DNA from: an uncultured Acidimicrobiales bacterium
GTDB taxonomy: Bacteria; Actinomycetota; Acidimicrobiia; Acidimicrobiales; CAVXTF01
Direction of reading: 5' to 3'
DNA: 64,000 nt
Assembly (NCBI GenBank): GCA_963764615.1
Contig: CAVXTF010000002.1
Coordinates: forward strand, 2,016,351-2,080,350
Positions 1 to 64,000 of the stretch are shown in pieces; within the stretch, counting starts at the first letter, position 1, and each line of letters begins with the position of its first letter. The notes under the pieces were generated by a model. That model did no database searches. It was not told where the DNA came from and was given only the letters and a program-made list of their open reading frames with translations. Position numbers and translations under genes: made by a program.

Positions 1-662
1 GAGGCTAAGTGGAACATCGAGTTCGCGTCCCCACGATCGGCTGCTCGGCGGAGCCACTCCTCGGCTTCGTCCAGATCACCTCTCTTCTTGCATATGTGGC
101 CAAGTTGGATCTCAGCACCCTCGTGGCCGGCTTCAGCCGCTCGGTGGTACCACTTTTCGGCTCCGGTTAGGTCTCCTTTGCCCTTGAGCAGGATGGCGAG
201 GTTGAACATCGCACCGGTGTCGCCGGCTTCAGCCACTCGGCGGTACCACATCTCAGCTTCGTCCAAGTCGCCCTTCTTCGCGAGCTGGTTGGCGAGGTTG
301 AACATCGCATTGGCATTGCCGGCTTCGGCCGCTCGGCGGTACCACATCTCGGCTTCATCTCCATCGCCTCTGTCGGCGAGCAGGAATGCAAGGTTGTGCA
401 TCGCGCTGGCATCGTCGGACGCTGCTGCTTGTCGATACCATCCTTCGGCTTCGTTCAAATCACCTTTGGCGACGAGCAAGATAGCGAGGTTGTATATGGC
501 GTTGGTAGAGCCGGCTGCTATAGCGCGGCGGTACCACGCCTCAGCTTCGTCGCGGTCTCCCTCGGCCCTCAGACGGTTGCCGAGCTTGTTCATCGCGACA
601 GCATCTCCGTTTTCGGCTGCTTCTCGGATCCGATTCATCTCGGAAGGCATCATCAGCCCCAT
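1..662 (-). CDS. TPR/Sel1-like repeat protein (3' end outside window)
   Basis: This minus frame is absent from the ORF track because it runs off the window edge. The ATG at 660-662 gives MGLMMPSEMNRIREAAENGDAVAMNKLGNRL... It is followed by at least 6 copies of a 32-aa unit xAExWYRRAAEAGxxxAMxNLAxLLxxxGDxDE. The listed + ORF 88..735 is its antisense shadow. Confidence 0.7.
   Translation of the reverse strand, partial: MGLMMPSEMNRIREAAENGDAVAMNKLGNRLRAEGDRDEAEAWYRRAIAAGSTNAIYNLAILLVAKGDLNEAEGWYRQAAASDDASAMHNLAFLLADRGDGDEAEMWYRRAAEAGNANAMFNLANQLAKKGDLDEAEMWYRRVAEAGDTGAMFNLAILLKGKGDLTGAEKWYHRAAEAGHEGAEIQLGHICKKRGDLDEAEEWLRRAADRGDANSMFHLA
50..630 (-). repeat. 96-bp (32-codon) tandem coding periodicity of the TPR-like gene
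   Basis: The motif GGTAC(C) of ...cggcggtaccac... recurs at 146, 242, 338, 434 and 530, spaced exactly 96 nt apart. Confidence 0.8.
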
Positions 663-851
663 GATGCCAATAGGAGGCTCGGGCTGCCGCGAAGCCGATC
701 TCGCGTCACACAGAGGGCCAGAAGGCTTGTCCTAGCCCGGCTCCCACCTGCAAGCCCGCTCTCGCCGTCCGCGTTCGCTCCCGGGGTTGTTCGCTCCGTC
801 GCTGGCTGGCTCGGCCCCGCGTTGTGCCCATCGGCCTGAGATCAGCTCGTG

Positions 852-1328
852 CTATCCAGCTCGCCGACGCCGATCCTTCACCTCCACCTCGACCTCGGCG
901 CCCAAAAGGTATAGCAGCGAGATGATCTGAGTGAGTGACTTCGAGTAGTTGGTCGGGTCCAGAAGCCTGTAGAGCTGGGTGGGAGATGTTCCTAGCCATC
1001 GAGACACCTCGCGGATCGACAACCGAGAACGTTCAAACCGCTCACGAGCCTCTTGCGTCAATCGGTACATGGTGAGTTCAGCCATGTACGACGGATCCTC
1101 GTTGTACTCGAGGACTGCCTCGATATGCACACTGCCTTCCACACCCGACGTGAGGCTATAGGTGAAACCCTCTCGTCCAAGTTCGGGATCGACGAATACT
1201 TGTTCGACCCGGTCTTCGGATGTTGGGGAGGGATTGGCTTTGGCGTAGGGGAACATCAGCGTCTGACGGCGCGTACGGACCTCGAAAGCATGCCTTCGGT
1301 TGTTCGCAATAACGTCCATGATCTTCAT
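852..1328 (-). CDS. HTH-domain protein, DUF2442-like N-terminus; partner of the DUF4160 gene
   Basis: 158-aa ORF. The C-terminal part LSIREVSRWLGTSPTQLYRLLDPTNYSKSL is HTH-like. Its start overlaps the stop of the upstream DUF4160 ORF by 4 nt (1325-1328). Confidence 0.6.
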   Translation of the reverse strand: MKIMDVIANNRRHAFEVRTRRQTLMFPYAKANPSPTSEDRVEQVFVDPELGREGFTYSLTSGVEGSVHIEAVLEYNEDPSYMAELTMYRLTQEARERFERSRLSIREVSRWLGTSPTQLYRLLDPTNYSKSLTQIISLLYLLGAEVEVEVKDRRRRAG

Positions 1329-1519
1329 AGCTTTTTCTCCTTCACTAGCGCCTCGAGTAGGCGAACGACGCGAGCCGGCGCTTCACCCTTCATGGCCTGC
1401 CACTTATCGAGGTCCCACTTCACGATCAACTTCCCACCTCGGTAGACATGAACGTGCCGAGGGCTGTGGTCACCAATCCACGCAAGGAACACGTAGCCGC
1501 CTCGTCGGATCTTCGACAC
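1325..1519 (-). CDS. DUF4160 domain-containing protein
   Basis: 64-aa ORF MSKIRRGGYVFLAWIGDHSPRHVHVYRGG... It carries the DUF4160 signature (H-x-P-x-HVHV). Confidence 0.75.
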   Translation of the reverse strand: MSKIRRGGYVFLAWIGDHSPRHVHVYRGGKLIVKWDLDKWQAMKGEAPARVVRLLEALVKEKKL

Positions 1520-1747
1520 GTGAAACGTTACCTCCTACGGTAACAACAAATCAAGGAACTCCTCGGCGATGAGCGGCAGCCAAGGACTGGCGCAGCCAGG
1601 CGGAGCGGATCCTTGACGGCCGCGAGTGCGAGCACCCAGAAACTCTGATCGTGGACCCAGCCGGCCGCCGACGGCCGGCCTGGCTGTCCAGTTCCCAGCT
1701 CGTCTATGGGTGCGGGCCCTGTAACACAGCACCCTCAAACTACACAC

Positions 1748-1776
1748 TTGACATTTTGGATCTAAGCGCAAATATG
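1748..1776 (+). promoter_or_regulatory. Putative sigma70-type promoter (TTGACA-17 nt-AATATG) for a near-leaderless transcript
   Basis: TTGACA lies at 1748-1753 and the AT-rich hexamer at 1771-1776, in a locally AT-rich patch. In-frame ATGs sit at 1774 and 1783. Confidence 0.3.
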
Positions 1777-1782
1777 CGACCT

Positions 1783-2232
1783 ATGACCACGAAGCCCGCC
1801 TCGCCCGACTACCGCTCCGACAAGATGGACAGCCTCGAGGGCAAAGCCATCGCTCGGGGGCGGTTCCTGGTGTTCTGGGACGCGGTCGACTCGGCTGAGC
1901 TCGAAGAGGCCTCGACCGCACCGACCTTGCTCAACGCTTCGTGGGTACCTGAGGAGGTACGCACTCACGTGTCGCGCCAGGCTGTCGAGGAGTCCGAGCT
2001 CATCGGGTTCTGGGTTGCTTGGCACCGAAGTGGGGGATTCCAGGAGCTTGAGCGCTCAGGTTGGCACCGGGCCACGATCTTCCGCAAAATCCGCCGCTTC
2101 CGCGCCGCCTACGGAGTGCACCCAGACGAGTGGCAGCCCAACTGGATCAAGCTGGATACCGCCAAGGTGTGGCGGTCCCAGCTCGACCTTGACCTGGCAA
2201 TGGCCCGGGGTTTCGACCCCTCTACGGACTGA
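1783..2232 (+). CDS. Hypothetical protein of integrative-element remnant (possible HTH regulator)
   Basis: This is the in-frame part of ORF 1651..2232. The start is chosen at the ATG just downstream of the putative promoter. The C-terminal segment WHRATIFRKIRRFRAAYG is HTH-like. I recognise no family. Confidence 0.5.
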   Translation: MTTKPASPDYRSDKMDSLEGKAIARGRFLVFWDAVDSAELEEASTAPTLLNASWVPEEVRTHVSRQAVEESELIGFWVAWHRSGGFQELERSGWHRATIFRKIRRFRAAYGVHPDEWQPNWIKLDTAKVWRSQLDLDLAMARGFDPSTD

Positions 2233-2246
2233 TCGGCTTCACCTTC

Positions 2247-2830
2247 ATGACACTCCGGGGGGCGGAGCCTTTAGATGTAGTCGCAAATACGCACTCAGAG
2301 CAGGGGCTGGTGGAGCTCGCGTCGGGGATCGATGCCCTCTACCTGTCCGGTCGGGGCGAGCTGCTCGCCGAGACCTTGGAACGATTCGAGGAGCGCCGGG
2401 GATGCGCCGAGGACCTCAACCTGGCCGCCCCAGTCGATGTCGGGCCTCTCACCTTCTCGATAGCCCCCATGGCTGGGGCATGTACCGCTACTGCCTCGAT
2501 CACCCCCTCGGCAGGGTCGGGGCGACTCCTAGCGCCCACCTCCCAGCGATCAGAGTCCAGCCTCGTTCCGAGTTCATTCACGCCGTCGGACCAACCCAGG
2601 CCGTGACGACGTTCGAAAACCTGCTGCGTCCTCTGTGCTCTGAGCTCAGCTTCGGGGCGAGCCGTATCGACATTTATGTCGACGTTGAAGGCTTCCCTCT
2701 GCGGGCCGATGACCGCGAACGCTACGTGTGCCGAGCCGATGCGCGTCGCACTTATGAGCAGTCAGAGCGCTGCAGTGGTTTCGACTTCGGCTCGCGCCGA
2801 GCAGGAACCCTCACAGGCCGCATCTGCGAC
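2247..2830 (+). pseudogene. Replication initiator (REP_trans/PF02486-like) remnant, frameshifted and 3'-truncated
   Basis: ORF 2247..2606 (..VDVGPLTFSIAP) continues in the frame of ORF 2015..3070 (HGWGMYRYCLDHPLG..IDIYVDVEGFPL..FDFGSRRAGTLTGRI). The switch lies at the C5 run 2464-2468. Homology stops abruptly near 2825-2835. Confidence 0.5.
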
Positions 2831-3796
2831 TTTTGCCCGGGACGAGGGATACCTGAACCGCTACATCTTGCCCGTGTTCGGCGAGTTAGCACTAGGGGAG
2901 GTATCTGTCGGTCTGGTTCGCTCGTGGATTGCGAACCTAACGGCGTCTGGACTCGCGCCGGCAACGGTCGTAAAGGCCGGCCAGATCCTGAACAAGATTC
3001 TGCGGGCGGCCGTCGAAGAAGGGATGATCGGAACGAACGCTGCTTCCGCCGTTCGATTGCCTCGAGTTGAGCGACACGAGATGCGCCACCTCTCTCCTTT
3101 CGAAGTCGCCCGGCTCGCCGACGCCATTGACCCCCGTTATCGCGCGGTTGTGTTTCTCGGTGCATATGGCGGCCTGCGTGCCGGCGAGCTCTTCGGGCTG
3201 CGTGTGGGGCGCCTGGATCTGCCCGGTCAACGGGTGGAAGTGGTCGAACAGGTTGTCGAGGTCTCGGGCAATCTCCACGTCGGTGCGCCCAAGACAAGGG
3301 CTGGTCGGCGGACCGTGCCCGTCCCAACGGTGGTCTGCGAAGCACTGAGCGAGCACCTCCGACTATGGCCGAGCGACGGCCTCATCTTCACTGCACCTGA
3401 TGGCGGACCAGTTCGGCTCAGACGTGGCGCTCTCGCTTCTTCAAGCGAGCTGTCGAGTCTGCCGGTCTTACGCCATTACGAATCCATGATCTTCGGCATA
3501 CCGCGGTCTCGCTTTGGATCGCAGCCGGCGCATCACCTCGTGAGATCGCAACCCGGGCAGGACACACATCGGTGTCGATCGTCCTCGACCGCTACGGACA
3601 TCTCCTTCCGGGCAGCGAGAATCGTGTCAACGAAGAGCTCGACCGGATGGCGAAAGGTTTCGCCCCAGTGGACACGAGACGGACCAACCTGGCCAAGGAT
3701 GAGACAGAGCAAGATCACGACCCGGAACAACGGCCTCCTCTCCGAATCGTTCGCGCGCGTATCGCGCAGCGACGAAGATCGCGCTCGTCAACCTGA
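2826..3796 (+). pseudogene. Tyrosine recombinase/integrase, 5'-truncated with an internal frameshift
   Basis: ORF 2676..3893 carries YLNRYILPVFGELALGEV..RAGELFGLRVGRLDL. After the GG at 3415-3416 the protein continues in another frame: WRSRFFKRAVESAGLTPLRIHDLRHTAVSLWIAAG..HTSVSIVLDRYGHL, which holds the R..HxxR..Y catalytic motifs. Most of the N-terminal SAM-like domain is missing. Confidence 0.7.
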
Positions 3797-3830
3797 ATCG
3801 GAAGATGGACCTTCACCAGGAAGAATTTCG

Positions 3831-3904
3831 TGGGCGCTAGAGGACTCGAACCTCCGACCTCAGCCGTGTGAAGGCTGCGCTCTAACCAACTGAGCTAAGC
3901 GCCC
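3831..3904 (-). tRNA. tRNA-Val (anticodon CAC)
   Basis: The reverse complement is GGGCGCTTAGCTCAGTTGGTTAGAGCGCAGCCTTCACACGGCTGAGGTCGGAGGTTCGAGTCCTCTAGCGCCCA. It has a 7-bp acceptor stem, a TTCACAC anticodon loop, GGTTCGAGTCC in the T arm, and is 74 nt long. Confidence 0.95.
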
Positions 3905-4207
3905 TACTTTTCCACCTCTGACCTGCGGTGATGCTACTCGGACTGCCACTTGCACCGCGCCGCAACGCTCGAACAGCGTAGACGGCTCGCATCCCCCAAC
4001 CGACTCGACTCTCGGTACATGCCAAATCCGCTCCTCAAGCGCATGGTTGGAAAAGGCTCAGCGATCACGGACGAGCAGAACGAAGGCGATCATTAGGAAG
4101 TTAGAACGGTGTGTGCAACTCGAAACCGCGTGCGCCCAAATCGTGATGCAAGGCCGGACAACGGTCGCGTCACCCTCGGCATCACAGCTCGACAAACAAC
4201 GTTCCGA

Positions 4208-4546
4208 TCATGCCGAGTCGGTGGCGGTCGATGTAAGTCGCTTCCGTAACCGTCCCAAGTCGGATGCTTTCGCCCCGATTTTCCGGCGTGAGTCGGTACA
4301 CAAAGCGTCCACCGAGACGAACGTGAGGAGGAGTCCGCCGATCCCCAACACCGCGGCAGTAGTCAGAAAGAAGGCGAGCAACACACCTAGACCCATCGCA
4401 AAACAGACGACTGACGGCCAGACACGACACTGGGCGCTAAGCACGGGGATCTCCGAGGGAACTCGCTCGGAAAAGAGCGGGTCGTCGCGGTAGAACGCCT
4501 TCTCCAGCTCTTCAAATGCTCGTTGCTCTTGCTCGGAGAGCGGCAC
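4208..4546 (-). CDS. DUF3040 domain-containing membrane protein
   Basis: MPLSEQEQRAFEELEKAFYRDDPLFSERV.. is followed by two hydrophobic helices, which is the typical DUF3040 layout. Confidence 0.8.
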   Translation of the reverse strand: MPLSEQEQRAFEELEKAFYRDDPLFSERVPSEIPVLSAQCRVWPSVVCFAMGLGVLLAFFLTTAAVLGIGGLLLTFVSVDALCTDSRRKIGAKASDLGRLRKRLTSTATDSA

Positions 4547-4848
4547 CTACGGCCCCCTTTGCAGCCACTTGGTTCGAATATCGGTACTACAACGTCACAG
4601 TACGGATCTCGATACGCCGCCTCTAGGGCCAAAGGTCACTCAATGGAAGGCTGTCTGGACAGGACCACCCCGGCATAGCCCCTGCACTGACAGGCGCGGT
4701 CAAGTGTCGGTTCGGGCTAGACCGGCCGGGCCGCAACCCCGCCTGGCCAGAGATGGCCAGTAGAGCAAGCAAGACGTGAGGCGCTGCTCGCGAAGGCGGC
4801 GCATAGCCAGCAGGCGCGACGCAGGCTTCCGTGGCAATACTGGAGGCA

Positions 4849-7404
4849 ATGGGTCACGTGTTCGTGAACGGCATCCCACATGAATTCCCGGCCCACTCCG
4901 ACCGCACCCTTTTGGGATTCTTGCGCTTCGACCTCGGACTGACGGGCGCGAAACCGGGCTGTGGCGAGGGACAGTGCGGAGCTTGCACGGTGCTCGTCGA
5001 CAACGTCCCGATGCTGGCGTGCCAAGTCCATCTCGAAGACATAGGGGGTTCTTCGATCACGACGATTGAGGGCCTGGCGACCGGGGGCAGGCTGCATCCG
5101 GTCCAACAGGCGCTCATTGTCGAACGAGCTAGTCAATGCGGGTACTGCACGCCAGGAATGGCACTACGCGCAGCAGCTCTCCTGGACACGGAGCCGGATC
5201 CCGACCACTCGCAGATTGCCTCCGCGATGGATCCGAGCCTGTGCCGATGCGGCTGCTACAAGCGCATCTTCTCTGCCGTTCGTCGGGCCGCCGAAATGCA
5301 GTACGACGAAGTGGATGCGGCGACGGCAAACCTGTCCTCGCAGGGTCAGACGGTCCTGGAAAGGCCTGGCCGGCCCTGGGACCTGTGCAAAGCCGACGAG
5401 CGGAGGTGGTTCGAGATTCTGGGCGACGGACTTGTCGCAGTTTGGCCCCCTGAGACCCCCGCGGCAGGGATGTGGCCGGCGAAGGGCGGTGCCTGGCTGC
5501 ACGTGGCGCCCTCGGGTCTCGTCACTGCCTTCAGCGGCAAGGTCGATGTCGGCCAGGACAACCGGACGGCTTTTCGCCTTCTTGTCGCAGAAGAACTCGC
5601 TGTCGCACTTGACGACGTGCAGGTGGTTCTCGGCGACACCGACCTGTGCCCTTTCGACATGGGCACGTTCGGCAGCCGCTCGATGCCGGACGCAGGCGAA
5701 ACGCTCCGCCGCGCGGCGGCGGGAGCCCGCCAGACTCTCTTGGCTCTCGCTGCAAAGCGTTTGAACATCGCGACAGAAACGTTGTCGATCCGCGGTGGCG
5801 GAGTGATCGGAGTTCGAGATGGGCCTGATCTCCGATATGGGGAGCTCGTCGAAGGCACGCAGCACCTGGAGATCCTCATGGATGAGGTTCCGCTCACCCA
5901 TCCCACGTCTTGGGCTCTTGCCGGAAGCGCTGGTCCCGCCCCCCTTCGAACGGACGTAGTGACCGGGGCTCGCCGCTTCACGTCCGATCTCGACTTACCT
6001 GGGATGCTGCACGGATCGATACTGCGTCCGCCCGTTCGCGGGGCGGTCCTCCGGTCGGCCGATCTCGCAGCGGCTGAGAAGCTCCCCGACATCGCGACGG
6101 TGAGCGAGGGCGAGTTCGTCGCAGTTGCCGCAGTGGACCCGATCGCCGCACGACAAGCCATCGCCGCGATCGACGCCGAATGGGATATGCCTCCTCCGGG
6201 AGCCGATGACCTCGTCGCTCATCTGCGATCGCACCCTGTGAACGGCGAAGGATGGCAGGGGGTTTTCGAGCACTCGATCGGGGACGTCTCCACGGCCCTC
6301 GAAGGCGCCACAACCTCTCTCACAGCCACTTACACGACCGCCTATGTCGCTCACACCCCACTCGAGACAAGGGCCGCCGTCGCGCGATGGGAAGCGAACC
6401 GCCTGACGGTGTGGACCGGCACGCAGGTCCCATTCGGTGTGCGTAACCAGATCGCCGAAGCGTTAGGGATCGACGAAACCGAGGTGAGAGTGATCGTTCC
6501 TCCGACCGGAGGTGCCTTCGGGGGTAAGCACGGGGCACAGGTCGCGATAGAAGCTGCTCGTCTGGCCAAGGCTGTCGCACGCCCCGTCAAGGTCCATTGG
6601 ACCAGGGCGGAGGAGGTCCGATGGGGTGCGGTGCGGCCCATGGCCGTCATCGACATCCGAAGCGGCCTCAATGACGTTGGTTCAATCACAGCTTGGGATT
6701 TCACAAACATCAATTCGGGTGCAGCAGGCATAGCTTGCCCCTATGACATTCCCAACCAGCGGTTGCGCTACCAGCCCGCCGAGTCTCCGTTGGCTCAATC
6801 CTCCTATCGTGCGCTGGCAGCGACGGCGAACCACTTTGCACGCGAGTCGCACATCGACGAACTCGCCTGCTGCACAGGGTTCGATCCCCTCAAGTTCCGC
6901 CTCCGACACCTGGTGGACGAACGGCTCGTCGCGGTCGTCGAAGCCGCTGCAGAGCGATTCGGCTGGCCGGGGCTGGCGCGAGCGTCGGGAATGGCCCTTG
7001 GATTGGAAAAGGGCGGTCGGGTGGCAACATGCGTCGAGGTCTGCGATACCGACGACGGCGCTGTCCGTGTCAGTCGGATCGTGACGGCCTACGAATGCGG
7101 AGCAGTCGTCAACGTCGACGCTGTATTGAATCAGATAGAGGGCGCGACGGTCATGGCCCTCGGAGGAGCTCTGTTCGAGGGACTGGACGTCGAGTGCGGC
7201 CAAATCGCAGACGCGTCCCTATCGCATTACCGGGTACCGCGCTTCTCGGACGTACCGTCCATCGAGGTGGTGCTTGTCGATCGTAGGGACATAGCGTCGG
7301 CCGGCGCAGGTGAGACGCCGATGGTCACCGTGGCTCCCGCCGTCGCAAATGCGATCTACGCAGCCACCGGACGCAGGATCAGGTCACTTCCGCTGTGCCC
7401 ATGA
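4849..7404 (+). CDS. Fused (2Fe-2S)-binding / molybdopterin-dependent oxidoreductase (xanthine dehydrogenase / IorAB-CoxSL family)
   Basis: The N-terminus has GCGEGQCGACTV and CGYCTPG..CRCGCY Fe-S motifs. The rest is an aldehyde oxidase/XDH-type Mo-binding large-subunit region. GGAGG at 4841-4845 favours the ATG at 4849 over the GTG at 4831. Confidence 0.9.
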   Translation: MGHVFVNGIPHEFPAHSDRTLLGFLRFDLGLTGAKPGCGEGQCGACTVLVDNVPMLACQVHLEDIGGSSITTIEGLATGGRLHPVQQALIVERASQCGYCTPGMALRAAALLDTEPDPDHSQIASAMDPSLCRCGCYKRIFSAVRRAAEMQYDEVDAATANLSSQGQTVLERPGRPWDLCKADERRWFEILGDGLVAVWPPETPAAGMWPAKGGAWLHVAPSGLVTAFSGKVDVGQDNRTAFRLLVAEELAVALDDVQVVLGDTDLCPFDMGTFGSRSMPDAGETLRRAAAGARQTLLALAAKRLNIATETLSIRGGGVIGVRDGPDLRYGELVEGTQHLEILMDEVPLTHPTSWALAGSAGPAPLRTDVVTGARRFTSDLDLPGMLHGSILRPPVRGAVLRSADLAAAEKLPDIATVSEGEFVAVAAVDPIAARQAIAAIDAEWDMPPPGADDLVAHLRSHPVNGEGWQGVFEHSIGDVSTALEGATTSLTATYTTAYVAHTPLETRAAVARWEANRLTVWTGTQVPFGVRNQIAEALGIDETEVRVIVPPTGGAFGGKHGAQVAIEAARLAKAVARPVKVHWTRAEEVRWGAVRPMAVIDIRSGLNDVGSITAWDFTNINSGAAGIACPYDIPNQRLRYQPAESPLAQSSYRALAATANHFARESHIDELACCTGFDPLKFRLRHLVDERLVAVVEAAAERFGWPGLARASGMALGLEKGGRVATCVEVCDTDDGAVRVSRIVTAYECGAVVNVDAVLNQIEGATVMALGGALFEGLDVECGQIADASLSHYRVPRFSDVPSIEVVLVDRRDIASAGAGETPMVTVAPAVANAIYAATGRRIRSLPLCP

Positions 7405-7470
7405 TTCTTGCCGAAGCGTCGAAGCCGGCATGCTGGCGCCGAGAACAGCTCGATGAGCTCACCAGGTAGA

Positions 7471-10400
7471 TCAGAGACCAGACATGTCGACGATCGGTCG
7501 CTGCAAAGATCTGCCTGACATCGACCCGTCGAATATCGCGTCACCTTTGTAATAGATCCCCCCTCCGCTGGTAACCATCCAATATCCATGCCCATCGGCT
7601 GTGCCGTCGATGCCGACCACAGGTACACCGGAGCGGATACCACCACTGACCGCTGCAGCGTTGCCGTACGAGAAGACCTGACCATCGGCATTGGCTATCC
7701 AATAACCTTCGCCGTTCGAGGTCGGAGCGAGACCGACCACAACTCCGGCACCTGCATCCTTCGATGGCGATCCGAAATAGCGGGCGCTCCCGAATGCGAA
7801 CACCCCACCGTCCGACGCAACGAGCCAGTACCCATTTCCGTCTGGCGCGACGGCCATTCCGACAATGGGTCTGTTCAGACGCATCGCACCTGTCGAGCCG
7901 TGGAACTTGGCATCACCGAATGTGAACACCCCTCCGTCAGATGCCACGAGCCAGTAGCCCTTACCGTCCGGCGTGACACCCATGGCAACCACGGGCTTGT
8001 TCAGGCGCCTCGAACCCATCGAACCGTAGAACTTCGCATCACCGAATGTGAAGACTCCGCCGTCGGACGCTACGAGCCAGTAGCCATTGCCGTCAACGGT
8101 GGAGGAGATGCCGACAAGCGGCGCGTTGAGCTCGTGCGGGCGCCCCGAGCCAGCCGGTGAGTAGCCGATCTGCGGCAGAGAACCGTGGAATTGTGCGTTC
8201 CCGAAACTGAACACGCCCCCGTCGGCGCCCAGCATCCAGTAGCCGTGACGAACCTGTTGGTCCAACGATCCGGACGATCCTGCGAGCTCAGAGTTCCCTG
8301 AGTACGTCGCAAGGATCACCTGGCTCGCCGAAATGGATATGCGGCTCGTGCACGACGCCGAGTTTGAAGACCCGAGGCTGACGCCGGCGCACAGGGTGGA
8401 GCCGCCGTCATAGAACGTCACTGTCCCGCTCAGCGAACCCTCTCCGGGAGCTGTCACCGACACGTGGGCCAGGAACGTCACCGGTTGCAAAGGTCCCGAC
8501 GAGTCCGGCGAAGAGGTCACGAGCGTGCTCGTGAGGGCCTTCGTTACGATCTGCGTGACCGCGCGAGATTCCGAGGCGTCGAAGTTCATATCTCCGGGGA
8601 AACCCGCCCTCAACTGGATGCCCGATTGGTCCGGTTCGAATTGCATGCTGCACTGAGCAGTCCCGTGGTGGGCTGAATCGTTCCACGAGAGCGTCTCAGC
8701 CGAACACGCCGACACGACGTTCCACGTGTCACCGCCGTTAGCAGAGCTTTCGAATGTGATGGTGCCGGCCGGGTTGACCGGCACGTCACTGCCCGGCGAG
8801 TCGATAGTGATGGTGGCCACGACTGTCACCGTTTGCCCGCTCACGGCGGGGTTCACCACCGCAGACACCTGGGTGGAGGTCCCCGCCTCGTTCACGGTCT
8901 GGGTGACACCCGACGACGTGGAGGGGTCGAAGTTGGGGTCACCCGAGTAGACGGCACGTGTCTCCACGCCAGTAGAGGTCGCATCAAACGAAGTGTCGCA
9001 GCTGGACGTGCCGGTATGGCTGTCTGAGTCCCACGACAGTTCCTGGGTCGCGCAATCAGAGATGTCGCTCCAGTCGTCTCCCCCGTCGGTGGAGTACTGG
9101 AACTCGACGCTCCCAGAAGGCCCGGCGGGAACATCCGACCCGGGCTCGGATATGGACACAGTCGCATCGAGAGCGACGGTCTGTCCCGACACCGAGGTTT
9201 CGGGTGTCGCATCGAGAGAGGTGGTGGTGGCTGCCATGTCGACGGTCTGTGTCTGACTCGGTGAAGTCGACAAGTCGAAGTTCGCATCTCCCGAGTAGAC
9301 GGCGCGGATCTCTATCGGCGAAGAGCCGGCGTCGAACGCCGTCTCACACGAAGCGGTTCCCGTGTGGGTCTCTGAGTCCCAAGACAGTTCCTGGGTCGCG
9401 CAGTCAGAGATTCCGCTCCAGTCGTCTCCGTCGTTGGCGGAGTACTCGAAGTCGACCGTCCCGGTCGGACCCACAGGGTTGTCTGATCCCGGAGCCGTGA
9501 TCGACAGGGTCGCAGTTGCGCCAAACGTCTGTCCCGACACCGAGCTCGATGGAACGAGCGCCACAGATGTGGTGGTCCCGGCCGGGTTGACGTCCTGGGT
9601 GACAGGTGTGACAGAGGTCGATCCCAAGAAGTTGGAGTCGCCCGAGTAGACCGCCTGGATCTCTTCGCCGGATGCCGTTGCCGGCAGTTGCTCTGCGCAG
9701 GCCGCGCTTCCCATGTGGGTCTCTGAGTCCCAAGAAAGGCCCTGGGCCGAGCAGTCAGGGATGTCACTCCAGGTGTCTCCGTCGTCGATGGAGAACTGGA
9801 AGTCGACCGTTCCGGTGGGCGACGTGTTGTCGGTCCCGGGCGGAGTGACCATGACCGACGCCGAGTAGTTGACGGTCTCACCGCTCACAGACGGGTTGGT
9901 GTCGACACCGATGGTCGTAGAGGTGCTCGCCTGGTTGACGGCCTGGGTGTAAGGAGGAGAGGTGGAGCCGAAGAAGTTGGCGTCTCCGGAGTAGACGGCC
10001 TCGAGCTCGACGCTAGAGACCGCAGGCGGCGACGGAAGCGTGCAGGTGGCAGAGCCCGTCAGGCCGACCGAGTCCCACGTAGAGGGCTGAGTCAGACAGC
10101 TTCCGATCGGGTCGAAGGTCGTCCCTGCGTTAGTCGAGATCTCGAACTCGACGGTCCCAGTCGGTGACACAGGATCGTCGGATCCGGGAGCATCGATTGA
10201 GAACACCGCCGTCGCGGTGATGGTCTGCCCTGTGACAGACGGGTTCACCACCGCAGACACCTGGGTAGACGTCGCCGCCTCGTTCACGGTCTGGGTGACA
10301 CCCGACGACGTGGAGGGGTCGAAGTTGGGGTCACCCGAGTAGACGGCGGTGATCGACCACGGGCTACCGGCTGTAACTGCACCCGACGAAGTGCACGAGA

Positions 10401-13400
10401 CCGTTGCACCGCTCTGTCCGACACTGGTCGAGCAAAGCGCTACCAAGGGATCGTCCTGTGCGTCGCGCCCGTAGATCTGGACAGTGCCAGTCAGGTTCGC
10501 CAGCTGAGTTGAGCCGGGCGAGTCCACAGAGACTTCGGCCCGGTAGGTGGCACCCTGGCCGGTTACGACCGTGGGCGCACTCACCACGGTCGAGGTAGTC
10601 GATGCCCTTTGCACGACCTGGGTCATCTGATTGCTCGATTGGATGAACCCCGCGCTTCCCCTGTAAGCGGCGACGATGTTGTAACTGCCGATCGGATAGT
10701 CGATGGTGCATGTTGCGACACCACCGGAGAGCGACGCGTTCACGCAGATCGGAACGATGCCGTTGGAGAAGTCAACGAGGCCGCTCGGAGTGCCCTGACC
10801 AGGCGCAACGGGAGCGACGGTCGCCGTTATGGTCACGGTCTCGCCGAACGAAGACGGATTGTCCGAGGACGTCACCGTCGTGGTGGTGGCGGATTGATTC
10901 ACACCCTGGGTGAGCGTTGAGGACGTCGAGGCCAGATAGTCGGTGCTCATCGAATATGTCGCGGTGAGCCGATGCGTGCCCGCCGTCAGCGTGCTGGACG
11001 GGCAGGACAGCTCGCCGGAGTCGACGGCCCCCGAGCAGAGAGTCGACCCGTCGGAGGAGATCGTGACCGTCCCCGTCGGTGTACCGCCTCCGGGTGCATC
11101 AGGAGTGACGGTCGCCGTGAAGTTCACGTTCTGCCCGTAGGTGCTCGGATTCGTGTCAGACGCGAGCGACGTCGTCGTGGCGTCCGGACCAATGACCTGG
11201 ACAAGTGGGCTTTCTGCGTCGTTCGAAGATGAGTAGTCGGGTGCACCGCTGTAGAACGCCGAGACCAGATAATCCGGTCCACCCGAAACGTCGAGGTCCG
11301 ACACCGTACAGGTCGCCGCTCCGGCTGTGACCGATCGGGACACGCAGCCTGTAACGGGCGAGCCATTCACGTGGAATGTGACCGTTCCATCGCTGGGGAC
11401 TCCGCCTCCAGGCGAGATCGCACCGACCGTCGCGGTGAACGTGATCGCTTGATCGGTCACGGCGTTCTGGGTTGACGTGGACACCGAAGTGGCGGTGGAC
11501 GCCGGCGTGACGTCTTGTATCAGGGCAGAAGACGCCGACGTGTCGAAGTTGGAGTCCCCGTCGTACTCCGCCTGGATCTGATATGGCGCGCTGCCGGCAG
11601 AAAGAATGAGAGTGCATGCAGCTGACGACGATGCGTTGAGCGCGACGCTGTCTCCACCGGAGCACTGCGGAGCAACTCCGGATGTCGGCGTCATCGTGAA
11701 AGTGACGTTCCCGGTGGCGGTACCCGAACCACTGTACGAGACCGTTGCCGTGACGGTCACGCTCTGGCCGGTGACAGATGGGTTCACCGAGGAGGTCTCG
11801 CTCGTGCTGGTCACCTGCTGGCCCACCGTCTCGCTGAGCGTCCCGGACGACGACAGGTAGTCGGCATTACCGCCGTAATTAGCGTCCACGGTGTGGTCCG
11901 CAACCGACAGGCTCGAAGTGGTACACGTGGCCTGGCCCGCGCCGTCGAGCCCGACGTTCGAACACCCGGTGATCTGGCTCCCGTCAGCAGAGAACGCGAC
12001 GTATCCGACAGGCGTCCCCCCTCCCGGAGCCTGCACACTGACCGTCGCGGTGAAGGTCACCGGTTCGCCGTAGCTGGAGGGGCTGAGGTTCGATGAGAGC
12101 CCCGTCGAAGTTGTCGCCGGGTCAACGAACTGCGGCAGACCGCTCGACGTCGAAGTCGAGTAGTTGTCGTCGCCCAGATACACCGCTTGGACTGAAGCGA
12201 TGCCGGCAGGCGGCAGCACGCTCGACGTGCAGCTCGTCGCGCCTGAGCCGTTCAGGCTGCCCGCGCACATCGTTGTCGTGTGCCCACCGACGGTCACTTC
12301 GAGCACCGCTACCCCGGTCGGGGTCCCGGCACCGGGAGAAGCCGAAGAGACGGTGGTTGCATATGTGACTGTTTGTCCGTACACCGACGGGTCCACTGTC
12401 GACGTGGGGGTCGCAGTGGTCGTGGCGTCCGGATTGACCGTCTGCGCGGGTTCAAGGCTCCCGCTCGAAGTCAGGTAGTTCGTGTCCCCCCCGTAGTTGG
12501 CGTCGACCCCGTATGAGGAGCCAGCAGCGAGCAACGAATCAGACGGGATCGAGCAGGTCGCGGTGCTGGCCGAAAGAGCGATGGTGTCCCCGCCGGCGCA
12601 GCTCACGGCTGGTCCGTGGGACGCCGTGATCGTGAACGTGACGCTTCCCGTCGCGCCCGCTGTGGCGCTGGCTGTGAACGACACGGCCTGACCGGATACC
12701 GATGGGTTCTGCGAGGAGGAGACGGTTGTCGTGCTCGGTGCCTTCTCATACGTGAAGGTGCTGCCCGAACCCGTCCCCGAGTCATTGGTCACGGTGACGT
12801 TAACCGGACCCGGCCCACCTGCCGAGCTGCCGGTGGGGGTGTAAAGGGTTATGGACGTGGAGCTGTTCACGATGTAGCAGCCGCTGAAAGGCGGGGAGCC
12901 GCTGCACGTCGTCGTCACCGTTGCAGATCCGACATTCACCGACGACACGTTGTTGAAGTTCGTACCCGTGACCGAGACCTCGGTCCCGCCGGTCATCAAT
13001 CCGGTGCCGGGTGAAAGCGAGGTAACGGTCGCGGGGCCGTACGCGGTGCCGACGTCCAACGCGTCGGCATCGAGCGCGTCGTCGGCGGACACGTAGCCCC
13101 GGTTGTCGAGCGCTCCAGATGCTGTGCTCGCGTCGGATGCGACAGATGCCGCGATGTCGATGCTCGGAAGGGTGGAGGGCGACGAGACGGCAGCGTGCGT
13201 GCAAGTGACGGTTGACTCCACGATCGAACAGCCCCATGAAGAGTCGGTGCCGGAGGTGCTCGTCGGGGTGAGCCCGGCCGGGAACGGGTCCGTGAACGTG
13301 ATCGTCCCGGCCTCGTCCGCCTCCGACAAGCTCGGTGTAAAGGTGTACTGGACAGAGGTTCCCTGCCCGAACTCTCCGCTCTTGTTGTCACTCGCGGTGA

Positions 13401-13575
13401 GCCCAAATGTAGGTATGGCGCTCCCGGTGCCGTTCGAGACGACGACGTTACGAATCTCGTGGTTGTCGGTCGACCCGCCGGTGGAGGCGACCCAACCGAA
13501 CGTCATCTGGTAGGGAATCCCAGACGAGTTGTAGTAGCTGGAGGGGATATCGAGGTCTGAATACTGCGCGCTCAT
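7471..13575 (-). CDS. Giant surface protein, distal part: end of L-type lectin domain, IPT/TIG, 14 Ig-like modules, 6 propeller-like repeats
   Basis: 2034-aa ORF. Its N-terminus YQMTFGWVASTGGSTDNHEIRNVVV is the last strand region of a legume-lectin-like fold. An IPT domain follows (VTSLSPGTGLMTGGTEVSVTGTNF). Next come 14 modules of about 100 aa (..NPSVSGQxVTFTATV..Y.GD.N...S). The C-terminus is 6x GYWLVASDGGVFxFGDAxFxGS. Confidence 0.85.
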   Translation of the reverse strand: MSAQYSDLDIPSSYYNSSGIPYQMTFGWVASTGGSTDNHEIRNVVVSNGTGSAIPTFGLTASDNKSGEFGQGTSVQYTFTPSLSEADEAGTITFTDPFPAGLTPTSTSGTDSSWGCSIVESTVTCTHAAVSSPSTLPSIDIAASVASDASTASGALDNRGYVSADDALDADALDVGTAYGPATVTSLSPGTGLMTGGTEVSVTGTNFNNVSSVNVGSATVTTTCSGSPPFSGCYIVNSSTSITLYTPTGSSAGGPGPVNVTVTNDSGTGSGSTFTYEKAPSTTTVSSSQNPSVSGQAVSFTASATAGATGSVTFTITASHGPAVSCAGGDTIALSASTATCSIPSDSLLAAGSSYGVDANYGGDTNYLTSSGSLEPAQTVNPDATTTATPTSTVDPSVYGQTVTYATTVSSASPGAGTPTGVAVLEVTVGGHTTTMCAGSLNGSGATSCTSSVLPPAGIASVQAVYLGDDNYSTSTSSGLPQFVDPATTSTGLSSNLSPSSYGEPVTFTATVSVQAPGGGTPVGYVAFSADGSQITGCSNVGLDGAGQATCTTSSLSVADHTVDANYGGNADYLSSSGTLSETVGQQVTSTSETSSVNPSVTGQSVTVTATVSYSGSGTATGNVTFTMTPTSGVAPQCSGGDSVALNASSSAACTLILSAGSAPYQIQAEYDGDSNFDTSASSALIQDVTPASTATSVSTSTQNAVTDQAITFTATVGAISPGGGVPSDGTVTFHVNGSPVTGCVSRSVTAGAATCTVSDLDVSGGPDYLVSAFYSGAPDYSSSNDAESPLVQVIGPDATTTSLASDTNPSTYGQNVNFTATVTPDAPGGGTPTGTVTISSDGSTLCSGAVDSGELSCPSSTLTAGTHRLTATYSMSTDYLASTSSTLTQGVNQSATTTTVTSSDNPSSFGETVTITATVAPVAPGQGTPSGLVDFSNGIVPICVNASLSGGVATCTIDYPIGSYNIVAAYRGSAGFIQSSNQMTQVVQRASTTSTVVSAPTVVTGQGATYRAEVSVDSPGSTQLANLTGTVQIYGRDAQDDPLVALCSTSVGQSGATVSCTSSGAVTAGSPWSITAVYSGDPNFDPSTSSGVTQTVNEAATSTQVSAVVNPSVTGQTITATAVFSIDAPGSDDPVSPTGTVEFEISTNAGTTFDPIGSCLTQPSTWDSVGLTGSATCTLPSPPAVSSVELEAVYSGDANFFGSTSPPYTQAVNQASTSTTIGVDTNPSVSGETVNYSASVMVTPPGTDNTSPTGTVDFQFSIDDGDTWSDIPDCSAQGLSWDSETHMGSAACAEQLPATASGEEIQAVYSGDSNFLGSTSVTPVTQDVNPAGTTTSVALVPSSSVSGQTFGATATLSITAPGSDNPVGPTGTVDFEYSANDGDDWSGISDCATQELSWDSETHTGTASCETAFDAGSSPIEIRAVYSGDANFDLSTSPSQTQTVDMAATTTSLDATPETSVSGQTVALDATVSISEPGSDVPAGPSGSVEFQYSTDGGDDWSDISDCATQELSWDSDSHTGTSSCDTSFDATSTGVETRAVYSGDPNFDPSTSSGVTQTVNEAGTSTQVSAVVNPAVSGQTVTVVATITIDSPGSDVPVNPAGTITFESSANGGDTWNVVSACSAETLSWNDSAHHGTAQCSMQFEPDQSGIQLRAGFPGDMNFDASESRAVTQIVTKALTSTLVTSSPDSSGPLQPVTFLAHVSVTAPGEGSLSGTVTFYDGGSTLCAGVSLGSSNSASCTSRISISASQVILATYSGNSELAGSSGSLDQQVRHGYWMLGADGGVFSFGNAQFHGSLPQIGYSPAGSGRPHELNAPLVGISSTVDGNGYWLVASDGGVFTFGDAKFYGSMGSRRLNKPVVAMGVTPDGKGYWLVASDGGVFTFGDAKFHGSTGAMRLNRPIVGMAVAPDGNGYWLVASDGGVFAFGSARYFGSPSKDAGAGVVVGLAPTSNGEGYWIANADGQVFSYGNAAAVSGGIRSGVPVVGIDGTADGHGYWMVTSGGGIYYKGDAIFDGSMSGRSLQRPIVDMSGL

Positions 13576-14518
13576 TGAGTTCTGGAAGGCCTCCGGTCAT
13601 GCGTCTGCTTAGCTCCCACCAACCGGGGTCCACTGCACTCGCGTATGACGTGCGGGGCACGACCAGTCCCGAAGCTGTGGTGAACGCACTACCCGTCGGG
13701 TTGACGGCCACCTCGACCGGGACATCTGTGGCCGTCGACGCGCGGAGCGCAGCCGAGCCATCGATATAGGGTCCGCCGATCTCGCAATAGCCGTCGTCGC
13801 CGTTGCCGGGACCCCGGACCGAGACGGCCTCCGGAGTCTTTGAGGCGTTGCCGGGATCATCCTGGCCGGCACAGTCACTGCCGTCGGCCATTGTGGTGGA
13901 GAAGTTGCCGAATGCGTCGAGGCCGATGCCCAGATATCCGAAGCTCAGGCCGTTGTCCCCCTCGCCCACGTTGGGGGCGTACCCGAGGCTGCCACCCGTG
14001 TACCCGATCTTGGAGGGAGGCCGAGGATCGGTGGGGTTCGCCATGGCGAGCGCGAAAGCGATTCCGTCCGCTCCTGTCCCGCCGAACTGGTACGAGTCGA
14101 AGGTGACGTCGAGCCCCTGGGTCGCTGGAAGGCTCGTGGCCGAGAAGATCCCGCCTTCCTCACTAAGTCCTGTGTCTGTGAATCGTAGGAAGCCGCTCCC
14201 GTTCGGGTCCGGCGAATCCGAGCACTGGGATATCGCGGACGCTCCCGACGGGGTTCCTCCAGCGGTGAGACATGCCTCGCTCGGCGGAGCCTGTGGACTT
14301 CCAGAAGGCAGGTCAGGGAGCACGATCTCGGAGGTCGGGACGGTGTTGTTCTCGAACGTCTCTGAGAACAGCTGCACGCCGGAAGCAAAAGCTGGAGTCG
14401 CAGCTGAAACGGAAATGACGGCGACACCGATCGCCACTGCGAGAAACGCACCAACGGTCGAGCCCGGCGTAATGGTGCGAGGCGAAGCAGTGCGCGCCCA
14501 AACTGTCCCCGACTTCAT
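13448..14518 (-). CDS. Giant surface protein, proximal part: signal peptide + L-type (legume-like) lectin domain, out of frame with 7471..13575
   Basis: GGAGGG at 14526-14531 precedes the ATG at 14518 (MKSGTVWART..AIGVAVISVSAATPAFA signal peptide). The lectin-like motifs are FLRFTDTG, DGIAFALA and LGIGLDAFGN. The last ~35 codons of this ORF are an R-rich out-of-frame tail that overlaps the next ORF. Confidence 0.75.
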   Translation of the reverse strand: MKSGTVWARTASPRTITPGSTVGAFLAVAIGVAVISVSAATPAFASGVQLFSETFENNTVPTSEIVLPDLPSGSPQAPPSEACLTAGGTPSGASAISQCSDSPDPNGSGFLRFTDTGLSEEGGIFSATSLPATQGLDVTFDSYQFGGTGADGIAFALAMANPTDPRPPSKIGYTGGSLGYAPNVGEGDNGLSFGYLGIGLDAFGNFSTTMADGSDCAGQDDPGNASKTPEAVSVRGPGNGDDGYCEIGGPYIDGSAALRASTATDVPVEVAVNPTGSAFTTASGLVVPRTSYASAVDPGWWELSRRMTGGLPELNERAVFRPRYPLQLLQLVWDSLPDDVRLGRLHRRVDRQPRDS

Positions 14519-14623
14519 AATCTGACCCTCCAAAAGATCGTCTGCCGCGACTACCAGAGGCGATCGTCACGCTGAAGATGAAGCTCGTGACGAACGACCG
14601 GTCAATCGACTGGGAAATCGTTA

Positions 14624-14670
14624 GCTATTGCGGCTATTGCGGCTATTGCGGCGAAGCATCGGCTATCCGC
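14624..14670. repeat. 3 perfect tandem copies of GCTATTGCG plus a degenerate 4th (GCTATCCGC)
   Basis: The copies lie at 14624-14632, 14633-14641 and 14642-14650, with the degenerate copy at 14662-14670. This is about 105-150 nt upstream of the giant gene's start. Confidence 0.85.
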
Positions 14671-14890
14671 ACCCGCGGGCTGATTCCGCCCACGAGTGAT
14701 TTCCTTTACCTCATTCGCAGCAGTGGCCAGTGAATCGCCGAAACTGGCAATCACCTCGCGAGATTCTCAACCTCGGCACCACGCGGTCTTCAGAACAACG
14801 GACGCCCATAATCTTCGAAATCCCCACTTTGCGACGCCTCGGATATGGCAGCATTAATCAATTAACGGGCTGCATGAAGGGGGGCCCGCC

Positions 14891-15659
14891 GTGGCGTTTC
14901 AAAGCAGGGAAAGAAGTCTGCGCTCGGTATTGTGGGCCGGGGCGAGCTTCGCTGTCGCTCTCATCGGCCTCTTCACCGCCATGCACGAAAGTGCCGCGCA
15001 CGGGGCGTGTGCAGCAGCCGTCAAGGGTATTGCCATAGGGGTCAACCATGCAGGGCTCAACTGCGGGTTCTCTGACACGTCGTACTGGGCCGGCATCGTC
15101 ATTTGCCTTGCGGGCTTCTTGTCGTTGATCGCCACCGCCGGGTCAGCCATATCGACCGAGACAAAAGCCCGGGCGCTTAGCCGGACCCGACAGGGCCTTT
15201 CGAACAGGCGGAACGCGTCAGGGCAGATCATCGATCCGACCGATCCCGCCACCCGCTGGCGGCTCGACCCGGCGACAAATTGGCGACCGGGACCTGCGGG
15301 ATGGCACGCAGGCCCCTCGGCCGCAGCTCCGTTCGTCCCTCCGGTCCGGCACCCCGAGGACGCGGGAGGCTCTGCATTCGGAAGCGGGTCGAATAGCGCC
15401 GAAGACCTCGCGCTCGAATTCTCGTTCGGAACCCGCTCGTTCGAACGTCGTTCTCCTCGAGCCGGCTCCGACGCGTGCGCCAGCTAAGCCCGAGCAGCCT
15501 GCCGCTCCCCCACCCGTGAGATCCACGGCCGATGAACCGTCATCGGTGCCGGCCGGCATTCTGCCTCCACCCGCGTGGTACCCCGACCCCGAACGCCCCG
15601 ATGCGATCCGATGGTGGGGCGGCAACGGTTGGGGCGAGTCACGAGCTAACCCGAACTGA
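14891..15659 (+). CDS. Two-TM membrane protein with C-terminal DUF2510-like motif (frame change needed near 15440-15487)
   Basis: ORF 14891..15487 has two hydrophobic helices. A different open frame downstream encodes PAWYPDPERPDAIRWWGGNGWGE*, with its stop at 15657-15659. That is the WYPDP..RWWDG..W signature. Confidence 0.45.
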
Positions 15660-17061
15660 TCGACGGGACCGCGTCGAAACCGACGGCGGCCTCGAGCGCG
15701 GCCGCGGACCGCAGGACGACAAGGTCGGCGTGCTGGGGTCCGACCAGCTGAATCCCCACAGGCAGTCCGTTCGACGTCCTCCCTACGCAGACAGTTGCGG
15801 CCGGTGACCTGGTCATGTTGAACGGGTAGGTGAAGCGCACCCAGTTCGCCTCTTGCACACCGTTCACGATCCCGGCACCTTGAAGCGAACGGGGTGGCGG
15901 TGGCCCCGCGCACGTGGGTGTGACCAGGAGCCGCACATCGTGGAACAACTCGACCAGCCTCAGATTCAACATGTGGCAGGCGTCGGTCGCGCGCACGAGA
16001 TCCTCCGCCGACGTATTGGTCGCCGCATGATCGACCATGGCGGCGAGCAGTGGATCCACCTTCTGCCACTTCTCGGTGTTGCGGAACGGGCTGAGACTGC
16101 GGACGCAATAGGCCGACACGAGGGTGAGCCAATCGGTCACCGGATCCTCGTCGAAGACGTCTGGAACCTCGATGACCTCGGTGCCGAGCGAGACCAGGAC
16201 CTCGACAGCCCGTGTGCAGATCGCACGCACTTCGTCGTCGAGAGGTGCATATCCGAGAGTGGGCGACCAGGCGACCTTCGAAGGGACCTTCGCGTCGTTC
16301 AGCGTCGCGGGCCACGACGTTTCGGGTCGGGGTAGCGACCGCAAGTCGCTCGGATCCGGTCCGACGGCGACATCGAGCGCGGCGGCGATGTCCGAGATGC
16401 GACGCGCCATCGGACCTCGTGTCGAAAGGTCCATCCAGTCTGGGGGCTTGGGGCCACCTGACGGGACCCTCCCGAGCGAAGGCTTCATACCGGAGAGCCC
16501 GCAACACGAAGAAGGAATGCGTATCGAGCCGCCGCCGTCCGAACCGGTGCCGAGCGGGATCATTCCCGCTGCGATCGCAGCTGCCGTTCCTCCAGAGGAC
16601 CCACCCGCGCTGTGCTCGAGATTCCACGGGTTGGATGTCGCTCCGAAGAGAGCGTTGTCGGTATCGCCCTTGTGTCCTAGCTCAGGCGTGTTCGTCTTCC
16701 CGACGACGATGGCACCGGCGGCCTTGAGGCGCGCTACGAGAATCGAATCCTGCTCGGCCGGCGGGTCATCAGCGAACAGGACGGATCCTTCGGTGGTCAC
16801 GAACCCTGCGGCGTCTTCGAGGTCCTTGACGCCGAAGGGGATACCGGCGAGCGGGCCGGGATCGCGGCCGGCGGCGACCGCCGAGTCCACTGCAGCGGCC
16901 GCGTCGAGTGCACGGTCTCCGTCCACCGCGACGAACGCGTTGACCACGGGATTCAGAGCTTCGATACGCGATAGGGCATGCTCCATGACCTCGCGTGCAG
17001 AGAGCTCACCGGACCTGACCAGAGAGGCGAGCTCGACGATGGAGTCCCTGCAGAAATCCAT
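15646..17061 (-). CDS. Amidase (amidase-signature family)
   Basis: GIPFGVKD, GGSSGGTAAAIAAG and GTGSDGGGSIRIPSSCCG together form the Ser-cisSer-Lys amidase signature. The start is set at MDFCRDSIVELASLVRSGELS. The 158-codon upstream extension of the 629-aa ORF looks non-coding. Confidence 0.9.
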   Translation of the reverse strand: MDFCRDSIVELASLVRSGELSAREVMEHALSRIEALNPVVNAFVAVDGDRALDAAAAVDSAVAAGRDPGPLAGIPFGVKDLEDAAGFVTTEGSVLFADDPPAEQDSILVARLKAAGAIVVGKTNTPELGHKGDTDNALFGATSNPWNLEHSAGGSSGGTAAAIAAGMIPLGTGSDGGGSIRIPSSCCGLSGMKPSLGRVPSGGPKPPDWMDLSTRGPMARRISDIAAALDVAVGPDPSDLRSLPRPETSWPATLNDAKVPSKVAWSPTLGYAPLDDEVRAICTRAVEVLVSLGTEVIEVPDVFDEDPVTDWLTLVSAYCVRSLSPFRNTEKWQKVDPLLAAMVDHAATNTSAEDLVRATDACHMLNLRLVELFHDVRLLVTPTCAGPPPPRSLQGAGIVNGVQEANWVRFTYPFNMTRSPAATVCVGRTSNGLPVGIQLVGPQHADLVVLRSAAALEAAVGFDAVPSISSG

Positions 17062-17182
17062 GGCACCTGCGTAGCACGTCGGCGCCTGCTGGACCTCGTG
17101 GACCGACGGCGACCTTTCGCCGACCTGTGCCTCGACAGGCCCGATAGGAATCAGATGGCCGATCCCCATTACCCTGGTCGAG

Positions 17183-18304
17183 GTGGCACGACAAGACGGG
17201 CAGCCTGGCGACGGCGAGGGCTCAACCGGTAACTCCGAGAGCACGACCTCAGGCGAACGCCCCCGGCTGACGGTGGGACAGAAGATCCTGGTGGCGCTCC
17301 CGGATCTCGGTCGCAACAAGCGAAGCAGCCGGACCGAGAATGCTCCCGTTTCCACCGGAGCCCAGACCAAGGCACGACCCGGTCCACAACCCTCCAAACC
17401 ACGCTCCTCGAGCACCACTCCAAAGCCACGGTCGACCACTGCCGCCAAGTCGGACAAGTCGGAGAGCAGCTCTGACCCGTCGGGCGGTGAGCTCCCCGGC
17501 GACACGGTCCACGAGGCCGACGGTGTGGACGTCACCCGAGCGCAAGACCCCGACGAGCTCGACGACGACCTCCACGCCGATGATCAGGAGGTCGCCGGAC
17601 CGGCGGCCAGGCCCACGTCGCTTGTCAGTCTCCTCAGAGGTGGCGGAACGCAGAAGCGCTCGGGGGCCGCCGCGTACGACGACATGAAGACGAGCGAGCT
17701 CACGACTCTGATGCGCAAGCTCGACGACAAAGAACGTCGCTTCGCCATGGCGGCCGCGCCTCTCGGCGCGGTTCTCGCACTGGTCCTCACCATCATCACG
17801 TTGAAGCACGACCCGGTGGGCAAGGGTCACGAAGCCACGAGCGTGATCACGCTTGACGGCATCCTCAGCGTCGTCTTCGCAGCCTGCGTCTTCGCCACAG
17901 CATGGTTCCGGCGCCGTTCCCTCACCGCGTTCGCACTTCTGTTCCTCGGCTACAGCCTGGGGCTAATCGGCATCGGGATCCCGTTCCTCATCCTTGGCGG
18001 CTACCTGTTGTTCAGAGCGTGGCGCATACAGAAGGTCCTCACATCACGCGGCGTGAACACAAGGACGAGATCACCCGCCAAGTCACCCGCAGAGCGAGGT
18101 GCATCTCGCAACCAGCCCCGCAGTCAGAAGGCCGGCCAAGGCACGAAAGGCGGAGGCTCGCGCCCCGTGCAGAACAAGAGGTACACGCCGCCCAAGCCGG
18201 CCCCCCGCCAGCCGGCCGTCACGAAGGCCGAGCGTGCGGCAAAACCCGAGAAGTCGTCCTGGTTCGAACGAGCGACCCGATCCACGCCCGCAGAGCCTTC
18301 CTGA
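17183..18304 (+). CDS. Membrane protein with long disordered basic/Ser-Pro-rich termini
   Basis: 373-aa ORF. The central region has 3-4 predicted TM helices (AAPLGAVLALVLTIITL, ILSVVFAACVFATAWF, FALLFLGYSLGLIGIGIPFLILGGYLLF). I recognise no family and the start is uncertain. Confidence 0.55.
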   Translation: MARQDGQPGDGEGSTGNSESTTSGERPRLTVGQKILVALPDLGRNKRSSRTENAPVSTGAQTKARPGPQPSKPRSSSTTPKPRSTTAAKSDKSESSSDPSGGELPGDTVHEADGVDVTRAQDPDELDDDLHADDQEVAGPAARPTSLVSLLRGGGTQKRSGAAAYDDMKTSELTTLMRKLDDKERRFAMAAAPLGAVLALVLTIITLKHDPVGKGHEATSVITLDGILSVVFAACVFATAWFRRRSLTAFALLFLGYSLGLIGIGIPFLILGGYLLFRAWRIQKVLTSRGVNTRTRSPAKSPAERGASRNQPRSQKAGQGTKGGGSRPVQNKRYTPPKPAPRQPAVTKAERAAKPEKSSWFERATRSTPAEPS

Positions 18305-18345
18305 CGTCTTAGTGACAATCCCGGTGCTCCGTCCGGGCGCGGAGA

Positions 18346-18954
18346 CTAGGGACCGACGACGAGAGCCGTCTCCAGGAACGCAAGAATCTCGGACCGGCGC
18401 CGCACGAGCGACCGTGCGGTCGGCTCCTCGCCCAGAGCCTTCAGTACCTCCACCTCGGTCACCATGCCGACCACCATCGAGTAGATGGCGAGCAAGAGGA
18501 GCCTGGGCTCGTGCCTGCGCATGTGGCCAGCGGCCATCTCCGCTTCGAGGAACGCCGACGCCCGCTGGACGAGAGGATCGAGGGCCTCCACGAGTCGGGT
18601 GGCGGCCGGCGGGCCCAGCCGACTGACCTCGCGCAGAAGGCCGAGCAGCTCAGGCCGTCGGGCCGCCAATCGGAACACGGACCTGACCACCGCCTCGACT
18701 CTCGGCCAACCGGTGCCCGCGCGGTCCAACGATCTTTCGAGCGTGTCTCTGAGCTCCCCTGCCGAACGGTCGATGACGGCCTCGAGCAGGGCCTCTTTGG
18801 AGGGGAACCAGTACAGGATCGACTGTTTGCGCATCCCAAGGCCTTCGGCCAGAGCGTCTAGGGAGGTCGCTTCGTAGCCCCGCGAGGCGAAGGAGGCGAG
18901 AGACGCATCGAGGATGCGCTCCGAAGTGCTCGTGCCCTTGCTCGTGACAACCAC
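18346..18954 (-). CDS. TetR/AcrR family transcriptional regulator
   Basis: ERILDASLASFASRGYEATSLDALAEGLGMRKQSILYWFPSKEALL is the canonical TetR N-terminal HTH. Confidence 0.9.
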   Translation of the reverse strand: MVVTSKGTSTSERILDASLASFASRGYEATSLDALAEGLGMRKQSILYWFPSKEALLEAVIDRSAGELRDTLERSLDRAGTGWPRVEAVVRSVFRLAARRPELLGLLREVSRLGPPAATRLVEALDPLVQRASAFLEAEMAAGHMRRHEPRLLLLAIYSMVVGMVTEVEVLKALGEEPTARSLVRRRSEILAFLETALVVGP

Positions 18955-18992
18955 CTACCGAATGGTAGACGAATCTGCCTACCGTGTGGTAG
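18955..18992. promoter_or_regulatory. Two tandem palindromic operators CTACC-N4-GGTAG (probable TetR binding sites)
   Basis: CTACCGAATGGTAG lies at 18955-18968 and CTACCGTGTGGTAG at 18979-18992. They are followed by ACGAATCT and ACAAATCT respectively. Together they occupy most of the 47-bp divergent intergenic region. Confidence 0.6.
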
Positions 18993-19001
18993 ACAAATCT
19001 C

Positions 19002-21452
19002 GTGGGCGAGGTCTCTCCACCCGTATCGATCGCCGACGCCCTGTCGGGGCGGCAGATATTCGTGACCGGAGCCACCGGGTTCCTAGGCACGGCCCTGGTC
19101 GAACGATTGCTCAGATCGGTGCCCGGGTGCCGGGTGGCCGTGCTCGTCCGGCCGACGCGCCGTATGGCTGCAGAAGAGCGGGCCAAGCGCGAGATCGTCC
19201 GCAACGACTGTTTCGACCGCCTCCGGCAGGAGGCCGGCGAAGGCTTCGACCAGATGATCGCGAGCCGGCTGACTGCTGTAGCGGGCGATGTGTCGACAGA
19301 GGGCCTCGGGCTCGACGACGCCGGCGCAGAGGTGCTCGCCGCTTCTGACATCGTGGTCCACTCCGCGGCGGCCGTCGCGTTCGACGCGCCTCTCGACACG
19401 GCTGTCGAGGTGAACCTGCTCGGACCATCACGGGTTGCCGCAGCGATCCGTAACGCGGCCGAGCGTCGCGAAGAGGCACATCCCGGACGGCCTCCCACCC
19501 ACCTCATAACTGTTTCGACCGCCTACGTGGCAGGAACGCATCAGGGCTACGCCACCGAGACGCTTGCCACCGACGCGATGCGCTCCGGGGCCCGCGCCAG
19601 GACGCATACCACCGTCACGACCGAAGTCGACATCGACGCCGAGATCGCAGCTGCCAGGCGCCTGCGCGGAGATCTCGAAGCCGCGTCTCGCAGTCCCGGC
19701 AAGCTCACGAAATTCACGAAGCGAGCCAGGAGCGAGCTCGGAGGCGCCGGCACCCACCTGTTGGCTGAGCGCGCCGAGCGGTTGCGCGAGGAGTGGGTGC
19801 GTTCTGAGCTCGTCGAAGCGGGACGCGCCAGAGCACAGGCGCTCGGCTGGCCGGACGCTTACGCCTTCACCAAGGCGCTCGGCGAGCGGGTTCTCGTCAC
19901 CCGTTACCCGGATCTGCCGACGACCGTCGTGCGCCCTTCGATCATCGAGTCGGCACTCGCAGAGCCAAGGCCCGGTTGGATCAGGGGCTTCCGGATGGCC
20001 GAGCCGATCATCATCTCGTACGCGAGAGGGCTCCTTAAGGAGTTCCCCGGCATTCCCGAGGGCGTGACCGACGTGGTCCCCGTCGACATGGTCGCAGCCG
20101 CGATCATCGCTTGCGCGGCGGCGGGGCCCGACCCGGACAAGACGCGCGTCGTCCATGTCGCTTCAGGCGTCTGCAATCCCCTGCGCTACGGGCGCCTCGT
20201 CGAGCTGGTCCAGTCATGGTTCACGGACCATCCGATCTACGACAGCGACGGCCAGCCCATAGTCGTGCCGGACTGGTCCTTCCCCGGGCGCGGACGCGTC
20301 CAACGGCAGCTTGCGCGTGCCAACTTGGCGCTCGGCATCGCAGAGAGACTGCTCGGATCGCTACCGGTGCGAGGAGAGCGCGCCGACCTCGCTGCTCGCG
20401 TCGAAGAGCGTCGGGCTCTCGCCGAGCGCGCTCTCGGTTACGTCCAGCTGTACGGGGCGTACACCGAGACCGAGGCACTGTTCCGGGTCGACCGGCTGCT
20501 CGAGCTCTGGGACGCCTTGAGCGCCGAGGACCGCGAGCTGTTCTGCTTCGACCCGGGCGTCATCGACTGGGCCAGGTATGTGCACGAGATCCACCTTCCT
20601 TCGGTGATCGAGCACGCACGTGTTCGCACGACCTCCACGCGGTCACGCATGGCCGGGCGTTCCGAGCGGGCATCTCGTGCGATCCTGTCACCTGAGCGCC
20701 ACCTTGCCGCGTTCGACCTGGAGAACACCCTCGTCGCCTCGAACGTCGTCGAGTCCTACGCATGGCTCGCAACCCGTCACCTCCCCCTCGCCGACCGGGC
20801 CCGGGTGACCGCGAGGATCTTGCGCCAGGCCCCAGGTCTCCTGGCACTGGACCGTCGGGACCGGGGAGACTTCCTGCGCAGCTTCTACCGCCACTACGAG
20901 GGCGCACCGCAGGAGCTTCTGCAACAAGACTCCAAGGAGCTGTTCCACGACCTGTTGCTCACGCGATCCTTCCCTGCGGGGATCGCCCGCGTCAGGCGCC
21001 ACAAGGCGCTCGGGCACCGCACCGTTCTCATAACGGGCGCTCTCGATTTCGTGGTCGAGCCGATGAGACCCCTGTTCGACGAGGTCGTCTGCGCCCGGCT
21101 CGCCAGCGACGCCGACGGGCTCCTCACGGGTCGCCTCGACAAGCTGCCACCGACCGGTGAAGCGCGCGCCCTCATCCTCGCCGAGTACGCCGCAGCGGAA
21201 GGCCTTGATCTCGGGGAGTCGATCGCCTACGCCGACTCGGCATCGGACCTGCCGCTTTTGGAATGCGTTGGATTCCCCGTCGCGGTCAACCCCGAAGCGA
21301 AGCTCGCCGCCATCGCCCGGCGCAGGGGCTGGCACACGGAGCACTGGGCATCCGCCGGCAGCGGGTCGCGCCCGTTGCTGCCTATGGGCCCAATGGACGC
21401 CGGGGCCTCGCGTTGGTGGGAGCGGATCGACATAACGAGAAGTGTGCGATGA
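19002..21452 (+). CDS. Fatty acyl-CoA/ACP reductase (NAD_binding_4 SDR) fused to HAD-IB family hydrolase
   Basis: The N-terminus has IFVTGATGFLGTALVERLL and YAFTK (YxxxK). The C-terminal half has LAAFDLENTLVASNVVESY.. and ..YADSASDLPLLECVGFPVAVNP, the HAD-IB motifs. Motif I reads D-x-E rather than D-x-D. Confidence 0.9.
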   Translation: MGEVSPPVSIADALSGRQIFVTGATGFLGTALVERLLRSVPGCRVAVLVRPTRRMAAEERAKREIVRNDCFDRLRQEAGEGFDQMIASRLTAVAGDVSTEGLGLDDAGAEVLAASDIVVHSAAAVAFDAPLDTAVEVNLLGPSRVAAAIRNAAERREEAHPGRPPTHLITVSTAYVAGTHQGYATETLATDAMRSGARARTHTTVTTEVDIDAEIAAARRLRGDLEAASRSPGKLTKFTKRARSELGGAGTHLLAERAERLREEWVRSELVEAGRARAQALGWPDAYAFTKALGERVLVTRYPDLPTTVVRPSIIESALAEPRPGWIRGFRMAEPIIISYARGLLKEFPGIPEGVTDVVPVDMVAAAIIACAAAGPDPDKTRVVHVASGVCNPLRYGRLVELVQSWFTDHPIYDSDGQPIVVPDWSFPGRGRVQRQLARANLALGIAERLLGSLPVRGERADLAARVEERRALAERALGYVQLYGAYTETEALFRVDRLLELWDALSAEDRELFCFDPGVIDWARYVHEIHLPSVIEHARVRTTSTRSRMAGRSERASRAILSPERHLAAFDLENTLVASNVVESYAWLATRHLPLADRARVTARILRQAPGLLALDRRDRGDFLRSFYRHYEGAPQELLQQDSKELFHDLLLTRSFPAGIARVRRHKALGHRTVLITGALDFVVEPMRPLFDEVVCARLASDADGLLTGRLDKLPPTGEARALILAEYAAAEGLDLGESIAYADSASDLPLLECVGFPVAVNPEAKLAAIARRRGWHTEHWASAGSGSRPLLPMGPMDAGASRWWERIDITRSVR

Positions 21453-22738
21453 AGGCACTCTTGCTCGAGCGCAGCGTGGCCAGATTCGCAGCGGCGCGTG
21501 TGGTGTCCACGATCTCCGGCTCGGGCAGCGCGGCGCGCGTCGGCCCGCTTCGACTGGTCGACGCAGAGGCCCCCGAACTGCCGGGACCCGGCTGGCACCG
21601 GGTCGACGTGCTACTGGCCGGGATATGCGGCTCTGACCTCGCCACTCTCGACGGCCGGAGCTCGCGGTACTTCGAGGATCTCGTCAGCTTCCCCTTCGTT
21701 CCGGGTCACGAGATTCTGGGTGTCGTATCGGACGAGGGAGACGGTCCGCACCGCGTCGTTGTCGAGCCGGCGATCGGCTGCGTGGCTCGCTCGATCTCAC
21801 CTCCGTGCCCTCCGTGTGCCGAGGGACGGACCGGTGGATGTGAGCGTGTGGCGTTCGGCCACATCTCCGCCGGGCTGCAGATCGGATACTGCGCCGACAC
21901 AGGTGGCGGGTGGTCCTCGTCCGGCCTGGTCGCGCACGAATCGCAACTGCACCCTGTTCCGGACGCCATGACAGACGAAGACGCAGTAATGGTCGAGCCC
22001 GCCTCGTGCGCGATACATGCCGCTATGGCTGCAGAGGCCGATACGGACTGCGTGGTCGCCGTGCTCGGTGCGGGCACGCTCGGACTCGCCACGATCGCTG
22101 CCCTGCGTTCGCTCACTCCCCCTGGCACCCTTATCGCGGCCGCGCGCTACCCGCACCAGAGACGGCTCGCCACGCAGCTCGGTGCCGACGTATCGGTGCG
22201 GGATGACGAGCTCGCACGCGCCGTGCGCAGGCGGACGCGCTCTTTGGAGACGAGCGCGGGCCTCACCGCGGGAGCCGACGCCGTCGTGGACTGTGTCGGC
22301 TCCGCCGATTCGCTCGCTCAGGCGCTCGCTGTCGTGAAACCGAGGGGCCGGGTGGTCCTGGCGGGCATGCCGGGGACTATCTCTTTCGACCTCGCCGGTC
22401 TCTGGCACCGCGAGGTCGCCCTCGTCGGCGCATATGCATACGGGATCGAGCATCCTGCCACAGGCGGATCCCCCCGGACGTTCGATCTCGCCTTCGACAT
22501 GGTCCGAGGCGCCGGGCTCGGACGCCTCGTCTCGGCCACGTACCCGCTCGAACGCTTCGAAGAGGCGATCGCGCATGCCGGAGCGGCGGGCAGGCGCGGT
22601 GCCGTGAAGATCGCATTCGACATGCGCAACACGCGCCGCGACCGCTGGCGACGCGCAGGTCAGATCGCGACCGAACGCGTCGTGACAAACGGACAGGGCG
22701 CACACCCGACCGACAACGAGAAAGGACAGCCTCAATGA
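21449..22738 (+). CDS. Zinc-dependent alcohol dehydrogenase (MDR family)
   Basis: MKALLLER.., GICGSD, PGHE, the structural-Zn cluster CPPCAEGRTGGC, and a GAGTLG Rossmann motif are present. The ATG at 21449 overlaps the upstream TGA (ATGA). Confidence 0.85.
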   Translation: MKALLLERSVARFAAARVVSTISGSGSAARVGPLRLVDAEAPELPGPGWHRVDVLLAGICGSDLATLDGRSSRYFEDLVSFPFVPGHEILGVVSDEGDGPHRVVVEPAIGCVARSISPPCPPCAEGRTGGCERVAFGHISAGLQIGYCADTGGGWSSSGLVAHESQLHPVPDAMTDEDAVMVEPASCAIHAAMAAEADTDCVVAVLGAGTLGLATIAALRSLTPPGTLIAAARYPHQRRLATQLGADVSVRDDELARAVRRRTRSLETSAGLTAGADAVVDCVGSADSLAQALAVVKPRGRVVLAGMPGTISFDLAGLWHREVALVGAYAYGIEHPATGGSPRTFDLAFDMVRGAGLGRLVSATYPLERFEEAIAHAGAAGRRGAVKIAFDMRNTRRDRWRRAGQIATERVVTNGQGAHPTDNEKGQPQ

Positions 22739-24327
22739 GCCCGAGGCCGGGTTTCGTGCTGGACGTCGACCGTTCCACCCCTCCGACGCTCTTCTGGCAC
22801 GGAGAGGGCTACCGCCTCGAGAGCTTGCCCGCAGACCGCAGCCGGGTGGTCTACGCGCCCGAGCCGCTGGAGGGCCTCGGCGATCCGGTGACAGCGATCC
22901 GCAACGCGCTCGAGCAGCCCGTAGGCGATTCGGCGCCTCTGTCCGAGCTGCTGTTCGCGGGAATGAAGCTCACCATCGCGTTCGACGACATATCGCTGCC
23001 GCTCCCCCCGATGCAACGTCCCGACGTGCGGGAGCTCGTCATCGAGCAGGTGCTCGACATGGCGGCCGCTGCCGGTGTCGACGACGTGGTCCTCGTCGCC
23101 GCGCTCGCGCTGCACCGCAGGATGACCGAGGCCGAGCTCCGCCATGCCCTCGGAGACCGGATCTACGACGCTTTTGCACCGGAGGGCCTTCTCACCCAGC
23201 ACGACGCCGAGGACCCGGACAACCTGATCCACCTGGGCGCCACGGAGCTGGGCGAGGACGTGGAGCTGAACAAGCGCGCAGCCACCTCCGACCTGCTCGT
23301 CTACGTGAACATCAATCTCGTCGCGATGGACGGAGGCCACAAAAGCGTCGCGACGGGCCTGGCGAGCTACCGGAGCCTGCGACACCACCACAATGCCCGC
23401 ACGATGCAGGCATCGCGCAGCTTCATGGATCAGCACCGATCCGAACTGCACTCATCGAACTGGCGAATGGGCAGACTCATCGCGGAGTCGGGCGTGAAGA
23501 TCTTCCAGATCGAGACGACCCTGAACACCAACACCTTTCCTGACCAATTCCGCTTCCTGCAACGCCGCGAATGGGAATGGACGCTTTCGGACAGGGCCGC
23601 CTTCGCGACTTCGTCCGCCGCACTGCGTCGCGCGCCCGCGCGCCTCGCCCGCCAGGTGATGCACTCCGTGCGTGCACCACAGCGCATGACGTCGGTGCAG
23701 GCAGGCGAGGTCGAAGCAGTTCACAAGCTGACCACAGACAACGTGTATGCGCAGCAGCTCGTCGTCGTAGAGGGACAGACCGATGTGCTCACGATGGGAC
23801 TTCCGTACATCTGCCCGTACAACGTGAACTCGATCATGAATCCCATTCTCGTCGCATGCCTCGGTCTCGGGTACTTCTTCAATCTCTACCGGGGCGGACG
23901 ACCCTTGGTGCGCGAGGGCGGCGTCCTCATCGTTTCGCACCCGACGCCCTGGGCGTTCCACCCGGGCCATCATCCGAGCTACATCGACTTCTTCGAAGAA
24001 GTGCTCTCGGAGTCCACCGATCCTGTCGAGATCGAGCGATACGAGCAGGCTTACGCGACAGACCCGTGGTACGTCCACCTGTACCGGACGGGCAATGCGT
24101 ACCACGGGGTGCATCCGTTCTACATGTGGTACTGGTGCGCCCACGCCTTGCAGCACCTCGGCGGCGTCATCGTCGTCGGAGGCGACCGCCAGGCCGTGCG
24201 CCGGCTCGGTTTCAAACCGGCGTCGACCCTCGCCGACGCGCTCGAGATGGCCGAGGACGTCGTTGGACGCGAGCCCACGATCACCCACCTGCACGCCCCG
24301 CCCATCCTGCTCGCGGAAGTCCAATGA
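22735..24327 (+). CDS. LarA-like (lactate racemase N-terminal, DUF2088) domain protein
   Basis: KLTIAFDDISLPLP..VVLVAALALHRRMTEAELRHALG..QHDAEDPDNLIHLGATELGEDVELN..DGGHKSV matches the LarA N-domain layout. It has ATGA overlaps at both ends. Confidence 0.75.
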   Translation: MSPRPGFVLDVDRSTPPTLFWHGEGYRLESLPADRSRVVYAPEPLEGLGDPVTAIRNALEQPVGDSAPLSELLFAGMKLTIAFDDISLPLPPMQRPDVRELVIEQVLDMAAAAGVDDVVLVAALALHRRMTEAELRHALGDRIYDAFAPEGLLTQHDAEDPDNLIHLGATELGEDVELNKRAATSDLLVYVNINLVAMDGGHKSVATGLASYRSLRHHHNARTMQASRSFMDQHRSELHSSNWRMGRLIAESGVKIFQIETTLNTNTFPDQFRFLQRREWEWTLSDRAAFATSSAALRRAPARLARQVMHSVRAPQRMTSVQAGEVEAVHKLTTDNVYAQQLVVVEGQTDVLTMGLPYICPYNVNSIMNPILVACLGLGYFFNLYRGGRPLVREGGVLIVSHPTPWAFHPGHHPSYIDFFEEVLSESTDPVEIERYEQAYATDPWYVHLYRTGNAYHGVHPFYMWYWCAHALQHLGGVIVVGGDRQAVRRLGFKPASTLADALEMAEDVVGREPTITHLHAPPILLAEVQ

Positions 24328-25286
24328 GCCCACCTGACCCCGCAGGAGCGTTCCACGCGCTTGCTCGCAGGTACAGGTCGCTCGGGCTGCCGTGGCGGCA
24401 GCCGGAATGGCCGGGGGGAATCGACCGCGACGCACCGGAACGCGATCTCGGCGTGGACTACGACACCGCCTGGGCACGCAGATACCCCGTGCGCCTTGCA
24501 CGAGCCGTCGTCGTCGACAACGTCACCCGCCCGCTCGCACATTGGGTCGCGTCCCCTGAAGTGCGCGGCGACGAGCTTCTGTCCCTTGCGGAGGCCCCCG
24601 TCATCCTTGTGGCAAACCACACGAGCCATCTCGACACAGCGCTGCTCGTGTCGGTGCTGCCGAAGCGCCTGCGGCACTCCACGATCGTCGCGGGTGCCGC
24701 GGACTACTTCTTCGACCGCCGCTGGAAGGCGCACATGTGGGCATTCCTGACGGCGGCCATCCCCATCGAACGCCAGAAGGTAAACCGCAAGTCTGCTGAC
24801 CTCGCAGCTGAGATGTTGGAGGGGGGATGGAACCTGCTCATCTACCCGGAAGGGGGCCGGAGTCCCGACGGTTGGATGCAGACGTTCCGCCCTGGTGCCG
24901 CATACCTTGCTGTACGCACAGGCAGGCCCGTCGTTCCAGTGCATCTGGATGGCACGTTCAGGGTCATGGCGCGCGGCGGGAGCCGCATAAGCCGGTCACC
25001 CACGACCGTCACATTCGGCCTGCCCATCAGCCCCGTACCCGGCGAAGATGCGCGCAGCTTTGGCCGTCGCATAGAAGAGGCGGTTCACCTGCTCGCGAGC
25101 GAGCGCACCACCGATTGGTGGACGGCACGCAAGCTCGCTGCTCGAGGCCTGCCGTCGGGCGCCGGCGGTCCCGCCGGCGCGGCGTGGCGACGCTCCTGGG
25201 CGTTGGGGCCCTCGTCGCGCGAAAAGGGCATGCACGATGCGCGCGAGTGGGCTCTCGACCCCGACCGGGTGAAGCGCACTTCCTGA
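24324..25286 (+). CDS. Lysophospholipid / 1-acyl-sn-glycerol-3-phosphate acyltransferase family protein (PlsC-like)
   Basis: NHTSHLD (the HX4D motif), YPEGGRS and PVVPVHL acyltransferase motifs are present. The ATG at 24324 overlaps the upstream stop. Confidence 0.85.
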   Translation: MSPPDPAGAFHALARRYRSLGLPWRQPEWPGGIDRDAPERDLGVDYDTAWARRYPVRLARAVVVDNVTRPLAHWVASPEVRGDELLSLAEAPVILVANHTSHLDTALLVSVLPKRLRHSTIVAGAADYFFDRRWKAHMWAFLTAAIPIERQKVNRKSADLAAEMLEGGWNLLIYPEGGRSPDGWMQTFRPGAAYLAVRTGRPVVPVHLDGTFRVMARGGSRISRSPTTVTFGLPISPVPGEDARSFGRRIEEAVHLLASERTTDWWTARKLAARGLPSGAGGPAGAAWRRSWALGPSSREKGMHDAREWALDPDRVKRTS

Positions 25287-25293
25287 TCGGGCC

Positions 25294-26889
25294 TTAGGTC
25301 TGCTTGCCTCCGACCTCTGCGTCCGACGTCGGCCCGACGACTGGTACCGTTCCCGATCCCGGCGCGCCTTGGGGAGCGTCATCGCCCTTGGCGATGCCCG
25401 GTGCAGAGCCGTTTGCCGCGGCCGTAGGAGAGGACGCCGCTTCCACGGCTGAATCGTCGCCCACCTGGGCCACCTGCTGTGCAAGAGGGATGCGAACCCA
25501 GAACCTCGCTCCTTCGCCTTCGGGTGCCCCCACGCCTACCTGGCCTCCGTGGGCGCGCACGATCGTCTCTACTATCGCGAGGCCCAGCCCCTCTCCTCCC
25601 GTTGCCCTCGAACGCGACGGATCGGACCTGTAGAAGGGCTCGAAGATCCGGCTTCTCTCCTCTGGTGGGATACCAGGGCCGTGGTCGCGGACACCTATCA
25701 CCGCCGAACCGCCGTCGTGTCGCAAATCCACCTCGATGGGCGTACCGGACGGGGTGTGGCGCACCGCGTTCACCAGAAGATTGTCCACGACCTGCCGCAG
25801 TCGGTCGGCGTCGCCGGCGACGATCGCAGGCTCTGGCGCTTCCAGCTCGACCGATCGGTCCGGTTCGCGCACAGACACGTCTGCGACGGCCGATTCGAGG
25901 ACGGGACGCAGATCGACCTGCTCGTGAGCGAGGGGTCGTTCCCGGTCGAGGCGCGCGAGCACGAGAAGGTCTTCGACCAGGGAGCTCATGCGGTCTGCAT
26001 CCTGACGGATGTGGCGCATGGACATGGCGAGATCCTCGGGCCTGTCGCGAGTTCCCCTGTCGAACATCTCGGCGTAGCCGCGGATCGAGGTGAGAGGGGT
26101 ACGCAGCTCGTGCGAGGCATCGGCGAGGAACCGCCGCAGCCGATCTTCGGAGGCCTTCCGCGCGGCGAACGACTCTTCGATCTCCCCAAGCATGGCGTTC
26201 AATGCCATTCCGAGACGCCCGACCTCGGTGCCCGCGTCGCCCGTGGGAACCCTCTGCGTCAGGTCGCCTGCGGCGATCGCCCCTGCCGTGGTCGCCATCT
26301 CGTCGAGCGGACGAAGCCCGGCTTTCACGATCCACCATGCCACGGCACCGAGCATGATCAGCACACCACCGGAGACGAGCAACTCGACGAGGAGCAGCCG
26401 GCTCAAGGTCTGGTCCACCTCCGTGAGAGGGACAGCCACCACCAAGACGCCGGGCACGAAAGCCGGGCCAATCGGGTTCACGTCTTCTGCAATGGCGCGG
26501 TACGTAAGACCGCTCGAGCTCACCGCCGTGAAGATGACGGGGTTCTGTGAGGTCGAGACGGGCGGATCAGCGGGCAGAACGGGTGGGGGCGGTTGAGTGG
26601 AGGAAGTGAGCAGGAACCAGGCCGAGTAAGTCTGGCCGTTTCCTGCGCGCAGCTGCCCGAAGGTGCCGGCTGGCACGGAAGGCGGGTCCGTGGTGGTGCA
26701 CTGCAGGCTTCCCTGCGCGATGCATTGGCCCAGAGCGCGGTCGGCCTGCTGTGGCGAATTCTGCAGCTGCTGATCGAGACGGCTGACGAGGAAGCTCTCG
26801 AGCGATTTATAGGTGACTATCCCCGAGACCAGCAGACCGACGAGCACGATCCCCACGAGCACGATCAGAAGGCGCGTCCGGAGCGTCAC
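25294..26889 (-). CDS. Sensor histidine kinase (TM-HAMP-HisKA-HATPase)
   Basis: The H-box is FLADASHELRTPLTSIRGY. The N/G boxes are LLVNAVRHTP, VRDHGPGIP and GGEGLGLAIV. There are two TM segments and a HAMP domain. Confidence 0.9.
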   Translation of the reverse strand: MTLRTRLLIVLVGIVLVGLLVSGIVTYKSLESFLVSRLDQQLQNSPQQADRALGQCIAQGSLQCTTTDPPSVPAGTFGQLRAGNGQTYSAWFLLTSSTQPPPPVLPADPPVSTSQNPVIFTAVSSSGLTYRAIAEDVNPIGPAFVPGVLVVAVPLTEVDQTLSRLLLVELLVSGGVLIMLGAVAWWIVKAGLRPLDEMATTAGAIAAGDLTQRVPTGDAGTEVGRLGMALNAMLGEIEESFAARKASEDRLRRFLADASHELRTPLTSIRGYAEMFDRGTRDRPEDLAMSMRHIRQDADRMSSLVEDLLVLARLDRERPLAHEQVDLRPVLESAVADVSVREPDRSVELEAPEPAIVAGDADRLRQVVDNLLVNAVRHTPSGTPIEVDLRHDGGSAVIGVRDHGPGIPPEERSRIFEPFYRSDPSRSRATGGEGLGLAIVETIVRAHGGQVGVGAPEGEGARFWVRIPLAQQVAQVGDDSAVEAASSPTAAANGSAPGIAKGDDAPQGAPGSGTVPVVGPTSDAEVGGKQT

Positions 26890-26892
26890 CGC

Positions 26893-27603
26893 TCACTCCG
26901 GTCTGGCACGCAAGCTGTAGCCGACTCCCCTGACGGTGTGAATCAAGGCAGGTCCGAGGCTGTCGATCTTCTTGCGGAGATAGCTCACGTAGATCTCGAC
27001 CACGTTGGCATTGCCGCCGAAATCGTAGTTCCACACCCGGTCGAGTATCTGTGCCTTGGACACCACCCGTCCTGAATTCAGCAGCAAGTAGTGAAGTAAT
27101 TTGAATTCCGTCGGTGTCAGATCGATCACCGTGTCGCCGCGGCGGACCACGTGGCTCTCCTCGTCGAGCTCCAAGTCGCCGAGCGCGAGCACTCCGTCGG
27201 ATTCATGGCTTCCGTGCACCCGTCTGAGGATGGCGCGCACCCTGACGATCAGCTCTTCGATGCTGAATGGCTTGGTCATGTAATCGTCGCCGCCGAGCGT
27301 GAACCCGCGCAGCTTGTCGTCGAGCGTGTCCCTCGCCGTCAAGAAGAGCACGGGCACCGGTGCCGAAGGTCGGTCCCTCGCCACTCTCTGCATGACCTCG
27401 AACCCGCTCAGGTCGGGCAGCATCACGTCGAGCACCATCAGGTGGGGCCGGAAGTCCTCGACACGCTCGAGGGCCTCGCGAGCCGTGTGGGCGACCCGGA
27501 CGTCGAGGCCTTCATACCGCAGAGCCATTGCGAGAAGGTCGGTGATGCTCTGCTCGTCGTCCACCACGAGGACGCGCGCAGTTGTGGTTGCCGAAGCCGC
27601 CAT
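26893..27603 (-). CDS. OmpR/PhoB-family response regulator
   Basis: The receiver domain is VLVVDDE..LMVLDVMLPD..LFLTAR. The winged-helix domain is TPTEFKLLHYLLLN..VEIYVSYLRKKID. Its stop lies 3 nt from the HK start. Confidence 0.9.
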   Translation of the reverse strand: MAASATTTARVLVVDDEQSITDLLAMALRYEGLDVRVAHTAREALERVEDFRPHLMVLDVMLPDLSGFEVMQRVARDRPSAPVPVLFLTARDTLDDKLRGFTLGGDDYMTKPFSIEELIVRVRAILRRVHGSHESDGVLALGDLELDEESHVVRRGDTVIDLTPTEFKLLHYLLLNSGRVVSKAQILDRVWNYDFGGNANVVEIYVSYLRKKIDSLGPALIHTVRGVGYSLRARPE

Positions 27604-27684
27604 GATCCAAGTTTGACTATCGATCCTGTGAGATCCCTTTGAGCTTGCTGTGGAGCATTGAGGATCGAACCGGCCCTCGACGGG

Positions 27685-28488
27685 TTAGCCCGAGCGCGAG
27701 CGGACAAGCCTCGCGAGGTCCCCTGCGCGCTTCGCGAGCCCTGATCGGTCACCCCGTCCGGCGACGAGAAGCCGTTCGCATCGCAGTGCCTCTTCTTCGG
27801 TGTCGTCGAGAGCGCGAGGAGGCCGTCCCGTCGCCATCGACAAAAGGGCGTCAGCGAGGGCCGGATTACGAGCGAGAACAGGCCCGTGCATGTACGTCCC
27901 GACAAATCGTCCGCTGACCGCTCCCTCGGTGAACGAACCGTCACCGTTTCCGACGCCGGTGCGAACCCGACCAAGGGGCTTCACGCCAGGACCGAGGCTG
28001 GTGAGGCCCGAATGGTTCTCGAAACCTGTGAGCGTTTGTTGGGGGACCGCCCCGAGCACCCGCTCTTCTGGCTCTGACACCAGCTCTCCGACGCACCTGT
28101 CGGCGCGGCCTTTGGCGGTGGTCACGTCGACGAGGCCGATGCCCTCGCATCTGCGCCCGTCGGCACCGGCGAAGCTTTCGCCGACGACCTGGAAGCCGGC
28201 GCACACCGCGAGAACGACCGCCCCCTCGTCGAGCGCGCCTGCGAGGACGCTTCCTCGAAGCAGGGCAGCGGACTCGACCTGCGGAGCGTCCTCTCCGCCG
28301 CCTAGGCAGTAGATGTCTGCGGTGGGAATGGGCCTGTCCGACCGGGCGAGAAGCAGCTCCACTGGGAACCCTCTCCACGCTGCGCGGCACGCGAGCACCC
28401 TCGCGTTGCCGCCGTCACCGTAGGTGCCGAGCAGATCGGGATGGACGACCGCGACCCGCAGACCCGAGTCGCGTCGAGCGCGCCCCAC
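27685..28488 (-). CDS. gatD: Lipid II isoglutaminyl synthase, glutaminase subunit GatD (CobQ-type GATase)
   Basis: LRVAVVHPDLLGTYGDGGNA, VLAVCAGFQVVG (catalytic Cys) and YMHGPVLARNP (His) are present. It sits immediately downstream of murT. The start is set at the GTG at 28488. Confidence 0.85.
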   Translation of the reverse strand: MGRARRDSGLRVAVVHPDLLGTYGDGGNARVLACRAAWRGFPVELLLARSDRPIPTADIYCLGGGEDAPQVESAALLRGSVLAGALDEGAVVLAVCAGFQVVGESFAGADGRRCEGIGLVDVTTAKGRADRCVGELVSEPEERVLGAVPQQTLTGFENHSGLTSLGPGVKPLGRVRTGVGNGDGSFTEGAVSGRFVGTYMHGPVLARNPALADALLSMATGRPPRALDDTEEEALRCERLLVAGRGDRSGLAKRAGDLARLVRSRSG

Positions 28489-29886
28489 GCGATGAACGCG
28501 AAGCAAGCGTCTTCCCGCTCTCGGTGGCAACAGGGACCGTTAGCGCCTCGAAGGTATGGATCGCCGGGGCGCGAGAACGTGGCGAACCGTTGCTCCGCGA
28601 ACTCGGATGTCGTCGTGAGACGATCCGCCGAAGTTGCTGGAATGCCGTGTAGTTGCCCACGTATTCGATGGACGGGGCCGCCGGAGCGAGGAGGGCGGAT
28701 CCTTGTTCGGCCAGTACCCGGTGCTTCACACCTGCGTATCTGAGACGCACTGCCAGATCCTTGGATCTCTCCCCTGTGGCCACGACGAGCCGGCCGGCCA
28801 GTTCCTCGAAACCGACGTCCCAGAGCCACGACGGATCGTGGCCGTCCGCCGTCCGCGAATTGATTCCGACCACGACAGGAGTCTCGGAGTTCCGCAGGAG
28901 GTCCAAGAGCTCGGCCCATCCGGCAGGGTTCTTAGCGAGCAGCAGGCGTGCGGAGACGCCCTCGTAGAAGACGCTCGAGAATCTTCCTTCGACCTCCCCC
29001 ACCGATTTCATGGCTTCGAGGGCGAGGGCTTCGTCGGTTCCGAGGGCTCCCGCAGCGACGGCTGCCATTGCGGCATTGGACCGGTTGCACCGGGCCGGCA
29101 ACGACAACGAGATCGGTACGACACGACCGTCGCGCAGCTCGAGACCCGACGACGTCAATTGCGCGTACGGCTCGGGGCGGGAGAAGCCGCACGTGCACGA
29201 CCAACCCCCGAGCGGTTCGAAACTGATCCGGCCACCGCACGCCGGGCAACCGGTGGCGTCGTCGTGCCAGAGCTCTCCGGCAGCGACGAAGAGAACGGTT
29301 GGACCGTCGGCCGCCCTCGGCTCTTGCACCCCGGTGGCCCAGACCACCAGCGGATCGTCTGCGTTCGCCACCACCGTCACACCGTGCATGCGCGATATCG
29401 AGTCCCGCCATCTTTGAGCGAGCATGCGCACTTCGTTCACCCGGTCGAGCTGGTCACGCGACAATTGAGCAGGACGATCACCTCGGCGCCGACAGCGCCG
29501 GCGACCCCCCCGAGGTACGCCTCGTCGACCTCGAGGACTGCGGCTGCGCCTGCTGGGGCCGACGCAAGTGCGGCCGCGAGACCTGCGGGAAGGTTCGCCC
29601 CCGCAGAGGAGGTAGCGACAGAACCTGGACCACCGAGCGCTGCGGCAAGCAGTCTCGTGGTCGTGGTCTTGCCGTTCGTCCCGCTCACGAGAGCGCAACG
29701 CCTCCCGGCGGCAAGGCCGGCGACAAGTCCGGGATCGATCACGAGACCCACGCGCCCACCGATCACGGATCCGCCCCCGAGCCCCAGGCGGCGTGACACC
29801 TCGCTCACGGCGTTCGTGGCGGCGGCCGCAAGGAGCCTTCGTCCGCCTCGGCCTGCAGCAAGGCGTTCCGCGGACCCCCCGGTCAT
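28415..29886 (-). CDS. murT: Lipid II isoglutaminyl synthase, ligase subunit MurT (interrupted by a 1-nt frameshift as assembled)
   Basis: ORF 29437..29886 (..SGTNGKTTTTRLL..EVDEAYL..VIVLLN) joins ORF 28415..29698 (SRDQLDRVNEV..CPACGG..CTCG Zn-ribbon..AKNPAGW..DGHDPSWLWDV). The switch is at AATT 29463-29466. The last ~65 codons are R/S-rich and overlap gatD, so the true stop is uncertain. Confidence 0.8.
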
Positions 29887-31464
29887 CCGTCTTTCGGCGT
29901 GGAGCTGGAATTCGTCCGGCGTCCCGGCGGATAAGTGCGCTTCAACTCCTCGGCCGTGGGATCGTGCTTCTTGCGAGCTTGCTTGGGCAACAGGGCCGTG
30001 ATCGCGCTCATCAGGCGGCGGGTCTCTTCGACCGCGTCAGGGCCGTTCATATCGAGGGGACGGCCGACCTTCACCCTTATGTGCGGCGGATGAGTCAGGT
30101 TCGTCATGTTCGGCACTCTCGACGAGCGCGGCCATACGCGCTCGGTTCCCCAGATCCCTACCGGAACGACCCGCGCCCCGGTCGCCTTCGCCAGCCGGGC
30201 TGCCCCCGTCCGGCCCCGAAGCTCCCGATCGAAGAATGCGGGACCCGCGCGGGATCGTGCCCTGAGGAAGTATGACCACCACCTCGCCGGCCTCGAGAGC
30301 TCTCGTCGCCTCGCGAAGCGGCATGTCCGAGCCGCTTCCCCGGTCGACAGGGATGCCACCGAGCGCCCGGGCCAATTGACCTATCACCGGGGCGTCGAAC
30401 ACCTCGCGCTTTGCGAGAAAGCGGACAGGGCGTCCCAGCCGCGCGGCGACGATGGCCAAGGCCGCCACGTCGAAGTAGCTGCGATGGTTGGCGGCGACGA
30501 GCACCGGTCCTGATGTCGGAATGCGCTCGACACCCGTTATGTCGAACCGGGCGTACGCGAAGGCCTCTGGCCGCACGACCATGCGCAGCATGTGATACGG
30601 CTCGATGCCTGCGATCTTCGGGACACCTGGCGGCCGGTCCCAGTATTCGACCGGCCAACGAAGCACCCTGGCCAACACGTGCAGGCGGGCATCGGGTTTG
30701 AGGGCGTGCGGATGTCCCACGGAGCGAAGCAGCGGCACGTCGTAGACGCTGTCCGAGTACGCATGGCTCGCCTTCAGGTCCACGAACGCGTCCCTGGCAA
30801 AGCGGCGGACGGCAGACAACTTGCCTGGTCCCCAGACGAAGTCGCCTTCGATCCCACCCGAAAGGGCTCCTCCTTTTCGGGCGTAGCGGGTGGCCACCAG
30901 GTGGTCGAAGCCGAGGGCATCGACCAGGGGGCTCACGAGGTCAGCCGGTGTGGTCGTGGCGAGAACGATCAGACGACCTTGCCGGCGATGCTCTTCGAGG
31001 ACTCCCTTCGCGAACGGCTGGACCATCTCGAGCAGAAGCGGTGCCGCTCGTTCGCCGGCGCGGCGGAACGCGGACTCGGGCCAACCGGAGACGAAATGTG
31101 CGGCCCCGCGCACGAGCGCCATCATCGGAAGGGTCTCTCCGAGCGTGTCGTACAAGCCGTAGAGGAGTGGACCGGCCGGCAATCGCGGGCGACCGTCCAA
31201 GAGACCCTCTTCGCGTAGCGCCCTGTCGATCACCGGCCCGCTCGCCCCTCTGAGCAGCGTGCGGTCCAGATCGACGAACACCGCAGACCGTGAAGTGCCG
31301 GCAGCCGAATATGGCTCGCCGCGCGCAGTGCCCCGCTTTCCGTTCACCGTCCCCCGCACGAACTCGTGCACCGAGGTGGCTGGGTCCGTCTGGCTCGGCA
31401 CGTCCGCGACGTTAGGGCACACGGCGAAAAGATTCGCGTTCTGGATGCCGGGGAGGCTGCACAT
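29883..31464 (-). CDS. HAD-IB hydrolase / PlsC-type acyltransferase fusion (frameshifted as assembled)
   Basis: ORF 30037..31620 has FVDLDRTLL (HAD motif I) and ..ANHRSYFDV (HX4D) ..ILPQGTIPRG. It then continues in ORF 29883..30359 as PAFFDRELRGRTGAARLAKATGARVVPVGIWGTE. The switch is at GGG/CCC 30240-30246. Its stop overlaps the murT ATG (ATGA). The start is uncertain. Confidence 0.75.
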
Positions 31465-31481
31465 ATGCCCATGACGCGGCA

Positions 31482-31508
31482 AAGGGACCGGAGGGGGACC
31501 GGTCCCTT
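31482..31508. promoter_or_regulatory. Perfect 10-bp-stem hairpin AAGGGACCGG-AGGGGGA-CCGGTCCCTT in the lysR / HAD-plsC divergent region
   Basis: I read this directly from the sequence. It lies 18 nt upstream of the candidate ATG at 31464 of the minus-strand gene. Confidence 0.3.
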
Positions 31509-31597
31509 CGCGGCGACTCAACAGGGCTCGGAGGGGAACGCCCGGCAACCTGTGGTCTCCTCCCATTCTGCTCCCGCGAAACCGATCAGTCAAACAG

Positions 31598-31625
31598 TTA
31601 TTGCAGATATGTGGTATCACAATAA
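31598..31625. promoter_or_regulatory. Inverted repeat TTATTG-N16-CAATAA abutting the LysR start (candidate LTTR autoregulatory site)
   Basis: It sits in an AT-rich patch ending 1 nt before the GTG at 31626. The T-N11-A-type dyad logic of LTTR boxes suggests the assignment. Confidence 0.3.
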
Positions 31626-32599
31626 GTGATGGAGCTCAGGCATCTGCAGGTCCTAGTCGCCGTTGCCGAGCACGGATCGTTCTCGGCGGCTGCGGACCAT
31701 CTCGGAACTGTCCAGTCCAACGTCTCGGCGCACGTCGCCCGCCTGGAGCGCGAGCTCTCCGCCACCCTCGTGGACAGGGGGGCCGGGCGCCTGACCGAAG
31801 AGGGGGAGCTTGCTCTCGCGCGTGCCTACCGAGTGCTTTCAGAGCTCGAGGCACTGGCAACCGACGTCGGCGCTCTTCGTGCGGAGATCACCGGGACGGT
31901 CCGGGTGGGCATGATCGGCACCACGGCTCGGTGGCTCGTTCCGGCTCTCCTGGCAGATCTTTCGTCGAGCCACCCGAGGCTCAGGCTCATCGTGACGGAG
32001 GCCCCGTCGTCGGGTCTCGAGCCGCAGCTCGCTTCGGGCAGGCTGGACCTCGCTGTTTTGACCCACCCGGTGCCCGGACGCGACCTGGCGAGCGAGCCCC
32101 TGTTCGAGGAACAGATCGTCCTGGTCACGACGCCTGACTGTGATCCGATCCCGGGGCGGGAGGCGATCTCGGTCATCGATCTGGCGGAGCTCGAGCTTCT
32201 GCTTCCTGCGCAGGGGACGGCGTTCCCGCGGAGATCGATGTAGCCATGAAGCCGGCCGGGGTGAGGCTCCGGCCGCTCATCGAGGTGGACGGCGTGCGCC
32301 TGCTCGCTTCTCTGGCTTTCGACGGACACGGACCCGCGCTGCTCCCGTCCACCGCAGTCCCCGAGTTCCTGAGGTCGAGGGTCCGCCTGGTCCCCGTAGA
32401 CGGGATGGCACAACGCCATGTGGGCCTTGCGACACGAAGCCGTGGCCTGCCTTCCGCGCCGGCCCGTGCCGTCATTTCGGCGCTGAGAGAGCTTGCGTCG
32501 AGCCCGGGTCGCCTTCCTGAGGGCCTGCGGCCCGCCTCCGAGAAGCGACGCAGCTCGGCAGAAGGCTCACCGCGCGCCGTCGGGGCCCCCAACGGGTGA
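31626..32599 (+). CDS. LysR-family transcriptional regulator (frameshifted as assembled)
   Basis: MELRHLQVLVAVAEHGSFSAAADHLGTVQSNVSAHVARLE is the HTH. ORF 31626..32243 and ORF 32246..32599 together form one LTTR substrate-binding domain. Adding one C to CCC 32225-32227 gives ..GTAFPAEIDVAMKPAGVRLRPLIEV.. Confidence 0.8.
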
Positions 32600-32780
32600 G
32601 AAATGCCGCAAAGGATGGTCCCGTTAACGCGATTTCACGTTGAGTCACAGCTCGGCCACAGGTGAGGCAAGTATTCTGTGGCTGGTTACGGTGCTGCCCT
32701 CGAGGAGAGACTCGAGGTCAGGCCGAAGTCGAACAGAAATCCCGCGTCCTGGTAGCGGGGGGGAGAACCTAGGAGCGCAG

Positions 32781-33491
32781 ATGGAGCAGTACACGGAGGA
32801 GACAGGCCAGACCGTTCCGCGGGTGCACGCTGAGGTGCCCGCTACGACCGCCCGGAGCCGGAGCCCACAGTGGCGAAGGATCCTCCAGGCAGGAGTCGGT
32901 GTCGGAGTGGCTGCCGGAGTAGCCGTCGGTGCCGCCGCCCTTGCAGGTGCGGCAACCTCGGGCGGCAGCACGCCAAAGAGCTCGACCCCGACCACGACGC
33001 AGCCAGCTGCCAAAAGGGCCCAAAGCGGCCACTTCGCCGGCCGGGGCTTCGGGGCCCCGGGAATCGGAGCGGGGCTCGGTTTCGGAGGATTCGGAGGGTT
33101 CGGCGGATTCGGTTCCGTGCTCCACGGCGAGGAGACCGTCAGCGGGCCGAACGGATACGAGACGATCGAGTTCCAGACCGGAACGGTCACCTCGGTCACC
33201 GATGTTTCCGGCAGCACGTGGAGCCTCGTGGTGACGAGTGCGGACAAGACCGCCATCACGTACACGGTCGACTCGGGAACATCCGTGAACGGCGGGGAGA
33301 GCGGAATCGCCTCTGTAAAGAGCGGCAACAAGGTCAGCGTCGTCGCGATCGTGTCCAAGGGGACCGGCACGGTGAAGTCCCTTACGGACTCGACCACGCT
33401 CCAGGCCAACCGGGGCACGTGGGCGCCTAAGGGGCCGGTTGGCCCCATGAGCCCGCCTTCTCCCCCGGCGAGCGGTTCCTCGACGAGCTAG
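32781..33491 (+). CDS. Single-pass membrane-anchored Gly-rich protein, unknown function
   Basis: AGGAG lies 6 nt upstream of the ATG at 32781. The TM helix is ILQAGVGVGVAAGVAVGAAALAG, followed by a GFGGFGGFGGFG tract and a beta-rich C-domain (TIEFQTGTVTSVTDVSGSTWSLVVT..). Confidence 0.6.
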   Translation: MEQYTEETGQTVPRVHAEVPATTARSRSPQWRRILQAGVGVGVAAGVAVGAAALAGAATSGGSTPKSSTPTTTQPAAKRAQSGHFAGRGFGAPGIGAGLGFGGFGGFGGFGSVLHGEETVSGPNGYETIEFQTGTVTSVTDVSGSTWSLVVTSADKTAITYTVDSGTSVNGGESGIASVKSGNKVSVVAIVSKGTGTVKSLTDSTTLQANRGTWAPKGPVGPMSPPSPPASGSSTS

Positions 33492-33615
33492 AGCACAGTC
33501 GAGCTGTTCCTCGACGAGCTAGAGCACAGTCGAGCGGTTCCTCGACGAGCTAGAGCACAGTCGAGCGGTTCCTCGACGAGCTAGGGCACGGTCGAGCGGT
33601 TCCTCGACGAGCTAG
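33473..33615. repeat. 31-bp tandem repeat, about 4.6 copies (CGGTTCCTCGACGAGCTAGAGCACAGTCGAG)
   Basis: The copies start at 33473, 33504, 33535, 33566 and 33597 (the last is partial). They carry 0-3 mismatches each. The unit contains the CTCGAC..GTCGAG dyad and a CTAG. Confidence 0.9.
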
Positions 33616-34239
33616 AGCGCCGGCCGAGGCTCGCGCCACATGAGCCATATACGCGGTCCTCCCCGGACCGCGTTCAGCTCCTTCGTCACCTTGAACCCGA
33701 ATCGGGAGTAGAACGACACGTTCCTCTCCTTGGAGCACTCGAGATAGGCAGGCGCTCCTTCTTCGTCGATCCGCTCGATCATCGACGAAAGCAGGGTCGA
33801 GCCGACCCCGTGACCCTGCAGCGCCGGATCTGTCCCGAGGGTGGCCAGGTACCAGTGCGGGACCGTCGGACGTTCCGACTCCACCACGAACAAGGCGCGG
33901 CAGCGTGTCACGCATGTGGCTCAGGGGCAGCAGCTCTGGCAGGAGCGGGAGGACTCGGAACAGGTCCCGTACGCCGGGTCGGGGCTTGGAAGGCGGTCCC
34001 CAGATGGCGGCACCCGATCTGGCCTCGGTGGTCCAGACCTCCCCTGAGCGCAGGTAGTCGCCTTGCAACTGGATCTTGAAGAATCTCCGAAGAGCCCTCG
34101 GGCGCTTGTCGTCATCGATGAACATGAAGCTCGCGACCGGGTCGTCGCAGAAAGCCCGCACCAGCATCGCTCCCAGTACCGGGGTATCTGCGTCCGTAGC
34201 GCGTACGAGGTTGTGCTCGACCCTCTCGCGTCGGCCCAC
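33612..34239 (-). CDS. GNAT family N-acetyltransferase (frameshifted as assembled)
   Basis: The N-terminal part lies in the frame of ORF 33550..34509 (LVRATDADTPVLGAMLVRAFCDDP..). The C-terminal part is ORF 33612..33911 (HWYLATLGTDPALQGHGVGSTLL..AYLECSKERNVSFYSRFGF, the acetyl-CoA motif A). The switch is near 33900-33915. Confidence 0.7.
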
Positions 34240-34244
34240 TGCGC

Positions 34245-34520
34245 TCAGCGGCCGACGAAGACGCGCTGACCGCGCTGGACATCTACGACCCTGACGGCAC
34301 GGTTGGTCGGGTCCAAGCGGTAGACGACCCGCTGATCGGCCACGGACGCCACGTACCTCCGGGAAAGCTGCCCCTCGAGCTCTACACCCACGGTGCCCGG
34401 GCTCTCGAGCAGATCCCCTGTGACGAAGTCGATCACGCGAGGCCGGCTCGTCTCGATCGGCAGGCCCAGGATCGCACGGCGCGCCGGGCCTGATACAACC
34501 AGGCGCCAACGTGTCGGCAT
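34245..34520 (-). CDS. RelE/ParE-family type II toxin
   Basis: MPTRWRLVVSGPARRAILGLP..VASVADQRVVYRLDPTNRAVRVVDVQRGQRVF is a typical RelE/ParE fold signature. Confidence 0.7.
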   Translation of the reverse strand: MPTRWRLVVSGPARRAILGLPIETSRPRVIDFVTGDLLESPGTVGVELEGQLSRRYVASVADQRVVYRLDPTNRAVRVVDVQRGQRVFVGR

Positions 34521-34803
34521 CGTCCGCGTGGATATCCCCATCTGCTGCTCGAACTCACCCTGGCTCAGGAAGTTGCCCGAGACGAGGGCCTGCTCGCCCG
34601 CCTTGATCCTTTCGAGCTGCTCTGTGTCGCACATGAGCTCGAGGGTCTCTTCGAGAGCGAAGAGGTGCTCCGCTGACAGGATCGCGAGCCCCCTGGTGTC
34701 GGGGACCTCTATCACGACCTGCTGGCGGCGTCGTGGAAAGCTGCTTGGCCAGCTCGGGCAACGTCGTCTGAGCCTCACGCACCGAGATGTGCCGCGCACC
34801 CAT
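34521..34803 (-). CDS. Phd/YefM-family antitoxin (frameshifted; no stop before the toxin ATG as assembled)
   Basis: MGARHISVREAQTTLPELAKQL (ORF 34555..34803) continues in the frame of ORF 34245..34799 as VVIEVPDTRGLAILSAEHLFALEETLELM.DTEQLERIKAGEQAL. Confidence 0.6.
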
Positions 34804-34846
34804 CGCAGTCGATGCTACCTGCGCCCCGAAGCGAAGATCGATCCGG

Positions 34847-35425
34847 TCAGTTCAGGTAGGGATGAGGGGGGTAGGTGGCGAGCAACCCGATCTCTCCGCC
34901 TTGACGGCGCAGAACGTCGTGCCACAGCCGCTCGGGTAGGTCGGTCAAAAGGTCGCTCTCGCGCGCATCGAGGCACAGCCACGCCCCCTCGGAGAGCTCC
35001 TCGTCGAGTTGACGTGCCGACCAACCTGCGTATCCGGAGAACAGCCTGGCGCCACCCAACGAGTCGGGCTGGTCCTCAGGAGAGACGGACAGGTCCACGG
35101 TCCCGACCTCACCGAGAACCGGGTGCCATCCGATCGGATCACCCGACGGCGGTCTCTTCACGAGGCCGATTACCGCGCCAGGCGATACGGGGCCTCCCGA
35201 GAAGATCACGGCCGGCTCGGCCTTGGCCGCCTCGTCGTGCCACTGGGAGAGGATCTCGTCCACCGGCACGCCTGTGGGCCGGTTGAGCACCAGCCCGAGG
35301 GCGCCGGCAGGCTCGTGATCCAACATGAAGACGACGGTCCGACTGAAGCTCGGGTCGGCAAGTCGTGGTGAGGCGACGAGGAGCCTGCCGGTCAGGTCGT
35401 CGCCCTCGTTCACGCCCTCGATCAT
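34847..35425 (-). CDS. YqgE/AlgH family protein (UPF0301)
   Basis: LLVASPRLADPSFSRTVVFMLDHEPAGALGLVLNRP..FSGYAGWSARQLDEELSEGAW is diagnostic of the family. Confidence 0.9.
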   Translation of the reverse strand: MIEGVNEGDDLTGRLLVASPRLADPSFSRTVVFMLDHEPAGALGLVLNRPTGVPVDEILSQWHDEAAKAEPAVIFSGGPVSPGAVIGLVKRPPSGDPIGWHPVLGEVGTVDLSVSPEDQPDSLGGARLFSGYAGWSARQLDEELSEGAWLCLDARESDLLTDLPERLWHDVLRRQGGEIGLLATYPPHPYLN

Positions 35426-35484
35426 CTCGCTCCCCGCGCCCCAAGTGCTCGATGCACCGCCCTTCGAGCGACCATGATGGAGCG

Positions 35485-35844
35485 ATGAGTGACCTTCCCG
35501 AAAGGCGTCCCTGGGGCGAGTTCTGCGTGCTGTCGGAGGAGCCCGACCACAAAGTGAAACGCCTCACCGTCTCGGCGGGATGCCGCCTCAGCTATCAGAC
35601 CCACGCTCACCGGTCCGAGCACTGGTTCATCGTGAGCGGAGTGGGAACGGCGACGATCGACGGTGTGGACCTCGACATCGCGCCAGGCTCGTGCGTCGAC
35701 GTGCCGGTGGGGGCAGCACATCGCGTGACGAGCACTGGCCCGGCCGACCTGGTGCTGATCGAGGTCCAGCACGGCGAGTCGTTCGAAGAGGACGACATCG
35801 TCAGGTTGGACGACGACTACGGCCGTATGGCTCAAGTCGGATGA
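35485..35844 (+). CDS. Cupin domain protein (type II PMI C-terminal cupin-like)
   Basis: RPWGEFCVLSEEPDHKVKRLTVSAGCRLSYQTHAHRSEHWFIVSG is present. Its stop overlaps the tldD ATG. Confidence 0.8.
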   Translation: MSDLPERRPWGEFCVLSEEPDHKVKRLTVSAGCRLSYQTHAHRSEHWFIVSGVGTATIDGVDLDIAPGSCVDVPVGAAHRVTSTGPADLVLIEVQHGESFEEDDIVRLDDDYGRMAQVG

Positions 35845-37352
35845 GCCGCCTTGACCCGGAATTTCTCGCTCTCCCACTCGAGTCGGTCCGCTCGGCCGCG
35901 CTCGAACGGGCATCCTCACTCGGGTGCAGTCATGCCGAGCTGCGCGTGGAACGCATCCGCTCGCAAGCGTTGTCGCTTCGCGACGCGAAGGTCGAGACCA
36001 CCGCTGACGACGTCGAGCTCGGCATGGGCATCCGCGTCGTGCACGACGGGGTCATCGGATTCGCAGCAACCGCCGAGCTTCACCCGAAAGCCGCCTCGGA
36101 GCTCGCCGAGCAGGCGACCGCGCTGGCGGTAGCGGTGTCGGCCGCGGCGACCGAGCGCGTCGAGCTCGCAGACGAGCGCGGAGCAGGCGAAGTCGAATGG
36201 GTGTCGGAGTACGACGTCGACCCCACGAGCGTGTCTTTGAGCGACAAGGTCGCTCTGCTCGAGGCATGGAGCAACCGGGTTCTCTCCGCACCGGGCGTGG
36301 ACCACGTCACCACCTATGTGCTGGCGGTGGCAGAGGACAAGCACTTTGCCGACCTGGCGGGGACGATCGCCACGCAGCGCCGGGTCAGGGTCCACCCCGT
36401 CTTGGAGGCGCTTGCCGTCAACCGCACGACCGGCGAATTCGAGACCATGCGGACGATCGCAGCTCCGGTCGCCAGGGGCTGGGAATACTTGCAGGGAAAC
36501 GGGGGGTGGGACCCGGATGCGGAGCTCGCGGAACTCCCGGACCTGCTCGCGGCGAAGGTGGCCGCACCGTCGGTGGAACCTGGCCTTTACGACCTGGTCA
36601 TCGACCCGTCCAACCTGTTCCTCACCATCCACGAGTCCATCGGCCACGCGACCGAGCTCGACAGGGCGCTCGGATACGAGGCTGCCTACGCGGGTACCTC
36701 GTTCGCGACCTTCGACAAGCTCGGGACCCTCGAGTACGGATCAGAGATCATGAACGTGACTGGGGACCGGACGACTCCCCATGGCCTTGCGACCGTTGGT
36801 TACGACGACGAAGGCGTCGCATCGCAGTCGTTCGACATCATCAGGAATGGGGTCCTCGTCGGGTACCAGCTCGACAGGCGCATGGCCGCCGCCAACGGGC
36901 TGGGACGCTCCAACGGCTGCGCTTTCGCAGACTCTCCCTTCCACGTCCCGATCCAGCGCATGGCGAACGTGTCGCTGAGGCCGGCCGACTCCGACGGGCC
37001 TACGACGGCCGACCTCATATCGTCGACCGACCGCGGCATCTACATAGTCGGAGACAAGAGCTGGTCGATCGACATGCAAAGGCACAACTTCCAGTTCACA
37101 GGTCAGCGTTTCTTCCTCATCGACAAAGGTCGCGTGAAGGGTCAGGTCAAAGACGTCGCGTACCAGTCCAGGACGACTGATTTCTGGGGATCCATGGACG
37201 CGGTCGGCGGAACGTCGACGTACGTCCTCGGAGGAGCGTTCAACTGCGGCAAAGGTCAACCGGGCCAGGTCGCTCCGGTGAGCCACGGCTGCCCGGCCGC
37301 TCGGTTCTCGCAGGTGAACGTGCTCAACACGCGTGCCGAGGCGGGACGATGA
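35841..37352 (+). CDS. tldD: TldD family metalloprotease
   Basis: The HESIGHATELD zinc motif and the overall TldD/PmbA layout are present. The start is set at MSRLDPEFLALP, with an ATGA overlap on the cupin gene. Confidence 0.9.
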   Translation: MSRLDPEFLALPLESVRSAALERASSLGCSHAELRVERIRSQALSLRDAKVETTADDVELGMGIRVVHDGVIGFAATAELHPKAASELAEQATALAVAVSAAATERVELADERGAGEVEWVSEYDVDPTSVSLSDKVALLEAWSNRVLSAPGVDHVTTYVLAVAEDKHFADLAGTIATQRRVRVHPVLEALAVNRTTGEFETMRTIAAPVARGWEYLQGNGGWDPDAELAELPDLLAAKVAAPSVEPGLYDLVIDPSNLFLTIHESIGHATELDRALGYEAAYAGTSFATFDKLGTLEYGSEIMNVTGDRTTPHGLATVGYDDEGVASQSFDIIRNGVLVGYQLDRRMAAANGLGRSNGCAFADSPFHVPIQRMANVSLRPADSDGPTTADLISSTDRGIYIVGDKSWSIDMQRHNFQFTGQRFFLIDKGRVKGQVKDVAYQSRTTDFWGSMDAVGGTSTYVLGGAFNCGKGQPGQVAPVSHGCPAARFSQVNVLNTRAEAGR

Positions 37353-38743
37353 GCGCCGAACGCCGTCTCGAGCCGCCCCACCAGGTCGTAGAGAGGGCAC
37401 TCGCCGACTCCGGCCCGGGTGGTTGTGTGGTCGTGATCGAAGACACGAGCGAGGTCGATCTCCGCTTCGCCGTGAACACGGTCACCACCAACGGCGTCCG
37501 GACCCACAGACGGGTCACCGTCATCCGTTCGTGCGAACGCGAGGAAGGGACGTCGGTCGGCATCTCGAGCCGCAGCGGTGCGGTGGAGGTCGGTGACCTG
37601 CTCTTCGCTGCCGAGCAGGACGCCCTCAAAGCTTCTCCGGCCGAAGATGCTGCCTCCCTGATCGAAGGCGCCGTCTCAGAGGACTTCGAGGATGCCCCCG
37701 TCCGCAACGAGCCGGCGGTGCTCGGCAGCGTCCTGTCGGGGCTCGGCGGGGCTTTCGAACGCGCCGGCTCCGCTGGTCGGGTGCTCGCCGGATTCGCGGA
37801 GCACGCGGTGTCCACCACGTACCTCGGAACCTCGACGGGTACGCGGCTGCGCCATGTCCAGCCGACGGGCAAGGTCGAGCTCGTCGCTCGCGACCGCTCG
37901 GGTGGCCGCTCTGCGTGGGTCGGGATCGGAGGCCCTGACATGGCAGAGATCGACCTCGCCGAGGTCGAGCAGCGACTCGTCAGCAGGCTGGGATGGGCAG
38001 AGCGACAGGTCGAATTGCCTGCCGGCCGCTATCAGGTCCTTCTTCCGCCCGATGCCGTGGCCGACCTGGTTCTGATGCTCGGGGAGGCCACTTCGGGACG
38101 CGAGGCAGAAGAGGGCCGGACCGTGTTCTCTTCTCCGGGAGGTGGCACCAGGATCGGAGAGGCGGTGAGCGAGGTCGCGTTCGACCTGCTGAGCGACCCC
38201 TCGGAGCCAGGTCTCGAGTGCGAGCCGTTCCTGGCCACCACGGCCTCGGGGTCCGACGTATCGGTGTTCGACAACGGCATGGCGCTCGGACGGACCCATT
38301 GGGTGAGGCAGGGACGGCTCGAGCGCCTCAGGTACCACCGGGCGGGAGCGGCGAGATCCGCAATGCTCCCCGCACCGCCGATCGACAATCTGGTGCTCGA
38401 GGTGCCCGGGTCGACTGCCTCACTCGACTCGATGATCGCGGGCACTGAAAGGGCCCTGCTCCTCACGTGCCTCTGGTACATACGTGAGGTCGACCCCTCG
38501 ACGCTGCTTCTCACAGGCCTGACCCGCGATGGCGTCTACCTGGTGGAACGCGGCGAGATCGTGGGCGCAGTGAACAATTTCCGGTTCAACGAGAGCCCCA
38601 TGAACCTCCTCGCCAAGTCGGTCGAGGTGGGCCGCACCGAGCGTGCGCTGTCGAGGGAGTGGAACGAGTACTTCAACCGCACGGCGATGCCACCCCTCCG
38701 GGTCGACGGGTTCAACATGAGCTCTGTCAGCCCAGCGACCTGA
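37349..38743 (+). CDS. pmbA: TldE/PmbA-like metallopeptidase partner subunit
   Basis: 464-aa TldD/PmbA-family protein lacking the HExxH motif. It has an ATGA overlap with tldD. Confidence 0.8.
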   Translation: MSAERRLEPPHQVVERALADSGPGGCVVVIEDTSEVDLRFAVNTVTTNGVRTHRRVTVIRSCEREEGTSVGISSRSGAVEVGDLLFAAEQDALKASPAEDAASLIEGAVSEDFEDAPVRNEPAVLGSVLSGLGGAFERAGSAGRVLAGFAEHAVSTTYLGTSTGTRLRHVQPTGKVELVARDRSGGRSAWVGIGGPDMAEIDLAEVEQRLVSRLGWAERQVELPAGRYQVLLPPDAVADLVLMLGEATSGREAEEGRTVFSSPGGGTRIGEAVSEVAFDLLSDPSEPGLECEPFLATTASGSDVSVFDNGMALGRTHWVRQGRLERLRYHRAGAARSAMLPAPPIDNLVLEVPGSTASLDSMIAGTERALLLTCLWYIREVDPSTLLLTGLTRDGVYLVERGEIVGAVNNFRFNESPMNLLAKSVEVGRTERALSREWNEYFNRTAMPPLRVDGFNMSSVSPAT

Positions 38744-38858
38744 CCTGCTGCCCGGAGAGCACCGAGGTGGGAGAACGCGCAGCATCCCGCCGGGCGTGCT
38801 TCCGCGCGACGATGGTTGGATCACTGAGACCCATCGCGCCCTCAAGGAGGACACCGTC

Positions 38859-39263
38859 GTGACCGACCACGTCGAGCTGGAGCTCCCCGCGCGCCCTGAC
38901 CTGCTGGTGCTCGCCCGCATGACAGTCGGAGCTGTGGCGGCGCGCGCCGAGATGCCGGTCGACGACATAGAGGACCTGCGCCTGGCCATCGACGAGCTTT
39001 GCCTGTCGGCGGTGGGCGACCGGCGCGAAGGACGGCTCGAGCTGAGGTACGACTGGGGCCCCTCGGGCATGGAGGTGTCATGCACGTTCAAGCCTTCTGA
39101 CCCTGGCGCATCGGTGGGCGGCGACACCGACGACGTCGGCTCGCTACCGAGCGACCTGTCAGAACGGATACTCGACGCGCTCGTGGACGAGCACGGCCGC
39201 GAGGTGGTCGACGGCGGAGAGCGCGCATGGTTCAGGAAACGCCATGAAAGGACCGGTGACTGA
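38859..39263 (+). CDS. usfX: Anti-sigma-F factor, UsfX/RsbW-like
   Basis: AAGGAGG at 38844-38850 precedes the GTG at 38859. VELELPARPDLLVLARMTVGAVAARAE..DIEDLRLAIDELC mirrors mycobacterial UsfX. The end overlaps the sigma start by 1 nt. Confidence 0.75.
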   Translation: MTDHVELELPARPDLLVLARMTVGAVAARAEMPVDDIEDLRLAIDELCLSAVGDRREGRLELRYDWGPSGMEVSCTFKPSDPGASVGGDTDDVGSLPSDLSERILDALVDEHGREVVDGGERAWFRKRHERTGD

Positions 39264-40036
39264 TGGAGGCGAGCGCGCGGCGCGGAGCCGTGCGGGACGA
39301 CTTCGCCCGGTTCGCAACCTCGCGCGACAACGATCTGCGCGAGAAGCTCATCGAGGCGCACCTCGGACTGGCCGAGCACCTGGCTCGCCGTTTCACCCAT
39401 CGCGGCGAGGCCTATGACGACCTGGTGCAGGTCAGCTCCCTCGCGCTCGTCAAAGCGGTCGACCGCTTCGATCCCGAGAGAGGTGTGGAGTTCACAACCT
39501 TCGCCACGCGGACGATCATCGGCGAGCTCAAGCGGCATTTCCGCGACAGGGGCTGGGCCGTCCGCGCCCCCAGACGCATCCAGGAGCTCTACCTGCACAT
39601 CGGGCAGGCGATTTCCGTGCTCTCCCAGGAGAATGGGCGCTCGCCCGGGATAAAGGAGCTCGCCCAGGCGACGGGTGCCACAGAGGACGAGGTCATCGAA
39701 GCGCTGGAAGCGGGCCAGGGCTACCGCTCGGCGTCACTGGACGCACCGGGACCCGACGGGGAGTCCCTCGGGAGCCGGCTAGGAACCGACGACGCCGCCT
39801 TCTCCGATGCCGAGCACCGCGCGGCCCTGTCCCCTCACCTGGCGAAGCTCCCCCGTAGGGAACGCCTCATACTCACCCTCAGGTTCGTGGAGGGCCTCAC
39901 CCAGTCCGAGATCGCCGAACAGATCGGGATCAGCCAGATGCACGTCTCGCGGCTCCTGAGCCGGAGCCTCATGGCGCTTCGTGCCTCCTATATGGTGAAT
40001 GACGGCGAACAGGCGCCCCGCCGGAGGACTCCATGA
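39263..40036 (+). CDS. sigF: SigF/SigB-type (group 3) RNA polymerase sigma factor
   Basis: Region 2 is YDDLVQVSSLALVKAVDRFDPERGVEFTTFATRTIIGELKRHFRD. Region 4 is LTQSEIAEQIGISQMHVSRLL. Confidence 0.85.
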   Translation: MEASARRGAVRDDFARFATSRDNDLREKLIEAHLGLAEHLARRFTHRGEAYDDLVQVSSLALVKAVDRFDPERGVEFTTFATRTIIGELKRHFRDRGWAVRAPRRIQELYLHIGQAISVLSQENGRSPGIKELAQATGATEDEVIEALEAGQGYRSASLDAPGPDGESLGSRLGTDDAAFSDAEHRAALSPHLAKLPRRERLILTLRFVEGLTQSEIAEQIGISQMHVSRLLSRSLMALRASYMVNDGEQAPRRRTP

Positions 40037-40377
40037 CAGGTGCAGAGCTCGACGTCACGGTGCGAAAGCTGGACGGCACGGCCGTGGTCGTCGTCGCCGG
40101 AGAGATCGACGTCTACACCTCACCTCTGCTCCAGGAGCGGTTGGTCGAAGTGCTTCGCGACGGGATCTCTTCGATCGTGCTCGACCTGTCTGCGGTGACA
40201 TTCCTCGACTCGACGGGCCTGGGCGTGCTGATCACCTGCCTCAAGCGCTGCCGCAGCGCCGAGGGCGACCTGGTACTGGTCACGGCTCAGCCGAACGTGC
40301 TCAAGGTTCTCGAGATCACGGGACTGAACGACGTCTTCCAGGTCCACGACTCTGTGGACGACGCCATCGCCACCTGA
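40033..40377 (+). CDS. STAS-domain anti-sigma-factor antagonist
   Basis: VVVVAGEIDVYTSPLLQERL..LDLSAVTFLDSTGLGVLI is present. It has an ATGA overlap with the sigma gene. Confidence 0.85.
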   Translation: MTGAELDVTVRKLDGTAVVVVAGEIDVYTSPLLQERLVEVLRDGISSIVLDLSAVTFLDSTGLGVLITCLKRCRSAEGDLVLVTAQPNVLKVLEITGLNDVFQVHDSVDDAIAT

Positions 40378-40428
40378 GCGCCGAGCGCGAACCGGGCTCA
40401 GACGTCCCGACCGATCCGAGGAGACGAA

Positions 40429-41217
40429 TTGATCCTTGACCGCTTCCGCCTGACCGACCGGGTTGCAGTGGTGACGGCCGCCGGCAAGGGGATCGGTGCG
40501 GCGAGTGCCGTCGCTCTCGCGCAGGCCGGGGCCGACGTGGTCATCGCGGCCAGGACCCCTGAAGATCTCGAATCAGTCGCGAAGCGGGTCGCAGAAGCCG
40601 GCCGCAGGGCAGAGACCGTTGCCATTGACCTGTCCGACCCCCCCGCCGCGGCGAGCCTCGCACAAGTCGCACTCGAGAGCTTCGGACGGCTCGACGTGAT
40701 CGTCAATAATCTCGGCGGGTGGATGCCCCGGCCGATCCTCGAGGTCACCCCGGGTCATCTCGAGAGGGCGTTCCGCTTCAATGTCGCGACAGCGCACTCC
40801 CTCGTACGCGCTGGTGTCCCGGTGATGCTCGCAGGTGACGGCGGATCGATCATCAACATCTCGTCGTTCGCGGCAAGCGTCGGCGCCAGGGGGATGGTCG
40901 CATACGCGACGGCGAAAGCGGCGCTCTCGCACTACACACGCTCTGCTGCAGCCGAGCTCGGACCGAAGATCCGTGTTAACGCGATCGGGGTCGGAACGGT
41001 CGCAACGTCATCGGTCGAACTGGTTATCCAAGACGACACTGCGCGCTCGCTCATCGAGAGGACGACTTCCTTGCGAAGGCCAGGACAGCCCGAAGAGATC
41101 GCTGCTGCGGTCGTGTTCCTGGCGGCTCAGTCCGGGAGCTACGTGACGGGGACGGTGCTCCATGTGGACGGCGGTGCACAGGCCTACCAGCTAGACCTTG
41201 GCCTGCCCGACCTCTAA
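40429..41217 (+). CDS. SDR family oxidoreductase (FabG-like)
   Basis: VAVVTAAGKGIGAA, NISS and YATAKAAL (YxxxK) are present. The start is TTG with GAGGAG upstream. Confidence 0.9.
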   Translation: MILDRFRLTDRVAVVTAAGKGIGAASAVALAQAGADVVIAARTPEDLESVAKRVAEAGRRAETVAIDLSDPPAAASLAQVALESFGRLDVIVNNLGGWMPRPILEVTPGHLERAFRFNVATAHSLVRAGVPVMLAGDGGSIINISSFAASVGARGMVAYATAKAALSHYTRSAAAELGPKIRVNAIGVGTVATSSVELVIQDDTARSLIERTTSLRRPGQPEEIAAAVVFLAAQSGSYVTGTVLHVDGGAQAYQLDLGLPDL

Positions 41218-41231
41218 GCGGGCCCCCGGGG

Positions 41232-41918
41232 TCAACCGAACGGTGCGCCGTCGTAACGGTCCACCGTCGTGAAGCCGGAGACCTCCCTGCGCTTCAGGCG
41301 ATGCGGTTGATGCTCGGGATATCCCAGACACACGAGACCGGCGACGACCACTTCAGGGGGCAGTCCCACGAGTTCGCGGACCTGGTCCTCGCGCTTCACC
41401 ACCATGGTCGTCATGACGCCTCCGAGACCCTCTGCCCTCGCGCCGAGCAGCACGCTCCAGCAGAACGGGTAGATCGAAGCCCCGCCGACAAGGGTGTAGC
41501 GATCGAGGTCGCGATCGACCGCCGCGAGCGCTCGGAGGTCTGCCACGACGAGAATCAGAACCGGCACATCGTCGAGATGCTCGGCAAACCCTCCGGGCCC
41601 GCTTGCAGCCGCCGCAGCCACCTCGGGCGCCTTGGCACGGGCGATGGTCTCGGCATCGCGGTCTGTGACAGGCGCCCAAGGAACGAGACCTGCCGCTCCC
41701 ATGGCCAGGTACTCGTACCACCCTTCCAGGTAGATGTCGCGCAGCCGCTTCCTCGCGGCCGGGTCGCGCACGACAATCAGGCGCCACCCCTGCCGGTTGC
41801 CACCACTCGGCGCGAAGCGTGCGTTGTCGAGCACCCGAGCCAGCACCTCGTCGGGCACCGGTTCGTCCCGGAACTCGCGTGCAGCGCCTGTGGTGCGGAG
41901 AGCCTCGACCAGATCCAT
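41232..41918 (-). CDS. Nitroreductase family protein
   Basis: RTTGAAREFRDEPVPDEVLARVLDNARFAPSGGNRQGWRLIVV is present. The start is set at MDLVEAL, trimming 73 codons from the ORF. Confidence 0.85.
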   Translation of the reverse strand: MDLVEALRTTGAAREFRDEPVPDEVLARVLDNARFAPSGGNRQGWRLIVVRDPAARKRLRDIYLEGWYEYLAMGAAGLVPWAPVTDRDAETIARAKAPEVAAAAASGPGGFAEHLDDVPVLILVVADLRALAAVDRDLDRYTLVGGASIYPFCWSVLLGARAEGLGGVMTTMVVKREDQVRELVGLPPEVVVAGLVCLGYPEHQPHRLKRREVSGFTTVDRYDGAPFG

Positions 41919-41938
41919 GCGCGCACGGTACCCGTCCG

Positions 41939-43009
41939 GTGACGACCGCGGGAGCGCCGGGACCCCCCAGCGAGGACACCGGACCGGTCGCGAGTGCACT
42001 GGCAGACTGGCTCGGCGAACGCCTGCCGGGTTCGGGGGAAGTCCATATCGGGCCGGTCGAAAAGCCCGGGTCGGGGCTCTCCGGAGGGACGTTGCTAGTC
42101 GAGGCACGTCGCGGCGAGGGTTCGCTCGAGCGGTCACACAGGCTCGTCGTCAGGATGCCTCCGGCGCAGGGCAAAGGTCTCTTCCCGGCGAGCGACCTCG
42201 GCCGCGAGCACCGGTTCATGCTGCTTCTCGAGCGATCCGGCGTTCCTTTGGCTCCTGTGGTCGGGCTCGAGGAGGACCCGTCCGTGCTCGGCAGACCCTT
42301 CCTGGTGACGAGGAGGGTCGAAGGACGGCTGATCGACTCGACCACCCCGTATCTGAGCCGGGGATGGCTTCACGACGAGTCCGAGCCGTTCCAGAGCCGC
42401 CTGATCAGAAGCTTTCTCGGCGTCATGGCGACGATCCACCGCTGCGACCTGAGCGCCAGAGTCGCCACCGAGTTCGGCGATGGCCGACCTGATGGAGTCG
42501 CCGGAGCGTTGGAACGCTGGTCGCGGTACCTCGAATGGGCAGACGATGCGGCCGCCGCACCCGACCAACTGCACGATGCGCTCGCCTGGTGCCGGGCGAA
42601 CAGTCCGCCGAACGAGCCGGAGCACTCCCTCGTGTGGGGCGACGCGCAGCTCGCGAACGCCGTGTTCGGCGACGACGGGTCCACCCTGGCCGTGCTCGAC
42701 TTCGAGCTTGCCGCCGTAGGCCCCGCCGAGCTCGACCTCGGTTGGCTCTTCTGCCTCCACGACATGACGGTCGCCCGATGCGGGCAGGACCTGCCCGGCT
42801 TCGGTGACCGCCGCGGTCAGGTCGAGATCTACCAGGAGCTCCTCGGCCGTCCGGTCGACGACCTCAGCTGGTACGAGACCTTCGCGGCCGTGTGCACCGC
42901 CTCGATCCTCGTGCGAGTGGCGACGTTGCTGGGCAAGGGGGGAGCGGACATGGCGTGGCTCGCTCGTTCGAACCCGGCACTCGACTACCTCGCTTCGCGC
43001 CTCACATGA
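41939..43009 (+). CDS. Phosphotransferase (APH / choline-kinase-like) family protein
   Basis: LVWGDAQLANAVF..LAVLDFELA carries the Brenner/HxDxxxxN-like and DFE motifs. The GTG start at 41939 is tentative. Confidence 0.75.
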   Translation: MTTAGAPGPPSEDTGPVASALADWLGERLPGSGEVHIGPVEKPGSGLSGGTLLVEARRGEGSLERSHRLVVRMPPAQGKGLFPASDLGREHRFMLLLERSGVPLAPVVGLEEDPSVLGRPFLVTRRVEGRLIDSTTPYLSRGWLHDESEPFQSRLIRSFLGVMATIHRCDLSARVATEFGDGRPDGVAGALERWSRYLEWADDAAAAPDQLHDALAWCRANSPPNEPEHSLVWGDAQLANAVFGDDGSTLAVLDFELAAVGPAELDLGWLFCLHDMTVARCGQDLPGFGDRRGQVEIYQELLGRPVDDLSWYETFAAVCTASILVRVATLLGKGGADMAWLARSNPALDYLASRLT

Positions 43010-43043
43010 AGACGAAAGGTCCTCAAGTGGGCGCGGACCGGCA

Positions 43044-44216
43044 TCAGACGAACGAGTCGCCCGCCGAAAGGCCGATGTCGGGTTGCGCCCCGGTGACGAT
43101 GCTCTGCAGGTTTCCCCAGCCGACTCCCCCACCAGCGGGGTCACGGACCTCGACCACACAGTCACGCAATTGGTGGAGGCTCTTTGCTGTCTCGACGCGC
43201 GTGCAGTCCGCGTGATGCTCGCCTTCGAGAAAATCGTCCCCCCTCCACTGACCGTGCCAGTGCCCTTCGTACCCCAGGTACAACCCGGCACCGAGATGGA
43301 AGCCGGTGTCGGACACCGATCGCAGATGCAGCGGACGTTTCTGCCCGTCCTCCAGTTCGAATTCGATATCCCCTTCGACAAAACGGCGATTGTCGTGCCG
43401 GAACACCAGTCTGTGCTCGACGTTCTTGAAAAGCACCCGGGATCCGCCAGGTAGCTCTATCCCGCCTTGGAGCTCCTTACGGCTCCAGCTGCCGACCGAG
43501 TGTCGCTGGTAGTACCAGTGGATCCCGTAGTGCGAGCCGTCGGACCTTTCGCAGAGCACAGGACACCACATGACGAGCGACGAGACACCGCTCTGATCAT
43601 GTTCGGGCACCGCGTCTTCGACGGGAGAACCCACCCCGTAGCGGACGCCCCAGCTGTGATCGCGAGCAGTCACCCAATTGGCGGGACCGATCTCGACACG
43701 CGACCCGTCGAACTCGACCCAACCGCTCGCAGTGCCGACCTGGTGGTACCGCACAACATCGGCGGCCACGCGTCTGCCCGACACGCCACGGTGCTGTTCC
43801 CGACGCTCGAGCACGGGCGGTACAGCCGCATCGAACAACCAATCGAAGGTGACCGGGACCGCTGTATTGGCGTCGAGCGACAAGCGGATCTTTTGAAGCG
43901 GCTCGACAACCTCGTAGCGGAACGGGCCGACGTTGCCGGCGACGGGATCGCGACCGATACGGCCGCTGGCGCGCACCGTCCACTGCTCGACTCCGCGCGA
44001 CACACCGCCAAATGCGTCCATCACGCCGCGATTCGGATAGACGCCCAAGCCGAACACGAGTTGGATCGAGCCCTCGCGGTCTGCTGCCATCGCCCAGATC
44101 TTCTCGGTCCATGACCGGTCGCTCTGTGCGACAGTCGCGAACGTGTCTGCGATCTGGTGGACGAGCATCTCGTCTGCAGGAACCAATGGGCCGACGGATG
44201 CCACGGCGCGGACCAT
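43044..44216 (-). CDS. Conserved hypothetical protein (about 390 aa), family not recognised
   Basis: The ORF has unbiased composition (MLVHQIADTFATVAQSDRSWTEKIW..). The start is set at MVRAVASVG. Confidence 0.65.
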   Translation of the reverse strand: MVRAVASVGPLVPADEMLVHQIADTFATVAQSDRSWTEKIWAMAADREGSIQLVFGLGVYPNRGVMDAFGGVSRGVEQWTVRASGRIGRDPVAGNVGPFRYEVVEPLQKIRLSLDANTAVPVTFDWLFDAAVPPVLERREQHRGVSGRRVAADVVRYHQVGTASGWVEFDGSRVEIGPANWVTARDHSWGVRYGVGSPVEDAVPEHDQSGVSSLVMWCPVLCERSDGSHYGIHWYYQRHSVGSWSRKELQGGIELPGGSRVLFKNVEHRLVFRHDNRRFVEGDIEFELEDGQKRPLHLRSVSDTGFHLGAGLYLGYEGHWHGQWRGDDFLEGEHHADCTRVETAKSLHQLRDCVVEVRDPAGGGVGWGNLQSIVTGAQPDIGLSAGDSFV

Positions 44217-44276
44217 ACCAGCGGTGTAGGCGACCGAAATGACCTGTTTGCGAGACCGAGGTCGTATCCTCGTTTG

Positions 44277-44612
44277 ATGAGCGTCTACTTGGACGACTGG
44301 CGGCAATCCGCCACGATCCGCTCGATGACGTCGCGTTGGTCCCATCTGACCGCCGACACGACACAGGAGCTTCATCTGTTCGCCAGAAAGCTCGGCATTC
44401 CTGCCAGGGCGTTCCAGCAGAAACCGGGAAAGCCGCAGTTCGACCATTACGACGTTCCAGAGGAGCTTCGTGAGCTCGCGATCTCACTCGGTGCGATCGC
44501 TCTCACATGGAGGCAAGCGGCGGCGATGCGCCGCGGGCGCCGTGTGCCGCTTACGACTTCAGAGCTTGCAGAAGGGTCGCCTCCTGGCCGGCCTGCTGAC
44601 GCCCACCGCTAG
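44277..44612 (+). CDS. DUF4031 domain-containing protein
   Basis: MSVYLDDWRQSATIRSMTSRWSHLTADTTQELHLFARKLGIP..FDHYDVPEELRELAISLGA is present. Confidence 0.75.
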   Translation: MSVYLDDWRQSATIRSMTSRWSHLTADTTQELHLFARKLGIPARAFQQKPGKPQFDHYDVPEELRELAISLGAIALTWRQAAAMRRGRRVPLTTSELAEGSPPGRPADAHR

Positions 44613-45036
44613 CCGGGATGATGACGTTGACGTCGGTGAGCCGCACGTACCACTGATCGCTTCCGAACTGGATGGTGACAGGCCGCTTCTTCAAAAGACC
44701 CTGCTGACCATGTGGCACGACCCGCAACCCGCTAAGCGGGAAAGTGAACCAGACCGACGGGTCAGCCTCGATATCCGGCGTCAGGATCCCGAAGACCCTT
44801 CCGGCACCGACCCCCAGAGCCGCCCTGCCCTCCGACGATGCCGGCGCGGCGAGCCCGGGCGAGCCGTCGTTCCATGGCGCGGCCTGGCCGGTGAACACGG
44901 CTCGGGCCCTGTACATGCGCGTCTTGCTCCCGTCCAATGATTCGGGGATCTGCTGACCGTCGCAGCGCATGTTGAACAGCGCAACGGTCCTGGTCCTTCC
45001 GCGGCCTTCGACGAGGACAGCACTGATGTCGGCCAC
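44551..45036 (-). CDS. Hypothetical protein
   Basis: 161-aa ORF with non-shadow-like composition. I recognise no family. It overlaps the DUF4031 3' end by 62 nt. Confidence 0.5.
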   Translation of the reverse strand: MADISAVLVEGRGRTRTVALFNMRCDGQQIPESLDGSKTRMYRARAVFTGQAAPWNDGSPGLAAPASSEGRAALGVGAGRVFGILTPDIEADPSVWFTFPLSGLRVVPHGQQGLLKKRPVTIQFGSDQWYVRLTDVNVIIPASGGRQQAGQEATLLQALKS

Positions 45037-45164
45037 GACCCTCCTTGTCGCAAGCTTGTCGTGACGCGCCGAACCTTTCCGGGCGGGTCACTCGCGTCCG
45101 AATTCTGGCATGGGCGGATACCGAGTGGGTCGATCCGCGGGCATCTGACGAGTAGACACTGGCC

Positions 45165-45653
45165 ATGGCGAGGTCGGTCCACAAGCTGCAGTTCAGGCCC
45201 GGGGAGTCAGGCGAGGTCCTTGCAGCAATGGCGACCATCGGTCAGGCGGGCGACGGCTGGATCAATCTTCTGCCCGGAATCGATTCCGACGAAGCACCTC
45301 CCCGCCCGACGGGCTTGACCGCCGTGCTCGCTCCGCGGACACCTGGAGCGGTCATGGGGACCTGGACCCCGCAGAAACAGAACCGCCGCGGCATGCAGGG
45401 AGCCACGGTCGGACTGCTTCACCCCGCCGGCCGGTTCGCCTCACGCCAGTTGGCCTCGCTCGGGGCCCCCGTCCCGAGCGGATGGATCGTGCGACAGGAC
45501 AATCAGCGCCGCGGCCTCATCGTTGTCGCACCAGTCGACACACCCGACTCCGAGGTGCTCGATTGGATAATCGCAGCAGGCACAGCGTTGTGTGGCCTCG
45601 AGCTGACTGGCGAATGGCGAGCCGACATCTATCTGCCCAAGCCAGATCTCTGA
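45165..45653 (+). CDS. Hypothetical protein
   Basis: 162-aa ORF, divergent from 44551..45036. I recognise no family. Confidence 0.5.
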   Translation: MARSVHKLQFRPGESGEVLAAMATIGQAGDGWINLLPGIDSDEAPPRPTGLTAVLAPRTPGAVMGTWTPQKQNRRGMQGATVGLLHPAGRFASRQLASLGAPVPSGWIVRQDNQRRGLIVVAPVDTPDSEVLDWIIAAGTALCGLELTGEWRADIYLPKPDL

Positions 45654-45678
45654 CTTGCTCGAGCACGCGAGCGGCAGG

Positions 45679-46353
45679 TCACCTGCGGTGCAGCGAGGCG
45701 ATCTGCTCCATGTCGAGCAGCGCGAACTCTCCTTCAGCTTCGACGGTGACCTGACCGTTCTGCACGAGGCGGCCCGACGTGTGGACGCGCCTCTGTGCCC
45801 GTTCGTCGACCCATGCCTCGAACAAGCACTCGGTCCCGAGCAGAGTCGGGCGACGGAACCGCAGAGCGAGGCGGACAGTCGGGCCCGCAGCCCCTGCGAC
45901 CATGTTGGCGGCGGTGAGCACGATGTCGAAAGCCCCGGCGATGCTCGCTCCGTGCACGCATCCCGGGGCGCCTTCGTAGGGGGTGGTGAACACCGCTCGC
46001 CCGAGTGCGCGGGGCGGGTCGATCTCGAGCCTGACGGGCAGCGCCAGCGGGTTGTACCGCCCGACCACGACGTCGAACGGCATCGAGGACTCGACCTCGC
46101 TCCCGTCCGCGGGCACCGCCGGGTCGCGGCCCATGAAGCGTGGGAACGGGACCGAAGGCAGTCCTCCCTCGAGGCGGTCGGCGAGCGCATTCAGGTCCGA
46201 CGCAACCTCGGCCAGGACCTCTGCGGGGACCGCCGTGGTCACCGCCAACACGACAAGGCGCCTCAGAGCGTCAGAGACGGATCCGAGCTCCACCTCTCTC
46301 CCGGAGATGGCCGGGTGCCTGCGAGATGATTTCGCCTCGGCCATCCTCACCAC
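45679..46353 (-). CDS. PaaI-family (hotdog fold) thioesterase
   Basis: YEGAPGCVHGASIAGAFDIVL..RFRRPTLLGTECLFEAWV..GRLVQNGQVTVEAEGEF is present. Confidence 0.8.
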   Translation of the reverse strand: MVRMAEAKSSRRHPAISGREVELGSVSDALRRLVVLAVTTAVPAEVLAEVASDLNALADRLEGGLPSVPFPRFMGRDPAVPADGSEVESSMPFDVVVGRYNPLALPVRLEIDPPRALGRAVFTTPYEGAPGCVHGASIAGAFDIVLTAANMVAGAAGPTVRLALRFRRPTLLGTECLFEAWVDERAQRRVHTSGRLVQNGQVTVEAEGEFALLDMEQIASLHRR

Positions 46354-47195
46354 CGGGCCGGTTCGAGGTAGGTCCGATATTCATCGAGGCATCTGAGCAT
46401 GTCCGAGGTGTCACCCGCCGGCACCCGTAGCACCACTTCTGTGGCTCCGGCGGCCGCAAGGTGCTCGAGCTTGCCAGGCGAGGGAATCGTCCCGAAGGGC
46501 ACGACCTCCAACCCGGCGGGATCCCGGTCCCGGGCAATGAATTCGCGCCGCAGCTCCGCGAGGCGCGAGGCGATGCCGGCGCCACCGATCGGCATCCAGC
46601 CGTCCGCGTACTCGGCTATCGCCTCAAAGGTCGACGGGCCAGGGCCGCCTCCGATAAGCGTAGGCACCCATGGCCTTTGCACCGGCTTCGGCCATGCCCA
46701 GCTCGGAGGGAGCTGCACGTGCCGGCCATGGAACTCGGCCTTCTCCTCTGACCACAGGGCCTGCATGCACAGGACGTTCTCGCGGGCGACGGCTCTGCGT
46801 TCGTCGAACGTCACCCCATGATCGGCGGCCTCCACCGGGTTCCACCCGAATCCGATCCCGAGAACGAATCGTCCTCCCGAGATGTGATCGAGGGTGGCGA
46901 TCTGCTTGGCGAGCACGATGGGGTCGTGCTGAGCCACGAGGCTCACGCCCGTACCCAGCCTCAGCCTTGTCGTGACCGATGCCGCAGCAGCGAGGGCGAC
47001 GTAGGGATCGAGGCTCCTGCGGTAGTCGTCGGTGCCCACTCCCTCGACCAGCGAAGGCGGCACATCCGCCTCCACCGGCAGATGGGTGTGCTCCGGAAGG
47101 TACAGGGAATAAAAGCCGCGCTCTTCTACGTGGCCCGCCCACTCGGCCGGACCGATTGTCCTGTCGGTCAGAAACGCCGTGATCCCAATGTTCAC
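46347..47195 (-). CDS. Luciferase-like (LLM) oxidoreductase, probably F420-dependent
   Basis: VNIGITAFLTDRTIGPAEWAGHVEERGFYSLYLPEHTHLP..GRFVLGIGFGWN is present. The candidate GTG start at 47195 lies in the same frame as rlmN, with no intervening stop. Confidence 0.75.
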   Translation of the reverse strand: MNIGITAFLTDRTIGPAEWAGHVEERGFYSLYLPEHTHLPVEADVPPSLVEGVGTDDYRRSLDPYVALAAAASVTTRLRLGTGVSLVAQHDPIVLAKQIATLDHISGGRFVLGIGFGWNPVEAADHGVTFDERRAVARENVLCMQALWSEEKAEFHGRHVQLPPSWAWPKPVQRPWVPTLIGGGPGPSTFEAIAEYADGWMPIGGAGIASRLAELRREFIARDRDPAGLEVVPFGTIPSPGKLEHLAAAGATEVVLRVPAGDTSDMLRCLDEYRTYLEPARW

Positions 47196-48212
47196 GCGGT
47201 GTTTCCCGGCTGTGACGACGCGCTCGAATTGCCCGCACGCGGCGTCGATGTCCACGCCTCGCGTCGACCGCAGCGTGACGTTCACGCCGAGTGCTTCGAG
47301 AGCGTCCTGAAACGCCCGCACCTGTGCGACGGTCGAACCCCGGGTGAGGTATCCGGGCGTCGGATTCAACGCGATGAGGTTCACATGGGCACTAAGCGGG
47401 CGGGCCAGTTCCGCCAGCTCCACCGCCGCCCTGTAAGAGTCGTTCACCCCGTCGATCAGAGCCCACTCGAACGAGATGCGCCGGCCCGTTCGCGTCACGT
47501 ACTCATTGCATGCCTGCATAAGCACGGAAAGGGGGTACCTGCGATTGATGGGGACGAGCGAGCTTCTGAGCTCGTCGTTGGCCGCGTGGAGCGACACGGC
47601 AAGACTCACCGGCAACGACTCTGCGGACAGACGACGGATCCCGGGCACGAGCCCGACCGTCGAGATAGTGAGGTGACGCGCCGAAAGGCCCATGTGACCG
47701 TTGATCCGCTCTACCGATTGCCACACATTGTCGTAGTTGGCGAGAGGCTCCCCCATACCCATGAACACGACGTTGGACAGACGCTGCGGCAACGCGGCCC
47801 GGCGGGCGAGCACTACCTGCTCGACGATCTCGCCTACCGACAGGTGCCTTCCAAAGCCCATCTGACCGGTGGCGCAGAACGAGCACGCCATCGCGCATCC
47901 CGCTTGACTGGACACACACACGGTGGCCCGGCGCTCGTAACGCATGAGAACCGTCTCGATGCGAAGCCCGTCATGGAGCTCGAATAGCCACTTGGCCGTC
48001 CGGCCGCCGTCCGTGCTGCGGGTCGCCACCTCACTGAGGGCGGACGGGACAAGTGCGAGCCTGCGGCGGACAGCACCGGGAAGGACGGTCATCTCCGAGG
48101 GCTGCTCGCCGCGGCGGTACAGCCCGTCCCAGACCTGCCGGGCCCGGTAGGGCGGCTCGCCCTCCAACACCCCGTCGAGCTCCATGAGACTCAGCTCGTA
48201 AAGCCCCGGCAT
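47196..48212 (-). CDS. rlmN: 23S rRNA/tRNA (adenine-C2)-methyltransferase RlmN (radical SAM)
   Basis: PYRARQVWDGLY, the SSQAGCAMACSFCATGQ radical-SAM cluster, GMGEPLANYD and RGVDIDAACGQ are present. As assembled it reads through into the LLM gene. Confidence 0.85.
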
Positions 48213-48349
48213 CCGACAGACACTAAGAGCTGGATGCGCACTTCCCTGCACGTGCCGGTCCGATCCTCACAGGCCCCGATCATCGTCGGACGTGACTTGC
48301 GTGGACCGGGGTAGCGTCGGCGCCCGGAGACAATGGCCATGGAGGATCT

Positions 48350-49579
48350 GTGAAGGCACTTCTCTACGGGACGAAACCTGAGCCTTGGACGTCGCCGGAT
48401 CCGACCAACCGCTTGCTGGCTGGCCTCGCGCAGGTCCCCATGCGGTTGATAGACACAGACGCCCCGGCAACGACGCGTCCTGGTTGGCTGGTGCTCAGGA
48501 CCCGAATGACGGGCATATGCGGGTCGGACGCCAAACAGGTCTTCATGGACTTCGGTGAGGGCCTCGCAGACAGCGCTCTGAACGGGCTCTTCAGCTTCCC
48601 CACTGTTCTCGGCCACGAAGTCGTCGCCGACGTCGTCGAGCTCGGCCCGGGCTCGACGGGGCCCGAGCCCGGCACACGCGTCGTCCTCAACCCCTGGCTC
48701 TCGTGTGTACCTCGTGGAATCGACCCGATCTGCGGCTCGTGCCAGGCAGGAGACTTCAGCCTGTGCTGGCATTTCACGGATGGCGAGCTCGCACCCGGCA
48801 TCCACACGGGAACCTGCCGGGACGCTCCGGGTGGCTTCGCCGAGCTTCTGCCGGCTCACGAGACGATGGTCCACCGCGTCCCTGAAGGTGTCCCCGACGA
48901 GCTAGCGGTCCTCGCCGATCCGTTCTCGGTGTCGCTGCACTCGGTCACGAGGCATCCGCCGCCGCCCACGGGCCGGGCCCTCGTCTACGGAGCGGGCGCG
49001 CTCGGGACGACCGCCACCGCCATCCTGCGCGCTCTTCATCCCGAGGTCGAAGTCGGCGTGGTGGCCGGTCACCGAACGCAGGCTGAGCTCGCCAACAAGC
49101 TCGGCGCCACCGTATTCGCGCACGAGCCGGTCGACGCGCTCATAGACGACGTGGCGTCATGGTCGGGCGGAAGGTTGAGGCGTACAGAAGGCGTTCTTCC
49201 GATGGCACATCCGGGTGGGATAGACGTCGTCTACGACACGATAGGAACGGCGACTAGCTCCGAGGTCGCGGTGCGGCTTCTCGCACAGCGCGGGACGCTC
49301 GTAAAGAGCGGGGTCAACGCTCCCGAGCGTTGGGAGTGGTCCCCGCTCTATTTCAAGGAGATCTCATGGGTGGGATCGAATGCTTTCGGGATGGAGACCG
49401 TTGACGGCGTCCGCAAGCATGCGATCGCTCATTACCTCGACATGGTCGACGACGGGAGAGTCGACCTGAACGGCATGCTGACCCACACGTTCTCCCTGGA
49501 CCAGTGGCGATCCGCGTTTACCGCCCTTGCAACGCAGGACGATTCCGGTGCCATAAAGGTGGCGTTCGACTTCCGCTGA
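48350..49579 (+). CDS. Zinc-dependent alcohol dehydrogenase family protein
   Basis: GICGSDAKQ, GHE, CGSCQAGDFSLC and GAGALG are present. Confidence 0.85.
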   Translation: MKALLYGTKPEPWTSPDPTNRLLAGLAQVPMRLIDTDAPATTRPGWLVLRTRMTGICGSDAKQVFMDFGEGLADSALNGLFSFPTVLGHEVVADVVELGPGSTGPEPGTRVVLNPWLSCVPRGIDPICGSCQAGDFSLCWHFTDGELAPGIHTGTCRDAPGGFAELLPAHETMVHRVPEGVPDELAVLADPFSVSLHSVTRHPPPPTGRALVYGAGALGTTATAILRALHPEVEVGVVAGHRTQAELANKLGATVFAHEPVDALIDDVASWSGGRLRRTEGVLPMAHPGGIDVVYDTIGTATSSEVAVRLLAQRGTLVKSGVNAPERWEWSPLYFKEISWVGSNAFGMETVDGVRKHAIAHYLDMVDDGRVDLNGMLTHTFSLDQWRSAFTALATQDDSGAIKVAFDFR

Positions 49580-49686
49580 CGCAATGGGGCGACTTGCCCG
49601 GGACATTCGCGGCCTCTCAGCCGGCCCGGACAATTCCGGGGCGTTCGGATCGTTGTATGGTCTCGCTCAGACCGGAAGGAGTGCCG

Positions 49687-50121
49687 ATGTTCGCGAACAT
49701 CGTGGTAGGGACCGACGGCTCCGAGACTGCTGACGAGGCGGTGGAACTTGCGATTGCCCTCGCCCGTGAAAGCGGAGCGACCTTGCACATCGTGAACGCT
49801 TACCGGACCACCGCAGGCGCGGGACAGCTTGCGATCGCGGGAGCGCCCGTGCCTGCGAACACCGCTCTCGGCGAGGTGCTCGGGACCGAGGCGAGCCAAC
49901 AGCTCCTAGACCGCGTGGCTGCGCGGGCGACGGGTCTCGAGGTCCGTACCCACCCGGTCAACGAGTCGCCTCCCGATGCCGTCATCCACGTCGCCGAGCA
50001 GGTGGGCGCCGACCTGATCATCGTGGGGAACAAGGGTATGGAACGACGGGTCTTGGGGTCGGTCCCGAACAGCATCGCCCACAAATCTCCCTGCAATCTC
50101 CTCATAGCCAAGACCACCTAG
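49687..50121 (+). CDS. Universal stress protein (UspA family)
   Basis: MFANIVVGTDGSETADEAV..ADLIIVGNKGM..LGSVPNSIAHKSPCNLLI is present. GGAAGGA lies 7 nt upstream of the start. Confidence 0.85.
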   Translation: MFANIVVGTDGSETADEAVELAIALARESGATLHIVNAYRTTAGAGQLAIAGAPVPANTALGEVLGTEASQQLLDRVAARATGLEVRTHPVNESPPDAVIHVAEQVGADLIIVGNKGMERRVLGSVPNSIAHKSPCNLLIAKTT

Positions 50122-50262
50122 GAGAGCTCCGGCCGCTCGCCGGCCCACTTCGGTGCCCTCGCCTGAACTGCCCTTCTCAAGACCCGAGCCTTCAGGGTCG
50201 ATGTAAGAGCAGGACCCACGGCGCAAATACAGGCAGGGGCCCGACAGAGGGAAAGGAGCTCG

Positions 50263-52581
50263 ATGCGCCCTGCGGGTACCCGAAGGCGCCCACAGGTGTC
50301 GCGGGCCGCATCGCCCCGCGCTGAAGAACTCGCGCGTCCAGAAACACCGGGTGCCTCTGAATCCCGTAACCGCAACCCGAAGCTCATCGGCTACGCCATG
50401 GCGGTCGCAGCGCTGCCGGTCTTGCTGGTTCTACGACATTTCGGATTGGTTGCCAGGGTCCCGCTGTGGTTCTACGCCCTCGTCTTCGTAGCCTCTCCGG
50501 TCTCGTCGTTCCTGGTCGACATCTTCGTTGCGAAGCGCACCGGCGCGCTGTCTCTCAACCTGCGGGTGGCGGTGCACGTGGCGTCGGTCACCGCCGTGAT
50601 CTACATGTCGGGCTGGGGTCCTGAGATCGTGGGCGCGTACGGTTTCGTCGTCGTCGACAACCTGGCACGAAGCGGCGCGCGCGCGTGGCGGGCCGTGTCT
50701 TTATGGACGATCGTCGGCGTCGCGACGGGCGAGCTGTTCATCACCAGAGGTTGGGCGCCGTCTTTCCTATCTGTCTCGAGAGCGAACGCCCTCGCGCTCC
50801 TCGGCACTTTCGTGGTGCTCTTCATCGCACGCATGCTCGGGGCGACAACCGAATTGAAGGAAAACGCCGAGTCCGCCCTTCGAGGAAGCGAAGAGCGCTT
50901 CCGATCGCTCGTCCAGCACTCGTACGACACGATGATCGTGACGGCCGACGACGGCTCGATCACCTTTGCAAGTCCATCGGTAAAGACACTGATAGGCCGC
51001 AACACAGATGAGGTCGTCGGTGTCCAGTCCACGTCTTTGATCCACCCTGACGAACGCGAACGAGTTTCGGCCCAACTCGCAACGCGGTTGGCGGGCGGCG
51101 AGGTGGCAGACCGCGTCCAGTTCAGGATGGCGCACGCCGACGGCACCTGGCGACACGTCGAAGCGGTCGTGAGCGACCTGCGCGACAGGCCTTCGGTAGG
51201 TGGCTACGTGACGAACCTGAGGGACATCACAGAACGCAAGGAGGCGGAGGAGAAGCTCGAGCACCAGGCTCTCCACGACCCGTTGACGGGCCTACCGAAC
51301 AGGGCGCTTCTCGGTGACCGCATTCAGCAGGCGATCTTGCGGGGCAAGCGAAACGACGCTCCGGGACCTGTGGTGATGTTCTTGGACCTCGACCGCTTCA
51401 AGCTCGTCAACGACAGCCTCGGTCATGCCGCCGGCGACAAGGTTCTGGTCGAGGTGGCAGACCGAGTCAGAGCGGTCATGAGAGCTTCGGACACGCTTGC
51501 AAGATTCGGCGGTGACGAGTTCGTCATGCTCTGCGAGCAGGTGTCGGACCGCGAGTCGCTGCTCATCGTCGCAGAGAAGGTGCTCGCGGCGCTCGAGCCC
51601 CCTTTCTACGTGGAAGGCAAGCGTTTCCAAGTCGGTGCGAGCATCGGAGCAGCGGTGGTCGAGGGCGACAACGTGACTGCCGACGAGCTGTTGAGCGATG
51701 CGGACTCCGCGATGTACCTCGCCAAAGCGAAAAACGGTCGCGCCCGGATCCAGGTCTTCGATGAAGGCTCAAGAGCGACGGCCCGCCATCGAGTGCACAC
51801 CGAGGAGGAATTGGCGCGAGCGCTCAGGCATCAGGAACTGGTGGTCCACTACCAGCCGATCATCGATCTGTGGACGAGACGACGCGTCGGGGTAGAGGCA
51901 CTCGTCCGATGGCAGCACCCCACACGGGGCCTGCTTGCACCTGGCGCATTCCTGGATGTCGCCGAGCAGACCGGGCTCATCGTCCCACTCGGATCCTGGG
52001 TCCTGCGCACCGCTTGTGCCCAGGTTCGATCCTGGAACGACGAACTGTCGACCGACCACCAGCTGGCTCTGAGCGTGAACCTTTCTGCCAAGCAGCTCGC
52101 CGAGCCGGACTTGGTCGAAGAGGTGTCGTCGGTGCTCGTTGAGGCCGGAATCTCGCCGCGGGCTCTTCGGCTCGTGCTCGAGCTCACAGAGAGCCTGATG
52201 CCCGCCGACGAGGACGAAGCGCGCATCCATGTCCGGCAGCTGCATCGGATGGGTGTGGTACTCGCGATCGACGACTTCGGTACCGGACACTCCTCGCTCG
52301 AGTACATGCGCGAACTGCCCATCGGCGTCGTGAAGATCGACCGGTCGTTCATCAAGGCGATCGGGCGATCGTCTCGAGACGAAGCGATCATCCGATCGAT
52401 CGTCGACCTGGCCCACACTCTCGGGCTCACCGTGACGGCCGAGGGCGTCGAGACCGAGGTTCAGCTCGAGTTCGTCTCGGAGGTCGGCTGCGACATGGCT
52501 CAAGGCTTCTTGTTCGGTCGTCCAGAGCCCGCCGAGGAGGTCGACATCCACTGCCGCACCATCCAGGCTGTCTCGGCGTGA
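50263..52581 (+). CDS. Membrane-bound PAS-GGDEF-EAL protein (c-di-GMP turnover)
   Basis: The N-terminus has about 5 TM helices, followed by PAS (FRSLVQHSYDTMIV). GGDEF is ARFGGDEFVML. EAL is EALVRW, DDFGTGHSSL and EGVET. The start codon is uncertain. Confidence 0.9.
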   Translation: MRPAGTRRRPQVSRAASPRAEELARPETPGASESRNRNPKLIGYAMAVAALPVLLVLRHFGLVARVPLWFYALVFVASPVSSFLVDIFVAKRTGALSLNLRVAVHVASVTAVIYMSGWGPEIVGAYGFVVVDNLARSGARAWRAVSLWTIVGVATGELFITRGWAPSFLSVSRANALALLGTFVVLFIARMLGATTELKENAESALRGSEERFRSLVQHSYDTMIVTADDGSITFASPSVKTLIGRNTDEVVGVQSTSLIHPDERERVSAQLATRLAGGEVADRVQFRMAHADGTWRHVEAVVSDLRDRPSVGGYVTNLRDITERKEAEEKLEHQALHDPLTGLPNRALLGDRIQQAILRGKRNDAPGPVVMFLDLDRFKLVNDSLGHAAGDKVLVEVADRVRAVMRASDTLARFGGDEFVMLCEQVSDRESLLIVAEKVLAALEPPFYVEGKRFQVGASIGAAVVEGDNVTADELLSDADSAMYLAKAKNGRARIQVFDEGSRATARHRVHTEEELARALRHQELVVHYQPIIDLWTRRRVGVEALVRWQHPTRGLLAPGAFLDVAEQTGLIVPLGSWVLRTACAQVRSWNDELSTDHQLALSVNLSAKQLAEPDLVEEVSSVLVEAGISPRALRLVLELTESLMPADEDEARIHVRQLHRMGVVLAIDDFGTGHSSLEYMRELPIGVVKIDRSFIKAIGRSSRDEAIIRSIVDLAHTLGLTVTAEGVETEVQLEFVSEVGCDMAQGFLFGRPEPAEEVDIHCRTIQAVSA

Positions 52582-52647
52582 TGAGTTGAAACGGGGGGTT
52601 CGGACCATCGGAGAACGCGACGCGGCTCTCAGGTAGCGTTTCTGATC

Positions 52648-53010
52648 GTGCAGGCGGTCGAATTTCTTATACACGGGGACCCGGCCCTCGCCCGTAACAC
52701 GGCCGCCGAGATCCTGGGCGAGCGAGGGTTCGCCGTGAATTGGGCGACAGAATGGTCAGCCGAGGCGGTGAAGGGCAATACCGCGGGGAACGTCCTTCTA
52801 GGTGCCCTCGCTCAGAAATTCGTGGTGGGACTGTCTGTGACGTCTGTCGGCGACGGGCAGAGCATGATCAGGTTCGACCGGCAGAACTCCGGGTGGATGG
52901 GAGGAGCAGTGGGCGCGATGCGAGTGTCGCGGAACATGAATTCGCTGCGCGACCAGTTCCGCGACGCCATGTCGGCACGGGGGATGCTCGCCGGAGTCCG
53001 CGAGGTCTGA
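52648..53010 (+). CDS. Hypothetical protein
   Basis: 120-aa ORF of plausible composition. I recognise no family. Confidence 0.45.
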   Translation: MQAVEFLIHGDPALARNTAAEILGERGFAVNWATEWSAEAVKGNTAGNVLLGALAQKFVVGLSVTSVGDGQSMIRFDRQNSGWMGGAVGAMRVSRNMNSLRDQFRDAMSARGMLAGVREV

Positions 53011-53178
53011 CCGAAGGCAACTGCTCGAGCGGCTCGGACCACCGTGGACAGTTGAGGTGATGTTGGGCTGATCGCGGGCGACGGAGCCGCGAGCTGGGCT
53101 CAAGCCGACCGCTGCGGTTCCCGATGCTCTTCCCGGGAGAGGATCCTGTGCGACCGCAGGCTCCCGTTCCTCGAGGAG

Positions 53179-53538
53179 ATGGGCCATATGATGGACGCTT
53201 GTATCTGCTTCCTGCCGGCTGGACCGTGTCACTGCAGAAGGTGTCACACGACGTTTCCGGACCGGCATGCTGCCATGACCCATCTTTCCGACCACAGGTG
53301 CGAGATCAACAGCTGCCCTTCATGCGGCACGCCGTGGTGGCAGTCGAACTCGCCCGGCGCACCCGTGCCCGTCGCATCGACGTGGTGCATCTGCGTCGGC
53401 TGTGGCGAAGCTGCCATATTCACCGGAAGGGGATTGGAGGTCCGTTCACCCACATCCGAGGAGAGCGACAGGATTGGCCAGGACGTCTTCATCCTCCAGT
53501 ACCGCGAGCAGCGGGAACTCGCCAGGCGCACGGGCTGA
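53179..53538 (+). CDS. Cys/His-rich small protein with C2H2-like finger plus Cys4 ribbon-like motif
   Basis: CRRCHTTFPDRHAAMTHLSDH fits C-x2-C-x3-F-x8-H-x3-H. It is followed by CPSCG...CICVGCG. Confidence 0.5.
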   Translation: MGHMMDACICFLPAGPCHCRRCHTTFPDRHAAMTHLSDHRCEINSCPSCGTPWWQSNSPGAPVPVASTWCICVGCGEAAIFTGRGLEVRSPTSEESDRIGQDVFILQYREQRELARRTG

Positions 53539-53957
53539 CCCGCTAGCCTCGCCCCGGGGGTCCGGACACCCCGGTCGGGCACCGAAAGCCGAGGCAGGGC
53601 GACCGGCAGAGCCGGCCCATCGTGGCGATGGCTCGCGCGGGCCTGTTAGACTCTATTGGCTAGTCGATGTGTTCGGCCGGTCGCCGCAGGTTGGCGGGGC
53701 TCGTTTTCGACTCTGGCTCGGGTTGGCCATTCTCAACTCGTCCGGAGCCGTGCTCGACCTTCGTTGCCGCCATCGACGAGCGACCGAACGGGTCGGCCCG
53801 AAGCTTCATACTGCCGTTCAGCGCGAACGACGTCTCGTGGGACAGCGGTTGCGGGCCCGGGCAGATGAGGAAAATGGGTTCGTCCCGACCGATAGGAGCG
53901 TCCAGGCGATCGCGATCGCCATGGCGCCGATGAAGGAAGTTACTGAGAGGGAGAGAG

Positions 53958-54158
53958 ATGGCAGTAGGCACGGTCAAGTTTTTCAACGCCGAGAAGGGTT
54001 ACGGCTTCGTCTCACGCGACGACGGCGAGGACGTCTTCGTCCACTACAGCAACGTCGCCGGCACGGGATTCCGTACGCTCGAAGCCGGCCAGCAGGTCGA
54101 ATTCGAAATTGCCCCGGGACGCAAGGGCGACGAGGCCCGCAACGTGAAGGTGATCTGA
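53958..54158 (+). CDS. cspA: Cold-shock protein (CspA family)
   Basis: [31 protein letters not shown] carries the RNP1/RNP2 motifs. GAGGGAGAGAG lies upstream. Confidence 0.95.
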
Positions 54159-54279
54159 GCCAGATCTACTGATCTCGTCGTCCGATCACCCGTCAAAGCC
54201 AGTCAGAGCAGTTGCAGTAACGAAAGCGTCAGGCGCGACACCCGGCTCACCGTGCCGCCTGGCTGAAAGGAGCGGCACC

Positions 54280-54540
54280 ATGGCCCGATCGTGTTCCACA
54301 TTCGGGAAGATGCAACGCGAGCAGGAGAAGCGGTCGCGCGCCAGGGCGAAGCAGGAGAAGCGCTTGGCGCGGCGCGACGAGGACCAGCCAGAAGATGGAT
54401 CGGTGACGACCGCCGAGGACCAGGCGAGCATCCTCGAGGCGTTGGCCCGACTTCACGAGGACTTGGCCGAAGGACGCATACCGCTCGAGATCTTCGAAGC
54501 GCGTCAAGAGGAGCTGCGAAGCAGCATCCGCATCGACTGA
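54280..54540 (+). CDS. Small charged protein with SHOCT-like C-terminus
   Basis: The basic N-terminus is QREQEKRSRARAKQEKRLARR. The C-terminus is ILEALARLHEDLAEGRIPLEIFEARQEEL. Confidence 0.4.
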   Translation: MARSCSTFGKMQREQEKRSRARAKQEKRLARRDEDQPEDGSVTTAEDQASILEALARLHEDLAEGRIPLEIFEARQEELRSSIRID

Positions 54541-54602
54541 AGCCACGAGAACGAGCGTCGGCGCGCCGACTCCGGCGCGGGTCTGTCCCTTAAGATTCAC
54601 AA

Positions 54603-55349
54603 GTGGACGCCGAAGAACTGGTCAGCGTCGTCTGCCCCCGGATCGGTGACCTGGGATGGGCCTTCTATTTCATCCCCGAGACCTTGAAGGTGGGAAAATC
54701 CCTCGGTCTCGACGGGCTGCGGTTCTACTTCCTGGGCCGGGGAGGCGTGCTCGGTGACGTCGACGCCGGGGTCGTTGTGAGCGCGTTCGGATACTTCGCG
54801 CCATCGCTCGTTTACAAGATGTGGAACTCAGCACGCGAGATCTGCCCGCCGCAAGACGCTGCGCACGCCTACATGAACTGTTGCGCGGACTTAGGCCGGT
54901 CACACCTGATCGGCGTGCCTGACCTTGCCGGATTCTGTGACGCAGCAGGAGCGGTTAACGATGCGGCCGACCCGGTCGGGCTGGCGTTGTATGCGGGAAT
55001 CAGGACGCAGCCGCTAGCAGAGGATCTTGCCGGGCGGGCGATGCAGCTAATAACGGTGCTGCGCGAGCTCAGAGGAAGCGCGCATCTTCTTGCGGTGCGG
55101 GCGAAAGGGCTCGACGCCAGGACCGCGCACTACCTGCACCGACCGGAGGACATGGCCATGTTCGGCTGGGGTGAGGACGACACACCCGATGTCACCGACT
55201 TCGAGCGCCGCAAGCTCCAAGCTGCTCTGTACCTCACAGACGAAATCGTCCTTCCCGCTTACTCTGTTCTTGACCAGCGCGGCCAAAAAACGCTGACCGC
55301 CGGTCTCGAAGCAATCGGCGACGCGCTTAGCCGCCTCCCGCAACGCTGA
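54603..55349 (+). CDS. Conserved hypothetical protein
   Basis: 248-aa ORF with a GTG start and unbiased composition. I cannot assign a family with confidence. Confidence 0.65.
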   Translation: MDAEELVSVVCPRIGDLGWAFYFIPETLKVGKSLGLDGLRFYFLGRGGVLGDVDAGVVVSAFGYFAPSLVYKMWNSAREICPPQDAAHAYMNCCADLGRSHLIGVPDLAGFCDAAGAVNDAADPVGLALYAGIRTQPLAEDLAGRAMQLITVLRELRGSAHLLAVRAKGLDARTAHYLHRPEDMAMFGWGEDDTPDVTDFERRKLQAALYLTDEIVLPAYSVLDQRGQKTLTAGLEAIGDALSRLPQR

Positions 55350-55351
55350 AC

Positions 55352-56008
55352 ATGTCGAAGAAGCGTCTCATGGCGGACCTAGCCGCCCTCGCGAGGATCG
55401 GACTTCTCGTCTGCTTCGTTGGGGTCGCCGCTGGCGCGTGTGACACCGGATACAAATTCTCGACATCGCAACCGGGCCCCGGATCCCAGACGCCGGTAAC
55501 GACAGGGGACGGCTCGGGTTCGACAAGCACGTCGGCGCCTGCCGCTAACGCCCCGTCGTGCCTGGCGAGGGACCTGAAGGCACGAGGGGGCCGGCGCCAG
55601 AACCCTGACGACGCCGGCGGCGCGATCGGCGATGTGATGATCTCCAACTCCTCGGGCGCCGCGTGCGAGCTGAAGGGCGCTCCGAGCCTCGAGCTCCTGA
55701 GCAGCCATGGAACCCCACTGCACGTGCAGGACGATCGGGGAGGTAGCCCGTCGCTCGCTCCGGTGATCGTCGCTGCCCGGGGTAAGAGCACTGCAGAGAT
55801 GGTCTTCACGTGGGAGAACTGGTGCGGACCCGAGCCAGGCCCGCTCGACATGGAGATCGAGCTTTCGAGCGGCGGAAAGCTCATCGCACCCCTCACTGGA
55901 GCTCTCGGGAGCTACGTTCCCACGTGCGGACGCCCTGACGCGCCCTCGGTGATCCGGGTCGAGTACGCCTACGTACCTGCCGGGTCCGCCAATCTGGCGT
56001 CAGCCTGA
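55352..56008 (+). CDS. Lipoprotein, DUF4232-like
   Basis: The signal peptide and lipobox are LLVCFVGVAAGAC. CLARDLKA..GAIGDVMISNSSGAACELKGAPSLEL is DUF4232-like. Confidence 0.7.
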   Translation: MSKKRLMADLAALARIGLLVCFVGVAAGACDTGYKFSTSQPGPGSQTPVTTGDGSGSTSTSAPAANAPSCLARDLKARGGRRQNPDDAGGAIGDVMISNSSGAACELKGAPSLELLSSHGTPLHVQDDRGGSPSLAPVIVAARGKSTAEMVFTWENWCGPEPGPLDMEIELSSGGKLIAPLTGALGSYVPTCGRPDAPSVIRVEYAYVPAGSANLASA

Positions 56009-56015
56009 CCGAGGA

Positions 56016-57545
56016 CTACCTGCGGACCGGAGCGTCCGGCAGGGGTTCGGGGGCGGGCGGCCCCGCGTAAAGCGCTGCAGGCCGGATCAGGCGATTGTCC
56101 GACGCCTGTTCGAGAACATGCGCGGACCAACCGACCGTCCTTGCTGCTGCGAAAGTGGGCGTGAACATCTCGGGGGCGATCCCGCACGCGTTCATGACCA
56201 CGCCCGCGTAGAACTCGACGTTCGTGCACAGCTCCCGCTCGGGCTTGAGCTCGGCGAGCAGCCGGATGGCTGTGGACTCGGTGTGAGCGGCGAGCTCGAA
56301 CAACGGGGCTCCGAGCGACTCCGCCACTCCGCGCAGGAACGCAGACCTGGGATCTTCGGTCCTGTAGACCCGGTGCCCGAAGCCCATGATCCTGTCCCCG
56401 CGCTCGATCGCTGTTCGCAGGTAGCCCCCGGCGCGATCGGCGGTCCGGATCTCGCTGAGCATGTCGAGTGCCCGACTCGGGGCGCCCCCATGGAGTGGGC
56501 CTGAGAGGGCCCCGATGGCACCGCACTGCGCCGCAGCGAGGTCGGCGCCTGTCGAGACGATCACGCGCGCCGCGAACGTCGAGGCGTTGAAGCCGTGATC
56601 GACGGTGAGGATCATGTACTGCTCGATAGCCCTCGCGTGAGCTACGTCGGGCTCTTTCCCGTTCAACATCCACAAATAGTTCGCTGCGTGCCCGAGGTCA
56701 TCGCGCGGACTGACGGGGTCGAGTCCCGCCCTTAGGCGAAATGTCGCCGCAAGCAGAGTCGGCACGACCGATCCGAGCTGCAGAGCCTGGGACCGCAACG
56801 TGTCGAGGTCGATGTCGTGGGTCGGCTGCCAGGAGAGCTCGGCACCGAGCAACGAGATCGAAGTGCGCAACACCTCGAGAGGGCTGCCCTTGCCTGCGAT
56901 CGCCGGCAGGATCCGCGCCACGCCGTCGGGAATCTGCCTGAGAAGCCTGACAGCGTGTGAAAACTCGTTGGACTCAGCGTCGCCGGGAAGCGAGCCTTCG
57001 AGCAGAAGTTGCCAGACGTCTTCGAACGATCGATGGGCGGCCAGGTCGATCGCCGAGTACTGCCGGTAGTGGTAGAAGCCTTCGCGCCCACGTACATCCC
57101 CGACAGCCGTCTCGGCCACCACGACGCCTTCGAGGCCGCGCGGCACCTCGATCCCGACCTCTGTTGCGGGCCTGAGACGCGCCACCCTGATCAGATCCCT
57201 GAGCGAGACGACGCCGAGCAATTCGTCACCTTCGACGACAGGAAGATGCCGGTAGTGGTGGTGCGTCAAGCTCGCCCACGCTGCTCCAGCCTCTTCGTCC
57301 GGCCCGAGAACGTCGGGCCCCGCGGTCATCCACAGACGGGTGGGCTCACGGCGGGGCTCGGCTCCCGCTGCCGCCGCCCTGAGCAGGTCGCGCTCGGTGA
57401 GGATGCCGATGACCTTCGACCTATCCGTCACCACGACAGATCCCGTAAGCGCCTCGGCCATCGTCCGGGCCGCGTCTGACAACGAAGCTTCCGCACCGCA
57501 GGTCACGGCCGGGCTCGACATCAGGTCCCTGACCAACGTCGCCAT
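56016..57545 (-). CDS. CBS-pair domain fused to citrate (or 2-methylcitrate) synthase
   Basis: The N-terminus has two CBS motifs (VRDLMSSPAVTC..VVVTDRSKVIGILTERDLL; HLPVVEGDELLGVVSLRDLI). A citrate synthase core follows: DHGFNASTF, GPLHGGA, GFGHRVYRTEDPR and NVEFYAG. Confidence 0.9.
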   Translation of the reverse strand: MATLVRDLMSSPAVTCGAEASLSDAARTMAEALTGSVVVTDRSKVIGILTERDLLRAAAAGAEPRREPTRLWMTAGPDVLGPDEEAGAAWASLTHHHYRHLPVVEGDELLGVVSLRDLIRVARLRPATEVGIEVPRGLEGVVVAETAVGDVRGREGFYHYRQYSAIDLAAHRSFEDVWQLLLEGSLPGDAESNEFSHAVRLLRQIPDGVARILPAIAGKGSPLEVLRTSISLLGAELSWQPTHDIDLDTLRSQALQLGSVVPTLLAATFRLRAGLDPVSPRDDLGHAANYLWMLNGKEPDVAHARAIEQYMILTVDHGFNASTFAARVIVSTGADLAAAQCGAIGALSGPLHGGAPSRALDMLSEIRTADRAGGYLRTAIERGDRIMGFGHRVYRTEDPRSAFLRGVAESLGAPLFELAAHTESTAIRLLAELKPERELCTNVEFYAGVVMNACGIAPEMFTPTFAAARTVGWSAHVLEQASDNRLIRPAALYAGPPAPEPLPDAPVRR

Positions 57546-57678
57546 CTGTCGAGCCCCCTTTCGTGCGAACCGGCTGTCGCCAACCTCCTCATATTGAACG
57601 CCTAGGTTTCGAATGTAAATATTGATCTAGTCAATGTGGCCTTGTTCGCTCTCAACTAGGCTCGCTGTCTTGGCGCGG

Positions 57679-58848
57679 ATGCTCGAAAGCGAAGAGGCGG
57701 CACGACGGCTCGGGATCAAACTCGCCACCCTCTACGCCTACGTGAGTAGAGGTCTGCTTCCCTCCTACCCGACCAGCGATTCCCGTAGGAGCCTGTTCGA
57801 CCTCGACGACGTCGAACGCCTCGCACGGCGATCCCGAGCCGGGCGCCGCGTGGAGACAAGACTGGCCTCTGTCACGACCGCTGTGACACAGCTGCGCGAG
57901 GACGGTCCTGCCTATCGAGGGAGGCCGGTAGCCGACCTCGCACGGACGGAGACCTTCGAGTCGGTCGCCAACCTGCTCTTCGAGGCAACCTCTGGACCGG
58001 ATCAGGGCTGGCAACCCGTGCGACTGCCCCGACCGCCCTTGATGGCAGCCTCAGGGCGTCTGTGCTGGGCGGTCATGATGTGCGGGGCCCGCGATCCGCT
58101 GCGTTCAGACCTCCGCACCGAGGCCGTCGTCAGAAACGCAAGGAAGGTCATAGCGACGGCCGTCGAGTCCCTTCGAGACTCAGTGCGACCGGCCGCTGGC
58201 ACGGAACGAGCTCACCGCCGTCCCGAAGCCATCGCACAACGGCTGGGTCAATGCCTGACCGCGCAACCTTCACCTGCGATCGTCCGGGCTATGGACACCG
58301 CCCTCGTCGTCCTCGCCGACCACGAGCTCGCCACTTCCACCATGGCGGTCCGCATCGCCGCCTCCACCCGAGCAGACGTCTACGACGGGTTGCTGGCGGG
58401 GCTCTGCACGCTCGCCGGTCCCTTGCACGGCGGTGCCAGTGAGCTTGCGCACGCTCTGTTGATGCAAGCGGAGCGCACCGGCGTCGAGCCGGCTCTCGAT
58501 TCGACGTTGCGCTGGCAGAAAGCGCTACCCGGGTTCGGCCATCCCTTGTACAGCAGAGGCGATCCGAGGTTCGACATCCTCATGTCGAGAGTCAGCGAAA
58601 TCGCCACGCCTGAGCAACGCCAGATCTTGAGCACGCTCGTCGGGCTGGCACGAGCCCATGCAGTGCCGGAACCGAACGTCGACCTCGCCCTTGCGGCCCT
58701 CACTTGGGTAACCAATGCACCCGCCGACGCGGGTCGCACGATCTTCAGTGTCGCGCGTCTCGCCGGATGGACCGCTCACTACATCGAAGAGCTGAGCGAA
58801 AGACCCCTGCGATTCAGAGCCAGGGCCGTCTACGCATCCAACCACTGA
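57679..58848 (+). CDS. HTH (excisionase/MerR-like) domain fused to citrate synthase-like domain
   Basis: The HTH is MLESEEAARRLGIKLATLYAYVSRGLLP. The citrate-synthase-like core is ADHELATST, GPLHGGAS, GFGHPLYSRGDPR, PNVDLA and ARLAGWTAH. Confidence 0.85.
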   Translation: MLESEEAARRLGIKLATLYAYVSRGLLPSYPTSDSRRSLFDLDDVERLARRSRAGRRVETRLASVTTAVTQLREDGPAYRGRPVADLARTETFESVANLLFEATSGPDQGWQPVRLPRPPLMAASGRLCWAVMMCGARDPLRSDLRTEAVVRNARKVIATAVESLRDSVRPAAGTERAHRRPEAIAQRLGQCLTAQPSPAIVRAMDTALVVLADHELATSTMAVRIAASTRADVYDGLLAGLCTLAGPLHGGASELAHALLMQAERTGVEPALDSTLRWQKALPGFGHPLYSRGDPRFDILMSRVSEIATPEQRQILSTLVGLARAHAVPEPNVDLALAALTWVTNAPADAGRTIFSVARLAGWTAHYIEELSERPLRFRARAVYASNH

Positions 58849-58896
58849 CCCCCGGGATCCCCGGCCACCTCTGAGCAGAGAAAAGGGTTTTCGGGC

Positions 58897-59346
58897 TCAG
58901 CGACAGGTTGCGCAGAGCCCGAGCACATCGAGACGGTGGCTGTGGGGCTCGAATCCTTCACTCTGCGCCAATGCATCGAGAGTCGACGCAACGTCGCGCT
59001 CGAATTCGGAGGAGGGCGTGACGTCTATGACCTTGCCGCACTCGATGCATACAAGATGATGGTGATGCTCGGTCAGATCCTCCGCGAGCTCGAAGCGTGC
59101 GAACTCGTCTCCGCCGGCCACACGGCGTACGGCACCTGCCACCTCGAGATCCACAAGATGCCGGTACGCCGAGCTGCGGGGAAGCGAGGGGAGCCGATCC
59201 GCTATGTCCCCGATGCTCACAGGACGGCCTGCACTCACGAGCATCTCGATGATCGCCCGCCGGCCGGGGGTGTACCGCTGATCGACCCGGCGGAGACGGG
59301 CCTCCACCAGGCCGTGCAGTTCATCGTCCACGTCACCGGCTGACAT
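58897..59346 (-). CDS. Fur family transcriptional regulator
   Basis: RYTPGRRAIIEML..SAYRHLVDLEVAG..HHHHLVCIECGKV..CATC is present. The start is set at MSAGDVDD. Confidence 0.85.
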   Translation of the reverse strand: MSAGDVDDELHGLVEARLRRVDQRYTPGRRAIIEMLVSAGRPVSIGDIADRLPSLPRSSAYRHLVDLEVAGAVRRVAGGDEFARFELAEDLTEHHHHLVCIECGKVIDVTPSSEFERDVASTLDALAQSEGFEPHSHRLDVLGLCATCR

Positions 59347-59462
59347 CGGGCTCCTCGCGTCCTGTGTCCTCCATTTATACAAGTCGAACTGCCTCGACTC
59401 GGCGGTGGCGGACCCTCAGGTTCCCTGTCAGAGCGCTGTCTAAGGGTATAGACTTATCGACC

Positions 59463-59669
59463 GTGACTCCGACGGTCCGTACCGAAGACCTTGCTGACGC
59501 TCAGGAGCTCGCCACCCTTCTCGGGCTTCGGCACCCGAACAGCGTCAGCACGTACCAGAGGCGCTATCCCGACATGCCGAAACCGGTTCTCGATCTCGGG
59601 CCGGGTAGACCGAAGCTCTGGCTGCGCCCTCACGTGAGCGCATGGGCAGAGGCCCGCCGCCGAAGTTGA
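59463..59669 (+). CDS. Small hypothetical protein (possible HTH)
   Basis: This is the GTG-started sub-ORF of 59364..59669 (DLADAQELATLLGLRHPNSVSTYQRRYPDMP). Its stop overlaps the map start region. Confidence 0.4.
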   Translation: MTPTVRTEDLADAQELATLLGLRHPNSVSTYQRRYPDMPKPVLDLGPGRPKLWLRPHVSAWAEARRRS

Positions 59670-60595
59670 GACAGCCGATCAGGTCCAACGCCCCCTGCTG
59701 GTGCGGAAGCGGCCGCAAGTACAAACGCTGTCACCGTGCCGAACGAGATCTCGTGCTGCCCGGCGAGATAAGCCCCCGGCGCGAGGTCCCTTCTCACATT
59801 GTGCTACCCGATTACGCGCGTGACGGCATGCCCGTCCTGCTGGACGAGCCCATGGCGAAGAGTCCCGAGACCATCGACCGGATGCGTCGAGCAGGACTGG
59901 TCGCAGCACGTGTCCTGCAGGTCACCGCGGCAGCACTCGAGCCCGGCGTGACGACCGATGCGCTCGACGCCGTCTGCCACGAAGCCACTATCGAGTTGGG
60001 GGCGTACCCGAGCCCGCTCAACTACCACGGGTTCCCGAAATCCATCTGCACTTCGGTGAACGAGGTGATCTGCCACGGCATACCGGACTCGCGCCCCGTC
60101 GCAGAAGGCGACATCGTCAACCTCGACGTGACGGTTTACCTGCAAGGAGTGCACGGCGACACGAGCGCCACTTTCGCGGTCGGTCGGACAGACGCGGAAT
60201 CCGAGCGGCTGGTGCGCGTCACGGAGGAAAGCCTGCAGCTCGGCATCGCCGCGGTTGCTCCCGGAAGGCCCGTGAGCGACATCGGGCGTGCCATCGAGCG
60301 TCATGCCGAGGGCGAGGGATACAGCGTGATCCGCGCATTCTGCGGGCACGGCATAGGTGAGGTCTTCCATTCCCGCCCGCAGATCCCCCACTACTTCGAC
60401 CCGCGTGCATCGACTGTCATCGAGCCGAACATGACGTTCACAATCGAGCCGATGATCGCGATCGGCACATGGCGCCACGCGAGCTGGGACGACGGCTGGA
60501 CCGCGGTGACAGCGGACCGGCAAAGGACTGCGCAATTCGAGCACACGATCCTGGTTACGCCCACGGGAGCAGAAGTCCTGACCCGTTGTCCCTGA
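59642..60595 (+). CDS. map: Type I methionine aminopeptidase with N-terminal SEC-C zinc motif
   Basis: The SEC-C motif is CWCGSGRKYKRCH. The metal ligands lie in DIVNLDVT, FCGHGIG and EPM..EHT. An alternative TTG start lies at 59666. Confidence 0.9.
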   Translation: MGRGPPPKLRQPIRSNAPCWCGSGRKYKRCHRAERDLVLPGEISPRREVPSHIVLPDYARDGMPVLLDEPMAKSPETIDRMRRAGLVAARVLQVTAAALEPGVTTDALDAVCHEATIELGAYPSPLNYHGFPKSICTSVNEVICHGIPDSRPVAEGDIVNLDVTVYLQGVHGDTSATFAVGRTDAESERLVRVTEESLQLGIAAVAPGRPVSDIGRAIERHAEGEGYSVIRAFCGHGIGEVFHSRPQIPHYFDPRASTVIEPNMTFTIEPMIAIGTWRHASWDDGWTAVTADRQRTAQFEHTILVTPTGAEVLTRCP

Positions 60596-60632
60596 ACCCG
60601 TCCTTGCGAGATCGAGACTTCTCGTATACGTA

Positions 60633-61163
60633 GTGCATGCTGGTTCCATGGAACGATGCGACCAATGCGGTTTCAACTATGCGGACGCTGCCGGAGGTGA
60701 CGTCGGCGATACCTTGCGAGATCTGTGCGCTCGTTATGTCGAGATCCTCTCCGATCATGAGCCCGAAAGCGATCTGAGAACGAGGCCGGCCTCCGACGTC
60801 TGGTCGGCCCTCGAGTACGCCTGTCACGTTCGAGACGTCCTGTTGATCCAGCGTGATCGGGTGATACTGGCGCTCGTGGAGGACTCACCGGATTTCGCAC
60901 GGATGTACAGGGACGAGCGTGCCGCGTTGACCGGTTACCGGCAGGAACCGCTCGGGGAGGTAACCGAGGAGCTCAAGGTCGCAGGCAATTTGTTCGCGAG
61001 GGTCTTCGAACGGCTCTCGGCGGAGCAGATGGCCAGGCCATGCATCTACAATTTCCCTGAGCCGACCACGAGGGATGTCGAATGGCTCGGTCGCCACACG
61101 GTCCACGAGACGATGCATCATCTCGGTGATGTGGAGGCGGTGCTCTTGCGCATCTCTTCTTGA
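60633..61163 (+). CDS. DinB-family (DinB_2 / MDMPI-like) protein
   Basis: WSALEYACHVRD..HTVHETMHHLGD is the His triad typical of DinB-fold metal sites. Confidence 0.75.
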   Translation: MHAGSMERCDQCGFNYADAAGGDVGDTLRDLCARYVEILSDHEPESDLRTRPASDVWSALEYACHVRDVLLIQRDRVILALVEDSPDFARMYRDERAALTGYRQEPLGEVTEELKVAGNLFARVFERLSAEQMARPCIYNFPEPTTRDVEWLGRHTVHETMHHLGDVEAVLLRISS

Positions 61164-61187
61164 AGATCTACGAGCCGTGGTGTGACA

Positions 61188-62825
61188 TCACGTCACGACA
61201 GGTAGAGCCAGGTACGAAGGATGCTCAGGATCGTGGAAGACCTCGTTGTCGGCGACGCGGAGATTCGTCGCAACCATGAGCCGCTCTCCTGTGCCGCAGT
61301 TCCGAGCAAAGAGCGGGTGTGCGCCGCTCGAGACCTGGAGCCGGATCCGATGGCCCTGCCTGAACGTGTTGGCCGTCGGCCACATGTCGATCCTGACCGC
61401 AATCGAGCCGTCTTCGGCTCGAACCGCCTTTCGGCAGTGTAGGTGCACGATCCCGTCGCTCAAGTTCTTCGAACGCCCTCTCGAGGACACGTCACATAGC
61501 CGGACGAAGAAGTCCGCGTCGTCGAGGGTGGACGTCACATGGAGATGGGCGCTCAGTGGCCCGATCACGGTGACATCCTCCTCGAGCGGCCCGCTCGTGT
61601 AGGTGAGGACGTCGGATCGAATCTCGCGCCGACGCTGGTTCTTCGGCCCGGTGCTCGCCGAATCGAGCGATGCCCCGCCGTTGGCCGGCGTCGGGTCCCG
61701 CGGGTCGAAACGGTACCTGTCCGGAGACGAGTCGGGCGGCGTCGACCGGTCAAGCCGTGCACCCGGATGAAGGTGCCAATGCTCTTCGGCTGCCGGTGGT
61801 GGCCATTCGGGGATCTCGACCCATCGGCGGGCCCCCATCACGAAAACACGGACAGTCGTCCGCGCCGTGCCGGTCGAGTCGTGGCCGGTGAAACCGTCGA
61901 ACCACTCGATGCCGTCGCGCAGCATCGTCGCCAGTCCTCCGGGACTGACGTGCGACCAGGGACCGACGGTCAATCTGGCGCTGCGGCCGGCCGCCCGTAG
62001 CGCCAGATAGTCGTCGAGCTGACGGGGCAAGAAGATGTCGTACCAACCTGCGACATGGCTCGACGGAGGAGTGCGCCCGAGATCGCGACCGAAGTCGACC
62101 GGGTCCCACCACGGATCGCCTGCGTCTTCGTGGAGAAGCCAATCCCGGAAGAAATCGACCTTGTGCCCGACGAGAGCCGCGTCGGCCTCAGACACGGGAA
62201 GAACGCTGTACGCCGAGCGCAGAGCACGGCGGCGGGCGAGCAGGACCAATGCCGCACGCAGAGCACCGCGCTCCTGGTTCTCCAGTTGGTACAGCCAGGC
62301 GAGAGCGGTCTCGAGCGCGAAGCAATCGGACGGATAGACGACTGCTTCACGGAAATTCGAGGCCGTAACGTCGAGTGCCATTGCCTTTACGAACCCAGGG
62401 CAGTCCCGGGCCAGCGCCCACTGCGTGAGCCCTAGGTAGCTCGGCCCGAACGTGGCGACCTCGCCAGCGAACCATGGTTGGGCACTCACCCAGTCCAGGG
62501 TCGCCAGGCCGTCCGCTCGTTCGTTTCGGAAAGGGACCCACTCTCCCCCGGAGCCGAAAGTTCCTCTACAGCTCTGGATGACCGCCTGGTACCCCCGCTC
62601 GGCGAATAGCCTCCCGATCATTCCGACCTGCCGGCGCCCGTAGGGAGTCCGCATCAACACGACCGGTGCCGCGGCCGGCAACGGGTCCGCAGCGTGCCAG
62701 CGGTCGGCGAGCAGCACGGCCCCGTCGGGCATCTCCATCGCCAGGTCGCGCTGGACTCTCACGTCGCTCACTGTCGGCGGCGACAACCGGGCGAGCGAGG
62801 CCACAATCCGGCTAACAACAGTCAT
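61188..62825 (-). CDS. CocE/NonD family hydrolase (S15 X-Pro dipeptidyl-peptidase-like)
   Basis: RTPYGR..., FGPSYLGLTQW (nucleophile elbow GxSYxG) and a C-terminal beta-sandwich are present. The start is set at MTVVSRIV. Confidence 0.85.
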   Translation of the reverse strand: MTVVSRIVASLARLSPPTVSDVRVQRDLAMEMPDGAVLLADRWHAADPLPAAAPVVLMRTPYGRRQVGMIGRLFAERGYQAVIQSCRGTFGSGGEWVPFRNERADGLATLDWVSAQPWFAGEVATFGPSYLGLTQWALARDCPGFVKAMALDVTASNFREAVVYPSDCFALETALAWLYQLENQERGALRAALVLLARRRALRSAYSVLPVSEADAALVGHKVDFFRDWLLHEDAGDPWWDPVDFGRDLGRTPPSSHVAGWYDIFLPRQLDDYLALRAAGRSARLTVGPWSHVSPGGLATMLRDGIEWFDGFTGHDSTGTARTTVRVFVMGARRWVEIPEWPPPAAEEHWHLHPGARLDRSTPPDSSPDRYRFDPRDPTPANGGASLDSASTGPKNQRRREIRSDVLTYTSGPLEEDVTVIGPLSAHLHVTSTLDDADFFVRLCDVSSRGRSKNLSDGIVHLHCRKAVRAEDGSIAVRIDMWPTANTFRQGHRIRLQVSSGAHPLFARNCGTGERLMVATNLRVADNEVFHDPEHPSYLALPVVT

Positions 62826-62883
62826 ACGAGCGATTATGCACTGAGGGAGTGCGGCAGCACTCCTCGGATGGCAAGGTATCCCC

Positions 62884-63261
62884 GTGATCACAGGCAGCCA
62901 CGCCATCATCTACGCCGAGGATGCCGAAAAGGCGCGGGCGTTCTTCCGTGACGTTCTCGATCTTCCCTACATGGATGTGCACGGGGGATGGCTGATCTTC
63001 AAACTGCCGCCCGCCGAGCTCGGGATCCATCCGACGGGCGGAGATGCAGATCGAGGGTCAGGTCCCGCTAGTGGTCATCATGAGCTCTACCTGATGTGCG
63101 ACGACGTGGAAGCCACCGTCACCGAGCTCTCTAGCAAAGGCGTGGAGTTCACAGGAGGGATCGAAGATCAGGCTTTCGGCCTGCTCACCCGTTTCAAGAT
63201 CCCGGGAGCCGGCGACATCGGGCTTTATCAGCCCAAGCATGCGACCGCGTACGACCTTTGA
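62884..63261 (+). CDS. VOC (glyoxalase/bleomycin-resistance) family protein
   Basis: HAIIYAEDAEKARAFFRDVLDLP..ELGIHP..ELYLMCDDVEATVTELSSKGVEF is present. Confidence 0.85.
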   Translation: MITGSHAIIYAEDAEKARAFFRDVLDLPYMDVHGGWLIFKLPPAELGIHPTGGDADRGSGPASGHHELYLMCDDVEATVTELSSKGVEFTGGIEDQAFGLLTRFKIPGAGDIGLYQPKHATAYDL

Positions 63262-63307
63262 CCGATGTTCTGTGCTCGGGTCGGGCGCCCGTCGGCAGGT
63301 TGAGATC

Positions 63308-64000
63308 TCAACACTCTCGTCTGTAGGCGCAGCTCCGGAAGCGCGGGCTGAACCCCGACCCAAGGTACAGACGTCTGGCAGCCTCGTTGTTCTGGACGTA
63401 GCAAACCTTGAGACGTGAGCAGCCAAGCGCTGCCAGGCGCTCGAGCCCTGCAGAGATCAGATGGCGACCCAGGCCCATCCGCTGAAACGCCTGCTCGGTT
63501 CGCATGGGCTCGACCAATCCCACTCTTGTCACCGGATCCGCCCAGAACAGACTGTAGGCAGCCAGGTCTCCTGCGGGCGACAGGACGCTCAGATCGAGGT
63601 CGGCCCGGTAAAGCGTGCACTCGGCGAGGCGCTCTGCGATGTCGGCGCCGTTGCGCGCGATCATGTGGTGCGGCTCGGACATGCGATCGCTCCTCGCCAC
63701 GAGAGCGAACGCCCCGGGAAGTTGTCCCATCTCGGGGCGTTTCGGAGATTGCATCCATGTGGAGACCGTTACCTCGCCCATCTCCGCGAAACCCGCTTGC
63801 CTCGCTACCTCCACGAGCTGGACGTCGTCATCGCGGATGCTCAGCTCGATGGGCTTTCCGGCCGTCGATTCGATGATCTCGAGCGCGGCCGGCCAGAGCA
63901 CCTCGACGACAGGGCACACGTCGTAGTCAGCCGAGATCAGGTCGCAGCTTAGACGTGCGCCCCAATCGGTGAAGACGAAGGCACCAACCGGGGAATCTCC
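63308..64000 (-). CDS. GNAT family N-acetyltransferase (5' end beyond window)
   Basis: GLVEPMRTEQAFQRMGLGRHLISAGLERL..NNEAARRLYLGSGF is present. The frame stays open upstream of the GTG at 63919 to the window edge (GDSPVGAFVFTDWGARL..). Confidence 0.75.
   Translation of the reverse strand, partial: GDSPVGAFVFTDWGARLSCDLISADYDVCPVVEVLWPAALEIIESTAGKPIELSIRDDDVQLVEVARQAGFAEMGEVTVSTWMQSPKRPEMGQLPGAFALVARSDRMSEPHHMIARNGADIAERLAECTLYRADLDLSVLSPAGDLAAYSLFWADPVTRVGLVEPMRTEQAFQRMGLGRHLISAGLERLAALGCSRLKVCYVQNNEAARRLYLGSGFSPRFRSCAYRREC

Follow-up and report, generated by a model that had tools for sequence, protein, structure and literature searches.

A conserved Acidimicrobiales operon with homology to the myxobacterial elb genes: a candidate ether-lipid pathway containing a LarA-like protein

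Described ether-lipid clusters and LarA homologues

The alkyl ether lipids of Myxococcus xanthus genetically require the genes elbA-E (PMC9131029), which correspond to MXAN_1531-1527 and MIBiG BGC0000871 (Lorenzen 2014, as far as it is reviewed in PMC9131029). Ether lipids of the alkyl and the vinyl type are lost when elbD is disrupted and reduced when elbE is inactivated, and fatty aldehyde is present in the wild type and not in elbD mutants (PMC9131029). No report of a mutant in elbC (MXAN_1529) was found in the literature searched. The architecture described for M. xanthus (PMC9131029, PMC13012113) is that of the Anaeromyxobacter oryzae locus L081, SDR / HAD / Lar_N / NAD_binding_4-Sterile-AMP-binding-PP-binding-Acyltransferase / SDR, and loci L090 and L091 showed the same layout, with a LarA-like gene at the elbC position. 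In Pontiella, elbD homologues are present and ether lipids were not detected. The other described route, the eukaryotic or MXAN_1676 AGPS pathway, comprises FAR1, GNPAT, AGPS and an acyl/alkyl-DHAP reductase.

In Rubrobacterales, mixed ether/ester lipids are reported to dominate the membranes (Sinninghe Damste 2023). In Rubrobacter radiotolerans (CP007514.1, locus L086) the genes are arranged as PlsY / FAR-HAD / Zn-ADH / LarAH; in the Rubrobacter locus L087, two unrelated genes intervene ahead of LarAH. A lipid study of Rubrobacterales has reportedly also described a putative 1-O-alkylglycerol phosphate operon similar to those of other aerobic ether-lipid producers.

Among the LarA homologues (LarAH), the LarAH14/15/16 family was already shown in Table S1 of Desguin 2020 to be linked to genes for acyltransferase, HAD phosphatase, Zn-ADH and thioester reductase. 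In that table AGPAT and HAD genes adjoin groups 14 and 16, whereas group 15 is adjoined by genes for acyl-CoA synthetase and SDR.

Organization and conservation of the operon

The window analysed was the whole 64,000-nucleotide stretch of DNA from an uncultured Acidimicrobiales bacterium. The features of the locus are detailed in Table 1. All four operon genes are coupled by three ATGA stop/start overlaps (21449-21452, 22735-22738 and 24324-24327). The arrangement originally predicted, a divergent TetR gene, a dual operator and four ATGA-coupled genes, was thus recovered at these positions, and domain profile matches agreed with the proposed FAR-HAD, Zn-ADH, LarA-like and acyltransferase set. 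The motifs quoted for it (GATGFLG, YAFTK, D-L-E, DGGHK and NHTSHLD) were all found and are conserved across 59-80 orthologues.

Table 1. Features of the Acidimicrobiales locus, in coordinates of the 64-kb window.
Feature	Positions	Strand	Size	Characteristics
TetR-family regulator	18346-18954	-	202 aa	TetR_N (E = 8e-14) and TetR_C_24; divergent from the operon
Two tandem operator-like sites	18955-18992			CTACCGAATGGTAG (18955-18968) and CTACCGTGTGGTAG (18979-18992); CTACC-N4-GGTAG in each
FAR-HAD fusion	19002-21452	+	816 aa	NAD_binding_4, Sterile and HAD
Fatty acyl-CoA/ACP reductase (FAR) domain of the fusion	19002-20636	+		PF07993 (E = 5e-56), PF03015; homologous to the N-terminal part of ElbD
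HAD-IB phosphatase-like domain of the fusion	20667-21452	+		PF12710 (E = 1e-25); ElbB homologue
Zn-dependent medium-chain dehydrogenase (Zn-MDR)	21449-22738	+	429 aa	ADH_N and ADH_zinc_N; polyol/threonine-dehydrogenase type
LarA-like protein, group LarAH14	22735-24327	+	530 aa	Lar_N (E = 2e-38); orthologue of myxobacterial ElbC
PlsC/AGPAT-type acyltransferase	24324-25286	+	320 aa	PF01553 (E = 2e-21); homologue of the ElbD C-terminal domain

The operator-like sites fill the 47-bp gap separating the TetR and FAR-HAD start codons and form a 23-nt direct repeat with one CTACC-N4-GGTAG per copy. No other match to this pattern was detected in the window (4 strand-hits against 0.26 expected), and none of 100 shuffles reached 4 strand-hits. 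Of 38 related loci, 15 carry the exact pattern between TetR and FAR, and a single further copy lies at another place in these loci. The regulator has the HTH domain of a TetR-family repressor, with a candidate palindromic operator between the divergent genes. Of the 58 related loci whose upstream sequence was long enough, 37 have a divergent TetR orthologue, so that the description of the operon as TetR-gated holds for about two thirds of the relatives and is not universal.

The FAR domain aligned with residues 28-598 of Anaeromyxobacter ElbD (32% identity over 594 columns, E = 5e-61), and its motifs GATGFLG, VSTAYV and YxxTK are kept among orthologues. The HAD domain matched TIGR01490 with 105.8 bits (cutoff 98.3) and ElbB with 37% identity (E = 1e-36), scoring 120 bits against ElbB and 55 bits against the paralogue in the window. 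Likewise, the acyltransferase, whose motifs NHxSHxD and [FY]PEGGR[ST] are kept in 80 loci, aligned with ElbD residues 1326-1518 (36% identity, E = 3e-24) with 93 bits, compared with 35 bits for its own paralogue in the window. The closer relationship of both proteins to ElbB and ElbD than to the window paralogues supports a domain-by-domain homology with elb. Motif I of the HAD domain reads D-L-E, in contrast to D-V-D in myxobacterial ElbB. Within the relatives, FDLE[NH]TL is invariant, with the nucleophile Asp kept and Glu at position +2, where DxD has the general acid/base Asp, in all 64 orthologues aligned there; because of this invariance across Acidimicrobiales orthologues, D-L-E appears to be a conserved lineage trait and no mark of decay. 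Enolase-phosphatase E1 likewise has D-x-E in HAD motif I.

The top NCBIfam matches of the Zn-MDR were idonate, inosose, threonine and galactitol-1-P dehydrogenases, all far under their cutoffs; GICGSDL, GHE, a Cys-rich loop and GAGTLG are conserved. Sequence comparison revealed no counterpart for it among the Elb proteins, ElbA and ElbE included. The operons of L071, L074 and L080 lack the Zn-MDR, which is thus accessory to the cluster.

The recurrence of the four-gene block, on which the original prediction depended, was borne out in 80 Acidimicrobiales loci, with synteny far above chance. PlsC lies downstream in all 80, FAR and HAD lie upstream in each of the 60 loci with enough sequence, and a Zn-MDR was found in 57 of 60. 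The block is also carried by L088. Cultured carriers include Acidimicrobium ferrooxidans (Afer_1430), Ilumatobacter coccineus (YM304_22240) and Aciditerrimonas ferrireducens. HAD and LarAH are still neighbours in L083-L085, where elbD is located elsewhere, and the myxobacterial LarAH15 genes of L082 and L089 are solitary.

The locus shares with M. xanthus elbA-E a HAD protein (ElbB), a LarA-like protein (ElbC) and the FAR and AGPAT domains of ElbD, each with detectable homology, as well as an additional NAD(P)-dependent reductase attached to the cluster and the absence of AGPS involvement. The view that no characterised pathway has this composition is not supported, because elbA-E contains the same core of HAD, LarA-like, FAR and AGPAT functions (PMC9131029). 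ElbD had been cited, but the LarA-like nature of ElbC had been overlooked. Nor is the neighbourhood new, as the group 14 context, including Acidimicrobium and Ilumatobacter, is already given in Table S1 of Desguin 2020. On the other hand, FAR is fused here to HAD, whereas in ElbD it is fused to ACS-ACP-AGPAT; the acyltransferase is a separate gene; a Zn-MDR stands in the operon, in which no SDR of the ElbE/ElbA type was found; and a TetR regulator with operator-like sites is attached. A domain search of the five locus proteins and the flanking genes detected no AMP-binding or PP-binding domains equivalent to the ACS and ACP of ElbD. The Acidimicrobiales operon is known from its genes, while elbA-E is backed by M. 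xanthus genetics.

The FAR-HAD fusion, the Zn-MDR and the LarAH14 orthologue occur in identical order in the Rubrobacter locus L086, which differs in having an upstream PlsY (PF02660) in place of the downstream PlsC type and in the absence of TetR. The operon follows the logic of the AGPS pathway, with a fatty acyl group being reduced and with both an HX4D acyltransferase and a keto-reductase; that pathway has no counterparts of the LarA-like and HAD proteins. Among the operon genes and the other window genes scanned, none encodes an FAD-oxidase domain protein that could represent an FAD-dependent alkyl-DHAP synthase, in agreement with the proposal that the LarA-like protein fills a pathway slot for which no enzyme is known.

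Characteristics of the LarA-like protein

Of all products of the block, the LarA-like protein shows the highest conservation (70-82% identity across loci). It matched NCBIfam NF052592 (LarAH14/15/16) with 866.5 bits (cutoff 740) over profile positions 1-520 of 520, and the gene at the elbC position of L081 with 47% identity over its full length (523 columns). The AF2 model (pLDDT 81, pTM 0.85) retrieved LarA structures with Foldseek at TM 0.6-0.8, the top matches being the single-His LarA-like enzymes 9q3k and 9q3j (TM 0.74/0.81).

In the alignment, D85, K203 and H219 correspond to the nickel-pincer (NPN)-binding Asp72, Lys184 and His200 of Lactiplantibacillus plantarum LarA and are invariant or nearly so, and H127 corresponds to the catalytic His108; H127, K203 and H219 are nearly invariant in the protein and 80 relatives. 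Y362, H457 and H460 are invariant between LarAH groups 14 and 15. At the position of the second catalytic His (His174 of LarA) there is an invariant Asn194, and at that of the carboxylate-binding Arg75 an invariant Leu88. In Dataset S2 of Desguin 2020, group 14 has a gap in place of Gln295, and Lys298 is replaced by Asn. The protein thus retains the NPN-binding residues and one catalytic His and, because the second His and the carboxylate-binding Arg are missing, is judged from its residues not to be a 2-hydroxyacid racemase.

The closest solved structures are those of LarASp and LarABw (PDB 9q2u, 9q3k and 9q3j; PMC12611868; LarAH group 17; profile E = 1e-49). These proteins, likewise about 500 aa long, also have a single catalytic His, with Asn in place of His174, and they share the NPN-tethering Lys, the His that is the Ni ligand, and the Tyr and His residues near the C-terminus that are Y362, H457 and H460 here (PMC12611868). 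However, identity is only about 20-23%, LarASp His306 and Lys76 (the Arg75 position) are replaced by Pro361 and Leu88, respectively, and the group 17 neighbourhood is glycolytic/sugar and not lipid as here. These relatives contain a bound ligand for which a phosphorylated linear sugar served as a speculative model (PMC12611868).

None of the LarAH14/15 proteins has a known biochemical activity. A Frankia LarAH14 loaded with NPN was inactive in seven hydroxyacid reactions, a panel without ether-related substrates. Genes larB, larC and larE were found neither among the approximately 45 window genes scanned nor within 8-10 kb in annotated related loci. In LarAH group 16 (Frankia alni, Microlunatus) the AGPAT/HAD neighbours are kept, Lys184 is lost and His108 is sometimes lost; because of these losses, NPN catalysis may be dispensable in some lineages.

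Proposed function and alternative explanations

FAR, HAD phosphatase, LarA-like protein and glycerolipid acyltransferase are joined by homology and by conserved linkage. The operon is probably the Acidimicrobiales form of an Elb-type, AGPS-independent pathway for 1-O-alkylglycerol (ether) lipids, split into genes and under a TetR repressor. This upholds its original assignment to lipid metabolism, and ether lipids as the best reading of it. No report of ether lipids in Acidimicrobiia was found in the literature searched. We infer the following order of steps and substrate for each enzyme. By reducing acyl-CoA or acyl-ACP, the FAR domain would supply a fatty aldehyde or alcohol. An intermediate derived from glycerol phosphate would lend a hydride from its C2 hydroxyl to the NPN of the LarA-like enzyme and would thereby be activated to form a C-O bond with the product of FAR; return of the hydride to C2 or to the hemiacetal-derived carbon would give 1-O-alkyl-DHAP or 1-O-alkyl-G3P. 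The Zn-MDR (in myxobacteria the SDRs ElbE/ElbA) would reduce a 2-keto intermediate, the acyltransferase would acylate the glycerol backbone, and the HAD domain would strip phosphate from an intermediate. TetR would leave its operator once a lipid or acyl-CoA ligand binds. Ether-bond formation by hydride shuttling would be a plausible role for the LarA-like protein.

The product could instead be a non-ether lipid on an unusual backbone or head group (polyol-phosphate, diol or amino-alcohol) or a neutral lipid derived from a fatty alcohol; a small phosphorylated polyol would then be isomerised or oxidised by the LarA-like enzyme and the Zn-MDR and dephosphorylated by HAD. Such a role would suit the proximity of the Zn-MDR to polyol, threonine and galactitol-1-P dehydrogenases, the glycolytic/triose-phosphate gene context of the nearest solved LarA relatives and their ligand modelled as a phosphorylated sugar, and the fact that HAD-LarAH is the tightest gene pair. 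It is nevertheless rather unlikely, given the genetic connection of the homologous elb operon to ether lipids (PMC9131029), the constant presence of FAR in operons that can dispense with the Zn-MDR, and the reported coexistence of the block with ether lipids in Rubrobacter. Ether lipids might also arise by reduction of a pre-formed ester (Ger-like), with 1-acyl-G3P formed first by the acyltransferase (PlsC here, PlsY in Rubrobacter) and its sn-1 ester then converted through a hemiacetal to the ether by a FAR-like reductase and a LarA-like hydride shuttle. Every cluster has an acyltransferase, that of Rubrobacter being PlsY, a maker of 1-acyl-G3P; a hemiacetal carbon is a plausible NPN hydride donor or acceptor; and some authors have ElbD reducing ester to ether bonds (PMC13023045). 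This order of events is unlikely, however, as the fusion of the ElbD FAR domain to ACS and ACP points to a thioester substrate. It is also disfavoured by the FAR-family enzymes known to us, which reduce thioesters and not oxygen esters. Free fatty aldehyde, moreover, is elbD-dependent (PMC9131029).

Two further alternatives concern the LarA-like protein. A non-catalytic scaffold or lipid-binding subunit of a FAR/acyltransferase complex, devoid of nickel cofactor, would be in accordance with the residue losses in group 16, where the AGPAT/HAD neighbours are retained, and with the absence of lar maturation genes near any locus (scanned window genes and annotated flanks); it is very improbable against the near-invariance of H127, K203 and H219, the highest conservation in the block and the invariant active-site Y362, H457 and H460. 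Hardly credible is a conventional NPN-dependent 2-hydroxyacid racemase/epimerase that only shares its transcript with the lipid genes: the Lar_N domain, the LarA fold and the NCBIfam name "NPN-dependent hydroxyacid isomerase" would fit it, but Asn194 replaces the second His, Leu88 the carboxylate/phosphate-binding Arg75, K298 and Q295 are absent from group 14 (Desguin 2020), the Frankia protein was inactive, and linkage to HAD, FAR and acyltransferase genes extends across Actinomycetota and Myxococcota.

ElbC, the unexplained core protein of elb, is thus related to the nickel-pincer lactate racemase, and ElbC and its LarA-like orthologues are testable candidates for the ether-forming step.

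Gene content and conservation of the operon

The operon is an Acidimicrobiales member of the Elb-type ether-lipid clusters, a known, biochemically unsolved kind that includes elbA-E of Myxococcus xanthus. The ether-lipid reading of the original prediction, and the unexplained slot to which it assigned the LarA-like protein, were retained, but its view that nothing comparable is known was not, given the Elb-type cluster. The coordinates predicted for the five genes were exact, their domain assignments were upheld, and the ATGA overlaps claimed for the operon were found at 3/3 gene junctions.

Genes of the operon and comparison of their products with the Elb proteins of Anaeromyxobacter oryzae (locus L081)
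Product	Position	Strand	Confirmed by	Elb comparison (L081)
TetR	18346-18954	-	Pfam, NCBIfam	
FAR-HAD fusion, 816 aa	19002-21452	+	Pfam, NCBIfam	FAR domain: ElbD residues 28-598, 32% identity, E = 5e-61; HAD domain: ElbB, 37% identity, 120 bits (window's own paralogue, 55 bits)
Zn-dependent MDR dehydrogenase	21449-22738	+	Pfam, NCBIfam	No Elb counterpart
LarA-like protein (LarAH), 530 aa	22735-24327	+	Pfam, NCBIfam	ElbC, 47% identity, full length, 476 bits
PlsC-type acyltransferase	24324-25286	+	Pfam, NCBIfam	ElbD residues 1326-1518, 36% identity, 93 bits (window's own paralogue, 35 bits)

The GC content of the window was high, about 65%. A 23-nt direct repeat, with CTACC-N4-GGTAG in each copy, filled the 47 bp that separate the start codons of TetR and FAR; no other such sites were present within the 64 kb (0.26 expected by chance). 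Of 38 related loci, 15 had the exact operator-like motif at this intergenic position, and elsewhere in those loci it occurred a single time. The start codons, GTG 18954 (-) and GTG 19002 (+), directly abut the putative operator repeats (window 18954-19002); because the repeats leave no space for a leader or Shine-Dalgarno sequence, the TetR and FAR transcripts probably lack leaders, or else translation begins farther inside the genes. The neighbours of the operon were unrelated (an amidase upstream, a two-component system and GatD/MurT downstream) and the unit therefore comprises TetR and four genes.

Elsewhere in the window, a 2034-aa ORF (7471-13575, -) with 14 Big_3_5 Ig-like repeats and a TIG domain probably encodes a giant surface protein. 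A radical-SAM and luciferase-like monooxygenase fusion of 634 aa (46347-48251, -), an unusual combination, was adjoined by a 4HBT thioesterase-like gene (45679-46353, -) and a second Zn-MDR (48350-49579, +), 31% identical to that of the operon (window 45679-49579). A divergent pair of citrate-synthase-domain genes (window 56016-58848) carried two CBS domains in one member (56016-57545, -) and a MerR-type HTH in the other (57634-58848, +).

To assess conservation, contigs were scanned with a profile of the alignment of LarA-homologue groups 14 and 15, using one genome per species, and the best 80 loci, all from Acidimicrobiales, were compared; loci of other phyla were obtained from contigs encoding individual homologues. 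The four-gene block, for which the original prediction had raised the question of synteny, was kept across these best 80 loci. FAR and HAD were found upstream of the LarA-like gene in 60/60 loci with enough sequence, the Zn-MDR in 57/60 of such loci, a PlsC-type gene downstream in 80/80 of the best loci, and a divergent TetR in 37 of the 58 with enough sequence. Three Acidimicrobiales operons (L071, L074 and L080) were without Zn-MDR; in L071, a complete chromosome, the operon consisted of FAR-HAD / LarAH / PlsC, with neither Zn-MDR nor TetR nearby. The LarA-like gene was the best conserved, with a median identity of 77% (range 70-82%) across Acidimicrobiales loci, and the medians of the other genes were 55-68%. 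Many of the related loci belonged to MAGs of peat, bog, permafrost-palsa and soil. With 429 clusters at 50% identity (E <= 1e-30), the LarA-like family is of considerable size.

Conserved motifs of the orthologues were GxTGFLG, STxYV and YxxTK for FAR; NHxSHxD and PEGGR for PlsC; GICGSDL, GHE and a Cys-rich loop for MDR; and LHRR, DGGHK and HHHN for LarAH. Judging from these alignments, all catalytic motifs of the operon proteins are under selection. At HAD motif I, 64/64 aligned orthologues had D-L-E; the motif is invariant under selection and therefore a fixed lineage trait, and a reading of D-L-E as domain decay was rejected on that ground.

Relationship to the Elb operon of myxobacteria and to Rubrobacter

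Group 15 of the LarA homologues is myxobacterial, with genes for SDRs, a long-chain acyl-CoA synthetase and a phosphatase as neighbours (Desguin 2020, PMC7583248). In L081 the genes on one strand encoded an SDR, a HAD protein (225 aa), a Lar_N protein (537 aa), a protein of 1593 aa in which NAD_binding_4, Sterile, AMP-binding, PP-binding and Acyltransferase domains are combined, and a further SDR; the same layout was found in a Myxococcaceae-like contig, with a multidomain protein of 1478 aa. In M. xanthus (elbA-E, MXAN_1531-1527; PMC13012113), elbA and elbE encode NAD-dependent epimerase/dehydratases and elbB a HAD-like phosphohydrolase; ElbD combines FAR-like, ACS, ACP and AGPAT parts, and ElbC is described as a 'protein of unknown function' (PMC9131029). 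The layout of both contigs is that of elbA-B-C-D-E, which identifies ElbC as the LarAH15 protein. The 2022 review shows ElbC with a '?', as a domain without known function (PMC9131029), and a 2026 paper names no function for it in its figure legend (PMC13012113). No explicit statement that ElbC belongs to the LarA family was found in the searchable literature, most subscription journals being outside that scope.

HAD and LarAH formed the tightest gene pair, adjacent even in loci with elbD elsewhere (L083-L085). Clustering was not universal, as the myxobacterial LarAH15 gene stands alone in L082 and L089. A 527-aa fusion of HAD-IB and PlsC-type acyltransferase, encoded 5 kb downstream of the window operon (30037-31620, -), is a paralogue of the operon HAD and acyltransferase, and is farther from ElbB/ElbD than those are.

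The split FAR-HAD / Zn-MDR / LarAH form of the window operon was also found in Rubrobacter. Rubrobacter radiotolerans (L086, 5841-11581) carried PlsY / FAR-HAD (752 aa) / Zn-ADH / LarAH, a block present as well in a close relative. It differs from the window in its acyltransferase, PlsY (PF02660) instead of PlsC, located upstream; in the related Rubrobacter locus L087 (4554-11578) a protoglobin gene and a MarR gene were inserted ahead of LarAH. The abstract of Sinninghe Damste et al. 2023 is said to describe a putative 1-O-alkylglycerol phosphate operon resembling that of other aerobic ether-lipid producers. The membranes of Rubrobacterales are dominated by mixed ether/ester lipids, according to the title of that article (cited in PMC11150832, PMC11181052). 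No report of ether lipids in Acidimicrobiia was found in the literature searched, and elbD homologues do not coincide with ether lipids in every case, Pontiella being an example.

Family and predicted active site of the LarA-like protein

The LarA-like protein scored 866 bits (cutoff 740) against NCBIfam NF052592, 'NPN-dependent hydroxyacid isomerase, LarAH14/15/16 family', whose naming derives from Desguin et al. 2020 (PMC7583248); NPN denotes the nickel-pincer nucleotide. Group 14 of that study includes Acidimicrobium Afer_1430, Ilumatobacter YM304_22240, Frankia Franean1_4168 and Rubrobacter Rxyl_2107 (PMC7583248), to which the window protein was 57-71% identical. Table S1 of the same study lists as group 14 neighbours COG0204 acyltransferase, COG0560 HAD phosphatase and COG1063 Zn-ADH (88% each) and COG3320 thioester reductase (50%) (PMC7583248); the synteny is therefore already published, only in a supplement and uninterpreted. 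Group 16 retains AGPAT/HAD neighbours, with Lys184 lost and His108 sometimes lost (PMC7583248).

The nearest solved structures were those of the single-histidine LarA-like LarASp and LarABw (9q2u, 9q3k, 9q3j; profile E = 1e-49, both domains covered), which were also the top structural match of the AF2 model (pLDDT 81, pTM 0.85; TM 0.74/0.81). In alignment with L. plantarum LarA, D85 (Asp72), H127 (His108), K203 (Lys184, the NPN tether) and H219 (His200, the Ni ligand) were retained, Arg75 was replaced by Leu88, and in the profile alignment an invariant Asn194 occupied the position of His174, at which Dataset S2 of Desguin 2020 has a gap in groups 14 and 15 (PMC7583248). Should this alignment hold, both groups would fall into the single-histidine class with a His-to-Asn exchange that was reported for group 17 in 2025. 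Tyr362, His457 and His460 of the window protein correspond to Tyr307, His398 and His401, a new active-site set described for LarASp (PMC12611868), and His306 of LarASp is replaced by Pro361.

Because the four residues are retained and Leu88 and Asn194 are substitutions, the protein is predicted to have a cofactor pocket and one acid/base residue, without what a 2-hydroxyacid racemase needs. The reading as an ordinary hydroxyacid racemase was rejected on these missing residues together with the negative published assays, in which Frankia LarAH14 with NPN gave 0/7 hydroxyacid racemase/epimerase activities (PMC7583248). A Pfam scan of the ~45 predicted genes of the window detected none of larB, larC or larE, and none was detected near any related locus. 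Among 50%-identity representatives the only Rosetta-stone fusions were P0444, a LarAH-acyltransferase read-through fragment, and P0419, neither informative. The gene model of P0419 (947 aa) joins a LarAH14-like part (36% identical, E = 3e-86) with a chlorophyll a/b-binding domain, which may point to a copy from a eukaryotic alga or to an error in gene calling.

Proposed role in ether-lipid synthesis

FAR, HAD, the LarA-like protein and a glycerolipid acyltransferase constitute four core functions linked across Actinomycetota and Myxococcota. The keto-reductase-type enzyme is accessory and can be exchanged: myxobacteria have an SDR, actinobacteria a Zn-MDR, and the operons of L071, L074 and L080 lack it. 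A pathway of the alkyl-DHAP synthase (AGPS) type was rejected, as no AGPS gene was detected in the operon or among the window genes scanned. Disruption of elbD abolished alkyl and vinyl ether lipids and inactivation of elbE lowered them (PMC9131029); the elbD-dependent product is a fatty aldehyde (PMC9131029), not a fatty alcohol. The 2022 review states of the route from fatty acid to alkyl ether that its steps 'are unknown' (PMC9131029).

In the scheme proposed, FAR would supply a fatty aldehyde or alcohol, and the LarA-like enzyme with NPN, using His127 as base, would take a hydride from the C2 hydroxyl of an intermediate derived from glycerol phosphate, giving a transient 2-keto species. 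The C-O bond would then form with the fatty aldehyde or alcohol and the hydride be handed back, either to C2 or to an oxocarbenium derived from an aldehyde-glycerol hemiacetal; the latter route would yield 1-O-alkyl-DHAP in a redox-neutral step. The ketone would subsequently be reduced by MDR or SDR, the backbone acylated by the acyltransferase and an intermediate dephosphorylated by HAD. We infer that this scheme would employ every component of the operon, and that it would fit the single catalytic histidine, the lost carboxylate-binding residues, the elbD-dependent aldehyde and the phosphorylated ligand speculatively modelled in the nearest solved relatives (PMC12611868).

The operon is very probably a true Elb-type cluster, and production of alkylglycerol ether lipids through it in this organism is somewhat favoured. 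Counting against this reading are the lar genes missing from the window genes scanned and from the surroundings of related loci, the residues lost in group 16, the solitary LarAH15 genes of some myxobacteria, the want of reports of ether lipids in Acidimicrobiia in the literature searched, and the case of Pontiella. That ElbC and the LarAH14-15 proteins catalyse the missing ether-bond formation in the AGPS-independent pathway of aerobic bacteria, with NPN as internal hydride shuttle, is a tentative and rather unlikely proposal.

Metagenomic screens for producers of ether lipids and brGDGTs have used full-length ElbD as query, and a Microtrichaceae (Acidimicrobiia) ASV was correlated with brGDGTs while its family was scored without ElbD in the full-length BLAST screen (PMC13023045, Table 1). 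Split clusters of the window type may escape such ElbD-based screens; as a marker the LarA-like gene is much better conserved, with 70-82% identity across Acidimicrobiales. In peat, bog, permafrost-palsa and soil the origin of non-isoprenoid ether lipids is a matter of debate. The formation of the alkyl ether bond via elb genes in aerobic bacteria has been unsolved since 2014, and the recognition of ElbC and its orthologues in actinobacteria as LarA-like nickel-pincer proteins of the single-histidine type provides a concrete, testable candidate. If true, this would be the first LarA-family enzyme other than a racemase or epimerase, and bacterial ether-lipid synthesis would be nickel-dependent.

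Follow-up and report, generated by a model that had tools for sequence, protein, structure and literature searches.

Divergent citrate synthase paralogues with a conserved palindromic element in Acidimicrobiales point to a putative transcriptional regulator built on the citrate synthase fold

The window, a stretch of 64,000 nucleotides from an uncultured Acidimicrobiales bacterium, contains two citrate synthase (CS) paralogues arranged head to head with 133 bp between them. The minus-strand protein has an N-terminal pair of CBS domains (CBS-CS), and the plus-strand protein an N-terminal helix-turn-helix domain (HTH-CS). A divergent CS pair with these two additions had been described in the initial annotation and was borne out by the Pfam domains, the open reading frames and the gap between them; the peptides quoted there (DHGFNASTF, GPLHGGA, GFGHRVY and NVEFY; ADHELATST, GPLHGGAS, GFGHPLY and PNVDLA) were all found. 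The paralogues are only about 26% identical, with active-site differences that are family-specific, and databases label both of them 'citrate synthase'. The features of the locus are as follows.

56016..57545, minus strand: CBS-CS gene (509 aa), an N-terminal CBS pair and a complete CitA-type citrate synthase
56019..57155, minus strand: CS core of CBS-CS (residues 131-509) with His (DH), His (GPLHGG), His (GFGH), Arg (DPR), Glu (NVE) and Arg (ARTVGW)
57156..57545, minus strand: CBS pair (Bateman module) of CBS-CS (residues 1-130), two PF00571 repeats
57546..57678, no strand: divergent intergenic control region of 133 bp
57591..57596, minus strand: candidate -10 CAATAT of the CBS-CS promoter, 17 nt from TTTACA, matching the consensus at 3 of 6 positions
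57614..57619, minus strand: candidate -35 TTTACA of the CBS-CS promoter (TGTAAA, invariant in the CBS-CS clade)
57614..57637, no strand: conserved 24-bp operator-like island TGTAAATATTGATCTAGTCAATGT, near-invariant, the only exact match in the window
57616..57625, no strand: imperfect 10-bp palindrome TAAAT-ATTGA, counterpart of TCAAYRTTGA in other lineages
57621..57635, no strand: core dyad ATTGA-N5-TCAAT, the predicted HTH-CS dimer site, its half-sites spaced 10 bp from centre to centre
57632..57637, plus strand: CAATGT, candidate -10 for HTH-CS, which overlaps with the right half-site of the dyad
57679..58848, plus strand: HTH-CS gene (389 aa), encoding a diverged CS fold of full length behind a MerR/excisionase-type winged HTH and a flexible linker
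57679..57840, plus strand: winged HTH domain of HTH-CS (residues 1-54), from the HTH profile and the model
57877..58845, plus strand: CS-fold sensor or catalytic domain of HTH-CS (residues 67-389), with H215, H250, H288, R297, D335, R360 and R380 present

CBS-CS matches the Pfam models CBS (two repeats, 1.4e-23) and Citrate_synt (1.5e-111, 373 bits, model positions 1-357 of 357), and passes the NCBIfam model NF009005 (PRK12350, citrate synthase) with 338.5 bits at a cut-off of 332. Its closest PDB match is B. subtilis citrate synthase 1 (2c6x, 1.7e-89), with the sequence NVEFY common to both. The core retains the three His residues and the substrate-binding Arg, and the acidic base is Glu (NVE) instead of Asp, as in B. 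subtilis CitA. Among the 72 paired CS genes, 69-72 share each of these active-site residues, and Glu occupies the catalytic-base position in 71/71. By its sequence, the paired enzyme is a CitA-type (Glu-variant) citrate synthase isozyme.

In the AF2 model of CBS-CS (mean pLDDT 81), the CBS pair forms two confident beta-alpha-beta-beta-alpha units (residues 1-121). The ribose-phosphate binding motif in each CBS repeat is defined as G-h-h-S/T-x-x-D/N, and the two repeats carry it as GILTERD and GVVSLRD (G-h-h-S/T-x-x-D), each found in 117 of 120 homologues. IMPDH and CBS-pyrophosphatase are CBS-regulated enzymes with nucleotide-dependent allostery, and CBS-CS resembles them in having a Bateman module with canonical ribose-binding motifs on a catalytic domain. 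In contrast to them, a CBS-citrate synthase fusion was not found described in the literature, and its ligand is putative. In Acidimicrobiia the enzyme has gained the CBS pair, which probably places it under additional allosteric control by an adenosine-containing ligand; the 'adenylate-sensing' property and the role of the module in TCA entry, both proposed in the initial annotation, are likewise putative. Such a fusion would add a new case of Bateman-domain control over a TCA enzyme.

The open reading frame of HTH-CS spans 57634-58848 on the plus strand, but an identical NCBI Acidimicrobiales MAG protein, and homologues beginning MLESEEAARRLG, place the true start at 57679. The N-terminal domain showed a weak match to HTH_17 (2.7e-7, 31.2 bits, cut-off 27), and equally weak ones to MerR and to MerR_1 (the latter 21.6 bits, cut-off 21.6), and the sole PDB match of the HTH profile was the N-terminal domain of SoxR (E=0.005). 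The remainder matches Citrate_synt (6.4e-56, 190 bits), although it falls far under all NCBIfam CS cut-offs (the best were TIGR01800 with 139.9 vs 421.3 bits, and NF009005 with 134.7 vs 332). In the AF2 model (pLDDT 84, pTM 0.77), the HTH comprises helices 4-11 and 15-23, a strand at 38-40 and a helix at 42-53, matching MerR-type secondary structure. Residues 55-66 form a disordered 12-residue linker which leads directly into the CS fold, and the long coiled-coil dimerisation helix and C-terminal effector region of the MerR type are absent from the model. The top Foldseek matches were M. tuberculosis PrpC, CitA and other CS structures, with a TM of about 0.68. The Pfam matches, key residues and model describe HTH-CS as an HTH on a complete enzyme fold with its ligand-contact residues kept.

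The recognition helix TLYAYVSRG is nearly invariant among 80 HTH-CS loci, and across 133 family representatives the HTH residues Y19 and Y21 are present in all and R24 in 132. R297, which corresponds to the oxaloacetate contact R329 of the pig enzyme, is found in 133/133 and R360 in 130/133. HTH-CS itself retains the three His, the substrate-binding Arg residues and the Asp. The catalytic triad, intact here, is kept throughout the 80 loci except for three His-to-Gln changes; it is intact in 109/133 representatives (82%) and lost in 24/133 (18%). The equivalent of pig Asn242 is replaced by Ala (DHELA vs DHGFN) in 80/80 loci and 115/133 representatives, and stays Asn in 71/72 paired CS genes. 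This agrees with the earlier view of a diverged core in which the catalytic His and Asp are kept and nearby contact residues are altered. The DNA-binding and oxaloacetate-contact residues are more conserved than the catalytic ones across the family, a pattern that fits a sensor role.

The pairing of the two genes was analysed in the 80 HTH-CS loci, taken as one locus per species. A divergent CS gene lies within 400 bp of HTH-CS in 69 of them, and such a gene within 2.8 kb in five more, giving 74 paired loci; the genes flanking the pair are not conserved. In the reverse check, all four independently picked CBS-CS genes adjoin an HTH-CS paralogue. Conserved divergent synteny, which had been proposed earlier as a test, was therefore observed in both directions. 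The pair also occurs beyond Acidimicrobiia, in Streptomyces, Actinoplanes, Lentzea and others. Among the 69 close pairs, the CS partner carries the CBS domains in 48 and lacks them in 21, so that what is conserved is the combination of HTH-CS with a CS; all 50 CBS-bearing partners among the 74 paired loci come from Acidimicrobiia, to which this fusion is confined. Thus, the proposed association of HTH-CS with CBS-CS stood as far as the pairing is concerned, but the conserved part of the partner is its CitA-type CS core rather than the CBS fusion. The HTH-CS fusion was found in at least 579 species, and the family comprises 906 clusters at 50% identity (E<=1e-30).

The shared intergenic region is AT-rich, as noted previously, with 53% GC vs 65% for the window and 37% in its core (57590-57640); Rfam revealed no RNA family in 57546-57678. 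Across 42 intergenic regions of the CBS-CS type, the 24-bp island carries about 2 bits of information at most positions, and its flanks are unconserved. The dyad ATTGA-TCTAG-TCAAT reported within it does exist, although it lies 2 nt away from the 57623-57637 quoted, at 57621-57635. Its general form, RTTGA-N5-TCAAY, occurs exactly only once in the 64-kb window, and its occurrence is far above chance. Of 70 paired intergenic regions, 55 contain an exact copy. The loci together amount to 944 kb, and all 63 exact copies in them are upstream of a CS or HTH-CS gene, including the eight outside paired intergenic regions, which belong to split loci; the remaining ~930 kb contain none. Where the pair is split, the motif travels with the CS gene (L006, L040 and L065) or precedes both genes (L049), and it is found upstream of lone HTH-CS genes (L046, L055, L070 and L079); the HTH-CS genes without a CS neighbour that have it include one in a Polyangiaceae MAG. 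The related palindrome TCAAYRTTGA is present singly or in arrays with a spacing of 5-6 bp in Streptomyces, Actinoplanes, Ilumatobacteraceae, Lentzea and the Polyangiaceae MAG, the arrays holding 2-4 palindromes in several lineages. The near-invariant recognition helix goes together with the invariant half-site TTGA/TCAA in Acidimicrobiia, Streptomyces, Actinoplanes and Lentzea. Since the protein co-occurs with a conserved palindrome that precedes both its own gene and the neighbouring CS gene, we infer that HTH-CS binds DNA at the dyad.

Part of the island may represent promoter hexamers and not operator. In 27 loci with short intergenic regions, TTTACA is followed after 17-18 nt by CATAGT and after another 6-7 nt by ATG, a geometry that fits a leaderless mRNA. 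On the other side, the right edge of the island keeps CAATRT, and the HTH-CS start codon mostly follows the motif at a distance of 22-24 bp. A strict sigma-70 consensus scan of the intergenic region revealed no promoter, calling neither TTTACA nor CAATAT, and no MerR-type dyad was found within a 19-20 bp -35/-10 spacer.

A pair of this kind is already known by name in S. coelicolor, where SCO5831 (citA3) and SCO5832 (citA4) are divergent, 'both encoding putative citrate synthases', and share one intergenic control region (PMC12323332), as do the genes of the Streptomyces loci L067-L069. MtrA binds this region at the published site TTGACTTAACTGTCCA, and its consensus consists of GTAACC direct repeats (PMC12323332). 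L067 carries TTGACTTGACTGTCCA, which agrees with the S. coelicolor site at 15 of 16 positions; judged by this match and the shared arrangement, SCO5831/SCO5832 and the HTH-CS/CS pairs are probably orthologous. The Streptomyces CS partner lacks the CBS pair, unlike that of Acidimicrobiia. The literature on SCO5831/SCO5832 treats both genes as synthases and mentions neither the HTH nor the palindromes nor a regulatory role (PMC12323332). Hence the suggestion that the two-gene arrangement is uncharacterised holds for its regulatory role, but the pair itself has probably been named before.

The conserved pair and the near-invariant palindrome, extending from Acidimicrobiia to Streptomyces, point to an uncharacterised enzyme-derived regulator of the CS gene. 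In our view, HTH-CS is probably a one-component transcription factor in which the whole CS fold serves as the sensor, regulating its own gene and the neighbouring CitA-type CS gene, which always has Glu at the catalytic-base position. The CS fold would dimerise as citrate synthases do, and the dimer would offer two MerR-type winged HTHs to RTTGA-N5-TCAAY. This dyad would lie between the divergent core promoters, abutting the putative -35 of the CS gene and overlapping the putative -10 of HTH-CS. Oxaloacetate, possibly with acetyl-CoA, or the product citrate may bind in the retained pocket and trigger the open-to-closed domain movement typical of CS, which would reposition the HTHs, alter the affinity for DNA and thereby determine how strongly both genes are transcribed. 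In the version we prefer, HTH-CS represses itself and the CS gene, and the substrate relieves this repression; the effector and the sign of regulation, like the promoter elements and the CBS ligand, are proposed here as candidates. In Acidimicrobiia, the module may combine two layers, transcriptional control by carbon metabolites and allosteric control by nucleotides. The notion of HTH-CS as a metabolite-sensing regulator, put forward in the initial annotation, gained comparative support from the synteny, the operator-like dyad and the residue pattern, but CBS-CS did not emerge as its defining partner.

Several known systems combine similar elements. Enzyme-fold one-component regulators, such as MocR/GabR (an HTH with a full aminotransferase fold), ROK and RpiR/SIS, frequently act on a divergent gene from the same pathway. 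HTH-CS shares with them an N-terminal HTH and a complete enzyme fold as the putative effector-binding and dimerisation module, and differs from MocR/GabR in having citrate synthase and MerR/HTH_17 in place of the aminotransferase fold and GntR HTH. A CS-fold sensor was not found described in the literature. The MerR family (SoxR, CueR and BmrR) has the same type of winged HTH and a palindromic operator, whereas HTH-CS lacks the antiparallel coiled-coil helix and the MerR-type C-terminal pocket, and its dyad is outside a 19-20-bp spacer. Jin and Sonenshein reportedly described in 1994 the citA-citR genes of B. subtilis, a minor citrate synthase and a divergently transcribed regulator. There, too, a CitA-type CS is under a divergently transcribed regulator, and the CBS-CS core has 2c6x as its nearest solved structure; however, CitR is of the LysR type without a CS fold, whereas the regulator proposed here is a CS paralogue with a MerR-type HTH. 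In Caulobacter crescentus, the CS paralogue CitA acts on cell-cycle control independently of catalysis (bioRxiv 10.1101/799742). Unlike HTH-CS, it has no DNA-binding domain, no divergent CS pair and no operator.

On balance, we lean towards a wider proposal, with less assurance than for the locus itself: HTH-CS would be the founding member of an extensive and so far unrecognised transcription factor family, which spans at least 579 species, forms some 900 clusters at 50% identity and probably has a member in the S. coelicolor pair SCO5831/SCO5832. These proteins would use the whole CS fold as receptor and domain closure or catalysis as switch, read oxaloacetate and acetyl-CoA (or citrate) at TCAAYRTTGA or RTTGA-N5-TCAAY, and control a dedicated Glu-type CS, to which Acidimicrobiia add a CBS nucleotide sensor. 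If so, hundreds of Actinomycetota 'citrate synthase' proteins would become transcription factors, counts of CS isozymes in metabolic reconstructions would be affected (for example, the 'four citrate synthases' of Streptomyces), and a central-metabolism enzyme fold would join the repertoire of one-component sensor domains. A precise operator prediction of this kind lends itself to a direct test in S. coelicolor, which is genetically tractable; in Streptomyces, the acetyl-CoA/oxaloacetate node matters for antibiotic production. HTH-CS could also be used as a natural scaffold for biosensors that respond to oxaloacetate, acetyl-CoA or citrate.

That both genes are ordinary redundant citrate synthases, with the HTH and CBS domains as neutral fusions or annotation artefacts, would agree with their database names and with the catalytic residues kept in both. 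We regard this as scarcely credible given the invariant HTH residues in 133 divergent representatives, the spread of the fusion over at least 579 species, the ribose-binding motifs in 117/120 homologues, and the low identity and family-specific active sites of the paralogues. The intergenic element could instead belong to another factor, such as MtrA or a global regulator, or be a mere pair of core promoters, with HTH-CS binding some other site or none: a probe taken from between SCO5831 and SCO5832 is shifted by MtrA (PMC12323332), and the edge hexamers TGTAAA and CAATRT of the island can be read as -35 and -10. Yet the MtrA consensus and its site TTGACTTAACTGTCCA are a different, adjacent sequence, and the element is a symmetric dyad, arrayed as 2-4 palindromes in several lineages, present upstream of HTH-CS genes without a CS neighbour (that of the Polyangiaceae MAG included) and missing from the other ~930 kb of loci and the rest of the window, which makes this explanation quite improbable.

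A stronger competitor to the sensor model, although still an unlikely one, is a trigger enzyme: a citrate (or 2-methylcitrate) synthase with full activity that binds DNA as well, with turnover, and not occupancy alone, setting the affinity. PutA, BirA and NadR are proven catalysts that double as DNA-binding repressors within a single chain, their DNA binding depending on the state of the substrate; HTH-CS is predicted to unite an enzyme and a DNA-binding domain in the same way. Because the His/His/Asp and all substrate-binding Arg residues are present and (nearly) invariant in the Acidimicrobiaceae clade, HTH-CS may simply be an active enzyme, and the triad intact in 82% of representatives and the confident model of a full-length CS fold are in line with this. 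However, the remaining 18% have lost a catalytic residue and kept the HTH and the oxaloacetate-binding Arg, so that the putative catalysis, unlike that of the three proven catalysts, appears dispensable in about that share of the family; the Ala at the Asn242 position in 80/80 loci and the NCBIfam score far under the cut-off (134.7 bits vs 332) also argue against it. An active, DNA-binding HTH-CS would be compatible with the one-component sensor model and not exclusive of it.

The two divergent genes, from an Acidimicrobiales MAG, encode citrate synthase (CS) paralogues fused to different N-terminal domains. Pfam and NCBIfam domains and the open reading frames agree with the two fusions and the 133-bp gap described in the initial annotation, and all the peptide strings and the dyad quoted there are present.

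Features of the gene pair (positions in the window)
56016-57545, minus strand: CBS-CS, 509 aa, a CBS pair fused to a CitA-type CS
133 bp between the two genes: intergenic region
57621-57635: dyad ATTGA-TCTAG-TCAAT
57679-58848, plus strand: HTH-CS, 389 aa (open reading frame listed from 57634), a winged HTH fused to a diverged CS fold

CBS-CS contains two CBS domains (PF00571, 1.4e-23) and a full-length Citrate_synt domain (PF00285, 1.5e-111), and passes the cut-off of the NCBIfam citrate synthase model NF009005/PRK12350 (338.5 versus 332 bits). Its core is nearest to Bacillus subtilis citrate synthase 1 (2c6x, 1.7e-89), with which it shares Glu instead of Asp in the NV(D/E) catalytic-base motif, and also matches structures of Mycobacterium tuberculosis CitA. 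The AF2 model (pLDDT 81) shows a confident CBS pair at residues 1-121 and a confident CS core. The CBS motifs G-h-h-S/T-x-x-D (GILTERD and GVVSLRD), a ribose-binding signature of nucleotide-binding Bateman modules, are kept in 117 of 120 homologues.

HTH-CS was assigned the start 57679 and a length of 389 aa because all homologues begin MLESEEAARRLG. The protein is 100% identical to the NCBI entry 'MAG: citrate synthase [Acidimicrobiales bacterium]' and matches HTH_17 (31.2 bits, cut-off 27), MerR/MerR_1 (weakly) and Citrate_synt (6.4e-56). Its AF2 model (pLDDT 84, pTM 0.77) begins with a helix-helix-wing-helix domain (residues 1-54), which a disordered linker (55-66) joins to a complete CS fold of the short type, with M. 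tuberculosis PrpC, several citrate synthases and M. tuberculosis CitA as the top Foldseek matches (TM ~0.68). The identity between the CS folds of the two paralogues is ~26%, and no third CS gene was found within the window. With the HTH alone as a profile, the sole match in the PDB was the N-terminal domain of SoxR (E=0.005). HTH-CS has this HTH in common with the MerR family, but has neither the coiled coil nor the promoter-spacer operator and so is not a member of that family in the full sense. The HTH_17 match could suggest an excisionase or a mobile element, but this was rejected: neither the window nor any examined locus shows an integrase-like gene beside the pair, and conservation of the fusion is vertical.

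HMMER, run exhaustively on 1.84 billion cluster representatives, identified 906 clusters matching HTH-CS at E<=1e-30; the HTH is retained in nearly all of the best 150, since their alignments start at query residues 1-6. Scanning a single genome for each GTDB species, with a 17-sequence alignment as query, revealed relatives in at least 579 species. From these, 80 loci of different species (L001-L080) were examined, mostly from Acidimicrobiia; among them are also Streptomyces (L067-L069), Actinoplanes, Paractinoplanes, Plantactinospora, Lentzea, Iamia and a Polyangiaceae MAG. To determine gene arrangements, these loci were searched by tblastn with the proteins of the window.

Arrangement of CS relative to HTH-CS in 80 loci
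Divergent CS within 400 bp, CBS pair present: 48 loci
Divergent CS within 400 bp, without CBS pair: 21 loci
CS at 0.4-2.8 kb: 5 loci
No CS found: 6 loci; two of them lie at a contig edge, and L073, one of the two, still has a CBS fragment there

In the reverse check, four of four CBS-CS genes picked independently of HTH-CS adjoin a divergent Citrate_synt paralogue (three intact HTH_17 plus CS proteins and one truncated gene call). What is conserved is therefore the two-gene module of HTH-CS and CS. The co-occurrence and divergent synteny proposed as a check in the initial annotation hold for HTH-CS with a CS within 400 bp (69 of 80 loci) and in the reverse direction, but the CBS fusion is a clade-specific addition to the module.

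The 70 paired intergenic regions are unalignable apart from one island, which reads TGTAAAcGTTGATCAAGTCAATgT in 42 CBS-CS-type regions (near 2 bits per position) and TgTcAAcgTTGATc.a.TCAAtaT in 13 CS-type regions. Streptomyces, Actinoplanes, Ilumatobacteraceae and others carry an array of perfect 10-bp palindromes TCAAYRTTGA with a spacing of 5 or 6 bp (for example, GTCAATATTGATTCAATCAACATTGATCGATC in L068). The exact dyad RTTGA-N5-TCAAY is present in 55 of the 70 regions (12.5 kb in total), and most of the others contain an N6 variant or the 10-bp palindrome. Just eight further exact dyads occur in 944 kb of loci, all of them upstream of CS or HTH-CS in split loci. The window has a single exact copy and, at up to two mismatches and with the dyad's own reverse strand set aside, one other match (47697), which is at chance level. 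An Rfam scan of 54000-60000 gave only a chance match to HIV_PBS (E=0.16), so the intergenic region contains neither a riboswitch nor any other known RNA family. Tandem repeats are present between CS and HTH-CS in L050 (5737-5970, 62-bp unit x3.8, 95% matches) and L021 (15-bp unit GGGTCGTTCGGCCTC x5).

Where the two genes are separated, the element remains with the CS gene (L006, L040 and L065) or lies upstream of both genes (L049), and lone HTH-CS genes have it upstream (L046, L055, L070 and L079). In the Acidimicrobiales loci L006 (3520-5834) and L040 (about 4424-5891), the element and HTH-CS are separated by inserted genes for a PaaK-like CoA ligase (AMP-binding_C_2) and an amidohydrolase (Amidohydro_2), which lie on the HTH-CS strand and thus preserve the divergent-promoter logic; given the shared strand, the inserted genes may have joined the regulated operon. 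L040 also has a degenerate second operator copy immediately upstream of HTH-CS. The recognition region TLYAYVSRG is nearly invariant in all 80 loci, which matches the invariance of the TTGA/TCAA half-site.

In HTH-CS, the equivalents of pig H238, H274, H320, R329, D375 and R401 are all retained, with Ala at the position of Asn242. Residue conservation was surveyed in 133 full-length family representatives (37-59% identity).

Conservation of HTH-CS residues (pig equivalents in brackets)
Y19 and Y21, HTH: 133/133
R24, HTH: 132/133
R297 (R329), oxaloacetate contact: 133/133
R360 (R401), substrate contact: 130/133
H215 (H238), substrate contact: 128/133
H250 (H274), catalytic: 124/133
H288 (H320), catalytic: 117/133
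D335 (D375), catalytic base: 125/133, plus 4 Glu

By these counts, the DNA-binding and oxaloacetate-contact residues are more strictly constrained than the catalytic ones, which favours a receptor role for HTH-CS. Of the 133 representatives, 109 have an intact catalytic triad. The paired CS genes have H/H/H plus Glu in 69-72 of 72 loci and Asn242 in 71/72, and the equivalent of Asn242 in HTH-CS is Ala in 80/80. Throughout L001-L080 the catalytic base of HTH-CS is Asp, and that of the CS partner is always Glu (NVE, 71/71), as in B. subtilis CitA; thus, the module is linked to a specific CS subfamily.

In 27 loci whose intergenic regions are short, 36-40 bp separate the dyad from the start codon of CS. 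These loci fit a hypothetical promoter composed of TTTACA (conserved TGTAAA read on the opposite strand), a 17-18-nt spacer, CATAGT and 6-7 nt to ATG, a spacing that would give a leaderless CS mRNA with the -35 inside the island. An equivalent reading is possible in the window.

Candidate promoter elements in the window
57614-57619, minus strand: candidate -35 of CBS-CS, TTTACA
57591-57596, minus strand: candidate -10 of CBS-CS, CAATAT, 17 nt from TTTACA, leader ~45 nt
57632-57637: candidate -10 of HTH-CS, conserved CAATRT at the island's right edge

A strict sigma-70 and terminator scan of 57400-57800 found nothing and called none of these hexamers; the promoter assignments are therefore hypotheses drawn solely from conservation and geometry. 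If they are right, a protein bound at the dyad would touch both core promoters.

The gene pairing, the element and the residue pattern lend strong comparative support to the regulatory interpretation offered in the initial annotation, and HTH-CS is likely a CS-fold regulator of itself and the neighbouring CS. The CS-fold dimer would present two winged HTHs to half-sites 10 bp apart. Binding of oxaloacetate (with or without acetyl-CoA) or citrate in the retained pocket would shift the open/closed state of the fold and alter DNA affinity, so that HTH-CS would autoregulate and control the CitA-type CS. We propose repression relieved by substrate as the favoured sign; in Acidimicrobiia, the CBS pair would add nucleotide sensing to the enzyme.

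HTH-CS might also be a trigger enzyme with residual or real catalysis that also binds DNA. This less probable reading, compatible with the regulatory model, is in line with the full triad retained in HTH-CS of the window's clade, but the stricter family-wide constraint on the DNA-binding and oxaloacetate-contact residues argues against it. It is improbable that the motif belongs to another regulator or represents mere promoter elements. Candidate hexamers within the island speak for this reading, but the exact dyad is found upstream of CS or HTH-CS even in split loci. Plain redundant synthases are the least credible reading, given that the HTH tyrosines are kept in all 133 representatives. The regulatory model is directly testable, and under it HTH-CS would be a one-component regulator whose scaffold is an enzyme fold, from a widespread and apparently mis-annotated family.

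The closest functional analogues of HTH-CS are MocR/GabR-type enzyme-fold regulators, trigger enzymes and B. subtilis citA-citR, which has the same gene logic and a regulator of the LysR type. Caulobacter CitA (bioRxiv 10.1101/799742) resembles HTH-CS solely in the notion that a CS can have a role outside catalysis. In Streptomyces coelicolor, SCO5831 (citA3) and SCO5832 (citA4) are divergent putative citrate synthases with MtrA binding to their intergenic region (PMC12323332), and SCO5831 has also been termed 'citrate synthase-like' (PMC9739823). The published site TTGACTTAACTGTCCA and L067 agree at 15 of 16 positions, beside one palindrome, and SCO5831/SCO5832 are therefore probably orthologous to the HTH-CS/CS pair. 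A full-text search, with most subscription-journal papers outside its scope and absence thus no proof, found no paper on the HTH, the palindromes, a DNA-binding role, an HTH-CS regulator or the CBS-CS fusion.

A Fur-family gene (58897-59382, minus strand) converges on HTH-CS at a distance of 48 bp from the HTH-CS stop codon. The gene at 59642-60595 (plus strand) encodes a type I methionine aminopeptidase (Peptidase_M24) with an N-terminal SEC-C zinc-binding motif. The 3' end of CBS-CS is directly adjoined by genes for an SCO6745-family HTH_67 protein (54603-55349, plus strand) and a DUF4232 protein that is probably either secreted or a lipoprotein (55352-56008, plus strand). Among the 80 loci (tblastn), these Fur-family, SCO6745-family, DUF4232 and methionine aminopeptidase neighbours recur only in the closest relative, L001; the Fur-family gene was therefore rejected as the dyad's owner, and its neighbourhood is probably unrelated to the module. 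The weak GvpG-like match of an 86-aa open reading frame (54280-54540, plus strand) falls below the Pfam cut-off (E=7.9e-5) and is probably a chance match to a charged helical protein. In L055, an SCO6745-like gene lies upstream of HTH-CS.
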